DNA of 63,077 nt, the filler included, from Craspedostauros australis (lineage: Eukaryota), in assembly GCA_030167865.1 (NCBI GenBank). It is 7 parts of 7 records of this genome, joined end to end, with 100 filler letters (N's around TTAATTAATTAA, not from the genome) between each part and the next. Parts side by side here need not be neighbours in the genome. Positions count along the whole stretch, not along the records: positions 1 to 13,360 come from JALAGF010003058.1; 6 more parts are not named here. One strand, written 5' to 3'. The notes beneath the pieces are model-generated. The model searched no databases, was not told the origin of the DNA, and worked only from the letters and a program-made list of their open reading frames with translations. A program made the translations under genes and the position numbers. Below are positions 1 through 63,077 of this stretch, piece by piece (the stretch's first letter is position 1; each line of letters begins with the position of its first letter).

Positions 1-3000
1 CCTTGGCAAGCACAACGCGGCACGACATCATCTGCGCCGCAGACGCACGAACAGGCAACAGGGTGTAAAAGTCAAAAATGGAGCCGCGAATCTGGGTTTT
101 GCATAAATCAGGATGATTGTGCAAACAACTGACAGGAAGAATGCTCAAAGATGGCAAATTTTCAGTTTGGTTTTTGACTTTTGAACTGCTGATTATGGAA
201 GAAACTGTTGTTGCCTTATCATGGGAAATGCAAAATTACCGTCTTTCCCCCCCCCCCAGAGCCGGTACGACATCGAAGAACGAAGAAGGTGGAAAGCTTT
301 TGTCGAGGAGCAACATCGCGCGCAACCTCTCTTGCCAAAAAAGTGAAGGCCTTTCTCGACCAAACGGTCTGTTGCGTTGCGTGTCGGTACACGCACGATC
401 CTGTGTCTTGTGCCTCCATGCAACATTCAGGCGTGGCTGGTTTGCCCCAAAGACGGTCACGACCTCCCCTCGCCACCCGCACACACCATGGTCCAACACA
501 TCCTCGTGCTATCACTATGTTACGTTCCGTCAATGTTGTGACACTTCTCGGGTCACTTCTGGGTGGGCCATGACCCCCCAACAGTCCACAAACCTATTCC
601 AGGGAACGCAACAGAAGCCTCCGTGCGAGCAGTGCCAAAAGGAGTCAAACCGCCTCCCTCTTTCTGATGTCTGCCAGAAAGTATCATTCGTGGGCGTTGG
701 TTGTTCCATTTGCGCCGTCCATTGTGGCAATCACATTTCTCGGCGCCATAGATGTTGCCATGGAGGAAAAAGGCGCAGCACAAACACCCTCTCCGCCGCA
801 TGCCACACGTGGAGGTCGTACCAGCTCGAGCATAGCGCTTGGATTCGTGCTGGCACATCGATCCGGGCTCCACTCTGCTTCACGCGTCCTCTCTGCCATA
901 CGATCTATTGATACACCCGGTACCGGTGCGAGCCACAGAGACTCGCGTGGTTGTGAATCCCGACACAGACCGAACATTCGATCGGTCTATTCAGCTCTCC
1001 GGGCCTCCTTCAATCCACGTCACAGAGAGAATGACTCTGCTCTGCACTACAAACATACGGAAGGATGGTCATCAAGGCGGAGCGGAACACAGGAAACCGA
1101 GACTGGAACTGCACTGGAATGCCAGCTGGACGAAGGCTGGCCAACCGGCCTCCCGCAAGTATTGCATGTAGCTCGTTGTCTAGCTCGTTGTCTAGCTCGC
1201 ATGGTATTGGATGGTGCAAGCTACGAAATATGCGTTGTGCTGGTGCACGGCCTGAAGAAACACAAAGGCCACGACGCATTTCCATTACAACTCTAGCTTG
1301 TATAGTCGCATCATTTGCTTGGATACTCCAAGGAGTGGGACGAGAGTGCTCCCTTGTGGGCATTGTACGAGCTATGGTGTCAGTCACAAGCTGTCGCATC
1401 CAAGCAGAGATCGGCGACGTTGCCATACAGATACCGTGGGCGTCTTCTGCATCCACCAGCCGCGGCTGAGGTGGAGGGACACACAAGAAAGTAAAGACGA
1501 TTGATCGTTGACGGTACTGCGAGTGGGATCGTGGAAGCGAAGGAGGTACAAACGTCGAGCCTGGTACACAAAGGCACGGGCAGATAGATAGACGGAGAGG
1601 CAGAGCTTTTGGGAAAGAAAGCCGGAGTATGCGTCCGTCCTCTCCTTTCACTTTCTCCAAGCACCTCCAAACACGAGAGATAAAGAGATAGTTTCGGCAC
1701 ATGGAAGCTAACTGCTCGTAGAATATAACGCAGCGGCCAGTCTACCACAGACGAGTACGTACAAGTATGTACAGCATCGCAAAGAACATTCCGGGAGAGC
1801 TATTGATTCCAGCGACCTTCCCCCGGTGAGATTCATTTTCGCGCAACGCACCCATGCTCTTTGGTACGAGCCTCGGGTGCATTGATGGGTTGGATCTCAA
1901 TGCCTCCATCATACCCATGTTATACCGTGCTCTCTGCTTCGTCAACTCGTCGCTATTTGTTCCCTGGTGGTGGATCAATAGATCGTACTCTCGCGCAGTC
2001 GCAACCGCAATCGCAGTCCCAGGCACGAGTACGAGTGGAGAGACAGAGTTGTTCCTTGGCCTTTTTGGGCCGGCCATTTCTTCAAATCCAAAGACGCCAA
2101 CTCCGAAAGGGCGAAAAATCATCGTGGCCTGCGCTGTGGGATTCATTCGGCTCTTTGCGAAGAACAGGGCTGGCGGCACGTGCCATCGTCTCTCTGGCTT
2201 GACATTCGAACCATGACTCAGCCCCCCTCATGTCCAGCACTCGGCGATTGCCACAAGAGCCGGGGCAAAGGGCTTTTCGTTAGTCTCTGCACGGGAATCC
2301 ATTCGACGCCTGTGAATAATCGTAGATGTCCAAGAATGGTCAGGGCGTGAGATGCTCCTACAAATAACCCAATGCAATGCGGAGCGCACAAGACAGCATC
2401 GCGCGATGTTCGGCTTGTGACCCAACTGGTGGGCGCCACTGCCATTGCGATGTGCTGGCGATTCGTGGACGGCAGGCAATGTTTCGGTCTTTCCCGATGC
2501 CTCTCTGTTGATTCACATCCGTGCTGTCGTGCCTCCCAAGGAGCGGCCACCGGCATCGCTCCTTCGCTCCTTCTCATTGCCTCGTCGCTCTGTCTCGTTT
2601 TCTCATGTTCTTCGACACAACATCCAAAATCACAACAAAGAGAACGAGAAAGGCAGCGCCAGTCATTTCTTTCTGATTCCCAAACACGACAGCAACTTCA
2701 GTCATTCAGTCGTGGTTCTGTTCAAATGGTCCGACTAGTCGATGCTACGCCTTCGCCTTCGCTGCGAAATGGGCCGTGCACGACGACACACACAAACACG
2801 ATCACAGAGAAACACGGTCACCATTCTGTTGTTGCACAACCCTGTTGGACGATGGCCATCGAACGCAGTGGTCAGAAATGAGAGGCGACATCGGCAGCGC
2901 CATGATGGAACAGCTGAGGAGGAACCCACATCTGTTCACCATCTTCCTCGTACCGCATCCCTTCACACCATGAGCATACCTATGATGCACAGCGGGACAA

Positions 3001-3829
3001 GACGATGCGGCATCAGCATCCATGAGGCATCAACATCCATGAGGACCAACAGTTGCAGTAGCAAAGTGCCCAGGCTGATGCTCTGATCGGCATTCGATGC
3101 GATCGTAACGAATGGAGTTGATGGGAGATGACGGTGTCAGACCATGGTGCTGGACTGCCAGGTCAATGCGCTTCCGTGGAAAGGCACACACACACATGTG
3201 CACATCGCGTCAGCATCACGCACTGCGGTGACAGGCTTCGAGAATCGCAGCCTCCTGCACGCGGTGACCACTGCAAGGCAGCAAGGCAACGAGGTATCTG
3301 AAACAAATGCTGGCGACAACACATGAAACCGTGCTTCATAGCAACAATTGCATTGATCCACCGGACCAACAGGTGCGGCACAAACTCAGCTGGTGTGAAC
3401 GAAGCCATGGTACATCATCGCCCAACGGTCACAAACGACCACAAACGAAGTTGATGCCAGCGCCACTGCCAGGCTGGGAATCAGATGGGATGAAGAAGGG
3501 CTGAACGTGGCAAGCATGTCAAAAGACATACTGACGTAGACCATGATGGTTGGTAGAACAACAAGGCATTGCCGGAGGAGGCTACGGACGTTGGCACACC
3601 ATTTCAGACGCCGCGGAACTTCCATTCTTTCCACATCGGCGACATGCGTTGGTTCTCTGTGCACGGACTGATTCAATGTGCTGCGAACGAACATGAGGCA
3701 AGCACTTCCAAGTAGAGTTTGGAGTCGAGCACTCTGGAGGCATCCAACGACTAGCAGCAATAGATACGGCACAGCATTTCAGACCAACTCTTATACCATA
3801 TAATAGAATAGAACATTATATATTATACC

Positions 3830-5746
3830 TTACCGTTGCCGTTTTGTCTTTGTCTCTATCTCGCCTTCCACAGACACGTCGGGACTGCAGTTCAGCCGAT
3901 CCCTCTTCGCGGTGGGATGGTGAGCCAGCCCCAATTCAGGCAAAGCCAAGATCTTCGCATCATAGGTTGCCTTCTGCGCACATTCCAATGCCATATGGTC
4001 AGCTTTGTTTCGCACATGACCATCAATCTCTTCCAACATCATCAGATACTCGAACACCTCCACCAGACCATACTTGACTGCACGGTGAAGGACCGTGTCT
4101 CCGTCATTGTTCATCATGTTCACATCCACCTTCACGTTGCTTGATTCAATCAGCAGCTTTAACTTCTCCAGATAGTCATCACGGTCGTTGGCGTTGCTTC
4201 CGACATCACTTCCGGTATCGCTTCCGGTACCAGTGTTGACATAGCAGATGCAATGCAACGGAGTATTACCATCACTATTCTGAAGCGTTGCGTCTACTGA
4301 GCCATGTCCCACCAACTGCTGAAGGGTGGGCATTTCACTCTCCTTGCTCATGCATGCAAGATGGAGAAGCGTGTTGCCAGCACGATTCTGGATGTTTGCA
4401 ATTGGTTTGGCCTCTTCTATCAATCGTTTGGTGATGACTGTATCTCCCACACGATCGTTGAGGTGTGAGAGATCGCTGAGATTGGTGGTGGGGATGAGTT
4501 GGTGTTGGATGAATTCGAAGAGATGGGTGAGTCTGGTGGTATGATCCAACGGAACGAAACGACCTCTGCGGAAGGCGAGGTGCACAGGTGTGTCACCGTC
4601 ATGGTTCTGGATGTTGAAGCTGCCGTTGGTCTTGGACGATTGGAGCAAGTATTCAATGGCGTCGCGTTCCTGACGCTTGCATGCAACATGGAGAGGTGTG
4701 TTCCCGTGCCTGTTTTGAATCTTGAATATTTCATCGATACTCAACTCGCTGTTGCTGTTGTCTTCGTTGTTGTCATTGTTGGGTTGGTACTCTTCCAGCA
4801 ACAGCTTCAAGCAAGGTAAGAAGCGACGGTTACCGTAATAGCAAAGGCGATGCAATGGTGTGTCACCGTCATTGTTTTGGGTGCGGATGTGGTTGTCTGT
4901 GTCGATTTTGCCGCAATGGACCAGATACACAATCATATCCTCAGAACCACGCAGGCGTGTGCAACAAGCCCGGTGGAGAAGTGTATCACCGTGGTTGTTG
5001 CGAATGTTGAGATTGACACTGTCACTGATATCATCTGATTCCACCAGGTATCGAACGCAGCTGATCTCCATCTCCCGACATGCTGCATGCAAAGGCGTGT
5101 CACCTTTGTTGTTCTGCTTGTTGATGTTGACAGCGGCATCAACTTGGGGACATTGCACCAAGTACTTCAGCACATCGATGTGTCCTTGTTCGCAGGCATG
5201 GTGGAGTAAGCTGTTGCCATCAGTATCATCCATGATGAAGTGGATTCGATCAGATTCCATCAAGTACTCAACAAGATCTCTCTTTCCGCTCCTGCAAGCG
5301 AGATGGAGCAATGTCTGCCCTTTGTTGTTTCGGGTGTTGACATCCACATCGCTTCGATCAGATTGCATGAAGTACTCAATGGTATCTCTGTCTCCACGCT
5401 TGGACGCAATGTGCATTGACGTATTGCCGCCCCAGTCTCGAATGTTGAAATCTACGTCAACGCGGTCAGATTCCATCAGGTACTTCACGATAGCTGTGCG
5501 TCCATTACGACAAACACGATGGATTGCTGTCATTCCAAAGCGATCCTGGAGGTTGACATCCACCTTGATTCGATCAGACTCCACCAAGTACTTCACAATG
5601 GCCATGTTTCCACGAATGGAAGCACGATGGAGTGGTGTATCTCTAACTTCGTGCACAATACCACAAAGCGTGCCCTCCTCGCATGATTCGACCAAGGCCT
5701 GCACCGATGCCAAGTCGTTCCTATTACATGCTTTGAGCAATCGCAT
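3830..5746 (-). CDS. Ankyrin-repeat protein (multiple divergent repeats, no other recognisable domain)
   Basis: 638-aa ORF with many G[DN]TPLHxAC...VKYL...DVN motifs. Confidence 0.9.
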   Translation of the reverse strand: MRLLKACNRNDLASVQALVESCEEGTLCGIVHEVRDTPLHRASIRGNMAIVKYLVESDRIKVDVNLQDRFGMTAIHRVCRNGRTAIVKYLMESDRVDVDFNIRDWGGNTSMHIASKRGDRDTIEYFMQSDRSDVDVNTRNNKGQTLLHLACRSGKRDLVEYLMESDRIHFIMDDTDGNSLLHHACEQGHIDVLKYLVQCPQVDAAVNINKQNNKGDTPLHAACREMEISCVRYLVESDDISDSVNLNIRNNHGDTLLHRACCTRLRGSEDMIVYLVHCGKIDTDNHIRTQNNDGDTPLHRLCYYGNRRFLPCLKLLLEEYQPNNDNNEDNSNSELSIDEIFKIQNRHGNTPLHVACKRQERDAIEYLLQSSKTNGSFNIQNHDGDTPVHLAFRRGRFVPLDHTTRLTHLFEFIQHQLIPTTNLSDLSHLNDRVGDTVITKRLIEEAKPIANIQNRAGNTLLHLACMSKESEMPTLQQLVGHGSVDATLQNSDGNTPLHCICYVNTGTGSDTGSDVGSNANDRDDYLEKLKLLIESSNVKVDVNMMNNDGDTVLHRAVKYGLVEVFEYLMMLEEIDGHVRNKADHMALECAQKATYDAKILALPELGLAHHPTAKRDRLNCSPDVSVEGEIETKTKRQR

Positions 5747-7013
5747 AAGCCATCTGTCATTGGGGTCATCACTGTTTCCATTCCAGTTTCATTTTGATTG
5801 CATCGTAGAATAGAGAATGTGCCCCAGCGGATACATTCAGAGTTGGATGGAAGAGAGAGGAAGAGAGGGTGGATTGCATCAACATGAGTGTATGGCAAGT
5901 AGAAGCAGATGGCAGTGCCATGTGCACTCAGCCTGTGGGTACACATGTACAAGTACGAATGCACACGGGCGCGATCAAGAGGCAGGGGAACATATGATAG
6001 TACTGGTTCTCAGACAGGAAGGTAGACGTCAAGTCGTTCATGCAAGGGAGGTTACCACCATCCCCGCAACCACGCAGCTACCACGTATTCATGTGTTGGC
6101 ACATGCACGCATCCACTTCGGTAGACCCCAGCACAAGGGCAAGCGCCAGTACCAGTAGTGCACTCACATGCGCATGCACTGGCGTGAAAGCCAGTCGCTC
6201 TGTGAGTCGAAAGATCGTGGGAAGGAGCTATCCATGCTGCGAAGATGGCGATCCGTACTCGCAACGATCTGTTCTTTGTTGTTGAGTTGAGGTTTGGACA
6301 GCTGCGACTGTGCGATGTACAAGTATGGGTATCGAGAAGGTCGAGTCCTCTCTCTTCGTATGCATGTATTGTACGGTTTTATATGAACTATTGTAGATGC
6401 TCTGCCAGGATGAATGGTTTGGACTTGGTGACAGGTCCAGGTGGAATCAATGTAAATGGTTTGTGGTGTGCGGATCTGTTGATGTCGATGTCGATGTTGC
6501 AACTGTTTGTGTTGTGTTGTGTTCTGTCAGAGATGTGCGTGTTTGTGATAGATCTTTGTGTTGGCCATTTCCGTGTTTGGATTCCGATTTGTTCGCATAC
6601 CTCTAGCTTGACTGCGACTAGTGTGTTGTCAACGAAAGGATGGTTCTCATTCCTTGTTCTTCCACATGGATCACGCCCACGTTCCGTCAACTTTGGTGGT
6701 CCTGCCAGTCATGGATACCCTTGTCTCAACATGTCCAGATCGGGACCTCTTCCTCTGTTCCACTTCGTCTCATTTCGTTTCATTTCGTTTCGTTTGTACC
6801 CAACACTCCACACCACTCAGACCTGGACACGACGATGATCTGCATTCCACGTTGACAGTCCTCCTCGATGAGCCATGTGTGACATGAGTCCCTGCTCGTA
6901 CCATGCCAAGAGGCACCATGAGATACCGTACAACATCCAACCATTCAACCATTCAACCAATCATCCAACACCCATCCAGCAACCTCTCAACAGCTATTGA
7001 CCACCATCTCAAC

Positions 7014-7420
7014 ATGCCAGATGTCTCAAACAAGCAACTCTTCCCTGCTGCCAGCACTGGTGATCTGACAGCGATGAAGAAATCGAAGAAGCAGAATGAA
7101 AGAGGCGATATCAACAAGGCGACAAGCAGCCAGGGTTGCACTCTGCTTCATTACACATGTGCACATAGAAAGTGACAATGAGGATGGTTGCTGAAGACAC
7201 ACATTCTTTGTTTACCCACAGAGACTCCAGCAAGTTGTGTTGGAAGCCTCAGCTGATGGGAGATGTCCATGCCCTCTGTCATGGTGGAACAATGAACAAC
7301 AGATTTGATGACGAGCGCAGTGCAATGCCCATGATGGAGTTGTACAAGGTTCTGGATGAAGAGGAGGGTACTGGGAAAGTTGATTTGTATAATACATTCA
7401 TCGTGGCATGTTGGTGATCT
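7014..7420 (+). pseudogene. Internally deleted, decayed ankyrin-BTB paralog
   Basis: MPDVSNKQLFPAASTGDL...QNERGDINK matches the N-terminus of 9336-11513, then jumps directly to the C-terminal MRMVAE...PQLMGDVHA...SAMPMMELYKVLDEEEGTGKVD. Contains a stop and frameshift. Confidence 0.85.
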
Positions 7421-9335
7421 TTGTGCACTTCACCATATCATCTTGTGGACAGCTGATACCGGTGCCAAGAATGGGAAAGAGGAGCAAAGTGGGACACTGC
7501 AGAAGCAGCCATGGGAAGCCAATGTGCCATGGAATTGAATGCTCCAGACGACTGGCTCAGTCATCACGAAGTAGCTCCAGAGGCAAGCGATTGACTCGTG
7601 ATCAGAATTCCATTCGTTGGAGTGATGGTGATGGCGCAAAGTGGAAATGGCGATCAGCCCACTGCTGTGTCACACATTCCAAGTCACTCATTGGCTCAAC
7701 ACTTCCACACACATGCAGGGAAACAACGATGGCAAGTGTGCATGTGCTATTGAAGGTGGTGCAGGTGATGCACTTCATCATACAACCGCTAGCTCACACT
7801 TCATGATTTGGTTTGGTTGTGGATAGTGAGACAGGATGGATGTGGCTGCGAGTGAGCAAGGAGCTTGGAATATCAACAGCATTGAACCTCAGTTGGAGTT
7901 GCTATTGACACTTTCATCGTCATTGAATTGTTGGGTCCTTGTGGTATGCAAGCATTCACCCGATTGTTTGAACCAGCCATGGGGCAGCTGGTGAGCCGAC
8001 GAGCAAAGAAAGAGCCATGCACCTTGGTAATTGCACTTTGGTCATGCTTGATGCAACTGAAGCATGTTTTTGCAATACCCAGAGGATTTCCAACACTTGT
8101 GTCCTCATCACTGCATCTAACAATACTCTGAATGATCACTTGATGAAGCTTGTGAATGTTGTGATGACATCTGACTTGACATGTGTGGGTGGCTCTTGAT
8201 CTGGATTTGGTGCACAATTGGGATCAAGCTGAGTGAGAAGAGAGAACAAGAGATGGCATGCAAGCAGGATAGCAACCAAGGGGATGTCATGTGATGCCAA
8301 TTGAAGTGTGTCAATGATGTGATAATGTATGTGCTGACAGCAAAACCAAGCTTACCTGGCTCTACTCCTCCACCACCTTGGCTTGCTGCTGTTGGAGTGT
8401 GCGAGGCTTGCTTTGGTCCAACCAATTGGTTGGATTTGCGGATACTCTGGTGTTCAAAGCAGTGTATTTTGTGTGCAATGTATTGGTACCATATGATGCA
8501 TTGGCATCAAGCCATTGTTTTTCACATCTCAGGACCAATCCACCTCAGGGTGTGTGTGTCTTGAGCAATGCTCCAGCTTGACGACTTGGCCAATGGCATC
8601 ATTGGATCAAAGATGTGCAGCATTGGCATCAACACGGAGACATCACACAGATCTCCAGCATGATGCGTGATCTGGCCTCAGCTCTGCCATCTGTAAGCTT
8701 CACGTTTCCGCACAAGACATGCATCCTCCACCCGAACTTGTTCAGATGGGGTAATTGAAGCACCAGCGATCGCGCTCGTCATCTGGATGGTGTTTGCAGA
8801 AGGAAGTGTGCTTGGGCGGGTGTTGCTATTGTGGTAGTCGGAGATCATGGTGTGTGAGGTGTTCTGTGGAAAGTGTACGACTGGGAAACGAGTGTGACGG
8901 AAAAAGTATCATGGCGACCAAGTCGCTCGCACCAACAGTCACGTCGTTGGACGCACACCCTGCGATCCGACACAGCTTGGCACAAACAGGGAAGCTTCTG
9001 TCGAATGACTCAATGGACTCAAGATCATCGAGTTCGATCGCACACATTCCTTCTTCGTGTTTCTTTCGTGTTTCTTTCGTGTTGTTTGTGTGTGTGTGTG
9101 TTTTGTGGTGGATGTCGAGAAGGATCCGCACCAACCAGTTCTTCCACGACAAACAAGAGTGCGATCATGGAACAGAGAAACAGAACGTGCGAACAAGACA
9201 ACGACAACCTTGCTATTCCTTGCAACAGTTTGGTCTCATACCATCAGTCAGCATCTTCATCATAAGACCGTGAACACATTGATCAATCATCCAGCAATTG
9301 TTTGTCTACCAACAGCTCAACAACCAACGACCAAC

Positions 9336-11513
9336 ATGCCAAATGTCTCAGACGAACAACTCATTGATGCTGCTATTGCAGGTGATCTGTCGGTGTTGAG
9401 GGAATGGAAGGAGCAGAATGAAGGACGTGATGTCAACACGGTCAAAGACGGCTGTGGTCACACTCCCCTTCATTGGGCATGTCGCAACGGGCGCTTGGAG
9501 TGTGCCAAGTACCTCATCGAATCAACCAACGCCGATGTCAACTGCAAAGACAACTATGGCTACACTCCACTTCATCGAGCATGCGGCAAAGGCAGCCTGG
9601 AATGTGTGAAGTACCTCATCGAATCAGCCAACGCCAATGTCAACTGCAAAGACGACTATGGCAACACTCCACTTCATGAGGCATGCATCAACGGCAGCCT
9701 GGAATGTGTGAAGTACCTCATCGAATCAGCCAACGCCAATGTCAACTGCAAGAACAAAGGTGGCAACACTCTACTTCATAAGGCATGCATCAACGGCCGT
9801 TATGAATGCGTCGAGTACCTCATCGAATCAGCCAACGCCAATGTCAACTGCAAGAACGACGATGGCTACACTCCACTTCATGAGGCATGCTTTGGAGGCA
9901 GCCTGGAATGTGTGAAGTACCTCATCGAATCAACCAACGCCGATGTCAACTGCAAGAACAAATTTGGCAACACTCCACTTCATACGGCATGCGCCAACGG
10001 CCACCTGGAATGTGTGAAGTACCTCATCGAAACATGCAACGCCGATGTCAACTGCAAAGGCTACAATGGCTACACTCCACTTCATGGGGCATGCTCCCAC
10101 GGCCACCTGGAATGTGTGAAGTACCTCATCGAAACATGCAACGCCGATGTCAACTGCAAGAACAACGATGGCGACACTCCACTTCATACGGCATGCAATA
10201 GAGGCCACCTGGAGTGTGTCAAGTACCTCATCGAAACATGCAACGCCGATGTCAACTGCAAGAACAACGATGGCGACACTCCACTTCATTGGGCATGCAA
10301 TAGAGGCCACCTGGAGTGTGTCAAGTACCTCATCGAAACATGCAACGCCGATGTCAACTGCAAAGCCAACAATGGCAACACTCCACTTCATAAGGCATGC
10401 TACTGGGGCCAGTCTAAATGCGTCAAGTACCTCGTCGAATCAACCAAGGTCAATATCGACATCCAAAACAACGACAACAAAACACCTGTCAAATTAATCA
10501 AAGCGGAAGATCAGGTCAAGATGATGAGATCAATCATGAAGCGTCTCGATCATCTCAGTCAACGCAACTTGCAACTGCAGACACAGCTGCAAACAGAGAC
10601 GCAGGTGCACAAGCAAAGCCACACAAACACCATCACAACACCAACCAAGCACGACAATCCTAAAATCCACACAACAACCAACATCAGCATCGACCAAGAT
10701 CGTCGCAGCGCTGTTCGTTCTGAGGCCAAGGCAGACATCACCTTCCTGTGCGGACAAGGCGACGAACAACAGNCAATCAAAGCAAACTCCGGAGTCCTCA
10801 TGGTCACTGTTCCGTCCATTCAGACATTGATCGACTCGGGAATCCAACATCAGCATGTTGATGACGGCACTGATGACAACACTGATTCTGCCAATGCCCC
10901 ACCCCGCAGGCTCATCCCTCTTCCCAACCATCAACCCAAATACGTCCAACGTGTCCTCGAATGCATCTACACAGGTGAGATATCCTTCGATCACAGCGCT
11001 CCGGACAACGATACTGATACCCGCGATGGCGTTCATGACGATGATGATGGCGCTGACCAGCCAACTCCCACCCTCGATGGACAGGACGATCTACAACAGC
11101 TGATCCTTGTTGCCAACGAGTTCGGCTTCTGGCGACTCAAGCTTGTTCTTGAAGCAAAGTTGGTCCACACTCATCTCACAGAGGACACCATGATACATGC
11201 GTTGATATTCGCTGATCAACACAACTGCGTGGTGTTGAAGGATGCAGCAATGAGAATGGCAGCTCGAAACATGCAGACTTTACTCGCTCGTGAAGATTGC
11301 AGCAAGTTGTTTCAACACCCTCAACTGCCGGGAGAGATCCATGCCATCTTCAGTGGGAGAGCAGTAAGCAATGAAGTTGATGACGAGTACAGTGCCATGT
11401 CCATGATGGATTTGTACAAGGTCGTGGATGAAAACGAGGGTACAGCACAAGTGGATTCATACATGGATCGTGCAACGTTGATGAACTTCGTGCGGTCCGT
11501 CACACCTGGCTGA
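9336..11513 (+). CDS. Ankyrin-repeat (10 x 34 aa) - coiled coil - BTB/BACK (SPOP-like) protein; putative Cullin-3 substrate adaptor
   Basis: ATG at 9336 (MPNVSDEQ). Repeats GxTPLHxACxxGxLECVKYLIExxNADVNCKxxx. BTB-like ADITFLCG...IKANSGVL...VLECIYTG...LILVANEFGFWRLK and BACK-like ALIFADQHNCVVLKDAAM. Confidence 0.88.
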   Translation: MPNVSDEQLIDAAIAGDLSVLREWKEQNEGRDVNTVKDGCGHTPLHWACRNGRLECAKYLIESTNADVNCKDNYGYTPLHRACGKGSLECVKYLIESANANVNCKDDYGNTPLHEACINGSLECVKYLIESANANVNCKNKGGNTLLHKACINGRYECVEYLIESANANVNCKNDDGYTPLHEACFGGSLECVKYLIESTNADVNCKNKFGNTPLHTACANGHLECVKYLIETCNADVNCKGYNGYTPLHGACSHGHLECVKYLIETCNADVNCKNNDGDTPLHTACNRGHLECVKYLIETCNADVNCKNNDGDTPLHWACNRGHLECVKYLIETCNADVNCKANNGNTPLHKACYWGQSKCVKYLVESTKVNIDIQNNDNKTPVKLIKAEDQVKMMRSIMKRLDHLSQRNLQLQTQLQTETQVHKQSHTNTITTPTKHDNPKIHTTTNISIDQDRRSAVRSEAKADITFLCGQGDEQQXIKANSGVLMVTVPSIQTLIDSGIQHQHVDDGTDDNTDSANAPPRRLIPLPNHQPKYVQRVLECIYTGEISFDHSAPDNDTDTRDGVHDDDDGADQPTPTLDGQDDLQQLILVANEFGFWRLKLVLEAKLVHTHLTEDTMIHALIFADQHNCVVLKDAAMRMAARNMQTLLAREDCSKLFQHPQLPGEIHAIFSGRAVSNEVDDEYSAMSMMDLYKVVDENEGTAQVDSYMDRATLMNFVRSVTPG
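9456..10475 (+). repeat. Tandem array of ten 102-bp ankyrin-coding units
   Basis: cactccacttcat / aagtacctcatcgaa / aacgccRatgtcaactgcaa recur at 102-bp spacing (e.g. 9558, 9660, 9762). Confidence 0.95.
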
Positions 11514-12103
11514 GGCCGATGGCGCTGCTGCTGAAGAAGAGGAGTGAATCACAACAACAGTAGACAGAGAAGTGAGCGTGTCATGAAGAAGAGGAAAATG
11601 AATAGGCTGTAATCAGAGAAGCAACTACACTACCGCATTTCGTAAGATAGCTATCAGTGATACATCCAATGGTGCGCCCGGCACGTCTTGGATCTCGCCT
11701 TTGGTGACTCGCGCAGCGCGCTGTTCTATACACGACCGTATCATTTGCAGCACAGCCTGACTGGCTGGACAGCAAGGCATGCTCTTTGGCCAATACATTT
11801 CTGATGATCATGCCGCTGCATTGCAGATGATCCTGGTTGGTGAACAGCACGTTGGTGTACCATACAGCATCATTGGGCAGTGTGGCATGACGACGATGGT
11901 CTGGCCACCNNNNNNNNCGCCGAGATCGTCGTCGCCAATCAAATGCTTTCCGCGTTCGTTGGTTTCAATGATGTGGAAGGAGTTGTGCGGAAGGAATTGT
12001 GTGGAAAAGCAAGGTGGTATCCGCTGGTGTCATGCATGGATCGTCGTACCCCACTGCAACTTGACAGGGCGGGATGTATGTATCGCGACTGTCGGCTTGT
12101 GGG

Positions 12104-12319
12104 TGTCAAGCAACCATGAACCATGAACCTTCGGTCGTTGCTTTTCAGTTTGAGGCGCTCGTGGGTGCACCTCCTGCGAACCTGATAATACACTCAGCAT
12201 AACATACTACTACCAATGCAATGATCACTCTATTTGGTTGGCAGAGGAGATAGAGGCAAGGAGTGTTGGCATACGTACGCAGGACAGACGTCCGCAGCCT
12301 CCGCCTCTGAAGAGTGACA
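12104..12319 (+). mobile_element. Putative 5' LTR (TGTCA...TGACA)
   Basis: Begins exactly where similarity to arm B stops, has perfect 5-bp inverted termini, and is followed by a gag-like ORF. TSD cannot be checked because of the gap. Confidence 0.5.
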
Positions 12320-12543
12320 ACGGAGACAGTCTCCTCCCATAAATCCATCATTAGCACACACACACACACANNNNNNNNNNNNNNNNNNNNNNNNNNNNNN
12401 NNNNNNNNNNNNNNNNNNGCTATTGTGATCACATCCTCTCCTTTCTTCGTGCTCTTCGTTTCAGGACGTTTCATTCCCTGGCCTCGAGCTGTATGCCCTC
12501 TCGTCACCCTCTCTTCGCTCCGCACTTCGTTCCGCTCTCTACC

Positions 12544-13360
12544 ATGGCCCCCGCTGATGACACCTCTCCGCCCACGGCGACGGTGACAACTGCTCAAACC
12601 ATTTCGCTTCGCCTTGGATGGAAATGGTTTCCGGCCGCCATGGAGGGGCTGCAGGTGCGCTCCGACGACGAACTCTACGACCTATTCTACGCGCCCGATG
12701 ACGGCTTTCACGAGTGCCTCTGCGCGTGGTCTGCAACGAGCCCACTTCATGTGCGGCACCTGTGGCGCCTTCGCGCGTGGTATTTGAAAACCGGCGAGGC
12801 TGACGACCAGTGGGCATCCAACCTCTCGGCGCGCGAGTTCCGCCCTTTCATGCGCCTCGAGAATCCGATCCCTCCCGCCTTCCGCTCCGTCCCCATGTCG
12901 GTGGCCTCTGTCGCTTCGCGTGCTGGTAACACAGGTCTACGCGCGGACGACGAGGTCGTGGACATATCCAAGGTGGCCGATCCTGCTGCGACCGTGCCGC
13001 CTGAAGGTGGTCCTCCTCCTCGCGACGGCGACACACCTGGCGATGGTGCGGCTTCTACTGCTCCTGCTGTGGACTCGCATACTCTCCCGCCTGCTGACTT
13101 CGAGGGTCCTCGTCGTGAGACCGCGGATTTCGACTACGTCACCGACTCTGGCGTGGACTACTCTGTGGCCAACGCCAGCCCCGCGTTCCGTCGGCACCGT
13201 ACCTATGAGGTCCCACCCGCTCTCGAGCGTCTGGACTACGGTGTCGGCCCGGCTTGGGACAAGTGGCGTCTTCCCCTGAAGGACGACTCGCCAGCCGCCG
13301 TGTTCAACTGGTACGGCCAGTTCCAGGCTGCTGCGGCGCGCGCAGACTTACACTTTTGCC
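12544..13360 (+). mobile_element. Probable LTR-retrotransposon gag N-terminal fragment (runs into gap)
   Basis: GC-rich open frame downstream of the LTR candidate, truncated by an assembly gap; no catalytic motif visible. Confidence 0.45.
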
Positions 13361-13404
13361 NNNNNNNNNNNNNNNNNNNNNNNNNNNNNNNNNNNNNNNN
13401 NNNN

Positions 13405-13416
13405 TTAATTAATTAA
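13405..13416. other. Artificial scaffold linker TTAATTAATTAA (also at 33540, 35180, 36789, 52920, 61712)
   Basis: Identical palindromic 12-mer with stops in all six frames, always embedded in N runs. Confidence 0.95.
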
Positions 13417-14215
13417 NNNNNNNNNNNNNNNNNNNNNNNNNNNNNNNNNNNNNNNNNNNNAATCTCTGTCACAACAGGAGGTCATTCAGCTGCTGTCTCT
13501 GAGGATGGACTTGCATCAACAGTGCATACATGAGCCCCAACCAATTTCATGTTACAAGAGGATGCTCGCTCAACAACACATCAGGCAGTGAAAAGCGCAC
13601 AATGGGCAACAAATGAGCACCAACCAAAACACACACACACACACACATAAACAACAACACCCACAAACAAACAGAACCAAGTCAGTGCGCTACTAGAATA
13701 AGCCAACACCGATAGTAGCAACAGGAACGAACACAACAAACCTGAATTGCCACAGTCACCATCCAACCACCAAACGGATTGCCGTTGTCGATTTACTCGA
13801 CTGTAACGAAACGTTGATAATTCGTGACCTAAATACAAAACGTTTTATTTTGTAACGTTTACGATGACTCCCTGCCACCAATCAGCATCTGTCCAGACGC
13901 GAACCGCGAGGACGCAGGAGGAACCAACGAGCGTTGGTGCAGCTGCTCTCTTGGTTGGCTCCACAACAGAGAGAGGAAGAGGATGACTTTGTGAAGTCCA
14001 CAACACTGATAGTGAACAATACCACTACGAGCCAGAGCATCAACATCGAAAGAGCAGGAGCCTGCCGACGAGAATCACATTGAGAGATACACGCAGCAGT
14101 CAAGCTTTGGCCGGTCAAGAGCCATCACTCCTGTACGAGCAGTGCCATAGACCGCACGGACATACTGCCTCTGCGGTTCTCATCGCCAACTTCCACTTGC
14201 GCTTGCACGTCGACC

Positions 14216-15586
14216 ATGGCATCGACATCCACGTTGGCCATCAGCAGGCGGCTGCTTTGGTTGGCAGTTGCACTGAGCATGGGCGTCTGCGAAGTGCATT
14301 CATCTGCGGCATCCAGGTCCCCCCAAACGTCATGGCTCTCGCGATGGAAGAAGACCCTGCGGCAGACCATGCGAAGCCGCGATCGGCACAAGTACGAGCA
14401 CATTCCGGAGGACATCGCGGCTGTGGTGGACTGCTCGTCGCGGTACTACTTGGCCGAGATCTTGCACGACAGCGGCAACGTGCAGCAGTCCACCGCGTTG
14501 CATCATCGTCGCAAACAGCGCAAATTGACGAGGACGTTGCGCCGCGCATTGTGGGTGTCACCGACTCCGTCGTCGTCGTCGCGCATGCGGGGTGGCAGCA
14601 GCGTCAAGCTGCAGCGGCAGTGGGATCTGCCGCATGAAGAGGAGCTCGATGCCATTTACGATGATATCCTCATCCTCGAGACGCAGTTGCGACTGCAGTT
14701 GCAGTCTCAGCCCGATGGATCAACGCGAGATGATGCGGCAGCGATGGCGGGTGGGACCAGCACCAGCGCCAACGGCAACGGCAACGACATTGGTATGGAC
14801 ATCCATTTGAGTCTGAGCAGCGACTATGACAGTGAAGAAGGCAGCCTCGACGTTGACGTTGACGCGGACACCGACACCGATGAGCAAACGCGGCAGTTCG
14901 AAACACAACTGTCGATGAAACAGCTCTACCATCGCTTGGAGGATCTGCAGAACCGCTTCAGCACGCTGCAATTGTACTGCGGCAAGGTCCGCGTGGCGGT
15001 CGATTTCACCAACAAGCAAGCCAAGGAGCTCAGACTCGAGCTGGGCCGCCGCGTCGACGCCGATCGCGCCTTCCTCGATCACTACGAGACCCAGGTGCAG
15101 TGCCTTCAGAATGACACCAAGACCAAGCTGCAGAACCAGATCCACCACGATGTGCACAACATCTATCAACCGCAGATAGCGGAAGCGTCGCAGCGGGCCT
15201 ACCACCAGGTCGTCGCCACCATGCCGCATCGCATGACGCAGGTCGTCGATGCATTGAACAAGGAGACGCAGCGTCAGATACTGGAGGAGCAGCACCGCAC
15301 GATGCAGCTCGTCGCGACGATCGAACGGCAGCGCCATCAGGTCGAGAAGGCGATGGCCACGCGTCTGCGGCAGCTCAAGCGGCGCAAACCATCGGTCGAG
15401 TCGTCGCCGCTGATGCAGTACCAGGAGTACCTGGACGACGGCGACGTTGACGTGGCCGAGCCACACAGTGAGGAGGAAGAGGATCATGATGTAGACACTT
15501 CCGTTCGCAAACAAGTTGGAATTGTCTCGTGTCTGCAGTTATGGCTGTCTACGCCCAGGGATACTGGGATATCAGCGGCTCCATAG
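14216..15586 (+). CDS. Hypothetical coiled-coil protein
   Basis: 456-aa ORF with coding-like GC3, a Q/E/L/R-rich helical C-terminal half and an acidic linker; start uncertain. Confidence 0.7.
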   Translation: MASTSTLAISRRLLWLAVALSMGVCEVHSSAASRSPQTSWLSRWKKTLRQTMRSRDRHKYEHIPEDIAAVVDCSSRYYLAEILHDSGNVQQSTALHHRRKQRKLTRTLRRALWVSPTPSSSSRMRGGSSVKLQRQWDLPHEEELDAIYDDILILETQLRLQLQSQPDGSTRDDAAAMAGGTSTSANGNGNDIGMDIHLSLSSDYDSEEGSLDVDVDADTDTDEQTRQFETQLSMKQLYHRLEDLQNRFSTLQLYCGKVRVAVDFTNKQAKELRLELGRRVDADRAFLDHYETQVQCLQNDTKTKLQNQIHHDVHNIYQPQIAEASQRAYHQVVATMPHRMTQVVDALNKETQRQILEEQHRTMQLVATIERQRHQVEKAMATRLRQLKRRKPSVESSPLMQYQEYLDDGDVDVAEPHSEEEEDHDVDTSVRKQVGIVSCLQLWLSTPRDTGISAAP

Positions 15587-15704
15587 ATCTACCGTACATA
15601 GAATTCAATACAACTCTGCTAACATTGTGTTACAAGGATTTTTGGAGTAAAGATCTGCAATGACGCAGCAGACAACGTGCCTCACGACACCCGCTCACCA
15701 CGAC

Positions 15705-17657
15705 TCAAGAAAACACCGCCGGCTTGACGACCGACATGCTGTTGATGGGCAGGATGCGATATTCGATATCCGTGCGACAGTACGCGCAGAAGCGCGGACA
15801 CGATTCCAGAGAACAGTTCTCGCACAGCAACCGATGATGGCACGGATGAAACACGACGATGGCGGTGCGACATTGGCACGCGATGCACATGTCGTCCCAG
15901 TGAATGTCGCGATGCGTGTGCTGCGTGGCCATGTTGTGGATCGTGCGGTGGTACATGCTGGCATCGAGGATGCCCATGTGGCGGTAGATGGTGCAATCCT
16001 CAAAGAACGTGCCGATCTGATCCTTCTCGTCGTCGACGATGTCGTTGTGCGGCTGCGATTCGATTGACGCGGAATCACGTTTCTTTGTTTCTGTATCGGC
16101 AGAGGGAGCGGGTGCGCGTTTGGCGGTGTTGGCGGCGGGCGTGGTTGATTGCGCTGTATTCTTGGGTGGTGGCTTCTGTGGTTTCCGCGCCGATGCGTTT
16201 GCCGCAGCATCGTTCGTGGTCATCTTGTGCTTGGAGGAAGGTTTGGATTTGGAGACTGGAGGCATCTTGGCTTGCGGTGCGACCGAAGCTGCGTGTGGCT
16301 GATTCTGGTGCTTTTGCTTGCCTGCGCTGGTGGCCTTGGAGGATCGGGACTTGTCCTTTGTCTTCTTGTTGACTTTGGGGACTTCCGGTTGCGACTTCGC
16401 ATTGGCATGCGTCTTCGGCTTGGCGAGCTGCTTGAGACGCGGCGCAAAGTCGATGGATGCGTTTGGATCGAGCAGCGACCACTTGCGTAGACGCTCGTCA
16501 TGCGTCTCCTCGATGTGGTGATAATCCCGCTCGTGGCGGCCGTAGATGTAGGCGCTGGTCTCGCTGACGAGGCGAAGCCAGTAGGTTTGGCAGCGTGGAT
16601 GACTGAGCTCCTTGCGCTGCTCGTATGCCAGACATGTCTGGGCAACGAGGTCGGTCGTGATGCCGAGTGCGTGAGCGGCGTGACCGCGGTTGGTGAAGGA
16701 GAGGAAGACGCGGCCGGATCCGCGGCAGATGAGCTCGATCGATTGGCCCTGATCCTCCTCATGCCTCTCATCGCAGTCCACCGTGAGCGGGCGCAGCATG
16801 GAGACATCGAAGCGTCGTTGATCCCTCATGGTTTTGGGGAGGTTGGAGAGGTAGTCCATCTGTCTCGTTGGTTGAGCGTCTGAACCAGATCGGCTGGGCT
16901 TCTTACTGGGTGGGGACTTGCGTGTTGGTTTTCGCTGGACCTCCGGGTTCTCTTGCGAGAGTTGATGCTTTTGCTTTTGCCTCTTTCGTCGATGCATCGA
17001 TGGAGATAGGCGCCCATCTTCATTGGTGCCAGACGCAGACACTGACGCAGAGGTAGACGCAGAGGTTGAGGTCGAGCTGTGCTTGATGCCTCCAGCGAGT
17101 GTGCTTGCGGCATTCGCAATGCGATCATCACCCTTTTGGCGGATGCCGTCCCCATGATGCGCAGCAACGCGAGGTGTGGAACGATCATCATCATCATCAT
17201 GAGCATTGTCTTGAACATCATCATGAGCATTGTCATGGACATTGCCACCAATCCCCTCGTCTGCAGATGCATGACTGGCGTCGGAGTCCTCACCGTTGCT
17301 GCCATCATCAGAATCAGGAGCAACCGAAGCAGGTGCCGCCCTGACACGCAACGAACCAGAATCGGCCGTGTAGACCTGCGGCGGCTTGACGTTGCGACGT
17401 GATCTCGCGAAGGCATAGATCTGACGCGGCGTCCAACGTCGGTCGTAGGTGTCATCGATCTCATCGTCTTCATCGTCGTGATCCTCCTGATCATCTTGAT
17501 AGTCGTCATCGTCGTCGTCATCTTCGTCGGTTTCATCCTCCGATTCGTGCTCGTCCGACTGCGGTTCCTCCGTCATGGCGTTGCGCTTGTGATCGTCATC
17601 GTTGCGCTTGTCAGCACCAGCCGCGGAGTCGGCAGTGCGCTCTTTTGCAGCGCTCAT
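15705..17657 (-). CDS. Low-complexity protein with C-terminal C3HC4-type RING finger (putative E3 ligase)
   Basis: C-terminus CIACQCRTAIVVFHPCHHRLLCENC...CAYCRTDI; acidic N-terminus; likely ATG at 17657 (MSAAKE). Confidence 0.8.
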   Translation of the reverse strand: MSAAKERTADSAAGADKRNDDDHKRNAMTEEPQSDEHESEDETDEDDDDDDDYQDDQEDHDDEDDEIDDTYDRRWTPRQIYAFARSRRNVKPPQVYTADSGSLRVRAAPASVAPDSDDGSNGEDSDASHASADEGIGGNVHDNAHDDVQDNAHDDDDDRSTPRVAAHHGDGIRQKGDDRIANAASTLAGGIKHSSTSTSASTSASVSASGTNEDGRLSPSMHRRKRQKQKHQLSQENPEVQRKPTRKSPPSKKPSRSGSDAQPTRQMDYLSNLPKTMRDQRRFDVSMLRPLTVDCDERHEEDQGQSIELICRGSGRVFLSFTNRGHAAHALGITTDLVAQTCLAYEQRKELSHPRCQTYWLRLVSETSAYIYGRHERDYHHIEETHDERLRKWSLLDPNASIDFAPRLKQLAKPKTHANAKSQPEVPKVNKKTKDKSRSSKATSAGKQKHQNQPHAASVAPQAKMPPVSKSKPSSKHKMTTNDAAANASARKPQKPPPKNTAQSTTPAANTAKRAPAPSADTETKKRDSASIESQPHNDIVDDEKDQIGTFFEDCTIYRHMGILDASMYHRTIHNMATQHTHRDIHWDDMCIACQCRTAIVVFHPCHHRLLCENCSLESCPRFCAYCRTDIEYRILPINSMSVVKPAVFS

Positions 17658-17959
17658 GCCTTTGATTGTTGCAGAGTGATCTGCTCTGCAATTCTTCGAG
17701 GATCCGCAGCAATACCAACAGCAGTGACTGTGCTGTTGATGGCCTTTCGTGTGTGTTGTTGTGGGTGGTCTCCATCGCTCTCTCTGTGTGAAACCAGGAG
17801 GATTCTGTTTGTGTCGGTTTCTTTGCATCCACAAGGCTGTTTGTGTTGCTACAACAGGCTGTTTGTGTGGCGCGAAGATACCAAACGATTGAGCTGCCTA
17901 CGACTTGAGAGCTAGACAAGGAGGGAGAGAGACGAGGGCAGAAGCTGAGCATTCTGGCA

Positions 17960-18437
17960 AAGGAGTATCCGGTGTCGACAGATTGATCTCAGCGGGATTA
18001 CTTCAACCAACGATCCATCGAGAGCAATGAGCCGATAGAAGTCGTCAACTTCGCCGACACATCTCAAGGCGTGCAAGAGATCTTCCACTCATCAGCGTCG
18101 TGGATGGTAGAAGCAAGATTGCAGATGCGTATTGTACATCACCTCGCCGACCACCGAAGGAGGTGGGAAGCGCTACAGCTTGCGATCGATCTGCATCCAA
18201 GCCAAAGATCTCGCAAAGGACGCACATCCAAACAAGAAAGACGACCTGATAAATGCCCTCGTAGTGGCGAGCGTGGGACTAGACCCTCTCTTTGGCAAAG
18301 ACTGGATATATATAGTAGGACACCGTTGCAGGTACGCAAAGAGCAGTTTCTTGGGGGCTGCACTGGAGGAGACTTTCCGTACATTCCTTTCGTGGTGGAC
18401 AAGTCCATTATCGTGGACACTTCGATGGAAGCGTTGA
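17960..18437 (+). pseudogene. Decayed fragment resembling the C-terminus of the adjacent 18687-21377 protein / PD-(D/E)xK-like domain
   Basis: Across frameshifts reads IDLSGI...VVDGRSKIADA/LYITSP...SICIQAKD, compared with IDVSSL...DDAGSLGDAELYII in the neighbour. Confidence 0.3.
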
Positions 18438-18686
18438 GCAGGTGTCGTGGTCCAACCGCAAAAACATAGCAAGCACTCTGTACTCGCGATCGTACCCCAA
18501 AAAACATGGGGAGACAGGCATGGAGCTCATGTTCCTATTATGTCCTATGAGTTGATCAGGGCGCACAGAATAGGATCAAGTAGCTCATATTATATAATAC
18601 ATTGTACAGCGCAGCCTCCAGTACAATTGTATCACTACCACCCAACACACTGCTGCGCAGAGCAACGCAGTTGCTATACTAGTAGA

Positions 18687-21377
18687 TCAGAAACGGATGA
18701 TGTACAGCTCGGCGTCTCCCAGGCTGCCAGCATCATCACGTTTGGCACCGAAGAACGTGACCTCGCTGCTTTCGTCAAGCTCGTTTGAGGCATCAACAGT
18801 ACTGCTGGTTGCATTCGATGAATCCACCATCTCGTCATTTGTGCTGGACTTGCTGTGTCCCATCGACATGAGACTCTCGAACAGGGTGTCGTCGAGTCTG
18901 AATCCTTCCCTTCCTTTCTTCAAGGACGATACGTCGATGATCACGGCTTCCTTCGCATCCGAACCATCCCAACTAGTCTTGGTCATTCCATCCTTCTCAA
19001 AGTACATCGCGAGATGATCAAAGTCGGATGGCGTAGAAATGGGAACGACGCCATCAAGGGGACCGAGGATCACCTGCGCCTTGCTACTCTCGGAATCTTC
19101 ATCATCTCTGCTATCCCGGCGCCTGTCGTCGTCTATGTTGGCATGCATTCCGAGAGTGTGCCACAGAATAGTCTTCATTTCAGGTCGGCTCGTTTCCTTC
19201 ACCGCCATCGAGGACATGATGGCACAGCTGACAAGGGTGCTCGCCATCGACCTGGACGCAAGAGACGTGTCTGCCAAAGATCCTTCCAACGAACCCTCAT
19301 CCCTGCATCCCACCAGCATCCAAAGACATAGAAGCTGCATTGCGGGATCAACCTCGAATGGTAGAGGACGTTCGATCTCACAATAGTCCCATTCACAATC
19401 TATGAACGGGGTTGGTGTTGTCATCTTGTAACGATTGGCAAGCTCTCGCATTGGATACTTGTCTTCATCATCGAAGATATCCAAGTCGATACCGTACTCC
19501 ATATCATGCGCAATCACGTAAGCATTTTCGTACGAAAGCTCCCCTGTGTACTCCGACTGGAATAGATGTGTGGCGAGTACTCGTGCTGCCACTCTTGCCC
19601 GATCCCCAGGTTGGTCCAACAGTGTTTGCATCTCATTGGTCTGCATGAAGTTGTGGAGCACGGTGGAGATGAGCGCATCCTGTCCTGCAGGCGTTTGGTA
19701 GCACTGTGCTGTTGTGGAACAGAGTGAGGACAGCATGATCGATGCCATCGTTGGATTGTTCATCACGATGGTCTTCAGGATGGGGTGCTCACTCAGGCCT
19801 TCCCAAGAAGGGTATCGACCTTCATCATGTTTGTATTGTTCGCACATGGCATTGTAAGTCTTTTCAGGTTCTCGAATGGCACATGGTTTGGTGTATACAA
19901 CTCGTTTGCGGTTTTTCCATTGTGGCTTTTCGACTACGCCATTCGTCACGACGGCGAATTGTATTTTGTATTGCCAAAACTCCACAGTTCTAAGTTCCTG
20001 CTGTGCCACGGCGCCACCACAGCCCCCCGAGATGTATTCTGCGAGTTCATGTTCAAAATAGTCGTCATGGGTGCATAGCGCGATCATATTGACAAGGTTT
20101 GTCAGGTGGTATGCATTGTCAATCGCGATCATGAAAGTAACTTGGTTGCATCCGGGGTCTGGGTCACATCTCATCCTTCTCCTGATCCTGGCGCTTTCAT
20201 CCATGATGGCCAACTGTTTGTTGATCTCCTTGATGACTTCGGAATGTTTCTTTGCAACTTCATGGATGGGCTTCTCCAGGAACTCGACAACTTTTCCGCG
20301 ATACTTAAACATGTCATTGCATGCAGGCATGTCTTCCTCGATACTGAGCATCATAGTCAAACAGCATTTGCGAAGGTGGGAACTCGCTGCGAGATCGATG
20401 CTCTTCCCCGTGCCGCTTGCAGAAAGGTATACAAACATCTTGGGATCTTCAAAGTCGTTGCGGCTGTATTCTGACCAGTCTGGCCGATTCAAGCGTAGAG
20501 GGCTCAGCCCATTGATGCACTTCTCGAGCCTCGAATCGCCTTCTCCAATGTAGCTCGTTCTCTCGGTAGTTATCCCAAACTGGTTTCCAAAGCGAATCAC
20601 AAGATACCTGGGTGGAAAGGACACCGGCGGTTTCACAACTTGCTTCGGTGGGAGCTTGACTACCTCAACGGGGCTTGCTGTATCAGCCGTATCAGCCTTG
20701 CTGCTGTGGTCTGGCTCATGGATGTGACCGATGATCTTGCTCACATGTTCCTCCCATTTGAGCCACTTGAAAAGGAGGTTGGATGGGGACATGGCGACGA
20801 AACGTTCGCAATCAGAGGAGATCTGAGACGGAGTGCGGTCAAAGCCTCTCACAATTCCAATGATCACGTATCTCGCACCTTGCACACCCTTGTGGAGTTC
20901 TTGAGGGTGGGGCTTCAACTTCTCTCGCATCGCGGCCTCATCCAGCTTGTGATTCCAAATCCCGCGGTCGTTAAAGAGCACCTCGCATCGGATGGCATCG
21001 TAAAGGATCTTGTTGGCTGGCTTGGTGCCATCCTGGCCATCCGTAAACTCAGAGTCGTAGGTGGCTTTGACAGTTCGGTTCGTGGTGAGGATGTCGTTGA
21101 GCTGCTTGTCGAAGTCACCGAATGAGAGCGGCGATGCTGGATCAACCAGCTGCTTCTTCAAATCGCTCAAAGCTTCATCGTTCGCCTTCAGGAATCGATA
21201 CGGGTCACTCTCCGCCATGTGTTCTGCATGTGGTTCCGATTCACGGTGTGCGCTCATCTTCGTGTTCATGGAGAGGCTGCATGAATGCATAATGGGTGGC
21301 AAGAGGACAAGGGATGGTCGTTTCTGACCATCGTTGTTGCGGAGTCGTGAGTTTTGATGCGAGTGTGGCGCAGACAA
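18687..21377 (-). CDS. Large hypothetical protein with P-loop-like NTPase motifs (Crinkler/RHS-like candidate)
   Basis: 896-codon intronless ORF; Walker-A-like VYLSASGTGKS (~20400-20430) and Walker-B-like FMIAIDNA. The true ATG is probably 20-55 codons inside the ORF. Confidence 0.7.
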   Translation of the reverse strand: MSAPHSHQNSRLRNNDGQKRPSLVLLPPIMHSCSLSMNTKMSAHRESEPHAEHMAESDPYRFLKANDEALSDLKKQLVDPASPLSFGDFDKQLNDILTTNRTVKATYDSEFTDGQDGTKPANKILYDAIRCEVLFNDRGIWNHKLDEAAMREKLKPHPQELHKGVQGARYVIIGIVRGFDRTPSQISSDCERFVAMSPSNLLFKWLKWEEHVSKIIGHIHEPDHSSKADTADTASPVEVVKLPPKQVVKPPVSFPPRYLVIRFGNQFGITTERTSYIGEGDSRLEKCINGLSPLRLNRPDWSEYSRNDFEDPKMFVYLSASGTGKSIDLAASSHLRKCCLTMMLSIEEDMPACNDMFKYRGKVVEFLEKPIHEVAKKHSEVIKEINKQLAIMDESARIRRRMRCDPDPGCNQVTFMIAIDNAYHLTNLVNMIALCTHDDYFEHELAEYISGGCGGAVAQQELRTVEFWQYKIQFAVVTNGVVEKPQWKNRKRVVYTKPCAIREPEKTYNAMCEQYKHDEGRYPSWEGLSEHPILKTIVMNNPTMASIMLSSLCSTTAQCYQTPAGQDALISTVLHNFMQTNEMQTLLDQPGDRARVAARVLATHLFQSEYTGELSYENAYVIAHDMEYGIDLDIFDDEDKYPMRELANRYKMTTPTPFIDCEWDYCEIERPLPFEVDPAMQLLCLWMLVGCRDEGSLEGSLADTSLASRSMASTLVSCAIMSSMAVKETSRPEMKTILWHTLGMHANIDDDRRRDSRDDEDSESSKAQVILGPLDGVVPISTPSDFDHLAMYFEKDGMTKTSWDGSDAKEAVIIDVSSLKKGREGFRLDDTLFESLMSMGHSKSSTNDEMVDSSNATSSTVDASNELDESSEVTFFGAKRDDAGSLGDAELYIIRF

Positions 21378-23302
21378 GGATCGTGAGAGCAGCCATGGCT
21401 CCGCGCCAACGGCGTTGAATGATCTTCATGGTCAAGTCAGTGCAGCTGAGAGATGCATGATTGTGGACTTACGAGCGGATTGCATGTTGTAGGCTTTGTC
21501 TCTGATGGGCTTTGTTGTTGTTGTCGTTGGATGAGCGATGTGCGTATGGTGGAGCGCCAAGGAGCGCTGCAAGTCTGGTTCGAGTACGAGCATGATGGCA
21601 GCATGTGTAGCAGGACGAGTATGGTAGGGTGTGGAGCAATGCGATGCAAGTCCACAAGATGCGATGGATGGTGATGTGACGCATGGTGACACACGGGAAG
21701 CGGCAGTGGAGTAATACAAGTACCCAAGTTGTGAGACTTGAGCAACAACTGTATCGTTTTGTGTCTGTATCTCTCTTCACTCGTAGTCGTACGTTGGGAT
21801 CCCGTATTGCCATAACACAGGCACGGGCATGTGCTCTACTCGCAGAGGAAGTCTGCACGTTGCGGCAGTATCGCACGAACCATTCACTTGTAACCGATCA
21901 AAGGAATTTCGGGTTTTCTTGGGATCACAGGAAAACCTCAGTTGGAAGCATCTGATCAACATGATCACCGCGAACCGTTGAAGGTGAAAGATGTCATGAA
22001 CAACATCCGATCGAGTACGAGTATAACATTGGTGGGGGTACTCAGAGGAAGCTCAGTAAGTGCGCTCTATTGGATTGAGTTGACTCGTGTTGAAGCGGAG
22101 TGTGTGTGCGTGTGTCTATTATGACTATGCATCAAACACCTCGAGGACGAGGACCAAATTATCTCAATAAATGACATCAACGTGGGGGGACTGTGGGCAT
22201 TGCGCCATGAGGCAGCAGCCAGCCAGCCGGACCAAGATGGCAAACGCCGCATGCCTCACGAAGGCGTCGTTCGTTGCCAACGCCAAATACAGGAGACACT
22301 GAAAAGGGGTTCGGTGCTTCCAATCCACGCATGAATCTATCCATCCGTCCGTCCTTCAGAACATCTGTTGGTTCTGATGCGAGGCGCAACGATGCTCATG
22401 TTGATACCAATGCATGGCCCTTCGAAACGAAAGGCTGCGTTGCAGTCTTATTACACGTAAAGAACATCACTAGTAGTCGTACTCATAGTCACATACATAC
22501 AATACTACGAGTACAAGTGCGGCGCTGCGCAAATGATCTTCTCGATACATCGCGTCCGTTGTGCGTGACACAGTTCCCGTTCTAGCATCAGCGTCAGTAC
22601 CAATAGAACATCAATGCATGGTGCGCAACACGATGGGATCAACATAAACGCAACGCAGAGCTCTTCTCTTCAGAATGGCATGGTACGAGCGGTACGGAAG
22701 TTCTGATACCTGATAATTTCCATACACCCTAATTGCGAGAAACTGCATTGCTCTCCCGATGCTCCGTTCGACATCTTGTGCACTCCATGTAGCTGCTCTG
22801 ACGAGCACGAGTATTCTGAGAAGGTGGAGGCAGAGGCGCCATGCTCGATGAATATTCGAAGGAGTGAGTACTTCACGGCGCTGTCACTATCGTCCCCAGG
22901 TGCAAGTCGCAGTGAGATTGGTCCCGTCGCTCGTCCGATAGTTAGACTCTACCCTCAGTTCGAGGTGAGGTCAGCCATCGCCCCCTCGGACAGACCACGC
23001 ATCCAGCCGCTCAGTCATTCCCGTCCCTTCTTCCATATGCGAGTGCCAGCCAGTGCCTCTCCTCGCGCATTGCCTACTAGCACTCGCCTACCGACGCGCA
23101 AACGAATGGGCGAATGCCCTGTGTGCTACACGTACCGCCGAATCAGCCTACATATTCGATGCACCAAAAACAACCATGATGGAACGATGACACCGTACCA
23201 TACCATACTCATACCACGCTGCGTGCACTGCCTGCGATCTTTCTCCCCGAAACATCGAATCAATGAAGTGCACGACCGGATCTACTGTTCTCGTACGTGT
23301 CA

Positions 23303-24892
23303 TCAGTACGACGTCTTCACCGGTATGTGCCGAAGGTAGAGGTACAGGAACGGTGCCATCACCAGCTGGCAATCCAACCGGTCGACCAGCCCGCCGTGCC
23401 CCTTGCCAAGGATCGTTCCAAAGTCCTTCTTGTTGTAGGCCCGCTTGATGACGGACGCCAGGAAGCCACCGAAGGGTGCGACGGTAGATGCGAAGAGCGA
23501 CACGACGACAGCCTCCGTGGGCGTGAGGTCGACGACTTTGCTCATGGGCGTGTGCTGGATGAATGCGTATCCCGCTGCCACGGTGGAGATGCCGCCGCCG
23601 ATGAATCCCTCCCATGTCTTCTTGGCGGATATGTTTGGCAGGAGGGCGTGCTTGCCCATGGTCATGCCAAAGACGTACGCCATGGTATCATTGATTGCGA
23701 TGAGCGCAGCGCCGAAGAAGACGTATGCCATGCTGTATTCCTCCAGCAGCGCGATCCAGTAAGCTGATGGTGCGACCGTCAGGATCTGCGGATCGGATCA
23801 ATGTATGTAGAGTATGTGTTTTATGTTTGTGCGTGTATGCGTGTGGGTATGTGAGTACGAGCGGATTCATGGCGAGTACGAGCAGAACGTTGGCACTCGC
23901 AAAGCACTACGAAACGTCCCGCGCACTCTATCGGCATCAATACAATCACGGTGCTTCCTATCCAGGGAGCGGTATTCACTTCCGCCTTCACTTTCACGTT
24001 CACGTTCACTTTCACTTACCAACGAGATCGCCGCGACGACCGTCTCACGGATCCACTCGCGGAACTCTTCCGTGCCACCTTGCTGCACGTTCAACCGCAC
24101 GATATTGGCCACCAACCCTGTCATCGCCATACCGTACGTTCGCATGGCGACGGTGGAACTCAACCATGGGAACAGACGCGGCGCGTTGGTGGCGTGCGCG
24201 TACGTGGCAAACCACCACCACTGGTTGATACGATTCATGCTGTCGCCGCCGATGGTGCTACTCGTTTCGCTGTAGAGTCCCATCTGCAGGATGCCGGCGA
24301 GGACAATGAGTCCATCCTCCTTGAACTTGCGTGCGAAGGTGTACATGGCGAGGATCATGAAGATGGCGGGTCCCAACCGGCTCTGGAAGTTCTGAAACTT
24401 GCTGGAGGAGAGGATGGAGCGCAGGGTGTCGCGCAGTGACGATGGGACAGTGGCAGCGCTGACGCTGGCTTGCGGCATGCTGGTCCCATCCGCAAGATTG
24501 GCCTGAGCATCCTGTGCGGCCTGAGCATCCTGTGTGGCCTGAGCATCCTGCGTGACTGCAGATGCTGCGGCTGAAGACATGTGAGTGGATGGGTCCACGA
24601 CGATCTCTCGCACGGTTCCTTCCGTTCTTGGTGGCGAGCGCCTCTTGCCATGGATGGTGCTGGTCTTTCCCGAGAAGGCCGACAAAGCACCGTCCGCAAT
24701 CTTGGGCGGCAGCTTGGAGTTGGAATCGACGTGCACCTGCCATCTGTCGTTGCCGTCGGCCGCTGGCTTGGTCTTGCTGCCCCCGCGCTGTGCCAGGGCA
24801 CGTGCGCATTGCGGTGTCGCTGCAACGGTGGATGATGCGAGCAATGCAGCAACTGCGGCGACCGACGCGCCTCTGACGATTGACGGCATCAT
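23303..24892 (-). CDS. CDS: Phosphatidate cytidylyltransferase (CDP-diacylglycerol synthase), 2 exons: 24892-24020, 23785-23303
   Basis: Motifs ISAKKTWEGFIGG and KRAYNKKDFG..LGKGHGGLVDRLD. The GTAAGT...CAG intron 24019-23786 restores the frame. N-terminal signal peptide followed by RGG. Confidence 0.9.
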
Positions 24893-25375
24893 TGGTGAAT
24901 GGCTTTGCTGCGAGCGATGCTCTTCGATCGGAGACGACTTGTGCACCTCAAGAGGGAGAGAGAGAGTATGGAAGAAGGAATCTATTATACTACGTAACCC
25001 TGCAGCTTTCCCGACGTTGCGTCTGTTGAATGTGCAAGTGGAACGGAACAGCGATGAATGAAGGAAGGGAGGAATGGCATTGTTGCTGAGACGTTGAACG
25101 AGACGCTGACGTTGGTGCGTTCCGATTTCGTTCCGAACGAGAAATCAGAATGCATCATTCATTGAGTCTGTCTGCCCGTCCACCAGTCAACGTGACGGGA
25201 ACGAATCAATCAAAACGGACGAAATGTCTGACACTTCGCTCCAATACGACACACGAGAGAAACACGCCACGATGGCGCCAAAAAAGACAAGCGAAGACCA
25301 AAAATGGTTTTAATTGCTGCTGTTTCTGTGATTATGATTGTGACGCATCGCCCATGCTCTAAATTCCCTCGTTGT

Positions 25376-26969
25376 TCACCTCCTCCGGACGCTGTAGGAG
25401 TAGTTGTCGACGCGCACTTGCTTCGGCGTATCGGCGTAGCGGACGATCCCCATGCCTGTCGCGGCCTGATCTTCTCCCAGTTCATGATACGTTGCCACCA
25501 TGCGGACATCGAATGCGTTCGGTTCGCTGACCCGTTGGGACACGGTGGGTTCCTGCAGATCCCAGTGCCTGCACTCAACACAAGAATGGAGGGAAGGAAG
25601 GAAGGATTGTTGGTCAGTGAGGGGGACTGCAGGATGCACCGGCTCCTGCTTACTTGCACCATACACATCCAGATCCCACGCACCGCACCGTGCCGCACAC
25701 AAACACATGTAACATGAACAGGCAACCAAGAATCGCTGCGACGAATACGAACACTCACCGTTCAACAGGGAAATCTTTCTTGAAGAATGCCTGTATGATC
25801 TCCTTGGCCAACGTCTGCGGATCCAACTTGCCGGCCTCAAAGTCGCAGAAGGACTGGAAGAAGGTGTAACCGAGCTTGATGGGCATGATCTCCTCGTAGC
25901 CGTCCAATCCCGGATGGTACTTGCTCTTGCACAGGAGCTTCGTCTTTGGCTTCATGCGCGGCGAGTAGACGAGCACGCCCGTGGAGATGGCGGTGTGCTT
26001 GTTGCCGCGGAAGGTGCGCTTGGGCTGCTGCAGTCGGGTTGTGTGCGTCGGTGGTCGGATGCGGTTGCGCTTGGACGATGTCGATGCGGTTTCGCTGACG
26101 TAGAGCCTGGAGAAGACCTGGAGGTCGGAGTCGTCGAGCTTGGCCTTTGGCGTCTGGTCGTATCTGCGCGGGGTGGTGTAGTAGTTGGACGATATGGTGG
26201 AGTGTCCTGCGGATGAGTTCCAGCCCTTGGAGGCGGCCGTCGGCGTCTTGTACAATCGATCGAAGACGGAACCGCCGCCGCCACCTCTCACGGTCGGCAG
26301 ACGGCTGTCGCGCGATCGGTCCGCCGTTGACTTGGGTGTAGTGTAGGCGTACGATGACGACGACGACTTCGACGCGGATGCTTTGAGGCGACTGGAGGCG
26401 GTGGGCCGTCGCAGTTTGGAAGTCGACGCGTTTCCCTTGCGTCGGCCGGATGACGTTGTGGATCGCTGCGATGTTGGGATGTGGCTGCGGCTGCTTACGG
26501 CGCCCTTGGGAGGAAGGGGTCCACGAGAGGCAGCCATGGGGGCGTACGCTTTGGCGTTGGGGGTGGTGTTGGGAGTGACCGTGGGCATGGTGGCAGGCAT
26601 CTCGACAGGCATCTCGACGGGCGCATCGGCGCGCATATCTATGGGTTCGATGGGTGGCGGTTGCGGGAACGCTATGGTGGAGGCAGCGACTGCCACTGGA
26701 GCTGGAGGTGGCATCTGCTGCTGCTGTAGTCGTGGCTGCTGCTGAGGGAAGGAGGGCACAGGCTGGATTGGCACCTGCGGAGGTGCAGAGAAAGCAGAGC
26801 TCTGCGGGATTGGCTCCGGAGGCAGGGACTGCACCATCTGCACAGGCGGGGCGCGTTGCGGTGACCCTGGCGGAGAAGCCAGGCAATCATCCAGCAGGTC
26901 ATCCATCGATTGCTCTGCCTTTGTCATCATGGCCACGACGTTGCCTGGGATGCCTTCCGTTTCCGTCAT
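25376..26969 (-). CDS. Hypothetical Pro/Ser-rich protein, 2 exons: 26969-25759, 25568-25376
   Basis: 404-aa ORF ends at a GTGAGT donor; a TGCAG acceptor continues in frame (R|HWDLQEP...). Contains SVFDRLY/VFSRLY motifs. Confidence 0.75.
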
Positions 26970-27596
26970 GGTCGAGCGATCAATGGTGTGACTGGTTCGC
27001 GTATCGGAACGGTTGTCTGCTTCGCCTCGAGATCTCTGTTTGGGGCTTCTCTTGATGGCTCCTTACTGTGCTCTCTGCGGAATGGCTGATGCTGTTGGCT
27101 GATGATGTTATCTGTGATTGTAATTGTGATGATCGCACCTCAGTTGTTGTTCTGATAGATGGCCTGAGACAGAGCCGAGTATGCAGAGTGGCGGCCTGTT
27201 GTGTCTGTGCCTGCGCCTGTGTTTGCGTTTGTCTGTATTTTCTGTGTTGTTTCCACTCCTCCCTTTTTTGGATCGTGGTGCTGTGTGAGGGTTGTCACGC
27301 GAGAAAGATTCCGCCACTACACGATGGGCAGAAATGGAACCTGCCGAATTTGTGGCATCTCCGACTAACATGGTTCAAAATCGGCAAAGATTCCGAACAC
27401 ACACAACCAAAGAGGCAGGCGCTAACAGTCTCTACACTCGCGCACTCAGGTACGATGACCTCGGAGACTTCGGAGACAAGGCCAGAGAGTCACGGCTACA
27501 ACTTCTTCGCTCTGGTTGTCAACCAGATCATAAACCTGCACCCTTCCATTCTATTCTATTATTCTTATATTTTATTATATATTGCATCAGATAGTC

Positions 27597-30500
27597 TCAC
27601 TCCTCCTGCAACATGCGCCGCACGAGGTCGAGGACAGCCTTGTTGCGTTTTGTTCTGCCTTCGTCGCCAGCATCATCATCAGCACCGCCGCCGCCGGCAA
27701 TGTGGGATAGGAGCACGCGATCCAACTCGTTGCGCAACTCCTGAATCAGGATGCACCGCGCCACGTCGTTGTCCTCCCCGCACTTGAATTTCAGCCATTC
27801 GTCCACCACGAGCGCGTTACGATCGATGCGCATGTCGCCGCCGAACAGCATCAGCGAGAAGCGCGACACGAAGTTCACTTCCTGCAGGTACACGGTCTGG
27901 GCGGAGCTGGCGGAGTTCAGGCTGCGGTGCTTGGCGTGGTACACGGCGTACGCGTCCCGTCCAGTCTCGGCGGCGCTGTGCACGCGCTTGCGTTGGAAGG
28001 AGGAGCTGCTAGGCATGGCCTCGTCGCCGTCCTTCGTGAACAGCCGCCCGCCCTTCTGGCCCAGCTTGCCCTTGCGCGGTCGCAGCAGCGTCGCGATGTT
28101 GGGGTACAGGCCGGCCACGAGGCAGCAGCTCGTCAGCATGGCGTCATTGCTGTTTTCATTGCAGGATGGCGTCACGAATCCCGCTTCTTGCAGTCCACCA
28201 CGGAATTGCTCGCGCAGTCTGTCGATCTCTCGCAACGCCGTCTGATCCAGCGCGTGTTCGACACAGAACGCTCGTTGCTGCGTCGGATTGTCTCGTCGGG
28301 CCTTCCAGGCATTGTATGCGGCGATGACAGCGATCAGATCGCCCTTCACCGTGCCGCCGGGCCAGCCCACGCCACCGAACCCATCTCGTACCAGCACCTC
28401 CCGAGCAACGACGTATGGCTGCCATTCCTTGAAAGACAGGTTGCTGAATTTGCCGAAGAAGATGGACTTGGCGTGGGACAGCTCCGCCGCGATGGTCAGC
28501 GCCGGCTCCAGACACTGCAGGATGCATCCCACGATCAGCACCTTCCCCACCTTTGCATCCATCGGCAGTCTCGACAGATGATAACCAAGTGGTGTGAGCC
28601 GGTACAGTACACTGTCAGAGCTCTTCTCTTGCTGCGGCTGCTTCTGCTCCTGATGCTCGTTGTTTTCTCCTTCTGGCGATGGCACAGCCGCGATTCCACC
28701 AACTTCCAACAGATGCAGACAGGCTTCTTGCAACCGCCCTTTCGGTGGCGGTTCCGGAACCTTCTGCAAGAACTTGAATGGCGACAAGCCACTTGGCTTC
28801 GTACTTCCATTGCCGGCGCCGTCACGATGGTGCTCGAACAACAGACATACTTGCAGCATCAGTTCGTCCAACGGCGAGCGCATGATCTCTGGTGTGGTCT
28901 GCGCCAACATGTCGGTCGTGGCGAACTCTTCTGAGTACAATCTCCAGCAGACGCCCGGTTGGGTACGCCCCGCACGACCAGAGCGTTGCTTGGCGGATGC
29001 GAGGCTCGTCCACACCGTGACCAGCTCTCGAATGCGGGTGCTGGAATTGAAGCGGCTTTCTTTCACGTAGCCGGAGTCGATCACGTGGGTAATGTCTACG
29101 CATCGTTGGTGAGAATATCATCCGTCGAAGTACGTACGAGTATGGTCAAAGAAAAAGTCCAAAGCGGGCAGATGGCATTGGTAAGATGGGCGGTCGCGAT
29201 GCTCAGAATTCGGATCCTTCGTGCATCGCAACGCAATCGCGATCTCAAGGATGATGTACCGAAGCATACCACTTACCAGGGATCGTCAGACTATGGATTA
29301 CATGTGTAGGTCGTATTCGAGGCACAGCGAAGGACAAGTGCGAAAAAAATGGAAATGAGCATTTGCAGACACGAGGGTGAGGCAGTATTTCGAGAGTAGT
29401 ACTCGCACGTACGGAGGTTCACAACGCAAACGCACATCAAGTGCCGCGCTCCACAGGATACGCACAGTTCCACAACTCACCTCGTCTCCGCAATGTTCGT
29501 CGCCAGCACCACCTTCGCCGCACCGTGGGGCGCAGGATCAAAGACCTTTTGCTGATCACGCCTTGAGATCGCGGAATGCAATTTGAGGATGTGCAATTCA
29601 CGCTTTTTGCCCAAGATCTTTTCTAGTTGTTCAATCTCCATCTTGCCAGGCAAAAAGACGAGGATGCCGCAGGACGGGCTTGTGGAGCCGTCCATGTAAT
29701 GCGTCGGATGGCGAACAATTTGTCTGATCAATCTGGAAACGTAGTCGTAATCGATCTTGGAGTAGGCGCGCGGTGACAGCTTGAAGTGTTCGGCGGATGC
29801 TTCTCGCTGCTGTCGGCTGTCCTCGTCGGTTTCGTCTTGGGTGCCACCCTTTCCACGGTTGCCTGCACCTTGGTTGAGATACCGGCTCCCTGTCACCTTG
29901 TTGCAATCCTCCAGCCATCGAATGTCGACGGGAAACGTGCGCCCCGGAATGTTGATGATGGGCGGGTTGAAACGACTAAAGTAGTTGACGAACAGGCTCG
30001 CGGAGGCCGTGGCGGACATGAGGATGACTCGGATCGTCGGGTTGCGCACGAGCACGGTACGCAGCATCGTGAGGCAGAAGTCGGTGTTGAGATCGCGCTC
30101 GTGCACCTCGTCGATTACGATGTGGGTGTACTGCGAAAGGGGCGGCACGTCACCGCCGTCCTGGGAACAGGCCGCATCGTCGGCGTTCTCTTGCGGACAC
30201 ACGAGCATGCGCACGAGGATACCGATGGTGCAGTACACCAGCTTGGTGGTGGAGGTGACGGCCCGATCGAGACGAACGTGGTACCCCACCGTGGATCCCG
30301 GCTTGCCCGGTCCCGAAGGACTGTTCATCTCCTTCGCCACGTGCTGCGCCAAGGAGGTGGCCGCGACGCGACGTGGTTGCGTGACCATGATGCTGGCAGC
30401 ATCGGCATTACCGCTTGCGAGCATGCCCTCATAGAGGAAGTGCGGGACGTTAGTAGATTTACCGCTGCCCGTCGCACCGCAAATGATGACGACCCTGTGC

Positions 30501-31366
30501 TTGTCGACCATGTCCAGCACCTCCTCGCGACACTTGGCGGCCGGCAACTTGGCGCGTCGTTCCGAGAGCTTGGGCAGCTTTTCGAAATGATCCGATATGG
30601 TCGGGTAGGTGGACAAGAACGTGGCCGTCTTGGAATGATCTTTCTGTCTCCGTTTGCGTTGCGTGACCGCTTTGTATCGGTAGACCTGCTTGACCGACTC
30701 CAGCGGGTCACGCATCGCCGTCGCAGCCGTCTCGGTTCCATTGTCATCATCATCAGCATCATCATCATCAGCAGCAGCCTTGTTGTCATCTTTTCCCTCC
30801 TTTCCCTTCTTGCTGCACCCCTTCTTCGAATCCGGTTTCATGGCCTTGCCACCAGCCACCTTGGCCACGTAGACAGTCGCGCCATCCTGAACGCCCATGA
30901 GATCGTGGAGCAGATCGAACTCCTGCTTTTTCTCCACGACGAAACATCGTGTGGCATTCAATCGCAGTTTCTGCTTGGCCTGCTTCAGAACGTCCGCAAT
31001 CGTGGTGGACCGTGGCAGCACCATGACCTTCTTCGCGCCATCCTGCAACGTCCCCTTCTTGCTGTGGTACTTGGCCTGCGTCAGTTCGATGCGCACCTTG
31101 GCCTTGGGATCGCCCGTCACGACGCGCTTTTGGGATGCGGCGGGTTGCGTGCTCGCCTTGCTGTTGTCCTTGCTGTTGTACTTGCTCTGCAGCGTCTGCT
31201 GCTCATGATCGGAGACGAGCTTCTTGAGGAACCTGCGCCGCTCGCGCTTGCGATCGTGCTCCTTCGTTGGGATCTGTCCAACTTTCAGTTCCATGATCAG
31301 ATCCACCAGAGCATTCTCCGTCTCCTCCTTCAGGACAGCGCGTCCTCCGCCCTTGATGTTGCTCAT
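27597..31366 (-). CDS. DEAH/RHA-family RNA helicase (DHX29/36/57-like), 3 exons: 31366-29481, 29290-29277, 29095-27597
   Basis: GATGSGKST, TQPRR, DEVHER, MSAT, VFLPG, TNIAETS-LTIP-DITHVIDSG and QRSGRAGR motifs, plus an HA2/OB-like tail. All splice sites GT-AG. Confidence 0.93.
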
Positions 31367-31781
31367 GGTGTTGGTGATGTAGTGACAGTAGGTATAATAT
31401 GTTATGCTTTGGCAATACAATCAATCTCATTCCTTGGTCTGTGGTCGCATTGTGGGTGCTAAATTTGTGTGACATGTTCTGCGATCTTTTATTGAATCGC
31501 GAAGATACCGGCCGTTTCAACACGATGTGTGGGACATACCTCTCTTCAATTCCGAACTTGGCCAACATGCCAGGTTCAAAGAAAGTGTCGTTTTTGGTTT
31601 GTATTGGATTAACGATAGTACCAAAAGAGGTATTCAAGATTGAGAGCAGCTGGGACACGCGGCAAAATGTCTGGCACGATAAAAAACCTCTTTCCTTAAA
31701 CCAAATAAATAGCTCCGGCGTCTATTGATATTTATTACGTCATCACAATGAAATTGATAAACTCATGCTGTCATGTGTCAT

Positions 31782-31920
31782 TGTCGGGAATGTCGGGAAT
31801 GTCGGGCGCTTTGTCGGGAATGTCGGGAGTTCTGTCGGGAATGTCGGGTGTGTTGTCGGGAATGTCGGGTGTGTTGTCGGGAATGTCGGGCGTGTTGTGG
31901 TGATTGTCGAGAATGTCGGG
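31782..31920. repeat. TGTCGGGAATGTCGGG minisatellite (~21-bp period)
   Basis: About 13 copies of TGTCGGG, mostly paired as tgtcgggaatgtcggg + 5 nt. Confidence 0.9.
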
Positions 31921-32742
31921 AGTCTCGGCACCAGACATCCGGCAGAGTTCGCGGGAAACGGACAGACGAAACAATCGAAGAACGAAAAACGCGTGGTGGC
32001 ACACCGGACGAAACAGACAAACTCGCGATCATGTTGTGAATGTGCACTTGACTCGGTCGGAGAGAGTAGAGCACCGTGCAGTAAATAACCAAGCAATGGT
32101 GCCATTCATGTACTTCACTTCTGCTAGTGCTGATCAATTATACATTGANGATTGTATCAGAAGTTTATTCATTATCTTGTCATCCATCAAGCATCGCCAA
32201 AGAAGAAGAGCTGCAAGCAGATTTGGAATACCATCAAGCAACACTCTCTCTAGAGTAGCCTAGCGCAATACCAATCAGCAAAACGAAGAACAGGCTTGAT
32301 CAGTTGTCTTTTTCCACGTTTGGCCCCATTCAGCGTCCGCACGTACGATCCTGCGGATTTGATATCGTACATCGTGATATTTTTAGATAACGATACGGCG
32401 TGTTGTTCATTAGGGTTAGATGTATTTAGCTTTATTGAACGACACAAATACCTGGCTGGCTTGTCTTCACCGTGGACGAAAATGATGACGTCATTGACGG
32501 TCGATGTCAGACTGCGTTGGTATCCAACGTTATGGATGGTGTCCTCTTTGATTCTCACGCTGTTGGTGATTTGGCTCGGTTGGGCGTTTCCTTCTTTTGT
32601 GCGTGTTGTGTCAATCACCACAGCCTTGGTGGTAGCATCCCTGTGCATCCACAGCAACAGCGACACTTGCGAATACTACACAACACAATATAATTTAATG
32701 GAGCACAGTGATGTATCCGAGGGAATGCAAAATATAATATTC

Positions 32743-33491
32743 TGTAACACTTAGCTTAGTTTGTTAATACAAAGTCCTGTGCAACCTGCTTTGCTCCCAT
32801 TGGACAAGGGACGTCATGGTCATCTGCAAGCTGTTGGCACGGTGCGGAAAGCAACTGGTGGCGGCAGTGTTGCTTTCCTTGTTGTTTCTCGTGTTGTGAT
32901 TCGTGTGCTTGCAGGTTCATTGACACCGAAATAAGAAGCCACAAGGAGAGCAGATGAACAACGGCCAGAATCCAACAATGGCTGTTGGCGACGACAAGCA
33001 GAGAGGAGGTCCAAACACGCTGGCAGGGAATAGACCTGAAGCGAGGACGAGGCTGCAGAATAGAGTGGGAATATGGAGGGAAGGCAGTGTGTGCTGATTG
33101 GGACATGGAGTAGGGTCAACCTCTTGGGCCATGAACAGCGGCAGAACCGAGAACAAGGCAGGGTCCAGGTCAAGATAAGGGTGAGGGGAAAGGCTACATT
33201 GGGGTGTACCACCTGTGGATAGCATGGAGCCTGCAACCTGCCAACCAACGTATTTACAGCTCTCTACATGTCTTCCACCAATCCAAAGCCCAGACGAAGC
33301 AGCAGCCTCATCATGTCTACTGCCACTGCGCAGTCCATGATATTGCTTTGCAGCCAACCGCCCCACCCGCGAGAAATGTGAGTGTGTCCATGGTGGACAC
33401 GACTCGGCACAAGTAGAAGCACGACTGGAGATTTTGAGCTGCAGCTGCCCCTTTGCGTCCGCATGCCTAACGTTTCTAGCCATAGGCTACA
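32743..33491. mobile_element. Putative LTR (TGTA...TACA, ~750 bp)
   Basis: Inverted TGTA/TACA ends. Starts where similarity between 32620-32742 and 36850-36985 breaks off, and abuts a gap. Confidence 0.5.
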
Positions 33492-33805
33492 ACAANNNNN
33501 NNNNNNNNNNNNNNNNNNNNNNNNNNNNNNNNNNNNNNNTTAATTAATTAANNNNNNNNNNNNNNNNNNNNNNNNNNNNNNNNNNNNNNNNNNNNCCAAG
33601 TGCGTATGAGAGAATAGCGGGTGAACGATGCACATATACACGTACATCTTGACATATACTCACATGTACATCTCGACAGCCGTTGGGGAGCTGCTCTCAT
33701 GATGCGCTACCCAGGGTGATAGACTCGAGGAATTGGTGGTAACGTAGAGGGGAACGTGTCCTTCTGCAATTGATCAGATCGAGAAGGTGGCGTTCACTGG
33801 AAGTC

Positions 33806-34186
33806 TGTTGGGAACTCAAATGTTATTACAAACTTAAGAGTTGTGAGCTTACTCTCTGACCTCTGTTCATGTCCATGCCTCTGCTCTTGCATTCCTCTGT
33901 TCTGCATGCATCGGATAGGATCTTTACATCTCTTCAGGTTCAACTGGTTTGGGTCAGTAGCTGGCTCACAGTACCGTTCTTGTTTCGTGGTACCTTTTGT
34001 CTGATACCCAGTACCTTGGTACTTCTTTAGTTTCGTTTCTCGTCGAGCTATTCGCTCGTAATGTGACCATTTCATGGTTCGTGTCGGTTCAGGATACGAT
34101 TCATATGCACAACTAAGCCGGAACACGAGAGAGAGCTGTGCGGAATACAGCATAATGCTAATACAGGGCGCAAGGCAGCAGAGAAC
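33806..34186 (-). mobile_element. LTR-like fragment (TGTT...AACA)
   Basis: tgttgggaac...gagaaca; non-coding and in a TE-rich gap region; no TSD found. Confidence 0.35.
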
Positions 34187-34599
34187 ACAACAAACGCGTA
34201 CTATGGTCCCACGATGCCGCTGTCAAGTGTGCTTCGTCGTGTCCAAGATGCTGGAAAAGACAGAATTCAACGGACTAAAACGTCAGATTCTATTCTTCGT
34301 CACTGGATATTGTTATTATCCCTGCATCTTCATGACTTCGTGGGGGCTCTCATGGACGAACGAGTGCGCTGTGCCCTTTGTACGCGTTTGCAAGCAAGGC
34401 ACACTGCGGAGGGCGGAGAAACGACGTTTCGAGCCTGGAGTCATCCTCTGTGATTTCTCATCCCTTGCCAACACGGTACTGTATTCTACTACTACTCCAT
34501 TCCCGAGTGGACTTCCACACAGTCAGAAGATATTGGATCACCAGTCATGATTACGTTAAACCGAACCTCGCACCGCATTTGAAATCCTGCCCGATGTCG

Positions 34600-34867
34600 T
34601 GACTAGGTCATGTGCAAGTCGCACTCATGTCGCGTTTACGTTGCGTCCACATGCGTCCGTGTGGAGTTCGCGTCGTGCTCTCGTCGTGTTCATGTCGCGT
34701 TTACGTTGGGTGCATGTCGCGTGCATGTCACGTTGACGTTGCGTGCCATGTTGCGTTGACGATGCGTCCATGTCGTGTTGATGATGCGTGCATGTTGCGT
34801 TCACGTCGCGTTCGCGTTGCGCTCATGCCATGTTCACGCCATGTTGACGTCGTGCTCGTGTGACGTC
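34600..34867. repeat. Degenerate ~11-bp minisatellite (consensus ~CACGTCGCGTT)
   Basis: Variants such as catgtcgcgtt, tacgttgcgtc, cacgtcgcgtt and catgttgcgtt differ mostly by CpG transitions. Confidence 0.6.
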
Positions 34868-35134
34868 TGTTGGAAATCCGGGGTTAAGGTAGTAGATTAA
34901 TCTGTTATCAATCTGTACCAATTTAGAACTGTGAGAACAAACTCCTTGACTCTCCAATTCCAATTCAGCAGCAAGTGTAATCTGTAGCAGTTCACCATGA
35001 TCATGCACTTGTCCATGGTTGCATTCATCTGCTTCATCAGCTTGCTCTCATGCTCTCTTCTGCAGATTCATCATGCATTCTCGTGGTGATTGCATCTTCT
35101 ACATTCGAGCAGCATCTCTCATAGACGCACAGGT
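34868..35134 (-). mobile_element. LTR terminus (TGTTGG) truncated by gap
   Basis: Abrupt composition switch at tgttggaaatcc; adjacent to the Copia gag contig. Confidence 0.4.
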
Positions 35135-35235
35135 ANNNNNNNNNNNNNNNNNNNNNNNNNNNNNNNNNNNNNNNNNNNNTTAATTAATTAANNNNNNNNN
35201 NNNNNNNNNNNNNNNNNNNNNNNNNNNNNNNNNNN

Positions 35236-36744
35236 GGACATGGAGGTCCTTCGCAACCGATTGATCGACCAGGAGGTGATCATCGATACGGAGCAGTTCA
35301 ACATGCTCGTGCTCAACGCGCTCTGCCGCGAATACGAGATGGATGTGAAGCTGCTCGAACTCAAGTTCCACGGAAAGGAACGAGAGATGACTGTGGGCGA
35401 CATCCGCGAAGCTGTGAGCCTAACCTACGACCGCCACCATCTCAAACATGGTTATAAGCGCGCAGGCAACAGCAGCAACGAGGAGCTCGCTCTGTTCGGA
35501 GCTGGACAGTTCAANNNNNNNNNNNNNNNNNNNNNNNNNNNNNNNNNNNNNNNNNNNNNNNNNNNNNNGCCAGCCAAGGGAGGCAACAACAAGAGAGGCG
35601 GTGGGTCCAAGAAGAAGGGCAACCACGCCGACGCCAAGGGCGGATCCAAGAAAGGGGGATTTGACGGCAAATGCAACTACTGCGGAAAAGCAGGGCACAA
35701 GATCGTCCAATGCTTCAAGCTGAAGGCAGCAATGAAGGAAGCTGAGAGCGCCAACATGGCGATGGACGGCGACGACGCGATGGACGATATGGCACTCGTC
35801 ATTGCAGACGGTAATTTCGTTGAGATTGATGATCTCGACGAGATCGAACTCGAAAGCGCACTCGAAGAGGATCTCTTTGAAATCATGGAGACGTTCCCTT
35901 CGACTGAAGCAGTCGAATCACCAACCAACGAAGGCATCCGCGACCTCATGAACGGTGACTTGCTCGAATCAGACGAGAGCATTGGGGACACCGAAATCGC
36001 GATGCCAGGCGTCGATATCAACAATGCGCCACCTGCGCAAGATGAGGAAGCAGCGGGCACTCGGATGAGTAACGCCATCGACTACTTCCTGCGCGACGAA
36101 ATCGACCGCGTGTGTGAACGCAGCAGGACGGATGCATGGTGTCCAATCTGCCTCGCGCGTGGAGCGATGTATTCGTGGTGCACAGGATGCACCGAATTCG
36201 ACGTGCTCAAGATTCGAGCACGTTGGGCGTTCAGAGACATCCCAACAACCACGGAACCTGAAAGGATCCGCCGTCGAGCAATCCTGAGCAGGTTCAACTG
36301 TTTGGAAGACGCAATCAGAGTCTCTCTATCCAACGTGTTGGCAGCCAACGACGTGTGTATCAACGACGCGCTCCTCTGTTTCGATGTGAGGAAGAAGTCC
36401 ATCGAAGACGGAGCTAACTGCATGGGAGCTCGAGAGCTCTACTATATGCTGACTCAAATCGGCTTCAACGGAGCATTCGATGTGTCATGCAAGATTGTGG
36501 TCATCAACGAACTGCTCGAAGAGAAAGGGCTACCACTACTTCCCAAACACCTGATCATGAGGATGAGCAAGATGGCCGCATCAAGGCTCATGTGGATGCA
36601 CAATTGGGAGGACACCGAAGTACGCGACGGGCTGGAATGTCCAGAACTCCCCAAGACCAGACCACTTGTGGGAAGTCCTCAACACCAAGTCGAGATGATG
36701 GAGCATTTCAATACAGCAAGATTCGGTCACGAGATGGCCATGGT
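35236..36744 (+). mobile_element. Ty1/Copia-type gag-pol fragment
   Basis: Gag-like helical region followed by a CCHC zinc knuckle CNYCGKAGHKIVQC; flanked by gaps. Confidence 0.8.
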
Positions 36745-38577
36745 NNNNNNNNNNNNNNNNNNNNNNNNNNNNNNNNNNNNNNNNNNNNTTAATTAATTAA
36801 NNNNNNNNNNNNNNNNNNNNNNNNNNNNNNNNNNNNNNNNNNNNACAGGGTTGTTTTTGGCATCCCTACACGTTCACGTCTACATTCACGGCAACAGCAA
36901 CACTTGCGAATACTCCACAGCATAATATGATATAATACAATGGAGCACAGTGACTCATCCTATGGCATGAGAAGTATACTATACTCTCCACAATATAATA
37001 GGATGTACATAATGCTTATCTTAACAATCCACAAATGACAACATGACAACCCTGAATGGGGTCACACAAGGAAAATGGTCGTGGAGAGAAATGGTGATGC
37101 ATGGAAGGAATCAATGGATTGACGGGCACTGATTTAGTCTTGGGGGCAGATTTTTATACGGGACTGACGTTAGTGACTTGAAATCGGGGTGAACGAGGCT
37201 GACCAGTTATGAAATTATGACCCTTACAACCACCTCCACTATGGCAATACATGTCCTCGTTCTGTGCAAGAGATCATGGTTGTACTTGCATAGAACTACG
37301 TGCATTGATGGAGGTGTCAGCCAACGTATCATACACAGACATGACCAGTAAAGCAATGCATGGGGGAACCAAGCAGCCACGCACAACGTCGCATGGCAAA
37401 AAGGATGGACAAAGGCGACCATGGCAAGAGATGGAGATGGAGACGATGATGACGACGAATGGGAAGTGGTGATGAGGAGCGATCGCAAACGTATCGCATC
37501 GATCGGTGACATCAGAAAGGAAGATATCAAGGCAATTTCATAGGTAAACAATCACATGAACAATCGCAGCACCAACAACGGTGCCATCAACAGTGGCAAA
37601 CGACGCCATGGTTCCGGGATAAGCCCTGGATTTGAGTGATCAGCAACAACGCCCACGCTGGATGCGCCGTCGGCAGCTGAGACTCAATACCTGCTGGACG
37701 AGTGCATTCATGAGATCGGACGCAACAACTTCTTCGGGACCTGTAGCACCAGCTGTTCGGAGATACTCCTTCTATTACGCCACCACTGAACGCATCATTG
37801 CCTCCAACGCCCACTCATGCTGAAGCTCAAAGCGATGCATTGCAGCCATAACTGCAAACGATGAGATGGAGGCACGGTGTCATCGGATCCACAAATTGGA
37901 GAAATGATCTGCCAAGGAATCAGCAACTTTTCCCATGGCTCGTCATCCTTGCCAGCCGCATTGGGGCCCATGTGGCAGCTGGCGTGCGCTTGCGCCTTGC
38001 GTGATACCATCCAAAAACGGCGGCAGCAACACCAACGAGCCGACAGTCGCGATACATACATCCTGCCCCGTCCAGTTGCAGTGGAGTACAACGATCCATG
38101 CATGATGCCAGCGGATACCACCATCCGTTCCCGCACAATTCCTTCTGCACAACCCCTTCCACATCATCGAAATCAACAAACGCGGAAAGCACTTGATTGA
38201 CCACGGCGACAGCAGCGGTGGCCAGATCATCGTCTTCATACCGCACTGCCCAACGATGCTGGATGGTACACCAACGTGCTGTTCACCAACCAGGATTATC
38301 TGCAACGCAGCGGCATGATCATCAGCAATGCATTGGCCAAAGAGCATACCTTGCGGCCCAGACAGCCAGGCTGTGCTGCGAACGATACGGTCGTGCGCAG
38401 AACAGCACACTGCGCGAGTCACCAAAGGCGAAATCCAAGACGTGCCGGGCGCACCATTGGACGTATCACTAATGGCTAGCTTACGAAATACGGTAGTGTA
38501 GTTACTTCTCTGATTACAGCCTATTCATTTCCTCAACTTCATGACACGCTCACTTCTCTGTCTACTGTTGTTGTGAT

Positions 38578-40095
38578 TCACTCCTCTTCTCCAGCAGCAG
38601 CGCCATCGGCCTCAGCCACCCTGGAAGGTGTGACGGACCGCACGAGGTTCACCAACGTTGCGCGATCCATGTATGAATCCACTTGCGCAGGACCCTCGTT
38701 TTCATCCACGATCTTGTACAAATCCATCATGGACATGGCACTGTACTTGTCATCAACTTCATTGCTTGCTACTCTCCCACTGCAGACGGCATGGATCTCT
38801 CCCATCAGTTGGGGATGTGGAATCAGCTTGCTGCAATCTTCACGAGCGAGTAAAGTCTTCATATTCGCAGCTGCCAGCCTCATTGCTGCATCCTTCAACA
38901 CCACGCAGTTGTGTTGATCAGCGAATATCAACGCATCTACCATAGTGTCCTCTGTGAGATGAGTGCGGGCCAACTCTGCTTCAAGAACAAGCTTGAGTCG
39001 CCAGAAGCCGAACTCGTTGGCCACAAGGATCAGCTGTTGTAGATCGTCCTGTCCATCGATGGTGGGAGTTGGCTGGTCAGCGCCATCATCATCGTCATGA
39101 GCGCCATCGCGGGTATCAGTATCGTTGTCCGGAGCGCTGCGATCGAAGGATATCTCACCTGTGTAGATGCATTCGAGGACACGTTGGACATGTTTGGCTT
39201 GAAGGTTGGGAAGAGGGATGAGCCTGCAGGGTGGGGCAGTGGCAGAATCAGTGCCGTCATCAGTGCCGTCCTCGACGTGCTGATGTTGGATTCCCGAGTC
39301 GATCAATGTCTGAATGGACGGAACAGTGACCATGAGGAGTCCGGAGTTTGCCTTGATTGGCTGTTGTTCGTCGCCTTGTCCGCACAGGAAGGTGATGTCT
39401 GCCTTGGTCTCAGAAGGAACAGCGCTGCGGCGATCTTGGTCGATGCTGATGTTGGTTGTTGTGTGGATTTTCGGATTGCTGTGCTTGGTTGGTGTTGTGA
39501 TGGTGTTTGTGTGGCTTTGCTTGTGCGCCTGCATCTTTGTTTGCAGCTGCGTCTGCAGTTGCAAGTTGCGTTGACTGAGATGACGGAGACGCGTCATGAT
39601 TGATCTCATGATTGATCTCATCATCTGGGCCTGATTGTGCGCTTCGATTACACCGACGGGTGTTTTGTTGTCGTTGTTTTGGATGTCGATATTGACCTTG
39701 CATGTTTCAATCAGGTACTTGACACACTCCAGGTGGCCTCCATGGCATGCTATATGAAGAGGAGTGTCGCCATGGTTGTTCTTGTAGTTGACATCGGCGT
39801 TGGTTGATTCAACAAGGTACCTGACCAACTGCGGATGGCCTCCATAGCATGCACGGTGAAGGGGAGTGTCGTCATCGTTGTTTTTGCGGTTGACATCGGC
39901 GTTGGTTGAGTCGATGAGGTACTTGACAAACTCCAAGCGCCCGTTGGCGCATGCCATATGAAGGAGAGTACGACCAAAGTTGTCTGTGGCCGTGTTGACA
40001 TCACGTCCTTCGTTCTGCTCCTTCCATTCCTTCAACACTGACAGATCACCTGCAGAAGCAGCATGAAGGAGTTGTTCGTCTGAGACATTTGACAT
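38578..40095 (-). CDS. Ankyrin-repeat (3 x 34 aa) - BTB/BACK protein, paralog of 9336-11513
   Basis: MSNVSDEQ start at 40095; BTB/BACK half nearly identical to the arm A copy; only three full repeats. Confidence 0.88.
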   Translation of the reverse strand: MSNVSDEQLLHAASAGDLSVLKEWKEQNEGRDVNTATDNFGRTLLHMACANGRLEFVKYLIDSTNADVNRKNNDDDTPLHRACYGGHPQLVRYLVESTNADVNYKNNHGDTPLHIACHGGHLECVKYLIETCKVNIDIQNNDNKTPVGVIEAHNQAQMMRSIMRSIMTRLRHLSQRNLQLQTQLQTKMQAHKQSHTNTITTPTKHSNPKIHTTTNISIDQDRRSAVPSETKADITFLCGQGDEQQPIKANSGLLMVTVPSIQTLIDSGIQHQHVEDGTDDGTDSATAPPCRLIPLPNLQAKHVQRVLECIYTGEISFDRSAPDNDTDTRDGAHDDDDGADQPTPTIDGQDDLQQLILVANEFGFWRLKLVLEAELARTHLTEDTMVDALIFADQHNCVVLKDAAMRLAAANMKTLLAREDCSKLIPHPQLMGEIHAVCSGRVASNEVDDKYSAMSMMDLYKIVDENEGPAQVDSYMDRATLVNLVRSVTPSRVAEADGAAAGEEE

Positions 40096-41989
40096 GTTGG
40101 TCGTTGGTCGTTGGTTGCTGAGCTGTTGGGAGAACAAACAATTGCTGGATGATTGCTCAATGTGTTCACGGTGCGAGTGGGTCTTATGATGACGATGCTG
40201 ACTGATGGTATGAGACCAAACTGCTGCAAGGAATAGCAAGGTTGTCGTTGTCTTGTTCGCACGTTCTGTTTCTCTGTTCCATGATCGCACTCTGGTTTGC
40301 TGTAAGATCTTTCTCGACATCGACCACAAACACACACACACAAACAACACGAAAGAAACACGAAAGAAACACGAAGAAGGAATTCATGCGATCGAACTCG
40401 GTTTTCTGTAGTCCATTGAGTCATTCGACAGAAGCTTCCCTGTTTGTGCCAAACTGTGCCGGATCGCAGGGCGTGCCTCCAACGGCGTGACTGTTGGGGC
40501 GAGCGACTTGGTCGCCATGACAGCTTTTCCATCACGCTCGTTTCCCCAGTCGTACACTTCCCACAGAACACCACACAAACACCATGATCTCCGACTACCA
40601 CAATAGCAATACCTGTCCTGGCACACCTCCTTCTGCAAATGCTGTCAAGATGATGAGCGCGGTCGCTGGTGCTTCAATTCCCCATCTGAACAAGTTCGGG
40701 TGGAGGATGCATGCCTTGTGCGAAAACGTGAAGCTTACGGATGGCAGAGCTGAGACTGGATCACGCAACGTGCTGGAGATGTGCGCGATGTCTCCGCGTT
40801 GATGCCAATGCTGCACATCTTTGATCCAATGATGCCTTTGGCCAAGTTGTTAAGCTGGAGCATTGCTCAAGACATGCACCCTGAGGTGAATTGGTCCTGA
40901 GATGCAAAAAACAATGGCTTGGCACCGATACATCATATGGTACCAATACATTGTGCCTGAAACGTATTGCTTTGAACACCTGAGTATTCGCAAATCCAAC
41001 CAATTGGTTGGACTGAAGCAAGCCTTGCACACTACAACAGCAGCAATCCAAGACAGTGGAGGAGTAGAGCCAGGTAAGCATGGTTTTGCTGTCAGCACAT
41101 ACATGATCACATCAGTGACACACTTCAATTGGCATCGCATGACATCCCCTTGGTTGCTCTCCTGCTTGCACACTGTCTCTTGTTCTCTCTTATTGCTCAC
41201 CTCGATCCCAATCGCGCACCAAATCCAGATCAAATGCCACCCACACCTGTCAAGTCAGATGTCATCGCAGCATTCACAAGCTCCATCAAGTGATCATTCA
41301 GAGTATCGTTAGACGCAGTGATGAGAGCACAAGTGTTGGAACTCCTCCGGGTATCGCAAAGGTGCCCTTCAGTTGCATCAAGCTTGACCAAAGCGCAATT
41401 GGTAAGGTGCATGGCATTTTCTTCACTCGTCGGGTCACCAGCTGCCCCACGGCTAGTCCGAACAATTGGGTGAACGCTCACATATTGCAAGGACCCAACA
41501 ATGCGATGACAACAAAAGCGCCAATAGTGACTCTGGCTGAGGTTCGATGCCGCTGATATTCCAAGCTTCTTGCTCACTCACAGTCACATCCATCCCATCT
41601 CGCTATCCACAACTGAACCAAATCATGAAGTGCAAGCTAGCAGTTGTATGATGGAGTGAATCACCTGCACAGCCTTCTATACCACATGCACACTTGCCAT
41701 GGTCTTTTCACTGCATGTGCATGGAAGTGTTGAGCCAATAAGTGACTTGGAATGTGCAACACAGCAGTGGACTGATTGCCATTTCCACTTTGCGCCATCA
41801 CCATTGCTCTAACGAAAGTAACTCTGATCACAAGTCAATCGCTTGCCACTGGGGCTACTTTGTGATGACTAAGCTAGTTGTCTGGAGTACTCAATTCCAT
41901 GGCACATTGCCTTCCATGGCTGCTGCTACAGTGTTCCGCTTTGCTCCTCTTTCACTTTCTTGACACCAGTCTCAGCTGTCCACAGGATG

Positions 41990-42409
41990 TGTTGGTGTAG
42001 TGCACAAAGTCCGCCAATGTGCCATGATGAATGTACAAATCAACTTTCCCAGTGCCCTTGTCTTCATCCATGACCTTGCACAACTCCATCATGGACATTG
42101 CAATGCACACATCATCAAATCTGTTGCTCATTGTTCCACCACAAAAGAGGGCATGAACGCCTCCCATCAGCTGAGGCTTCCGACACAACTTGCTGGAATC
42201 TCTGTGGGTAAACAACAAATGTGTGTCTTCAGCAACCATCCTCATTGTTGCTTGCCGTGCACACGTGTGGAATGAAGTGGAGTGCAACCCTGGCTGCTTT
42301 TCATCTTGTTGATATCATCTCTTTCATTCTGCTTCTTCCCTTTCTTCATTGCCAACAGATCGCCTGTGCTGACAGCAGCGAAGAGTTGCTTGTTTGCGAC
42401 ATCTGGCAT
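41990..42409 (-). pseudogene. Internally deleted ankyrin-BTB pseudogene (copy of 7014-7420)
   Basis: MPDVANKQLFAAVSTGDL...GCTPLH, then a frameshift to MRMVAEDTH...AMSMMELCKVMDEDKGTGKVD. Confidence 0.85.
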
Positions 42410-42430
42410 GTTGAGATGATGGTCGATAGC

Positions 42431-43137
42431 AGTTAGGATTCGTGTACTTTCGTAGACGAACCGGAGTAGGCCGTGTGGACTGCCGGCTTCAAACGAGGCC
42501 AATTCACGCAATTCACTGGGCTTGAGTGTTGTATGACCGTCAAGGCTTGTAACGATGAATAGAGTAGTAGTGTTTGTACTAATCCGAACATGTATAATAT
42601 GAGTTAGTAGTTGTAGGCAGGGTGAAGAAACGATGTTCTGGTATTGACACGGCTCTGCACTGACCCTCATGGTTCAGTGCTGAGAAGAGACTGTACTTTC
42701 CTCTGTGTCCTCCTCCCTTGGATCGCTGGCGATGTCATGCAGTGGGTCTTGTGGCTTCAGCGGATGTTGAAGGGATGGGAGCTGCACAGCCGGAGCCAGC
42801 AGATTGAACATCCGTCAGGATTCCATTGCTGAGGTTGAAGCAGCTTAGATTGCTCACGATATAGCTGGCATGGCCGGATGGCGTCGTGGCAGCAAAAGGG
42901 AATCCAGGTGAGGTCCATCTGACAGGATCTGAGGAGCATATAGTTCCCACATGCATTGGTAGGCTTTAGACGGACCGTAGCATGAGAATCGGGAATGATT
43001 CGTGACTGAAAAGAAGGGAGGGCAAGGAAGGTCTGTCCATTGTCGGGTTTGGACAATTGCCCGCCAAAAGCAATTTCAAGCGACAACACGGGATACCCTA
43101 AAAAGGAAAGTAGTCGGTTCTTAGTTGAACTTCAACT
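42431..43137. mobile_element. Solo LTR, 707 bp, AGTT...AACT termini, 5-bp TSD ATAGC
   Basis: ATAGC at 42426-42430 and 43138-43142. The empty site (cagctattgacc) is present in arm A at ~6991-7002. Confidence 0.8.
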
Positions 43138-44151
43138 ATAGCTGTCGAGGGGTTGCCAGGTGGGTGTTGGATGATTGGTTGAATGGTTGAATGGTTGGAT
43201 GTTGTATGGTATCACATGGTGCCTCTTGGCATTGTGTGCAGATGCCGATCATATGTGTCAATTCCACCCATGCAATTGTGCACCTTGAGTTTGTACCATG
43301 CCTTTGTAGAATACGACTGTTCCTGCAGTTCGAGCTACGATGTGACACTGTCTCAATTCCCTGGTTGCCTCGCTGCCCCTCTCTTTCTCTGGTTTCCCCA
43401 CCTTACTTCCTCTCTCTTTCTGTCTCTTTGTTTCTCTGTTGAGTTCGGTCCTTGTCCTTGATCCCTTCATGTTCATCCCTTCATCATGTCCTACGATCTA
43501 TGATATTCTATAATATTATATTATATTATAAAAGTGTTATAGAATACAATGGATAATAAAAACTATCCAATGTGTCTGCGAGCCACAGGCGCCAGAGCAC
43601 GTTGTCAACTACCATCCCGCTCCACGTCGTGTGTGCGTATCCGTTGCGCAACAACTCCTCACGGGTTAGCGGGAACGAGTCGTGGTGGGGGTCATTTGTG
43701 CTTCCACCAGCGCCGGTGAAGAATAAGGGTCTTGCTGGTTAGCATGTTTTCACAACCCGTGCTGCGCGATCGATTGTGAAGGAAAGCGAAACGTGATCGG
43801 CATTTGTGAATGACCACCGTTTCCGTCTCCCCACAACAGTCACAAAAGTCCACCCCGCCCAGCGAAAACGAAAACCCCTCACATCACTGTGCAGCGCGTA
43901 GTGTGGAGTACGTACGTGTATTCGTACCATCTATTCCGCAAGACACCGCAACTGCGCTTCGGCAACCGTGTGAGCAAACGACCAAATACCCTTCCTCAGA
44001 CCGTTCACAAAACCTGTCCACAACATTGGGAAGAGGAATTCAACAAAGACAACACACAAATCAGGACACACATCGGGACACACACATCAGGACACACACC
44101 GCAACCATCACGCCAATCCACATCGCCGCTCACCAATTTCCAATTACCAAC

Positions 44152-47100
44152 ATGATCAACATCAAGTCTGCTATCCCGACGATTGCCTTCTTCGCATTCT
44201 TGGCGACTGCAGAAGCCAACCTCCGCGGAGACAGATCGGTGGAAGCGATCGACCAATTCCGCATCGCAGCGCATGCCACTCGCACTCTCAAGGCGGGTCT
44301 CGATGCCGACGGCAACATTGTTGACGGTGGCGCGAAGACTTCAAAGACCACCAAGAACGGCAACCAAGAATCAGACCCACAGCAGTCTGCTTCTCCGACA
44401 GCCATGCCATCCTCTTTAACCACAGATTTGCCAACAGAAACATCAAGCAACCAACCAACATCGCAACCCGTGTTGCCACCGAATCCCATTCCGCCAGTCT
44501 CCGAAACTGACTTCGATTCCACTATCACAGTATTCTGCAAACCAGACGGAATGACAACTTTGACGCAAGAGGAAGCTCGTGCCAAGACCATCATGTGCGA
44601 TGCCACGCAGGAACCATGTCGTGAGGCCGTGCTCGCCGTGAGGAAGTCCACCGACTTGCAGAACTACTTCGCATGTGCGGGAAACTTGGGAGAAGGAGCG
44701 TCACGTAAGCTTTTTAATCGATACGCGAGAAATGCGGCCCTTGCCAAGCAACTTGCGCTGGTGGCCGAGGAAGGGGTGGTTCTCGTCACCGAACGATCCG
44801 ATGAGATGAAGGCCGCGTGCATGTCCATCGGTATGGATCAAACGACGCCCGTCGCCAACCCGTGCTGCCAGGGATCATCCGGATGCGCCTCGACGGCCGC
44901 TTCTTCTTCTTCTGCTGCTGCTGCTGCTGCTACGGCCGGGCCACTTCCGTTCATGACTGTTGCGATAACAGCATGCACCGGCGACAATGCGTGCAAAGAC
45001 ATGGGGCCCAATCCCCTCATCCTGGACTCTTCATGCACTGGCGTGAGCGCATGCGAGCTCATGAATCACAACGACGCCGATCCCACGGTTTGGGGCATCA
45101 CTTTCGTCGGCGAAATGTCCTGCACCACCACACGATCATGCGAAGGCGTAGGGCACCGATCCTACGGAGATGTGGCCATTCACAGCAACGCGTGTCTTGG
45201 GCCCGACGCATGCAACGCCGCTGGACGACGTCGCGATCAAGGAACAGCAGCGTTTCGCAGTCAGAGCCACGTCCACATTGGTTCCAAAGCGTGCGTTGGT
45301 AGCGACGCCTGCAAGGATACTCACTCTACCGTCAACCGTGGTCCTGCCGGCAAACACGCCGGGAGCTTGACGGTCGGCGAAGCCGCCTGCACAAATGACA
45401 GGGCATGCGAGAAGCTGGGGTTCAACGACGGGATGAAGACGGACATAATTGTCGCTGCTGGGGAATGCACTGGTGTTGCGAGCTGCAGGGGCTGCATGAC
45501 GAAGTCAGCATGCAGCCATGATGAGGTGTACATCATCAGCAACGCAGATGGGGCCTGTCCAAAGGGAGGCAGCGATAGCAACAACAATCCAACAGGAGAT
45601 AAGGTGGATGAGTATTGCATTGAAAAGGACACGCTGCCAACAGAAGGCCCCACATTCTATCCAACCCCATTTCCTACTCTTGAATCGTCAGCTCCGACCA
45701 GTGGCCCAACCAACCTACCGTCCCAAAGTCCGAGTTCGCCTCCTTCGGCGGTTCCCTCTTCTTCTCTGTCAAGACCGCCGTCTGGCATGCCGTCGGATAG
45801 TCCAAGTTCCCTACCTTCTGATATGCCTTCTCTCCTTCCGTCAGATCTACCATCAGCCCAACCATCTGATACCCCGTCCAATCTACCATCGGATAGTCCA
45901 AGTTCCCTACCTTCCGACTGGCCCTCTCTACTTCCATCAGATCTACCATCAGCCCAACCCTCTGCTATCCCGTCCAATCTACCGTCGGATGGTCCAAGTT
46001 CCCTACCTTCCGATATGCCTTCTCTCCTTCCGTCAGATCTGCCATCACACCAACCGTCAGATCTTCCCTCGACTGTACCGTCTAGCATGCCGTCCAGTCT
46101 ACCGTCGGCCCTTCCAAGCTCCATGCCTTCCGATATTCCCTCTCTACCTCCATCGCAGTCACCATCGCAGGTGCCATCTGATGCACCGTCCCAAGCTCCC
46201 ACAGGCCTCCCTGGGCTTCAGGTTGGATGCCTTGCCACTCCTGGAGACGTGACATCCACTTTCAATGTGATTACTGGCGAGGTGTTTTGTGACAATGGCG
46301 CGGGCCCATGCGCAACCTTCGTCTCCACCATTAATGGTCTGAGCAGCAGCAACGGGAACATGATCAAGAGTATCTTCGGGTGCAATGGCGGTGCAGCTCC
46401 AGGGACAGTAACCCTGGATGTGGCACAGAAACGCTTCGACACGATCAAGAACGATGCGAGCGCTATGGGGGCACTGGTGGAGGCAGCGTTGCAGAACATT
46501 CAGCTGTTCACTGGGAGTGCATCTGCCGTAACGACAGCCTGCGACACGAGATGTTGCACGACTGCTAGCAGTTGTTCCCTCAGCCCTTCTTCTGGTGTGA
46601 TGACAGTGAGTGCGGGATCCTGCACTGGTCTGAATGCCTGCAAGCAATTATTCCCTGACACCATCATCATCACTAGCTGCACAGGTAACAATTCATGCAG
46701 TTTCTTTGGCGGGTTCTCCGAAATCCTGCCAAATCCCAACGTCGAGATTGGGTACAGGGTAGTCGGGCCGGAAGCCTGTGCCAACGCTGGCGCTTGCACA
46801 AGCATTGGATTAAATATGTTCGGCAATGTGAGAGTCGAGAAAGGGGCATGTGACGGCGATAGTGGGTGCGCTCGTGTTGCCTCCCGTCCAACCCAAGGAA
46901 CCACGTTGTCACCAACCGTGGGGAATGTCTTCATTGGAGCATATGCATGCCAAGGGCGGTCTGCTTGCCAAAAAGTGCACTTCGGGGGTATGGGGTCACC
47001 AGGAAGTCTAACAATCGAGAAGGGTGCGTGTTTGGGACTGCGTGCATGCATCGTCATTGCCTCCGTGATGGATGCAGTGAACGACCTTGTCATCAGATCA

Positions 47101-47253
47101 GGAGTTTGTGATCTAAGCAAGCAGGAGAAATGCAATACGGGGTGCTTGATCGAAGATATGTGTGGCGGAGACTTCAGCTTGACATATGTCATCGACAACG
47201 CAGCCCAAGACTGCCCTGGACCAAACCCATCAGCTTGTGTTGCTCTACCTTAG
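44152..47253 (+). CDS. Secreted Cys-rich protein with central PSxxPS mucin-like spacer
   Basis: Signal peptide MINIKSAIPTIAFFAFLATAEA-NLRG. Two similar Cys-rich regions built of (A/S)CxGxxAC units flank a P/S tetrapeptide tract at ~45690-46205. Confidence 0.88.
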   Translation: MINIKSAIPTIAFFAFLATAEANLRGDRSVEAIDQFRIAAHATRTLKAGLDADGNIVDGGAKTSKTTKNGNQESDPQQSASPTAMPSSLTTDLPTETSSNQPTSQPVLPPNPIPPVSETDFDSTITVFCKPDGMTTLTQEEARAKTIMCDATQEPCREAVLAVRKSTDLQNYFACAGNLGEGASRKLFNRYARNAALAKQLALVAEEGVVLVTERSDEMKAACMSIGMDQTTPVANPCCQGSSGCASTAASSSSAAAAAATAGPLPFMTVAITACTGDNACKDMGPNPLILDSSCTGVSACELMNHNDADPTVWGITFVGEMSCTTTRSCEGVGHRSYGDVAIHSNACLGPDACNAAGRRRDQGTAAFRSQSHVHIGSKACVGSDACKDTHSTVNRGPAGKHAGSLTVGEAACTNDRACEKLGFNDGMKTDIIVAAGECTGVASCRGCMTKSACSHDEVYIISNADGACPKGGSDSNNNPTGDKVDEYCIEKDTLPTEGPTFYPTPFPTLESSAPTSGPTNLPSQSPSSPPSAVPSSSLSRPPSGMPSDSPSSLPSDMPSLLPSDLPSAQPSDTPSNLPSDSPSSLPSDWPSLLPSDLPSAQPSAIPSNLPSDGPSSLPSDMPSLLPSDLPSHQPSDLPSTVPSSMPSSLPSALPSSMPSDIPSLPPSQSPSQVPSDAPSQAPTGLPGLQVGCLATPGDVTSTFNVITGEVFCDNGAGPCATFVSTINGLSSSNGNMIKSIFGCNGGAAPGTVTLDVAQKRFDTIKNDASAMGALVEAALQNIQLFTGSASAVTTACDTRCCTTASSCSLSPSSGVMTVSAGSCTGLNACKQLFPDTIIITSCTGNNSCSFFGGFSEILPNPNVEIGYRVVGPEACANAGACTSIGLNMFGNVRVEKGACDGDSGCARVASRPTQGTTLSPTVGNVFIGAYACQGRSACQKVHFGGMGSPGSLTIEKGACLGLRACIVIASVMDAVNDLVIRSGVCDLSKQEKCNTGCLIEDMCGGDFSLTYVIDNAAQDCPGPNPSACVALP

Positions 47254-47807
47254 ACTGACAACAATACTCGTCTGTGCACAAGTAATAGTAAGATAGTGGC
47301 GAAATAGCCAAGTGATTCTCATACATTTTACATCAATTTTTGTCGGAGTCGTTCAACATGATTCATAGTGGCTGCGCATGGTACATTACATAATCGGATG
47401 GTAGTCGTACGGATACCACCCCCTTGGACTTCGATCATTGCTCGTACAAACGACGAATATCCGCTAGTAGTTCGTAGTATGATCAGTCCTTCGTCGGATT
47501 ATCCACGTTTCGGAAATCCCATCAAATGAGCGTTTGTCGTATCTTTTTGCGCAAAAGGATCCTCGCGGCTTTTCTCAACACACACAAGACAGCATGGTGC
47601 AAGATGAAACAAGCGCAGACCCACGCGGCGCCATAGCTCGCGCACCAGCAAGTGCAAAGGAAAGAACTGGATCCATCCTCCCTCCCGATCCCCAATGGCC
47701 CCGGTTTCCGCCCATGCTCTCTTCCACATCAATCCCATCGTCACTGCTATATCTCATACTCGGAGGTGTTCCCGCGAACTTCCGCACGCAAACAAACAAG
47801 CAAGCAA

Positions 47808-49337
47808 ATGCATACGTTGACCCGAAGGTTCCACGGATCGTCGCTCATCCCAGCATCAGTGGTGGTGATCGTGCTGGCTTCCCAAAAGAAAGCACTCTCG
47901 ATGTCTGCATCTTCGTCCATGCATTCATCATTGCGAAAGGGTGCTGCATACGAACCTCCTGCCTGGCTCAAAGGCAGATTCACGAACGTGCCAAGCAATG
48001 GCCGGCTGTCCTTGGGAAACTTCCCAACTCCACTGTATAAAGTTCTACAGCCACCGCAGTCGTTGCATCAGGACGTTCAGAAGAAGGATGGTGAAAATGG
48101 CACCGCGGAGGACACGAGCATCCTCGGCACGCTGCAAAGACACGACATCAAATTGTGGATCAAGCGCGACGACATGAGCGGCGGGGTGGAATTGGGAGGC
48201 AACAAGGTGCGAAAGCTGGAGTTTCTCCTGGCGGACGCGTGCGCGCAAGGATGCACGTCCGTCATTACGATCGGTGGCGAACAAAGCAATCACTGTAGAG
48301 CAACCGCCTCCGCGGCACGCATGTTGGGATTGAAACCGCATCTCATCCTCCGCACCAAGAGAGCCGACGCGGTTGCCGTCGACGAGGGCGCGGACAGTTT
48401 TGGAGCCGTCGGCAACATTCTCGTTGATCGCATGGTCGGTAGTTCCATCTACACATGCACGCCTGGCGAGTATGGGCGTTTTGGTTCCGACGCGCTGGTC
48501 AAACGATTGGCGGATCATCTCGAGAAGGAGCATGGGGAGAAACCCTACTGCATTCCTGTTGGTGGATCAAACGGAGTGGGAACGTGGGGATACATCAATG
48601 CGGTGGAGGAACTCCGCCAACAACTCCGGCAAGCGGGAGCAGAGAGCGAACGACAGGATGGAAAGCAAGACAACGATGATGGCAATGCGGTGAACTTCGA
48701 TCACGTCGTCTTTGCCAGTGGAAGCGGAGGAACGGCCGCAGGACTTTCCATGGGCTTTTCACTTTGCCCATCACTTGTTTCCACACGCTTGCACGCCATT
48801 GGCGTTTGCGACACCCCTGATTACTTCTACAAGACCATGGCCAAGATCGTGAAAGAGGATATGGGATACAGTCACAGTTCAACCGATGATGTGTCAAGCG
48901 GCACCAGTGCTGCACCAGATGCCGAGGGCGGCAGTGGTGGCATAGAATCATTCCTTCGACAAAAGGTGACTGTCCACCAAGGCAAGGGACTTGGCTATGC
49001 CGTGAGCACCATGGAGGAACTGGATTTTGTGGAACAGTTCGCTATGGAGACCGGAGTCGTGCTGGATCCTGTGTACAGCGGAAAGGCTCTGTATCATTTC
49101 TTCCAGAACGTGCTGTCGACAACAGATAACAATGGCAATGATAGTGGCGAAGAGGATGATACTGCGCAGACCACCAATCCATATCATGGGAGCAACATCC
49201 TGTTCTGGCACACTGGAAGAGCCTTGGGTTTGTTCGATAAGGTCAATGATCTGCAACTTTCGAAGCAGTCGCCCGTGACGAGGCTCGGGCTCTACGGCAA
49301 GCCGAATGAAGGCTCTCCAGGATCCATCTCCATTTGA
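47808..49337 (+). CDS. dcyD: D-cysteine desulfhydrase / ACC deaminase family PLP enzyme, copy 1
   Basis: KRDD..GGVELGGNKVRKLEFL, GGEQSNH, SGSGGT, GLGYA, LDPVYSGK and WHTG motifs. Confidence 0.92.
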   Translation: MHTLTRRFHGSSLIPASVVVIVLASQKKALSMSASSSMHSSLRKGAAYEPPAWLKGRFTNVPSNGRLSLGNFPTPLYKVLQPPQSLHQDVQKKDGENGTAEDTSILGTLQRHDIKLWIKRDDMSGGVELGGNKVRKLEFLLADACAQGCTSVITIGGEQSNHCRATASAARMLGLKPHLILRTKRADAVAVDEGADSFGAVGNILVDRMVGSSIYTCTPGEYGRFGSDALVKRLADHLEKEHGEKPYCIPVGGSNGVGTWGYINAVEELRQQLRQAGAESERQDGKQDNDDGNAVNFDHVVFASGSGGTAAGLSMGFSLCPSLVSTRLHAIGVCDTPDYFYKTMAKIVKEDMGYSHSSTDDVSSGTSAAPDAEGGSGGIESFLRQKVTVHQGKGLGYAVSTMEELDFVEQFAMETGVVLDPVYSGKALYHFFQNVLSTTDNNGNDSGEEDDTAQTTNPYHGSNILFWHTGRALGLFDKVNDLQLSKQSPVTRLGLYGKPNEGSPGSISI

Positions 49338-50101
49338 GCTTTGGTTTGATCGTTTGAAAGCGCTTACGACAATTACAGTTGGACATGGAGAGTAGCGGAG
49401 GGAATGAGTCTATCCGTCTTCTTACACTCATAGTAACAGTAATAGCAATAGTCTCACGTACATCAATGTGTGGGTGGAGCTGGCAATGGTCTGGAGATTG
49501 TGTGACGCACTCGTATCTCCAGCGAGCTCGTCCTCGCACGACACGTGACATCCAAGAACATGCCGAAGGAGAATTCCAAACGTGTGGATGTGATTGGACG
49601 TGACGGCGAATCTCAGACGCGCCTTCGCCAACAAGACACGTTCTGTCCGAAGCGAGACGTGAGCTCCTCTCGTGGAGGTGGTACGATCAGTTGCCTTCCG
49701 ACCCTCTCCGTTTCTCATCTTGCCTTGCATCTCCACGCACTCAGTGTACTCCGCTCGTATCCATACCATACACGGAGATGCTCCAGAAATCCAAGAAGGA
49801 ACAAGAACAGAAAGTTGAAGTGCTGTTCCACGATGATGAAGAGCTGTCGCCGGGTTTCAGCCTCCGTTTGGAGACATCCGTTGTGCCTCAGTTTTGGTTA
49901 GCGGCTCCATCTTGCTTCCATGCTTTGCTCCATCATCACCAAGCCATGATGGCTGGGTGATTCTGAAGATGCCACAACTCTTCTCTTCTTTTCTTTCGAG
50001 CATCCAAGCAAAGAGACTGCGAGTGATCGACAGCAGACTCCTCTCTCTCTATCTCTTTCTGGAGAATAATCCACGGCAGTTCGACAGTCCAGACAGTCTC
50101 C

Positions 50102-51517
50102 ATGCCCGCGCATTCGTTCCTACGATCATCGCTGCGAACGCCCGCAGCGTACACTCTTCCGGCTTGGGCCCAAGGCAAGTTCAAGAACCTCCCCACCAAC
50201 GGCCGGTTGTCGCTGGGGAATCTTCCAACCCCAGTGTATCAAATCACACCGGCGCCACAAGATGATGTCACCCAAGACTCCACAATCCTTGGCGCTTTGC
50301 GAAAGCACGACATCAAGCTTTGGATCAAGCGTGATGACATGAGCGGCGGGGTGGAACTGGGCGGCAACAAGGTGCGAAAGCTGGAGTTTCTCCTGGCGGA
50401 AGCGTGCGCGCAAGGTCACAAGTCCGTCGTCACGATCGGTGGCGAGCAAAGCAATCACTGCGGAGCCACGGCGACTGCGGCGCGCATGTTGGGCATGAAG
50501 CCCCATCTCATTTTGCGAACGCATCGAGCAGATGACATCGATGCATCTGGTTCCAGCGCAACAACACCAACAACCACCTTGCAGAATGGCATCGCGACGG
50601 ATAGCTTTGGAGCCGTTGGCAACGTCCTCATTGACCGCGTGGTTGGCAGCTCCATCTACGCTTGCACGCCGGAGGAGAATGCGCATGTTGGGTCCCACAC
50701 GATGGTGCAGCGACTGGCGGACTATCTCGAGCAAGAGGAGGGGGAGCGGCCCTACTGCGTTCCCGTCGGTGGTTCGAATGGCCTTGGTACCTGGGGATAC
50801 ATCAATGCGGTGGATGAGCTCAGCCATCAGCTGGAGCAGACAGGGGCACATACAGAAGGTGACGACCGCAGCAGCGCGGTGACATTTGACCATGTTGTTG
50901 TTGCGAGCGGGAGCGGCGGTACGGCTGCAGGACTTGCCATTGGCTTCGCCCTCTGCCCGTCGCTTCAGTCTGTTCACCTGCATGCAATCGGCGTCTGCGA
51001 CAACCCGGACTACTTCTACAGGACCATGGCCAAGATCGTGACGGAAGGCATGGGGTACAGCCCAACAGGTGAGGCGTTCGGAGGTGATGGTGATGCGCCA
51101 TCTGCTGGTGACGACCCCGATGACATGGAATCCTTCCTTCGACGAAGGGTGACTGTTCATCAAGGCCAAGGACTTGGGTACGCAGTGAGCTCGACGCAGG
51201 AGCTCAGGTTCATGGAACAATTCGCAATGGAGACGGGGATCGTCTTGGATCCCGTCTGCAGCGGAAAGGCGCTGTATCATTTCTTCCAGAATGTGTTGTC
51301 GACAACAACCATCGATAGCGCTGGCGAAGACGATGATGCTACGCAAAGTGATAGTCCGTACCAAGGATGCAACATCCTGTTCTGGCACACAGGTGGCGCC
51401 TTGAGCATGTTCGACAAGGTCGATGATCTGCAGCTTCCACAGAACTCACCGGTCACGCGGCTTTGCCTCGACAACGGCTCGAGAAATGATGGGTCTTCAC
51501 GAGGCATCTTCATTTGA
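50102..51517 (+). CDS. dcyD: D-cysteine desulfhydrase family, tandem copy 2 (conserved Tyr replaced by Cys)
   Basis: Same motifs as copy 1, but LDPVCSGK and WHTGG. Confidence 0.9.
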   Translation: MPAHSFLRSSLRTPAAYTLPAWAQGKFKNLPTNGRLSLGNLPTPVYQITPAPQDDVTQDSTILGALRKHDIKLWIKRDDMSGGVELGGNKVRKLEFLLAEACAQGHKSVVTIGGEQSNHCGATATAARMLGMKPHLILRTHRADDIDASGSSATTPTTTLQNGIATDSFGAVGNVLIDRVVGSSIYACTPEENAHVGSHTMVQRLADYLEQEEGERPYCVPVGGSNGLGTWGYINAVDELSHQLEQTGAHTEGDDRSSAVTFDHVVVASGSGGTAAGLAIGFALCPSLQSVHLHAIGVCDNPDYFYRTMAKIVTEGMGYSPTGEAFGGDGDAPSAGDDPDDMESFLRRRVTVHQGQGLGYAVSSTQELRFMEQFAMETGIVLDPVCSGKALYHFFQNVLSTTTIDSAGEDDDATQSDSPYQGCNILFWHTGGALSMFDKVDDLQLPQNSPVTRLCLDNGSRNDGSSRGIFI

Positions 51518-53164
51518 GCCTCGGCGAGCATCGCAACATTGGCATGGATAGAGACAACTGGGTGAAATCCAAATGTGTACTACGAGTATGCGGAACATGA
51601 AGGAAACAAACCGACCGTTTCGCTTAGCGCACACCTCTGCAATTGATTCCACAGCAAAGTAGTATAGCATATTAGTCATACTCTCGCACCCTCTACTCTC
51701 GAGAGAGAGTGAGAGAGTACAAGCGGAGTCCATCATGATGCGGTGCTGCTATTCATGGGCATCCAAGAAACCACAAAACCAAAGTTCCTGCACGAGAGCA
51801 ATTTTGGGCTAAGTGGTGGTGGGAGGAAAGGGTTGTTCCCAAAATGACGAAACACGAACTGACACGCAACACAGCCGCGAATCAGGTGAGAACCAGAAAA
51901 TGTCATTGAATCCACGTCTGGAGCAGAATTGATTACTGCACAGGGTACATACTTAGACTCTAACAAGAGACCGAGCGGACCAAGAGCAGTGTATTAACGA
52001 AGCTAGATACCAATCCAATCAAACAAGAAACAACCACAACAACTTCGCAAGATCGTTTTACAGGTAGACAGTCATATAATAGAATACCTGCGTAGAATAC
52101 ACACCAAAGGCGTATAGCTCGTAGAATACATTTTGATCTGCTGCTGCTGCTGTTACTTCTACTTCTGCGAACGAAACGATAACTTCATTGTACTGCGATC
52201 ACGTGGAGCCTACATGTATAGTACGACAATTGTAGCTCTCGACCCATGCTCTTCCTCTGGAGAGAGAAACGATCGGCGATGATCTTCGATGCTACATGTG
52301 CAGTCTATCGTCGCATGATTGTAACGCAGTCGGAATGTAGGATAGGAACTCTCTATCTATCGATCTATCTACTGCTCTACATTCAATTTAGGCTCCGTGT
52401 GACGCCTTGATTCACGCTGGTCGTGATTGAACTGGTTGAAGTGACAGAATTCTTCTCTCTCCTTTGATCTGTCTTCGTTGTTGTTCCAAACTCGCTCCGT
52501 GTCATGTGGTGAGAGCGCTTGGAGGACGCACAATAGTTGGAAATCACACAGAACTCTGTGGTGTGCTCAAGAACCTTACGTATGCACGACAGACGACCAA
52601 TGTCTACCCAAAGTAGACACAAGGGTAGACTTCTGAAAATGCAGTCTCGAGTTTGATTAGCACAAAAGTGTACATCGTACTTAGGNNNNNNNNNNNNNNN
52701 NNNNNNNNNNNNNNNNNNNNNNNNNNNNNNNNATGTTCGTCCACCATAAAATCACCTGAACTTCTTATCGTAGAGTATACTGGATATCAATGAGCATCAA
52801 TGGCCTCCTTCTCATTGCTACATCCGCACTTCTTCCAACAATTGACATCGTTGAATGGAATAAGAAGCATGCCAGNNNNNNNNNNNNNNNNNNNNNNNNN
52901 NNNNNNNNNNNNNNNNNNNTTAATTAATTAANNNNNNNNNNNNNNNNNNNNNNNNNNNNNNNNNNNNNNNNNNNNGGGAATTGATGCACTCTTGTATCGG
53001 TGCGACCACCATGGGATGAACGCTTCCACATCACTGGGTGCGCTGCAGAAGTGCTGTGTTTCACGGGTAGAGAGGAGTATATAATATAGTATTATATAAT
53101 AGTATTTTACAATGGAGTGCTATCCTCTTTTCTACTCTGGTAACTTTGTTCCTATGAGCCAGAT

Positions 53165-53758
53165 TCATTGCTTGGAATTGGACAGTGACTTCGTGACGTC
53201 GTCATGCTCATTATGGGAGGAACATCGCTGTGTCTGCCTCCGCCGCGTGGGCGTGAATGGAAGTGCGATGGAACCAACGCTGCGAGCGGCTANTACNCTG
53301 CTGGAACTGCTGTTGCTTCTCGCGACTTCGGNTGGCATGAATATCTGCTCGAGATCATCCATGCGCGTCATCTCCAACACATCCGAAATGACGCTAGCGA
53401 TTCTGCGGCTGTGCGAGCCTGCACGAGCGGGTTCGTTGTCACTTTCCATGCCGCTATCGAGGTCGCTGCACTCCATCTGGGATGCTGTTGACGCCGAAAG
53501 CGACATTGGCGGCGATGCGGGAAGCATCATGGGCAGCCACCCTTGCTGGTCCAGGTATTGCTGATGCTGGTGCTGCCGTCCGTGCTGGAGAAGCTGATTT
53601 AGAGAGTTGGGGTGCTCGGTGAGAGCGGAATCCATCGAATCACTGACACTGCCGATGTTGCTGCCGCCAGTGGCGATGGTGTCGCGATTGCGATTGCCGC
53701 TGCTTGGAATGGCTGCGCAGGACGGCGGTGGAGGTGCGTAGCATCGATCCGGATTCAT
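53165..53758 (-). CDS. Small hypothetical Ser/Gln-rich protein
   Basis: ORF from MNPDRC with coding-like composition and an AC-rich leader upstream. Confidence 0.55.
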   Translation of the reverse strand: MNPDRCYAPPPPSCAAIPSSGNRNRDTIATGGSNIGSVSDSMDSALTEHPNSLNQLLQHGRQHQHQQYLDQQGWLPMMLPASPPMSLSASTASQMECSDLDSGMESDNEPARAGSHSRRIASVISDVLEMTRMDDLEQIFMPXEVARSNSSSSXVXAARSVGSIALPFTPTRRRQTQRCSSHNEHDDVTKSLSNSKQ

Positions 53759-55255
53759 TGTCGAGATTCTGTTCTTGCGCTCGAGTTTGGGCCCAAGTTC
53801 GAGCTTGTGCTTGTCCTTGTTGTGTTTGCCTTTGCTGCTGCTGCTGCTGCGAGTGAATGAGTGAGTGAGCGAGTGAGTGGTAGTGGATGTGTCTTGCTTC
53901 GGAGGATTCTGTCTGCGAGTTCGAGTATGGGTATGGTTGCGAGCGTGAGTATCTCCAGCGATGGTGTGGTTGGTCGGAGTCAAGAGATCAGGTTGTGTGT
54001 CGTTTAGTTCTTCTTGGGTTCGTCTCTTTTTGTGCGGAATCGAATTCTTGTGTTTTGTCTCGTCACGCACTGGTCTGACCGAGCAAAGTGAAGCATTGTG
54101 GTCAGCCTTTTTGTTGTTATCATTCTCCCTGTTCTGTGGTTGTTGCGGTTTCGTGAAGCACTTACTACTAATAGGCGTCGCGATTGCGTCCGGTCGAGTG
54201 ACAGAAGGTGGATTGAAGCGCGACGCGAACCGTCATTTGTCTATCTTCACGTAGAAACAATAGTAATGTTGTACGTGCGGTACTTGAGTGCGTACTGCTC
54301 CACGCGTGCCTGTTACCACCAATTGTGCAAATGACAGAACGTACGTGTCACTGGTTGCGTGATTCTTGGCAGATGTTGTGGTGGTGACGTGGTGGCAATT
54401 GCGGAATCTGCTGCGAACATCTGTCCAGTGCACCATGTCTTTGCTTCGTCATTGGAGCTTCGCGGAATGCATTGTCATGTCGCACCTCTGTCGCGGTCGA
54501 AACAGATCGGGAAACAACACGGTGCAACTGTTCAAGATTCAAAGGATCTTGACACTTCCATCCACATCAAGACACATGATTTGGAGAGTGCGAGAGAACA
54601 GGGATCACTGTTGAGGAATGGCGATGGTGTCACCAACAAACAATTGGAAACTTCTGCTGCAGAGTAGGTCGCATTGTCATGTTGTGCCGTTGCTGTCTGG
54701 TGCATGGCGCACAGTGCTGGACTTTCAGCGCGGAGCAGCCGCACAATGGGAGCAGAGAGCATGATCGGCACCCTCTCATAGTATAGTCGTTTGTATAATA
54801 CATACTCGTACCATTGCAATACGATGAATCCTGTTGCGTTGCGTTGGTGCCGACTCCGGATGAAGTGAGAGGCTGGGTCAACGAGAGACAGCCGCACCAG
54901 CGAGTGCATCTACTCGGATGCGGTGCATGCGCCTATGTTGGGCTTTGCGTTTGTCTGCACCTCATGACGCTGCTATTCAGAGATCATCCTGCGACTACAC
55001 CAAGGGCAAACCACACAACCTCAACGGTCGTTCCCTCCTTGGAATCTCGGTCTTCTGAGGTTGCGCACTGCTCGCGCCACAACGTACAATCGCTGGAATG
55101 ATTCGCTACACGAATGTATTATATTATTGTCTTGTTTCTATTGCATCATGCGCGTAGCAGTGTACGATATCATGAGCGTACTCGTGCACTGACCGCCACA
55201 TATCATGCCATACGCACCGCTCCGATTCTTTCTCTGATATCGCCGGCTTTGCAGT

Positions 55256-57925
55256 TCACAACTTTTCGAACAGACCAAACAGCTCTTCTTCGCTCTCGCT
55301 GTCCTCGTTCTCAGCATCGTCGTTCAGCAATTCGGCCAACGCTTGTGCTACGGCAGCCTCCATGTTTGCCTTGGAGTCTGCAGTATTGTTGCCCTCGTTC
55401 GTCTTGGCAGCTTCTCTCTGCTCGCCAGTCAATCCATCGGCCGATGCGTCATCATCGTGCGATTCTTCTTCTTTCTCCGTCATCATAGCACCCTCTTTGC
55501 CCGCTCCTTCATTCCTGACGTACGGGTCCAGATCACGCGCATCAATGACGCAATTCCGTTCTCGGATAGCATCTAGCAAGGCGCCCCAATGGTGGCTGCC
55601 TCGCAGCACGGGCTCGTCGCCCACCAATATCAGCCCTCGCTTCGCTCTTGTGATGGCGACGCACAGCCGTCTCGAATCTCGCAAGAACCCGAGCTCGCCG
55701 AACATGTTCGATCTTACTGCGGAGATGATCACAACCTCTGTTTCTTGCCCCTGGAAGGAATCCACAGTGCCAACACGAACATCGCTGAGCCGATGAAGAG
55801 CCAATTGCGACCGTACTTTCTGGACCTGCTTGGCGTACGGACTGATGACAGCGATATGCTTTGCCTCGACGTCGTTTGCTGTCACAAGATTTTGAACGAT
55901 CCTCGTCACCAACACTGCTTCTGCCGTGTTAGATTTGCCACCGAAACTATGCGTTATCTCCATGTCCGGTCCGACCTGGACGAATGCCAGGTGCTCTCTG
56001 CCGCGTTTTGGCCATGGGAATCCTTTGGGTGGTCTGATTGCTGCGTCCACCGTCTCCTGGGCGCATTTCACAATGCCGTTGTAAAAATACTTCGACGGAT
56101 GCTCCAGCAACGCCGGTGCCATGCGGTATTGCATTGCGAGGGTCCGCTGTCCCAGACCGGCCTTCTCCAAACGTGACATCGGGGAGACGCCGAGAGACTT
56201 GCGGAGGTGGGACGCCGATATGGTTGGAGGGAGTTGCTGGGTGTCGCCGACCATCACCATCTGCTCCGCCTTAGCGGCAGCCAGCGCACACACCAATGCA
56301 GGCTCCGTTGTTTGCGCGGCTTCGTCCAGGACGACCAGCGGGAAGCTAAGGTCACTCAAGCGTTGCTCGACGATCTGGTGCGCACCAATGCAACTCGCCA
56401 CGACCACAGGGGCTATCTGCAGGATGGAAGTCTGAATATCTTGGAGCCGCTGCTTGGTTTCGTGCTCTGCCGTGGCACGGACATTGGCTGGAATGCCCAT
56501 GTCGCGTGCATCCTTGCGTATGCGCTTGAGCTCGGGATGTCGCTCCGCCAAGGCCACGATCGTGCGATGTTGCACACTCGGATGCACCGATGCTGGCCGC
56601 CCGACACGCACCGCAGGCACTCCCATTTGGAGCAACGCGCTCAACAGAACATCCGCCGCACCATTGCTGTGGGTGACGGCCAAAACTCGCGGCATGCTAT
56701 CCGCGTCATCACCGTCGCCACCACTGCCGGTATTCCTCTCATTGTTGCCTCCTCCATTGCGTCCATCGGCGCTATCTGCCTGTTTCTCGTCTCGCGATGT
56801 AACCCTTTTGCTGCTGTTACTTGTGCCGTTGCTGTGCTGCATCTCGTGGAATTTCAGGTACGTTGAGATCATCAAGGCCGCCACCCGGGTCTTCCCTGTT
56901 CCTGGTGGACCTCGGATCGACGAGAGGTTGCGCTGGAGCGACCAAACAATCGCCTGCTTTTGAGATTCGTTCGGGCGGAACGACGTTTGCTCAATGGCTT
57001 TCTCCAGTGCATCCTTCCACTGCTGCTGCTGCTTCGAAGTAGCATCGATGGGGTCGCTGTCGTGGCCATCATCGTCGCTGCTGCTGTGCTGATTCCCGGC
57101 CCTCCTCTCGATGTCAGGTAAGGCATGTCGCTGCGACTTCTGCGTTTTCCCGGGCATCTTGCTCCAACCATCACTGCGAGTATATTGGCCTGCTGCCTCC
57201 ATCGACTGTATCAGATGATTGACGACCTTGCCTCCATGCCCCTTCAGGACTTGCTGCAAAGCGGACCGTTGGGCAATCAACGATGCTTCGGGAGCAGTCC
57301 GATCCATCCTCACGGGATAAGACTCCGGTAACTTTCGCGACTCCCAGAGGCCTTTTGGCCAGGCGGGGCCTGTGCTGACTGTCAGCCATCCCCTTCCAAC
57401 ATCGATCACCAGACACTCCTTCGGTAAAACGTCCAGGTCTGTTCTCAAGCATGTCAGCAGGAGCATGTCGCCCCTTGAGAACTTTTCCTTCAAATTCACC
57501 CACGCGTCTCTTGGCTTGATGATGCGGACGATCTTCTCCCCCAGCACCTCGGAATCGGGCTCAGCAAATGCATCCAAGATGGCAATTCCAAGCTCCTCCA
57601 GTCTGGATCTCGACCATTTCGATTGCCGTTCGCGCAGCTCCTTCGCCTGATGTTCGTGCTCTTCCAATAAGAGCCGGTCCCAATACGCTGCATAGCTCAC
57701 GAGGTCGGGGATCGTGCTTCGAGTGGTTGCGCTGAGATGCGATCTTGATGTTCCGATGATACTGGATGGATTCGAATGGCGCTGCCCTGCGCAATCCAAG
57801 CTAGACTTCGGAACAGCCTGGAGAAAGCAGCTCACAAGGCTGGGGATGAGGAGAAGGCAGAGCACCACCAACGCGACGGCTCCAGCGCGAGTACGTGGGA
57901 CGAGCAGGCTTCCTTGCGGTCTCAT
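55256..57925 (-). CDS. Upf1/IGHMBP2/DNA2-like superfamily 1 helicase with N-terminal signal peptide
   Basis: GPPGTGKT, DEAAQ, VGDTQQLPP, QYRM, ISPY, TVDSFQGQE and VAITRAK motifs; likely ATG at 57925. Confidence 0.92.
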   Translation of the reverse strand: MRPQGSLLVPRTRAGAVALVVLCLLLIPSLVSCFLQAVPKSSLDCAGQRHSNPSSIIGTSRSHLSATTRSTIPDLVSYAAYWDRLLLEEHEHQAKELRERQSKWSRSRLEELGIAILDAFAEPDSEVLGEKIVRIIKPRDAWVNLKEKFSRGDMLLLTCLRTDLDVLPKECLVIDVGRGWLTVSTGPAWPKGLWESRKLPESYPVRMDRTAPEASLIAQRSALQQVLKGHGGKVVNHLIQSMEAAGQYTRSDGWSKMPGKTQKSQRHALPDIERRAGNQHSSSDDDGHDSDPIDATSKQQQQWKDALEKAIEQTSFRPNESQKQAIVWSLQRNLSSIRGPPGTGKTRVAALMISTYLKFHEMQHSNGTSNSSKRVTSRDEKQADSADGRNGGGNNERNTGSGGDGDDADSMPRVLAVTHSNGAADVLLSALLQMGVPAVRVGRPASVHPSVQHRTIVALAERHPELKRIRKDARDMGIPANVRATAEHETKQRLQDIQTSILQIAPVVVASCIGAHQIVEQRLSDLSFPLVVLDEAAQTTEPALVCALAAAKAEQMVMVGDTQQLPPTISASHLRKSLGVSPMSRLEKAGLGQRTLAMQYRMAPALLEHPSKYFYNGIVKCAQETVDAAIRPPKGFPWPKRGREHLAFVQVGPDMEITHSFGGKSNTAEAVLVTRIVQNLVTANDVEAKHIAVISPYAKQVQKVRSQLALHRLSDVRVGTVDSFQGQETEVVIISAVRSNMFGELGFLRDSRRLCVAITRAKRGLILVGDEPVLRGSHHWGALLDAIRERNCVIDARDLDPYVRNEGAGKEGAMMTEKEEESHDDDASADGLTGEQREAAKTNEGNNTADSKANMEAAVAQALAELLNDDAENEDSESEEELFGLFEKL

Positions 57926-58817
57926 CTCCGCACTTTGCAGGTCGCTGCGAGACGTGTCACCGAGTCTGCGATTGTGGAGGTTGGATGGCGACAACAACCA
58001 TCGCAGCACATTGGCAACAGGTTGTGATGGGTTTTGTGCTGGTTCTGTTCTTTGACGTTCCTGTTGTGGGAGAGTGAGCCAACCTGACGTCACCCATCAA
58101 ATTGAGCCTAATCAAGTACCTCCCCGGAAAGACACGAACCCAGGTACGATCATGAGCTGACATCCCGGGCACACGATTAGTCGTACGCGCAAGCCAAACT
58201 ACGAGCACGCTACGAGTAGAGGTGGTAGCTACTCGTTCTATGGCATAATATAATAGGATGTATGGTGGACCAAGCTGCTGATCATGTATGATAGCGATAT
58301 TGGCTGTGGTATGTGGCGAATGCGATGTCGACAGTCAGGAAAGCGGCAGCAAGAAACACTCGCACTCTCTCTAGAGAGGTTGTTGCCAGTCAGAAAACCC
58401 TCAGCCGTGCGACGCTACAAGCTCGTATTTGTCATGTGCACTACAGTTTGCTATTTGTTCGGTATAATTGTTAAGCTCGCCTTGTCCCCCTTCCCTTCCC
58501 TTCCCTTGAAGTTTGCGTTCCTGTCTTTCGATTTGGTATCCTCGTGCCGCACAGACCAAGACAGCCGTTTTGGTCGATCCTGCTCCACCATGCGTGTTGG
58601 ATAATCTCCGATCGTGAGGCACCTGGCTCTTCATTGACCTTGCTCACCATTTGAATCTGCAGCACTCAAGCCCATGCTCATGATGTGCATCCCTTGCTCC
58701 GAATTGCAGTCAGCGCCTTGCGTTGGTCGCCGTTGTCGAAACTTCAGGATTGCTGTCTATTCAGCGACGGTGATGGATTGATCTTGTCCCACCCAGGCAT
58801 TGGGCGCACCTCAACCC

Positions 58818-59213
58818 TCACATGCGAGAGCTGAATCTATCGCTTCCATCTCGGCTGTTGTTCGCTGGCGCGTCGTCGTTCGTGAAGATGCATGATGCTT
58901 CCAGGTCTTCATCGATGATATCTAGAACATCTTGGATGATACTTTGCACCGATACATGCTGTAGCTTGTCAGAAGATATTGCTGTGGAAGATCCGATCAG
59001 TTCCGTCGTGTCAAAGCCAGTTTGTGCAATTGCCTTGCGCCGCGGCGGCGATTCCATCCACGATGATGACAGTTGCAATAACAGCGGGTGTGACAGTCGC
59101 GAAATCCCACTTTGTTCGCTGCCATCTAACTGTGGAGACAGTGGCGGGGACCTATCTGTGTCCCGCAAGATGAAGGCGCAGGGGATCGAAGCTCGAGAGG
59201 TTGGTTGGCACAT
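58818..59213 (-). CDS. Small hypothetical protein
   Basis: MCQPTSRAS ORF with SPPLSP and IIQDVLDIIDEDL; AC-rich leader. Confidence 0.55.
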   Translation of the reverse strand: MCQPTSRASIPCAFILRDTDRSPPLSPQLDGSEQSGISRLSHPLLLQLSSSWMESPPRRKAIAQTGFDTTELIGSSTAISSDKLQHVSVQSIIQDVLDIIDEDLEASCIFTNDDAPANNSRDGSDRFSSRM

Positions 59214-61767
59214 ACTCGTTATGGGCTGCTTGTCGTGTGTCTGAATGTGCTCGAGTATGTGCGTTGATGGTTGTGACAGTCGTGATGGTTGTGATGAATG
59301 TGATGGCAGTGTTGACTCTCCTTCCTCCCTTTTGCTTGAAGTCTCTCTTCTCGTTCGCTCTTGTTGTACTGGCACGATGGATGGCGCTATGGTATGTGTC
59401 TATCTTCACCCCAACCCTTGCAAAAAGGGCATCCAAAGTGTTGTATCGTCCAGATAAACTGACCTTGCGACCTTTCCCTGACTGCTCCAATTCGGTTGGC
59501 TGTCACGTGGTCGTCTGGTACGCATCTGTGTTGGCAGTGTTGGTCAAGTACGGTGGCTGGTACGGTGCAGTACAGTACTGCGTATACGAGGTGCGTGCTC
59601 TTATCGTACTTGTACAAGTAACTCGTGCGAGGGTACTCGCGCATGTGGCTCGTGGAGCAGTGTGGTCAGCAACTTCCTTCCCCGATAGTGTCTGCCAACC
59701 AAAAAGACGGCATTTTGCAATCACAATTGCGACAGACACTCGTGCGTATGGCACGGTACGATCTATGTCACTGTTCGCATCGAAGCCTCTTGTTTGTTTC
59801 GCAGGTCACACTGTCTCAATGCAGGATTGTACGTGAATAGCCACCGCTGCTTTTCGTCGTACGTACGTAGAGCAGCTTCCAATCAACCAATCATCACCAC
59901 CCACTTCACCCATGAGTGAATTCGCTGGTCCGAGGCAGTTCTTTCGGTTTCAACCTTACTCGGAGAGAAGAAGTATTGCCATGATGCTCCTCACGAGAGA
60001 TGCGCACCTCCTGGCACCATGCTCTCACAACAGTGCCCGGCTTTCCCAACAACTGTGAGTCTGCAGTGTACGGTACTGCAGCGTACCGCAGGAAGACTCG
60101 CGCACTCGGCCATCGATCTTGCTCTCGACGGGGTTGAAGTCGTCGGCTGAGAGTCAGAGCTGCGTCGTTTCGATCTCTTGTCGCGATTGGTGGGTTGGTG
60201 TGTACAGCCGAATCGACTTCATCATTGCCCAAGATAGCTGGGCCTCGCTTCTCCATTTTGCTGCCACATGCGGCCTTCCGGATCGCATCATCTCATCGTG
60301 GACGCCATGTCAGCAAGGCAGCGCCTGCTGGGGGCACAATCCCAAATCTGTACATCGTTGTGAACGCAGGTATTCGCTTGCGAAAGGCGAGCCATCGCCG
60401 CATGAGCGCAATGCAGGATGTAACATTCTGTGATAGACTGCATCGGTTGCTGGGATTGTGCATCTCATGGCGAGCAATCGAGTTCCCATTCTGAAAGTGC
60501 GCAAGCCATAGCGGTGGCCTGCATCCAATGCCATCCAACGAATTGATCCTGACACACTTCATGACGACTGACGACGGAGGGCCTACTCCAAGGGTTTGCA
60601 ATGTCGGAGAGACGACTGTCTTCGCATGAGACCAAAGGTCTTAGAGATATCAGAGCCACCGAAGTTATCCAAGAAAAGCAATTGGGTCGCAACGTGCCGC
60701 TCTGTCGACGATGCAATCATCATGTGTATTCTTGATTTCACCCAAACTACCTCCTTGACGTTTGCCACGAGTCAACGAAACATGGCTGCCATCGCAATCT
60801 CCAAAACTTCTGCCTTGCGCTCCCTTCTTGGTCCTGCGGGGTTGACACATCCATGCATCTGAAAGCTGTTGCGTGTCGCGATCCACGTTTGCTGGATACT
60901 CCACATCCATCTGCAAAGTATGGCATTCAGAACTGAGTTGAAGACATCGTGGCATCAGTGACCATCATCGATACCATCCAATCGCCGCCTGATCCGAATG
61001 CAGCGTCGCTACTGTGAGTCCATCCATGCAGCTCGATGCGCCGTGCGACATCTTGTTATGAGCTACGCAGCGCGACCATGTGGTAGGTGCTAGAGTGAGT
61101 GTGTTGTTTCATTCGCTTGAAAGCTTGCTCCCACACGAATCATTCGCTCTCCGGTAACAGATGCCGCTTGCTGCATGCTGGTATGCTTGCTCTTTCCTTT
61201 GCAACATTCCATGAACGGTACATGGCCGTGTCACATCTTGGAATGCGCAAGTACGATTCCTCATCGCGATGTCAGAGGTTGCCTCAACGGCTGTATGGCG
61301 TACGCGTCGGCGATGGCGCAGGCTGTGATACTGCTGATGATGGCTGTGGTGGATATGCTTGGCGTCGTGGTAGTGATTGCGTATTCTGCCCACTTACGCA
61401 CAAAGATGAGGAATCCTGCTGGCCAATAATCTCATGCTCACACCCAGTCCATTGGCTGAGCATGAAGAATACCAAAGTGGACGACCAAGGCTGCTCCACA
61501 ATGCGGTCGATCGGTCTCTGCTTGTTGAGCATGGTGGAGATATTGCCGACCGCGTCTCTGTGCGGCTATGCGCCGGATGGATGCGATAGTTGCAACTGCA
61601 GGAACCTCTGTCGTCCATGTGCTGCCGTCCATGTGCTGCCATCCACTGCCGTCAGCAGCACGAAGTTNNNNNNNNNNNNNNNNNNNNNNNNNNNNNNNNN
61701 NNNNNNNNNNNTTAATTAATTAANNNNNNNNNNNNNNNNNNNNNNNNNNNNNNNNNNNNNNNNNNNN

Positions 61768-63075
61768 AACGCAGTTGGTTGGTGCAGCACTGGCTGTTGG
61801 CTGGGATGTTGGCTGTGGAGTTGGTCCGCTGGTTGGTCCAGAAGTAGGTCCAGACGTTGGTCCGCTGGTTGGTCCAGACGTTGGTCCAAACGTTGGTCCA
61901 GATGTTGGTCCAGAGGTTGGTCTGCTGGTTGGGCCGGAAGTAGGTCCCGAAGTTGGTCCAGAGGTAGGTCCGGATGTTGGTCCGGATGTTGGTCCGCTGG
62001 TTGGCCCAGAGGTTGGTCCAGAGGTTGGTCCTGAAGTTGGTCCTGAAGTTGGTCCTGAAGTTGGTCCACTGGTTGGGCCGGAAGTTGGTCCCGAAGTTGG
62101 GCCTGAAGTTGGTCCGCTAGTTGGTCCAGATGTTGGTCCGCTGGTTGGGCCGCTTGTTGGTCCAGAGGTTGGTCCACTGGTTGGCCCAGACGTTGGCCCA
62201 GAAGTTGGTCCAGAGGTTGGTCCGGAAGTTGGGCCACTGGTTGGGCCACTGGTTGGGCCGCTGGTAGGTCCAGATGTTGGGCCCGAAGTAGGTCCGCTGG
62301 TTGGTCCGCTGGTTGGTCCGGAAGTCGGCCCGCTAGTTGGTCCAGAGGTGGGGCCGGATGTTGGTCCGCTGGTTGGGCCGCTGGTTGGGCCGCTGGTTGG
62401 TTCCGACGTTGGTCCACTGGTTGGTCCACTGGTTGGTCCACTGGTTGGTCCAGAGGTTGGTCCAGAAGTTGGGCCGCTAGTTGGTCCAGATGTTGGTCCG
62501 CTGGTTGGTCCGCTTGTTGGTCCGGAAGTCGGCCCGCTAGTTGGTCCAGAGGTTGGTCCGGAAGTTGGTCCGGAAGTTGGGCCACTGGTTGGTCCAGACG
62601 TTGGTCCTGAAGTTGGTCCTGATGTTGGTCCGCTGGTTGGGCCGAAAGTAGGTCCCGAAGTTGGTCCCGAAGTTGGTCCGCTGGTTGGGCCGGATGTTGG
62701 GCCGCTGGTTGGTCCGCTGGTTGGTCCACTGGTTGGGCCAGATGTTGGTCCGGAAGTGGGTCCCGAAGTTGGGCCGGATGTTGGTCCACTGGTTGGTCCA
62801 GAGGTTGGTCCAGATGTTGGTCCAGATGTGGGTCCGCTGGTTGGGCCGCTTGTTGGTCCAGAGGTTGGTCCAGAAGTAGGTCCTGAGGTTGGGCCGCTAG
62901 TTGGTCCCGAAGTAGGTCCGCTAGTTGGGCCGCTAGTTGGTCCAGAAGTAGGTCCAGAGGTTGGTCCGCTGGTTGGCGCCGAAGTTGGGGCTGCAGTTGG
63001 CTCGATACACTCGGTGTTGCATGGAACATCGAAGTAGTACGCAGCAAAGCTGTCTGGATTGCCTGAGCCACCTTC
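61768..63075 (-). CDS. Partial mucin-like protein with ~100 PTSG tetrapeptide repeats
   Basis: A minus-strand frame absent from the ORF track reads ...EGGSGNPDSFAAYYFDVPCNTECIEPTAAPTSAP(TSGP)n...; variation between the 12-nt units is synonymous in this frame. Open at the window end and at the gap. Confidence 0.85.
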
Positions 63076-63077
63076 GC

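Follow-up and report, generated by a model that had tools for sequence, protein, structure and literature searches.

An ankyrin-BTB protein from Craspedostauros australis with replacement-rich ankyrin positions: a candidate target receptor on an SPOP-like chassis

Introduction

Can a tandem ankyrin array serve as the changeable recognition part of a ubiquitin-ligase adaptor? The question is raised by a gene, here called gene A, in a 63,077-nucleotide stretch of Craspedostauros australis DNA (the window, which joins seven parts of the genome end to end; all positions below are counted along it). A preliminary description of this DNA had read the product as a hypervariable, DARPin-like ankyrin (ANK) array fused to an SPOP-type BTB/BACK module, forming a natural library of binders that send fast-changing targets to degradation. 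To our knowledge, little is known about how diatoms recognize viruses, parasites or other non-self inside the cell, and gene A offers a concrete candidate: its predicted binding face is apparent from the sequence, its unit number differs between paralogs, and the far end of the protein looks like an adaptor of a ubiquitin ligase. The reading that we favor, and that we consider about equally likely to be right or wrong, is that gene A encodes a Cul3 substrate receptor on an SPOP-like chassis, with an ankyrin paratope diversified by unit turnover and positive selection.

Results

Gene A starts with an ATG at 9336 and ends with a stop codon at 11511–11513 on the plus strand, and its 725 codons are uninterrupted in the standard code; a single N at 10773 leaves one X in the protein. 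This intronless reading frame (9336..11513) encodes, in order, an ankyrin array, a long helix, a BTB fold, BACK-like helices and a tail. In a Pfam search the N-terminal 376 residues were ankyrin repeats, with Ank_2 scoring 535 bits and Ank matching ten stretches. They begin with a capping repeat (residues 1–36, 9336..9443, plus strand), which has two helices in the AF2 model (6–15 and 18–27) and is without the TPLH motif. Ten units of 102 bp, or 34 residues, follow in the assembly (9444..10463, plus strand), and then a degenerate C-terminal half unit, QNNDNKTPVKLIK..., at 10464..10502 on the same strand. The AF2 model of the ankyrin part (pLDDT 78.5) has regular helix pairs in every unit; searched with Foldseek, it matches Espin1-AR with a TMt of 0.93 and an rmsd of 1.8, and DARPin structures are among its best matches at 36–40% identity. 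By HMM match and by helix pairs stacked unit upon unit, gene A encodes an ankyrin-repeat protein.

Tandem Repeats Finder places 9.7 copies with a period of 102 at 9460–10447, at 85% matches and with 0% indels. Framework words recur in register, all spaced 102 or 204 apart: CACTCCACTTCAT and AAGTACCTCATCGAA eight times each, GCATGC and GTCAACTGCAA nine times each. With up to two mismatches allowed, AAGTACCTCATCGAA occurs 13 times in the window, where shuffled sequence would yield 0.15, and 10 of these sites are inside the array. Mean identity between units is 0.81 in nucleotides and 0.68 in amino acids (0.73 for units 1–9; range 0.47–0.97), and 2 nt distinguish unit 8 from unit 9. The preliminary description had listed ten 102-bp units and four sets of variable residues (after PLH, after AC, the hairpin triplet and after G); the ten in-frame units were recovered at 9444–10463 and each list was reproduced exactly, so that its sequence observation on the array is confirmed. 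Its further statement, that the framework is conserved even at synonymous sites, holds as near-identity inside two subgroups (units 2, 3 and 5, and units 6–9, with 0–3 differences per 81 nt), but is overstated for the array as a whole, where the 27 framework codons have a mean pairwise synonymous difference (pS) of 0.189. With a framework pS of 0.19 the array is not very young, which counts against the favored reading.

A second copy of the gene provides a comparison. Gene A lies in one arm of an inverted segmental duplication (6989..12106, plus strand) whose partner, 42434–38029 (38029..42434, minus strand), is 85–88% identical to it, flanks included. Paralog B (38578..40095, minus strand) has 505 codons and the architecture of gene A, with only 3 ankyrin units instead of 10. 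Each arm also carries a relic of an older family member, at 7014..7426 (plus strand) and, equivalently, at 42003..42409 (minus strand); in the first, an N-cap and the opening part of unit 1 run out of frame into a C-terminal tail. Apart from one of 8 bp in the last codons, the indels that separate A from B preserve the frame, while the flanks have 44 and 21 gap columns, and lineage-specific changes are balanced (14 vs. 15). Judged by in-frame indels, gapped flanks and balanced changes, both reading frames have been kept open. Outside the array the constraint between A and B is weak, which counts against the favored reading: dN/dS is 0.66 for the BTB and tail and ~1.0 for the N-cap plus linker. 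Rapid evolution of the family, or its partial decay, may be all that lies behind this.

Variation within the units is concentrated at seven hypervariable codons (2, 3, 4, 6, 11, 14 and 15). As a tree-free minimum, these have undergone at least 32 nonsynonymous and 0 synonymous changes, against 19 and 10 at the remaining 27 codons (Fisher 2e-4), and unit pairs with 0–3 framework differences in 81 nt differ at 8–13 of the 21 hypervariable nucleotides. The earlier claim that the variable sites cluster in the hairpin and first helix agrees with the AF2 model, where positions 11, 14 and 15 share a face of helix 1, the hairpin holds positions 2–4 and 6, and none falls in helix 2. Five of the six DARPin library positions, reportedly 2, 3, 5, 13, 14 and 33 (Binz et al., 2003), are among the seven most variable unit positions (hypergeometric 4e-4). 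The randomized positions of DARPins are located on the concave face. Library position 33 is an invariant Lys in the gene A units, and variation extends to the positions that correspond to DARPin 1 and 10.

Codon likelihood gave an omega of 3.0–6.3 at DARPin positions chosen a priori (LRT vs. omega = 1, 17.7–35.9) and favored M2a over M1a with an LRT of 39–63, sites 4, 11 and 14 being selected in 4 of 4 runs; these values come from 10 + 3 short units and self-implemented codon models, on unit trees that recombination can distort. Pairwise NG86 pN/pS comes to 0.88 when restricted to the DARPin positions and to 1.81 for the seven hypervariable codons, both unreliable with just 2.6–3.3 silent sites, and we therefore compared replacement rates with the all-codon silent rate and with flanking DNA. 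Between unit 1 of A and unit 1 of B, the DARPin positions have a pN of 0.49, against 0.097 for the framework and 0.113 for the flanking DNA (binomial 4e-4). Across the two paralogs, dN is 0.43 at the hypervariable ankyrin sites and 0.063 for the BTB and tail. The predicted ankyrin binding face is made up of the hairpin and inner-helix positions, and there replacement outpaces both the silent and the flanking rates. The dN/dS above 1 that the preliminary description had anticipated at its variable sites is thus borne out, by an omega of 3–6, the preference for M2a and the A1/B1 excess over the flanks.

The C-terminal AF2 model begins at residue 381 (pLDDT 81.9, pTM 0.74). A long single helix, residues 390–427 (10503..10616; helix 10–47 of this model), leads into a low-confidence linker. 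The BTB fold occupies residues 452–613 (10689..11174), as defined by the model and by PF00651 at residues 464–553, and has a longer loop and an insert that is acidic and modeled with low confidence. BACK-like or 3-box helices, residues 619–672 (11190..11351), come next, and a two-helix tail that is conserved in the family, judged by alignment and model, ends the protein (residues 690–722, 11403..11501); all four features are on the plus strand. PF00651 scores 27.9 bits against a cut-off of 20.5, and the model matches BTB structures in Foldseek with a probability of 1.00. Gene A therefore encodes a BTB/POZ protein, and the BTB match by HMM that had been foreseen for it passes its gathering cut-off. 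Three of four outcomes named beforehand as counting against the earlier reading were examined (site clustering, dN/dS and the BTB HMM), and none of the three came out against it.

The resemblance to SPOP is most evident in fold and profile searches. SPOP fills ranks 1–10 among the Foldseek matches of the C-terminal model (E 8.7e-7), with a TMt of 0.81 to the SPOP BTB entry 4j8z, and it is also the best non-ANK structure for a profile of the close family (E 2.3e-18); gene A protein alone had 0 matches to PDB sequences at E <= 1. PF24570 (BACK_BPM_SPOP) reaches 19.9 bits in gene A, below its cut-off of 27.4. This low score and the missing PDB match of the single protein count against the favored reading. 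The proposed fusion of an ankyrin array to an SPOP-type BTB/BACK module stands for the BTB and for SPOP as top fold and profile match over the BTB and the helices behind it, but the BACK part falls short on the protein's own score. A homodimer prediction for residues 446–680, run without controls, scored 0.00, which weighs neither for nor against a dimer. The Pfam search found no MATH match, and none to NACHT or NB-ARC at E <= 1. Membership of the MATH-BTB protein class was ruled out, as gene A has ankyrin repeats in place of an N-terminal MATH on the same chassis.

Among 1.84 billion representatives, 130 sequences matched at E <= 1e-3, and the relatives of gene A are diatom ANK-BTB or MATH-BTB proteins. 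All 20 close sequences have BTB, nine have ANK and five have MATH; among 108 distant sequences, 95 have BTB, 93 have BACK_BPM_SPOP (PF24570, E <= 0.01) and 49 have MATH_2. The description of the array as ankyrin in place of MATH is fair, in that the closest relatives of the BTB module have either ANK or MATH in front. The arrays of relatives in other diatoms are less uniform than that of gene A, a point against the favored reading. With diatom proteins as its nearest named relatives, the family appears to be lineage-restricted. Metagenome contigs scanned for DNA of the relatives yielded none confirmed by tblastn, and a search of the literature on diatom ankyrin and BTB proteins and on family expansion returned no description of this family.

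A public run of contigs, run X1, whose kind we guessed, contains 0.30 of the words. On 9000–11700, 483 of its contigs align with an identity of at least 90% (114 reach 99% or above, 164 are at 95–99% and 205 at 90–95%), with at most 23 over one BTB position and no cover at 9000–9272. At some of their joints, net stretches of 102, 408, 612 or 816 bp are skipped. These contigs hint that the family is large and variable in unit number; with two members in the window, the earlier term natural library is overstated. We also weighed a viral origin of the locus and set it aside: of the window's ORFs (32 of at least 180 aa are listed), the 17 larger ones scanned encode ordinary cellular domains, with no viral hallmark among them.

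Discussion

How might such a protein work? In the favored reading, the ankyrin solenoid would occupy the place that MATH has in SPOP- and BPM-type proteins, ahead of the BTB-BACK chassis, and the protein would serve as the substrate receptor of a Cullin-3 ligase, with the ankyrin groove acting as its paratope. Duplication and loss of units together with positive selection would keep altering what the groove binds, and gene A may thus be an adjustable target-catcher for protein tagging. A binding face that has kept changing would imply fast-changing or diverse targets, which could be foreign (a virus, a parasite, a mobile element) or endogenous, for example mating-related. The preliminary description is supported in part: architecture, SPOP chassis, ankyrin in place of MATH and selected sites stand, the degradation of fast-changing targets would be a possible use of them, and the library and the synonymous conservation were overstated. 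A more ambitious version, which we regard as doubtful, is a diatom germline repertoire in which many ANK-BTB paralogs with shuffled and selected paratopes would present a Cullin-3 ligase with proteins of viruses, parasites or mobile elements. It would amount to an arm of innate immunity on an SPOP-like chassis and to a case of convergence with the repeat arrays of fungal NLRs and the MATH-BTB expansions of nematodes.

A positively selected binding face suits reproduction as well as immunity. The gene could belong to a fast-evolving, reproduction-related BTB family whose ankyrin face tracks mating or gamete partners, diversification being driven by sexual selection or compatibility. According to the available part of the Seminavis robusta genome paper, BTB/POZ families of that diatom have sexual-stage-biased expression and are among the genes with high piN/piS (PMC7335047). 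The same portion of text makes no mention of ankyrin arrays on those families (PMC7335047), and we consider this explanation unlikely.

The favored reading also depends on the BTB acting through Cul3. The domain might instead form an oligomeric scaffold, or a chromatin factor working through a SAP-like tail, with the ankyrin array as the recruiting part. Many BTB proteins do not bind Cul3; a SAP domain ends 51 of the 108 distant relatives where gene A has its two-helix tail, and that tail is conserved in the family. The loop equivalent to the Cul3-contacting motif of SPOP is longer in gene A and modeled with lower confidence, an alteration that also counts against the favored reading. On the other side, the nearest fold and profile matches (SPOP, KEAP1, KLHL11, KBTBD and vaccinia A55) are all Cul3 adaptors, and a Pfam search found no SAP match in gene A protein. 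A role apart from Cul3 degradation seems improbable on this balance.

Would an ANK-BTB adaptor or scaffold of the usual sort, whose endogenous partners are stable, look the same, after recent unit amplification and relaxed constraint on its surface, and with no adaptive diversification? Natural ankyrin repeats vary most at the positions in question anyway, and DARPin libraries were derived from that variation. The parts outside the array are weakly constrained (dN/dS 0.66–1.0), and the within-codon N:S comparison at the a-priori sites, a weak test, gives 24:1 vs. 27:9 (p 0.037). Against this account, replacement exceeds both the silent rate and the divergence of the flanks (omega 3–6; pN 0.49 vs. 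0.113), and in 19 null simulations with omega <= 1 and extreme recombination the LRT reached at most 8.25, whereas 39–63 was observed. We find it quite improbable.

That the array is a mis-joined short-read assembly of family members, or the gene an untranscribed, decaying duplicate, is highly improbable: in its favor, the scaffold has 21 runs of N, units 8 and 9 are nearly the same, ~60-nt identical framework stretches separate the variable blocks, X1 contigs join units with net skips of 102–816 bp and two frameshifted relics lie in the duplicated segments, but the array is free of indels in an open frame of 725 codons, its units are mostly distinct, indels relative to paralog B are in frame beside flanks with 65 gap columns, and mis-joining would alter unit order and would not produce a site-specific excess of replacements.

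Returning to the Cul3-receptor reading, gene A combines known themes, those of positively selected BTB adaptors and of the hypervariable ankyrin arrays of fungal NLRs. It shares with SPOP and the plant BPM proteins (MATH-BTB-BACK) the order of recognition domain, BTB and BACK-like helices. It differs from them in having a 10-unit ankyrin solenoid where they have MATH, in an added long linking helix, in the longer loop and acidic insert of its BTB, and in a BACK score under the Pfam cut-off. Expanded families of MATH-BTB and F-box adaptors in nematodes and grasses were reportedly described by Thomas in 2006 in Genome Res 16:1017. In the accessible part of one account, such adaptors are under positive selection in the substrate-binding and not the cullin-binding part, with defense against foreign proteins as a possible role (PMC4334554). 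Gene A is alike in its selected ankyrin sites and slower BTB-tail region (dN 0.43 vs. 0.063). Unlike the MATH or FTH/FBA recognition folds of those adaptors, which reportedly diversify by gene birth and death, its recognition part is a tandem repeat array that diversifies also by gain and loss of units within the gene.

The array itself is closer to those of fungal NOD-like receptors. Their ANK, TPR and WD repeats, as far as the available text goes, have near-identical frameworks, differ in repeat number and are under positive selection at a few hairpin and inner-helix positions of the concave face (Dyrka et al., 2014; PMC4986451). Gene A shares the difference in unit number (10 vs. 3 between paralogs) and an omega above 1 at hairpin and helix-1 sites. 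Its mean unit identity of 0.68–0.73 is under the level used there for highly internally conserved repeats, given in that text as >85% amino-acid identity across at least 100 aa (PMC4986451). It also has BTB as its effector side instead of NACHT or NB-ARC, and its host is probably a diatom, not a fungus.

Proteins with BTB and ankyrin repeats in one chain include NPR1 and BOP in plants and ABTB and BTBD11 in animals. NPR1 comes at rank 43 (E 4.7e-4) among the fold matches of the C-terminal model, far below SPOP; in NPR1 the BTB precedes the ankyrin repeats. None of the matches obtained pointed to a sequence relation with the ABTB proteins, whose repeats are few and non-homogeneous. In the poxvirus ANK/F-box-like (PRANC) proteins, which are cullin-ligase adaptors, variable recognition falls to an ankyrin array. 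Those proteins are viral, carry an F-box-like motif for SCF/Cul1 and are without BTB, which gene A has.

If the favored reading is true, a uniform scaffold with a few hypervariable positions and unit shuffling would have arisen independently on a degradation adaptor, a recipe hitherto seen in fungal NLRs and copied in DARPin engineering, and the family would also be a source of natural ankyrin binders. If that reading fails, the locus is still a clean case of positive selection within a repeat array, and the duplicated flanks give it a built-in neutral yardstick. DARPins likewise place their diversity at hairpin and helix-1 positions of a rigid, consensus-like framework; they are engineered from 33-aa modules, whereas the gene A unit has 34, the extra residue lying in the loop after helix 2.

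A ten-unit ankyrin array fused to a BTB module

Gene A (9336-11513, +) is one uninterrupted frame of 725 codons in the standard code, open from the ATG named as its start in the preliminary description, and a single N at 10773 gives a single X in the protein. Tandem Repeats Finder placed an array at 9460-10447 with a period of 102 bp, 9.7 copies, 85% matches and no indels. Read in frame, this becomes ten 34-residue ankyrin units (9444-10463, +), preceded by an N-cap with two helices and followed by a degenerate half unit. The residues listed in the preliminary description for four variable places (after PLH, after AC, in the hairpin triplet and after G) were all recovered exactly, and its framework strings occur 8, 9, 8 and 9 times, spaced 102 bp or 204 bp apart. 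One of these strings, with up to two mismatches allowed, has 13 matches in the window vs. 0.15 expected from shuffles. Pfam detected ankyrin families in the protein (Ank_2 at 535 bits), and the proposed BTB domain was found by HMM at residues 464-553 (27.9 bits, cut-off 20.5).

Using residues 381-725, we searched 1.84 billion representatives and obtained 130 relatives at E ≤ 1e-3, 22 at ≤ 1e-10 and 9 at ≤ 1e-30. All 20 close sequences, two of which are the window's own, have BTB, nine have ankyrin repeats and five have MATH. BTB was found in 95 of 108 more distant sequences, BACK_BPM_SPOP in 93 and MATH_2 in 49. Protein by protein, the 20 architectures scanned included seven ANK-BTB and eight MATH-BTB. 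Those relatives that have names come from transcripts of Craspedostauros australis, a pennate diatom, and their sole annotations are 'BTB domain-containing protein' or 'MATH domain-containing protein'; the window may therefore derive from a diatom. Two of them, P0002 and P0003, differ by one whole ankyrin unit, and each has a hydrophobic C-terminal stretch with basic residues after it, resembling a membrane tail anchor; this type of end is absent from gene A and paralog B.

In a model of residues 381-725 built from 120 aligned sequences (pLDDT 81.9, pTM 0.74), a helix of 38 residues comes first, then a BTB fold whose loop is lengthened and which holds a disordered acidic insert; BACK-like helices and a two-helix tail follow. 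Foldseek returned SPOP chains at the top (E 8.7e-7; TMt 0.81 to the SPOP BTB entry 4j8z), followed by KEAP1, KLHL11, KBTBD4, NPR1 and vaccinia A55. The best non-ankyrin structure for the close-family profile was also SPOP (E 2.3e-18), while the gene A protein alone, with no profile, matched no solved structures at E ≤ 1. Since fold and profile both give SPOP first and the relatives are ANK-BTB or MATH-BTB, it is fair to describe the chassis as SPOP-type with ankyrin repeats in place of MATH; the BACK part of that description is less secure, as BACK_BPM_SPOP at residues 620-658 scored 19.9 bits, below the cut-off of 27.4. We considered gene A as a member of the MATH-BTB family and rejected this, MATH not being found. 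The tail (residues 690-722; 11403-11501, +) is two conserved helices at the place where 51 of the 108 distant MATH-BTB relatives (P0025-P0132) carry a C-terminal SAP domain, for which the gene A protein itself had no match. SPOP-like adaptors of this lineage may thus have an end that binds DNA or chromatin.

An inverted duplicate with three units

The 5.1-kb segment around gene A (6989-12106) has an inverted second copy at 42434-38029, the two being 85-88% identical in nucleotides, non-coding DNA included. The second copy holds paralog B (38578-40095, -), with 505 codons, the architecture of gene A and only three ankyrin units; the length gap between the genes is exactly seven units. Upstream of both genes lies a relic of an older family member (7014-7426, + and 42003-42409, -), carrying a frameshifted deletion, in which the C-terminal tail is attached, in the wrong frame, to the N-cap and the beginning of unit 1. 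Since both arms carry it, the relic predates the inverted duplication. Hence a tandem duplication came first and one of its copies decayed, the whole segment was next duplicated in inverted orientation, and unit number changed last.

Both frames are open. Indels between the genes are all multiples of three, save one of 8 bp in the last codons (11470-11570, + vs. 38560-38665, -), through which gene A stops 14 codons earlier than paralog B, whose frame continues to a stop present in both sequences; the flanks have 65 gap columns. Outside the array constraint is weak: dN/dS between the genes is 0.66 over the BTB-tail region, with the N-cap and linker at ~1.0. Lineage-specific replacements are balanced (14 vs. 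15, three outgroups). The gene A stretch is matched by 483 contigs of uncertain kind from one sequencing run, some joined so that complete units are skipped, which hints at a large family and proves nothing for the gene A array.

Variable positions within the units

With the invariant Lys as position 1, codons 2, 3, 4, 6, 11, 14 and 15 are hypervariable, with 4-8 distinct residues each across the ten units. Counted as tree-free minimum numbers of changes, these seven codons have at least 32 replacements and no silent changes, vs. 19 and 10 in the 27 other (framework) codons (Fisher's test, 2e-4). The framework had been described as conserved even at synonymous sites. This holds inside young subgroups but not overall, the mean pairwise silent difference being 0.189. 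In the framework tree there are two such subgroups (units 2, 3 and 5; units 6-9) and three older units (1, 4 and 10). The young subgroups show an extreme contrast: units 2 and 3 have 8 differences in 21 hypervariable nucleotides and none in 81 framework nucleotides, units 6 and 7 have 11 and 1, and units 8 and 9 have 2, both in codon 11, and 0. Units 8 and 9 (10158-10361) are thus only two bases apart, Thr ACG vs. Trp TGG, and unit 1 likewise has TGG at codon 11; this selected codon may have been hit twice, or a very short tract may have been converted. Leu codons differ by position (CTT, CTG and CTC at 9, 18 and 24) yet are constant across units, a pattern that points to identity by descent, not codon preference.

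The AlphaFold2 model of residues 1-400, predicted from a single sequence (pLDDT 78.5), can be superposed on ankyrin solenoids both natural (Espin1-AR, TMt 0.93) and designed (DARPins, 36-40% identity). Helix 1 spans positions 8-14/15 of every unit, and positions 11, 14 and 15 (i, i+3, i+4) therefore lie on one face of this first, inner helix, with positions 2-4 and 6 in the hairpin preceding it. In ankyrin domains the concave binding face is built from inner helices together with hairpins (PMC4986451, PMC8229355). Helix 2 of the model (positions 18-28) has none of the seven hypervariable positions.

Probable positive selection at the variable positions

Because sites were not to be picked from the data, we set a partition before testing: the six positions randomised in DARPin libraries, which we take to be 2, 3, 5, 13, 14 and 33 (Binz et al., 2003) and to correspond to unit positions 3, 4, 6, 14, 15 and 1 in gene A. 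Five of the six fall within the seven most variable unit positions (hypergeometric, 4e-4). A Goldman-Yang-type codon likelihood, with branch lengths common to site classes, was applied to the ten gene A units and to these plus the three of paralog B, with two trees per set. Few data and our own code went into these tests, in which omega at the a-priori positions was 3.0-6.3, with 2ΔlnL of 17.7-35.9 against omega = 1, in line with the excess of dN over dS expected there. M2a improved on M1a by 39.5-62.6 in the four runs. Posteriors above 0.95 were obtained for positions 4, 11 and 14 in all four runs, 15 in three, 3 in two, and 2 and 6 in one. Repeat units recombine, which can mislead codon-model tests, so we simulated 19 null data sets under the fitted M1a (omega ≤ 1), reshuffling tip labels at every codon and re-inferring trees. 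The maximum statistic was 8.25, and one of the 19 exceeded 5.99.

The duplicated segment provides an independent neutral yardstick. Between gene A and paralog B, JC distance is 0.127 (5') and 0.109 (3') in flanking DNA, and dS is 0.095 at silent sites outside the array; dN at the hypervariable codons of three aligned unit pairs is 0.43. The first units, A1 and B1, both adjoin the N-cap and are positional counterparts. Their pN is 0.097 in the framework and 0.49 at the DARPin positions (binomial test against 0.113, 4e-4). Within site classes this small, pairwise estimates are unstable, and a within-codon N:S contrast at the a-priori sites was only marginal (24:1 vs. 27:9, p 0.037).

Possible function and related systems

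With its architecture, nearest fold, change in unit number and site-specific replacement excess established, gene A is best read as a protein akin to a substrate receptor and built on a SPOP/BPM-type chassis, with gain and loss of units and positive selection reshaping its ankyrin groove. The BTB module would recruit Cul3, and proteins bound by the groove would be degraded; the nature of these targets is likewise something we infer. An immune role, as in the preliminary description, is one possibility. A reproductive role for the ANK-BTB family must be taken seriously as a rival: in Seminavis robusta, BTB/POZ families combine sexual-stage bias with high piN/piS (PMC7335047).

Two known systems resemble gene A. 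In nematode and grass MATH-BTB and F-box adaptors, a section of PMC4334554 summarising Thomas 2006 places positive selection in the substrate-binding part, not the cullin-binding part. The NOD-like receptors of fungi have ANK, TPR or WD repeats that are highly uniform and polymorphic in number, and for ANK five positions under positive selection map to the concave face (PMC4986451). Gene A merges features of both, and its novelty is this combination of two known kinds, a hypervariable ankyrin array carried by a BTB adaptor. Unlike the fungal receptors it has no NOD domain, and its unit identity of 0.68-0.73 falls short of their 85% criterion (PMC4986451). A description of an ANK-BTB family was not found in literature searches on ankyrin and BTB in diatoms and on diatom gene families.

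Genomic surroundings

Of the window's 32 ORFs with a length of 180 aa or more, 17 were scanned and none carried a viral hallmark; those neighbouring gene A have ordinary cellular domains, which together with the runs of N gives the window a eukaryotic look. On the opposite strand, ~3.6 kb upstream of gene A, a 638-aa ORF (3830-5746, -) has ankyrin repeats only (Ank_2, 258.6 bits) and no BTB, its units being longer, irregular and 29-37% identical to the gene A array. Tandem PLP-dependent enzyme genes (PALP; 47808-49337, + and 50102-51517, +) share ~72% DNA identity. A 1147-aa ORF (43810-47253, +) has PT disordered repeats, a DUF7640 match and an internal repeat at 45790-46154. Across the window there are 21 N runs, many of them pairs of exactly 44 N with 12 bases between; the pattern resembles masking or scaffolding, so caution is needed with repeat-rich regions of the assembly. 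The window ends (61792-63000) in dense internal direct repeats at many offsets, with 74-79% identity.
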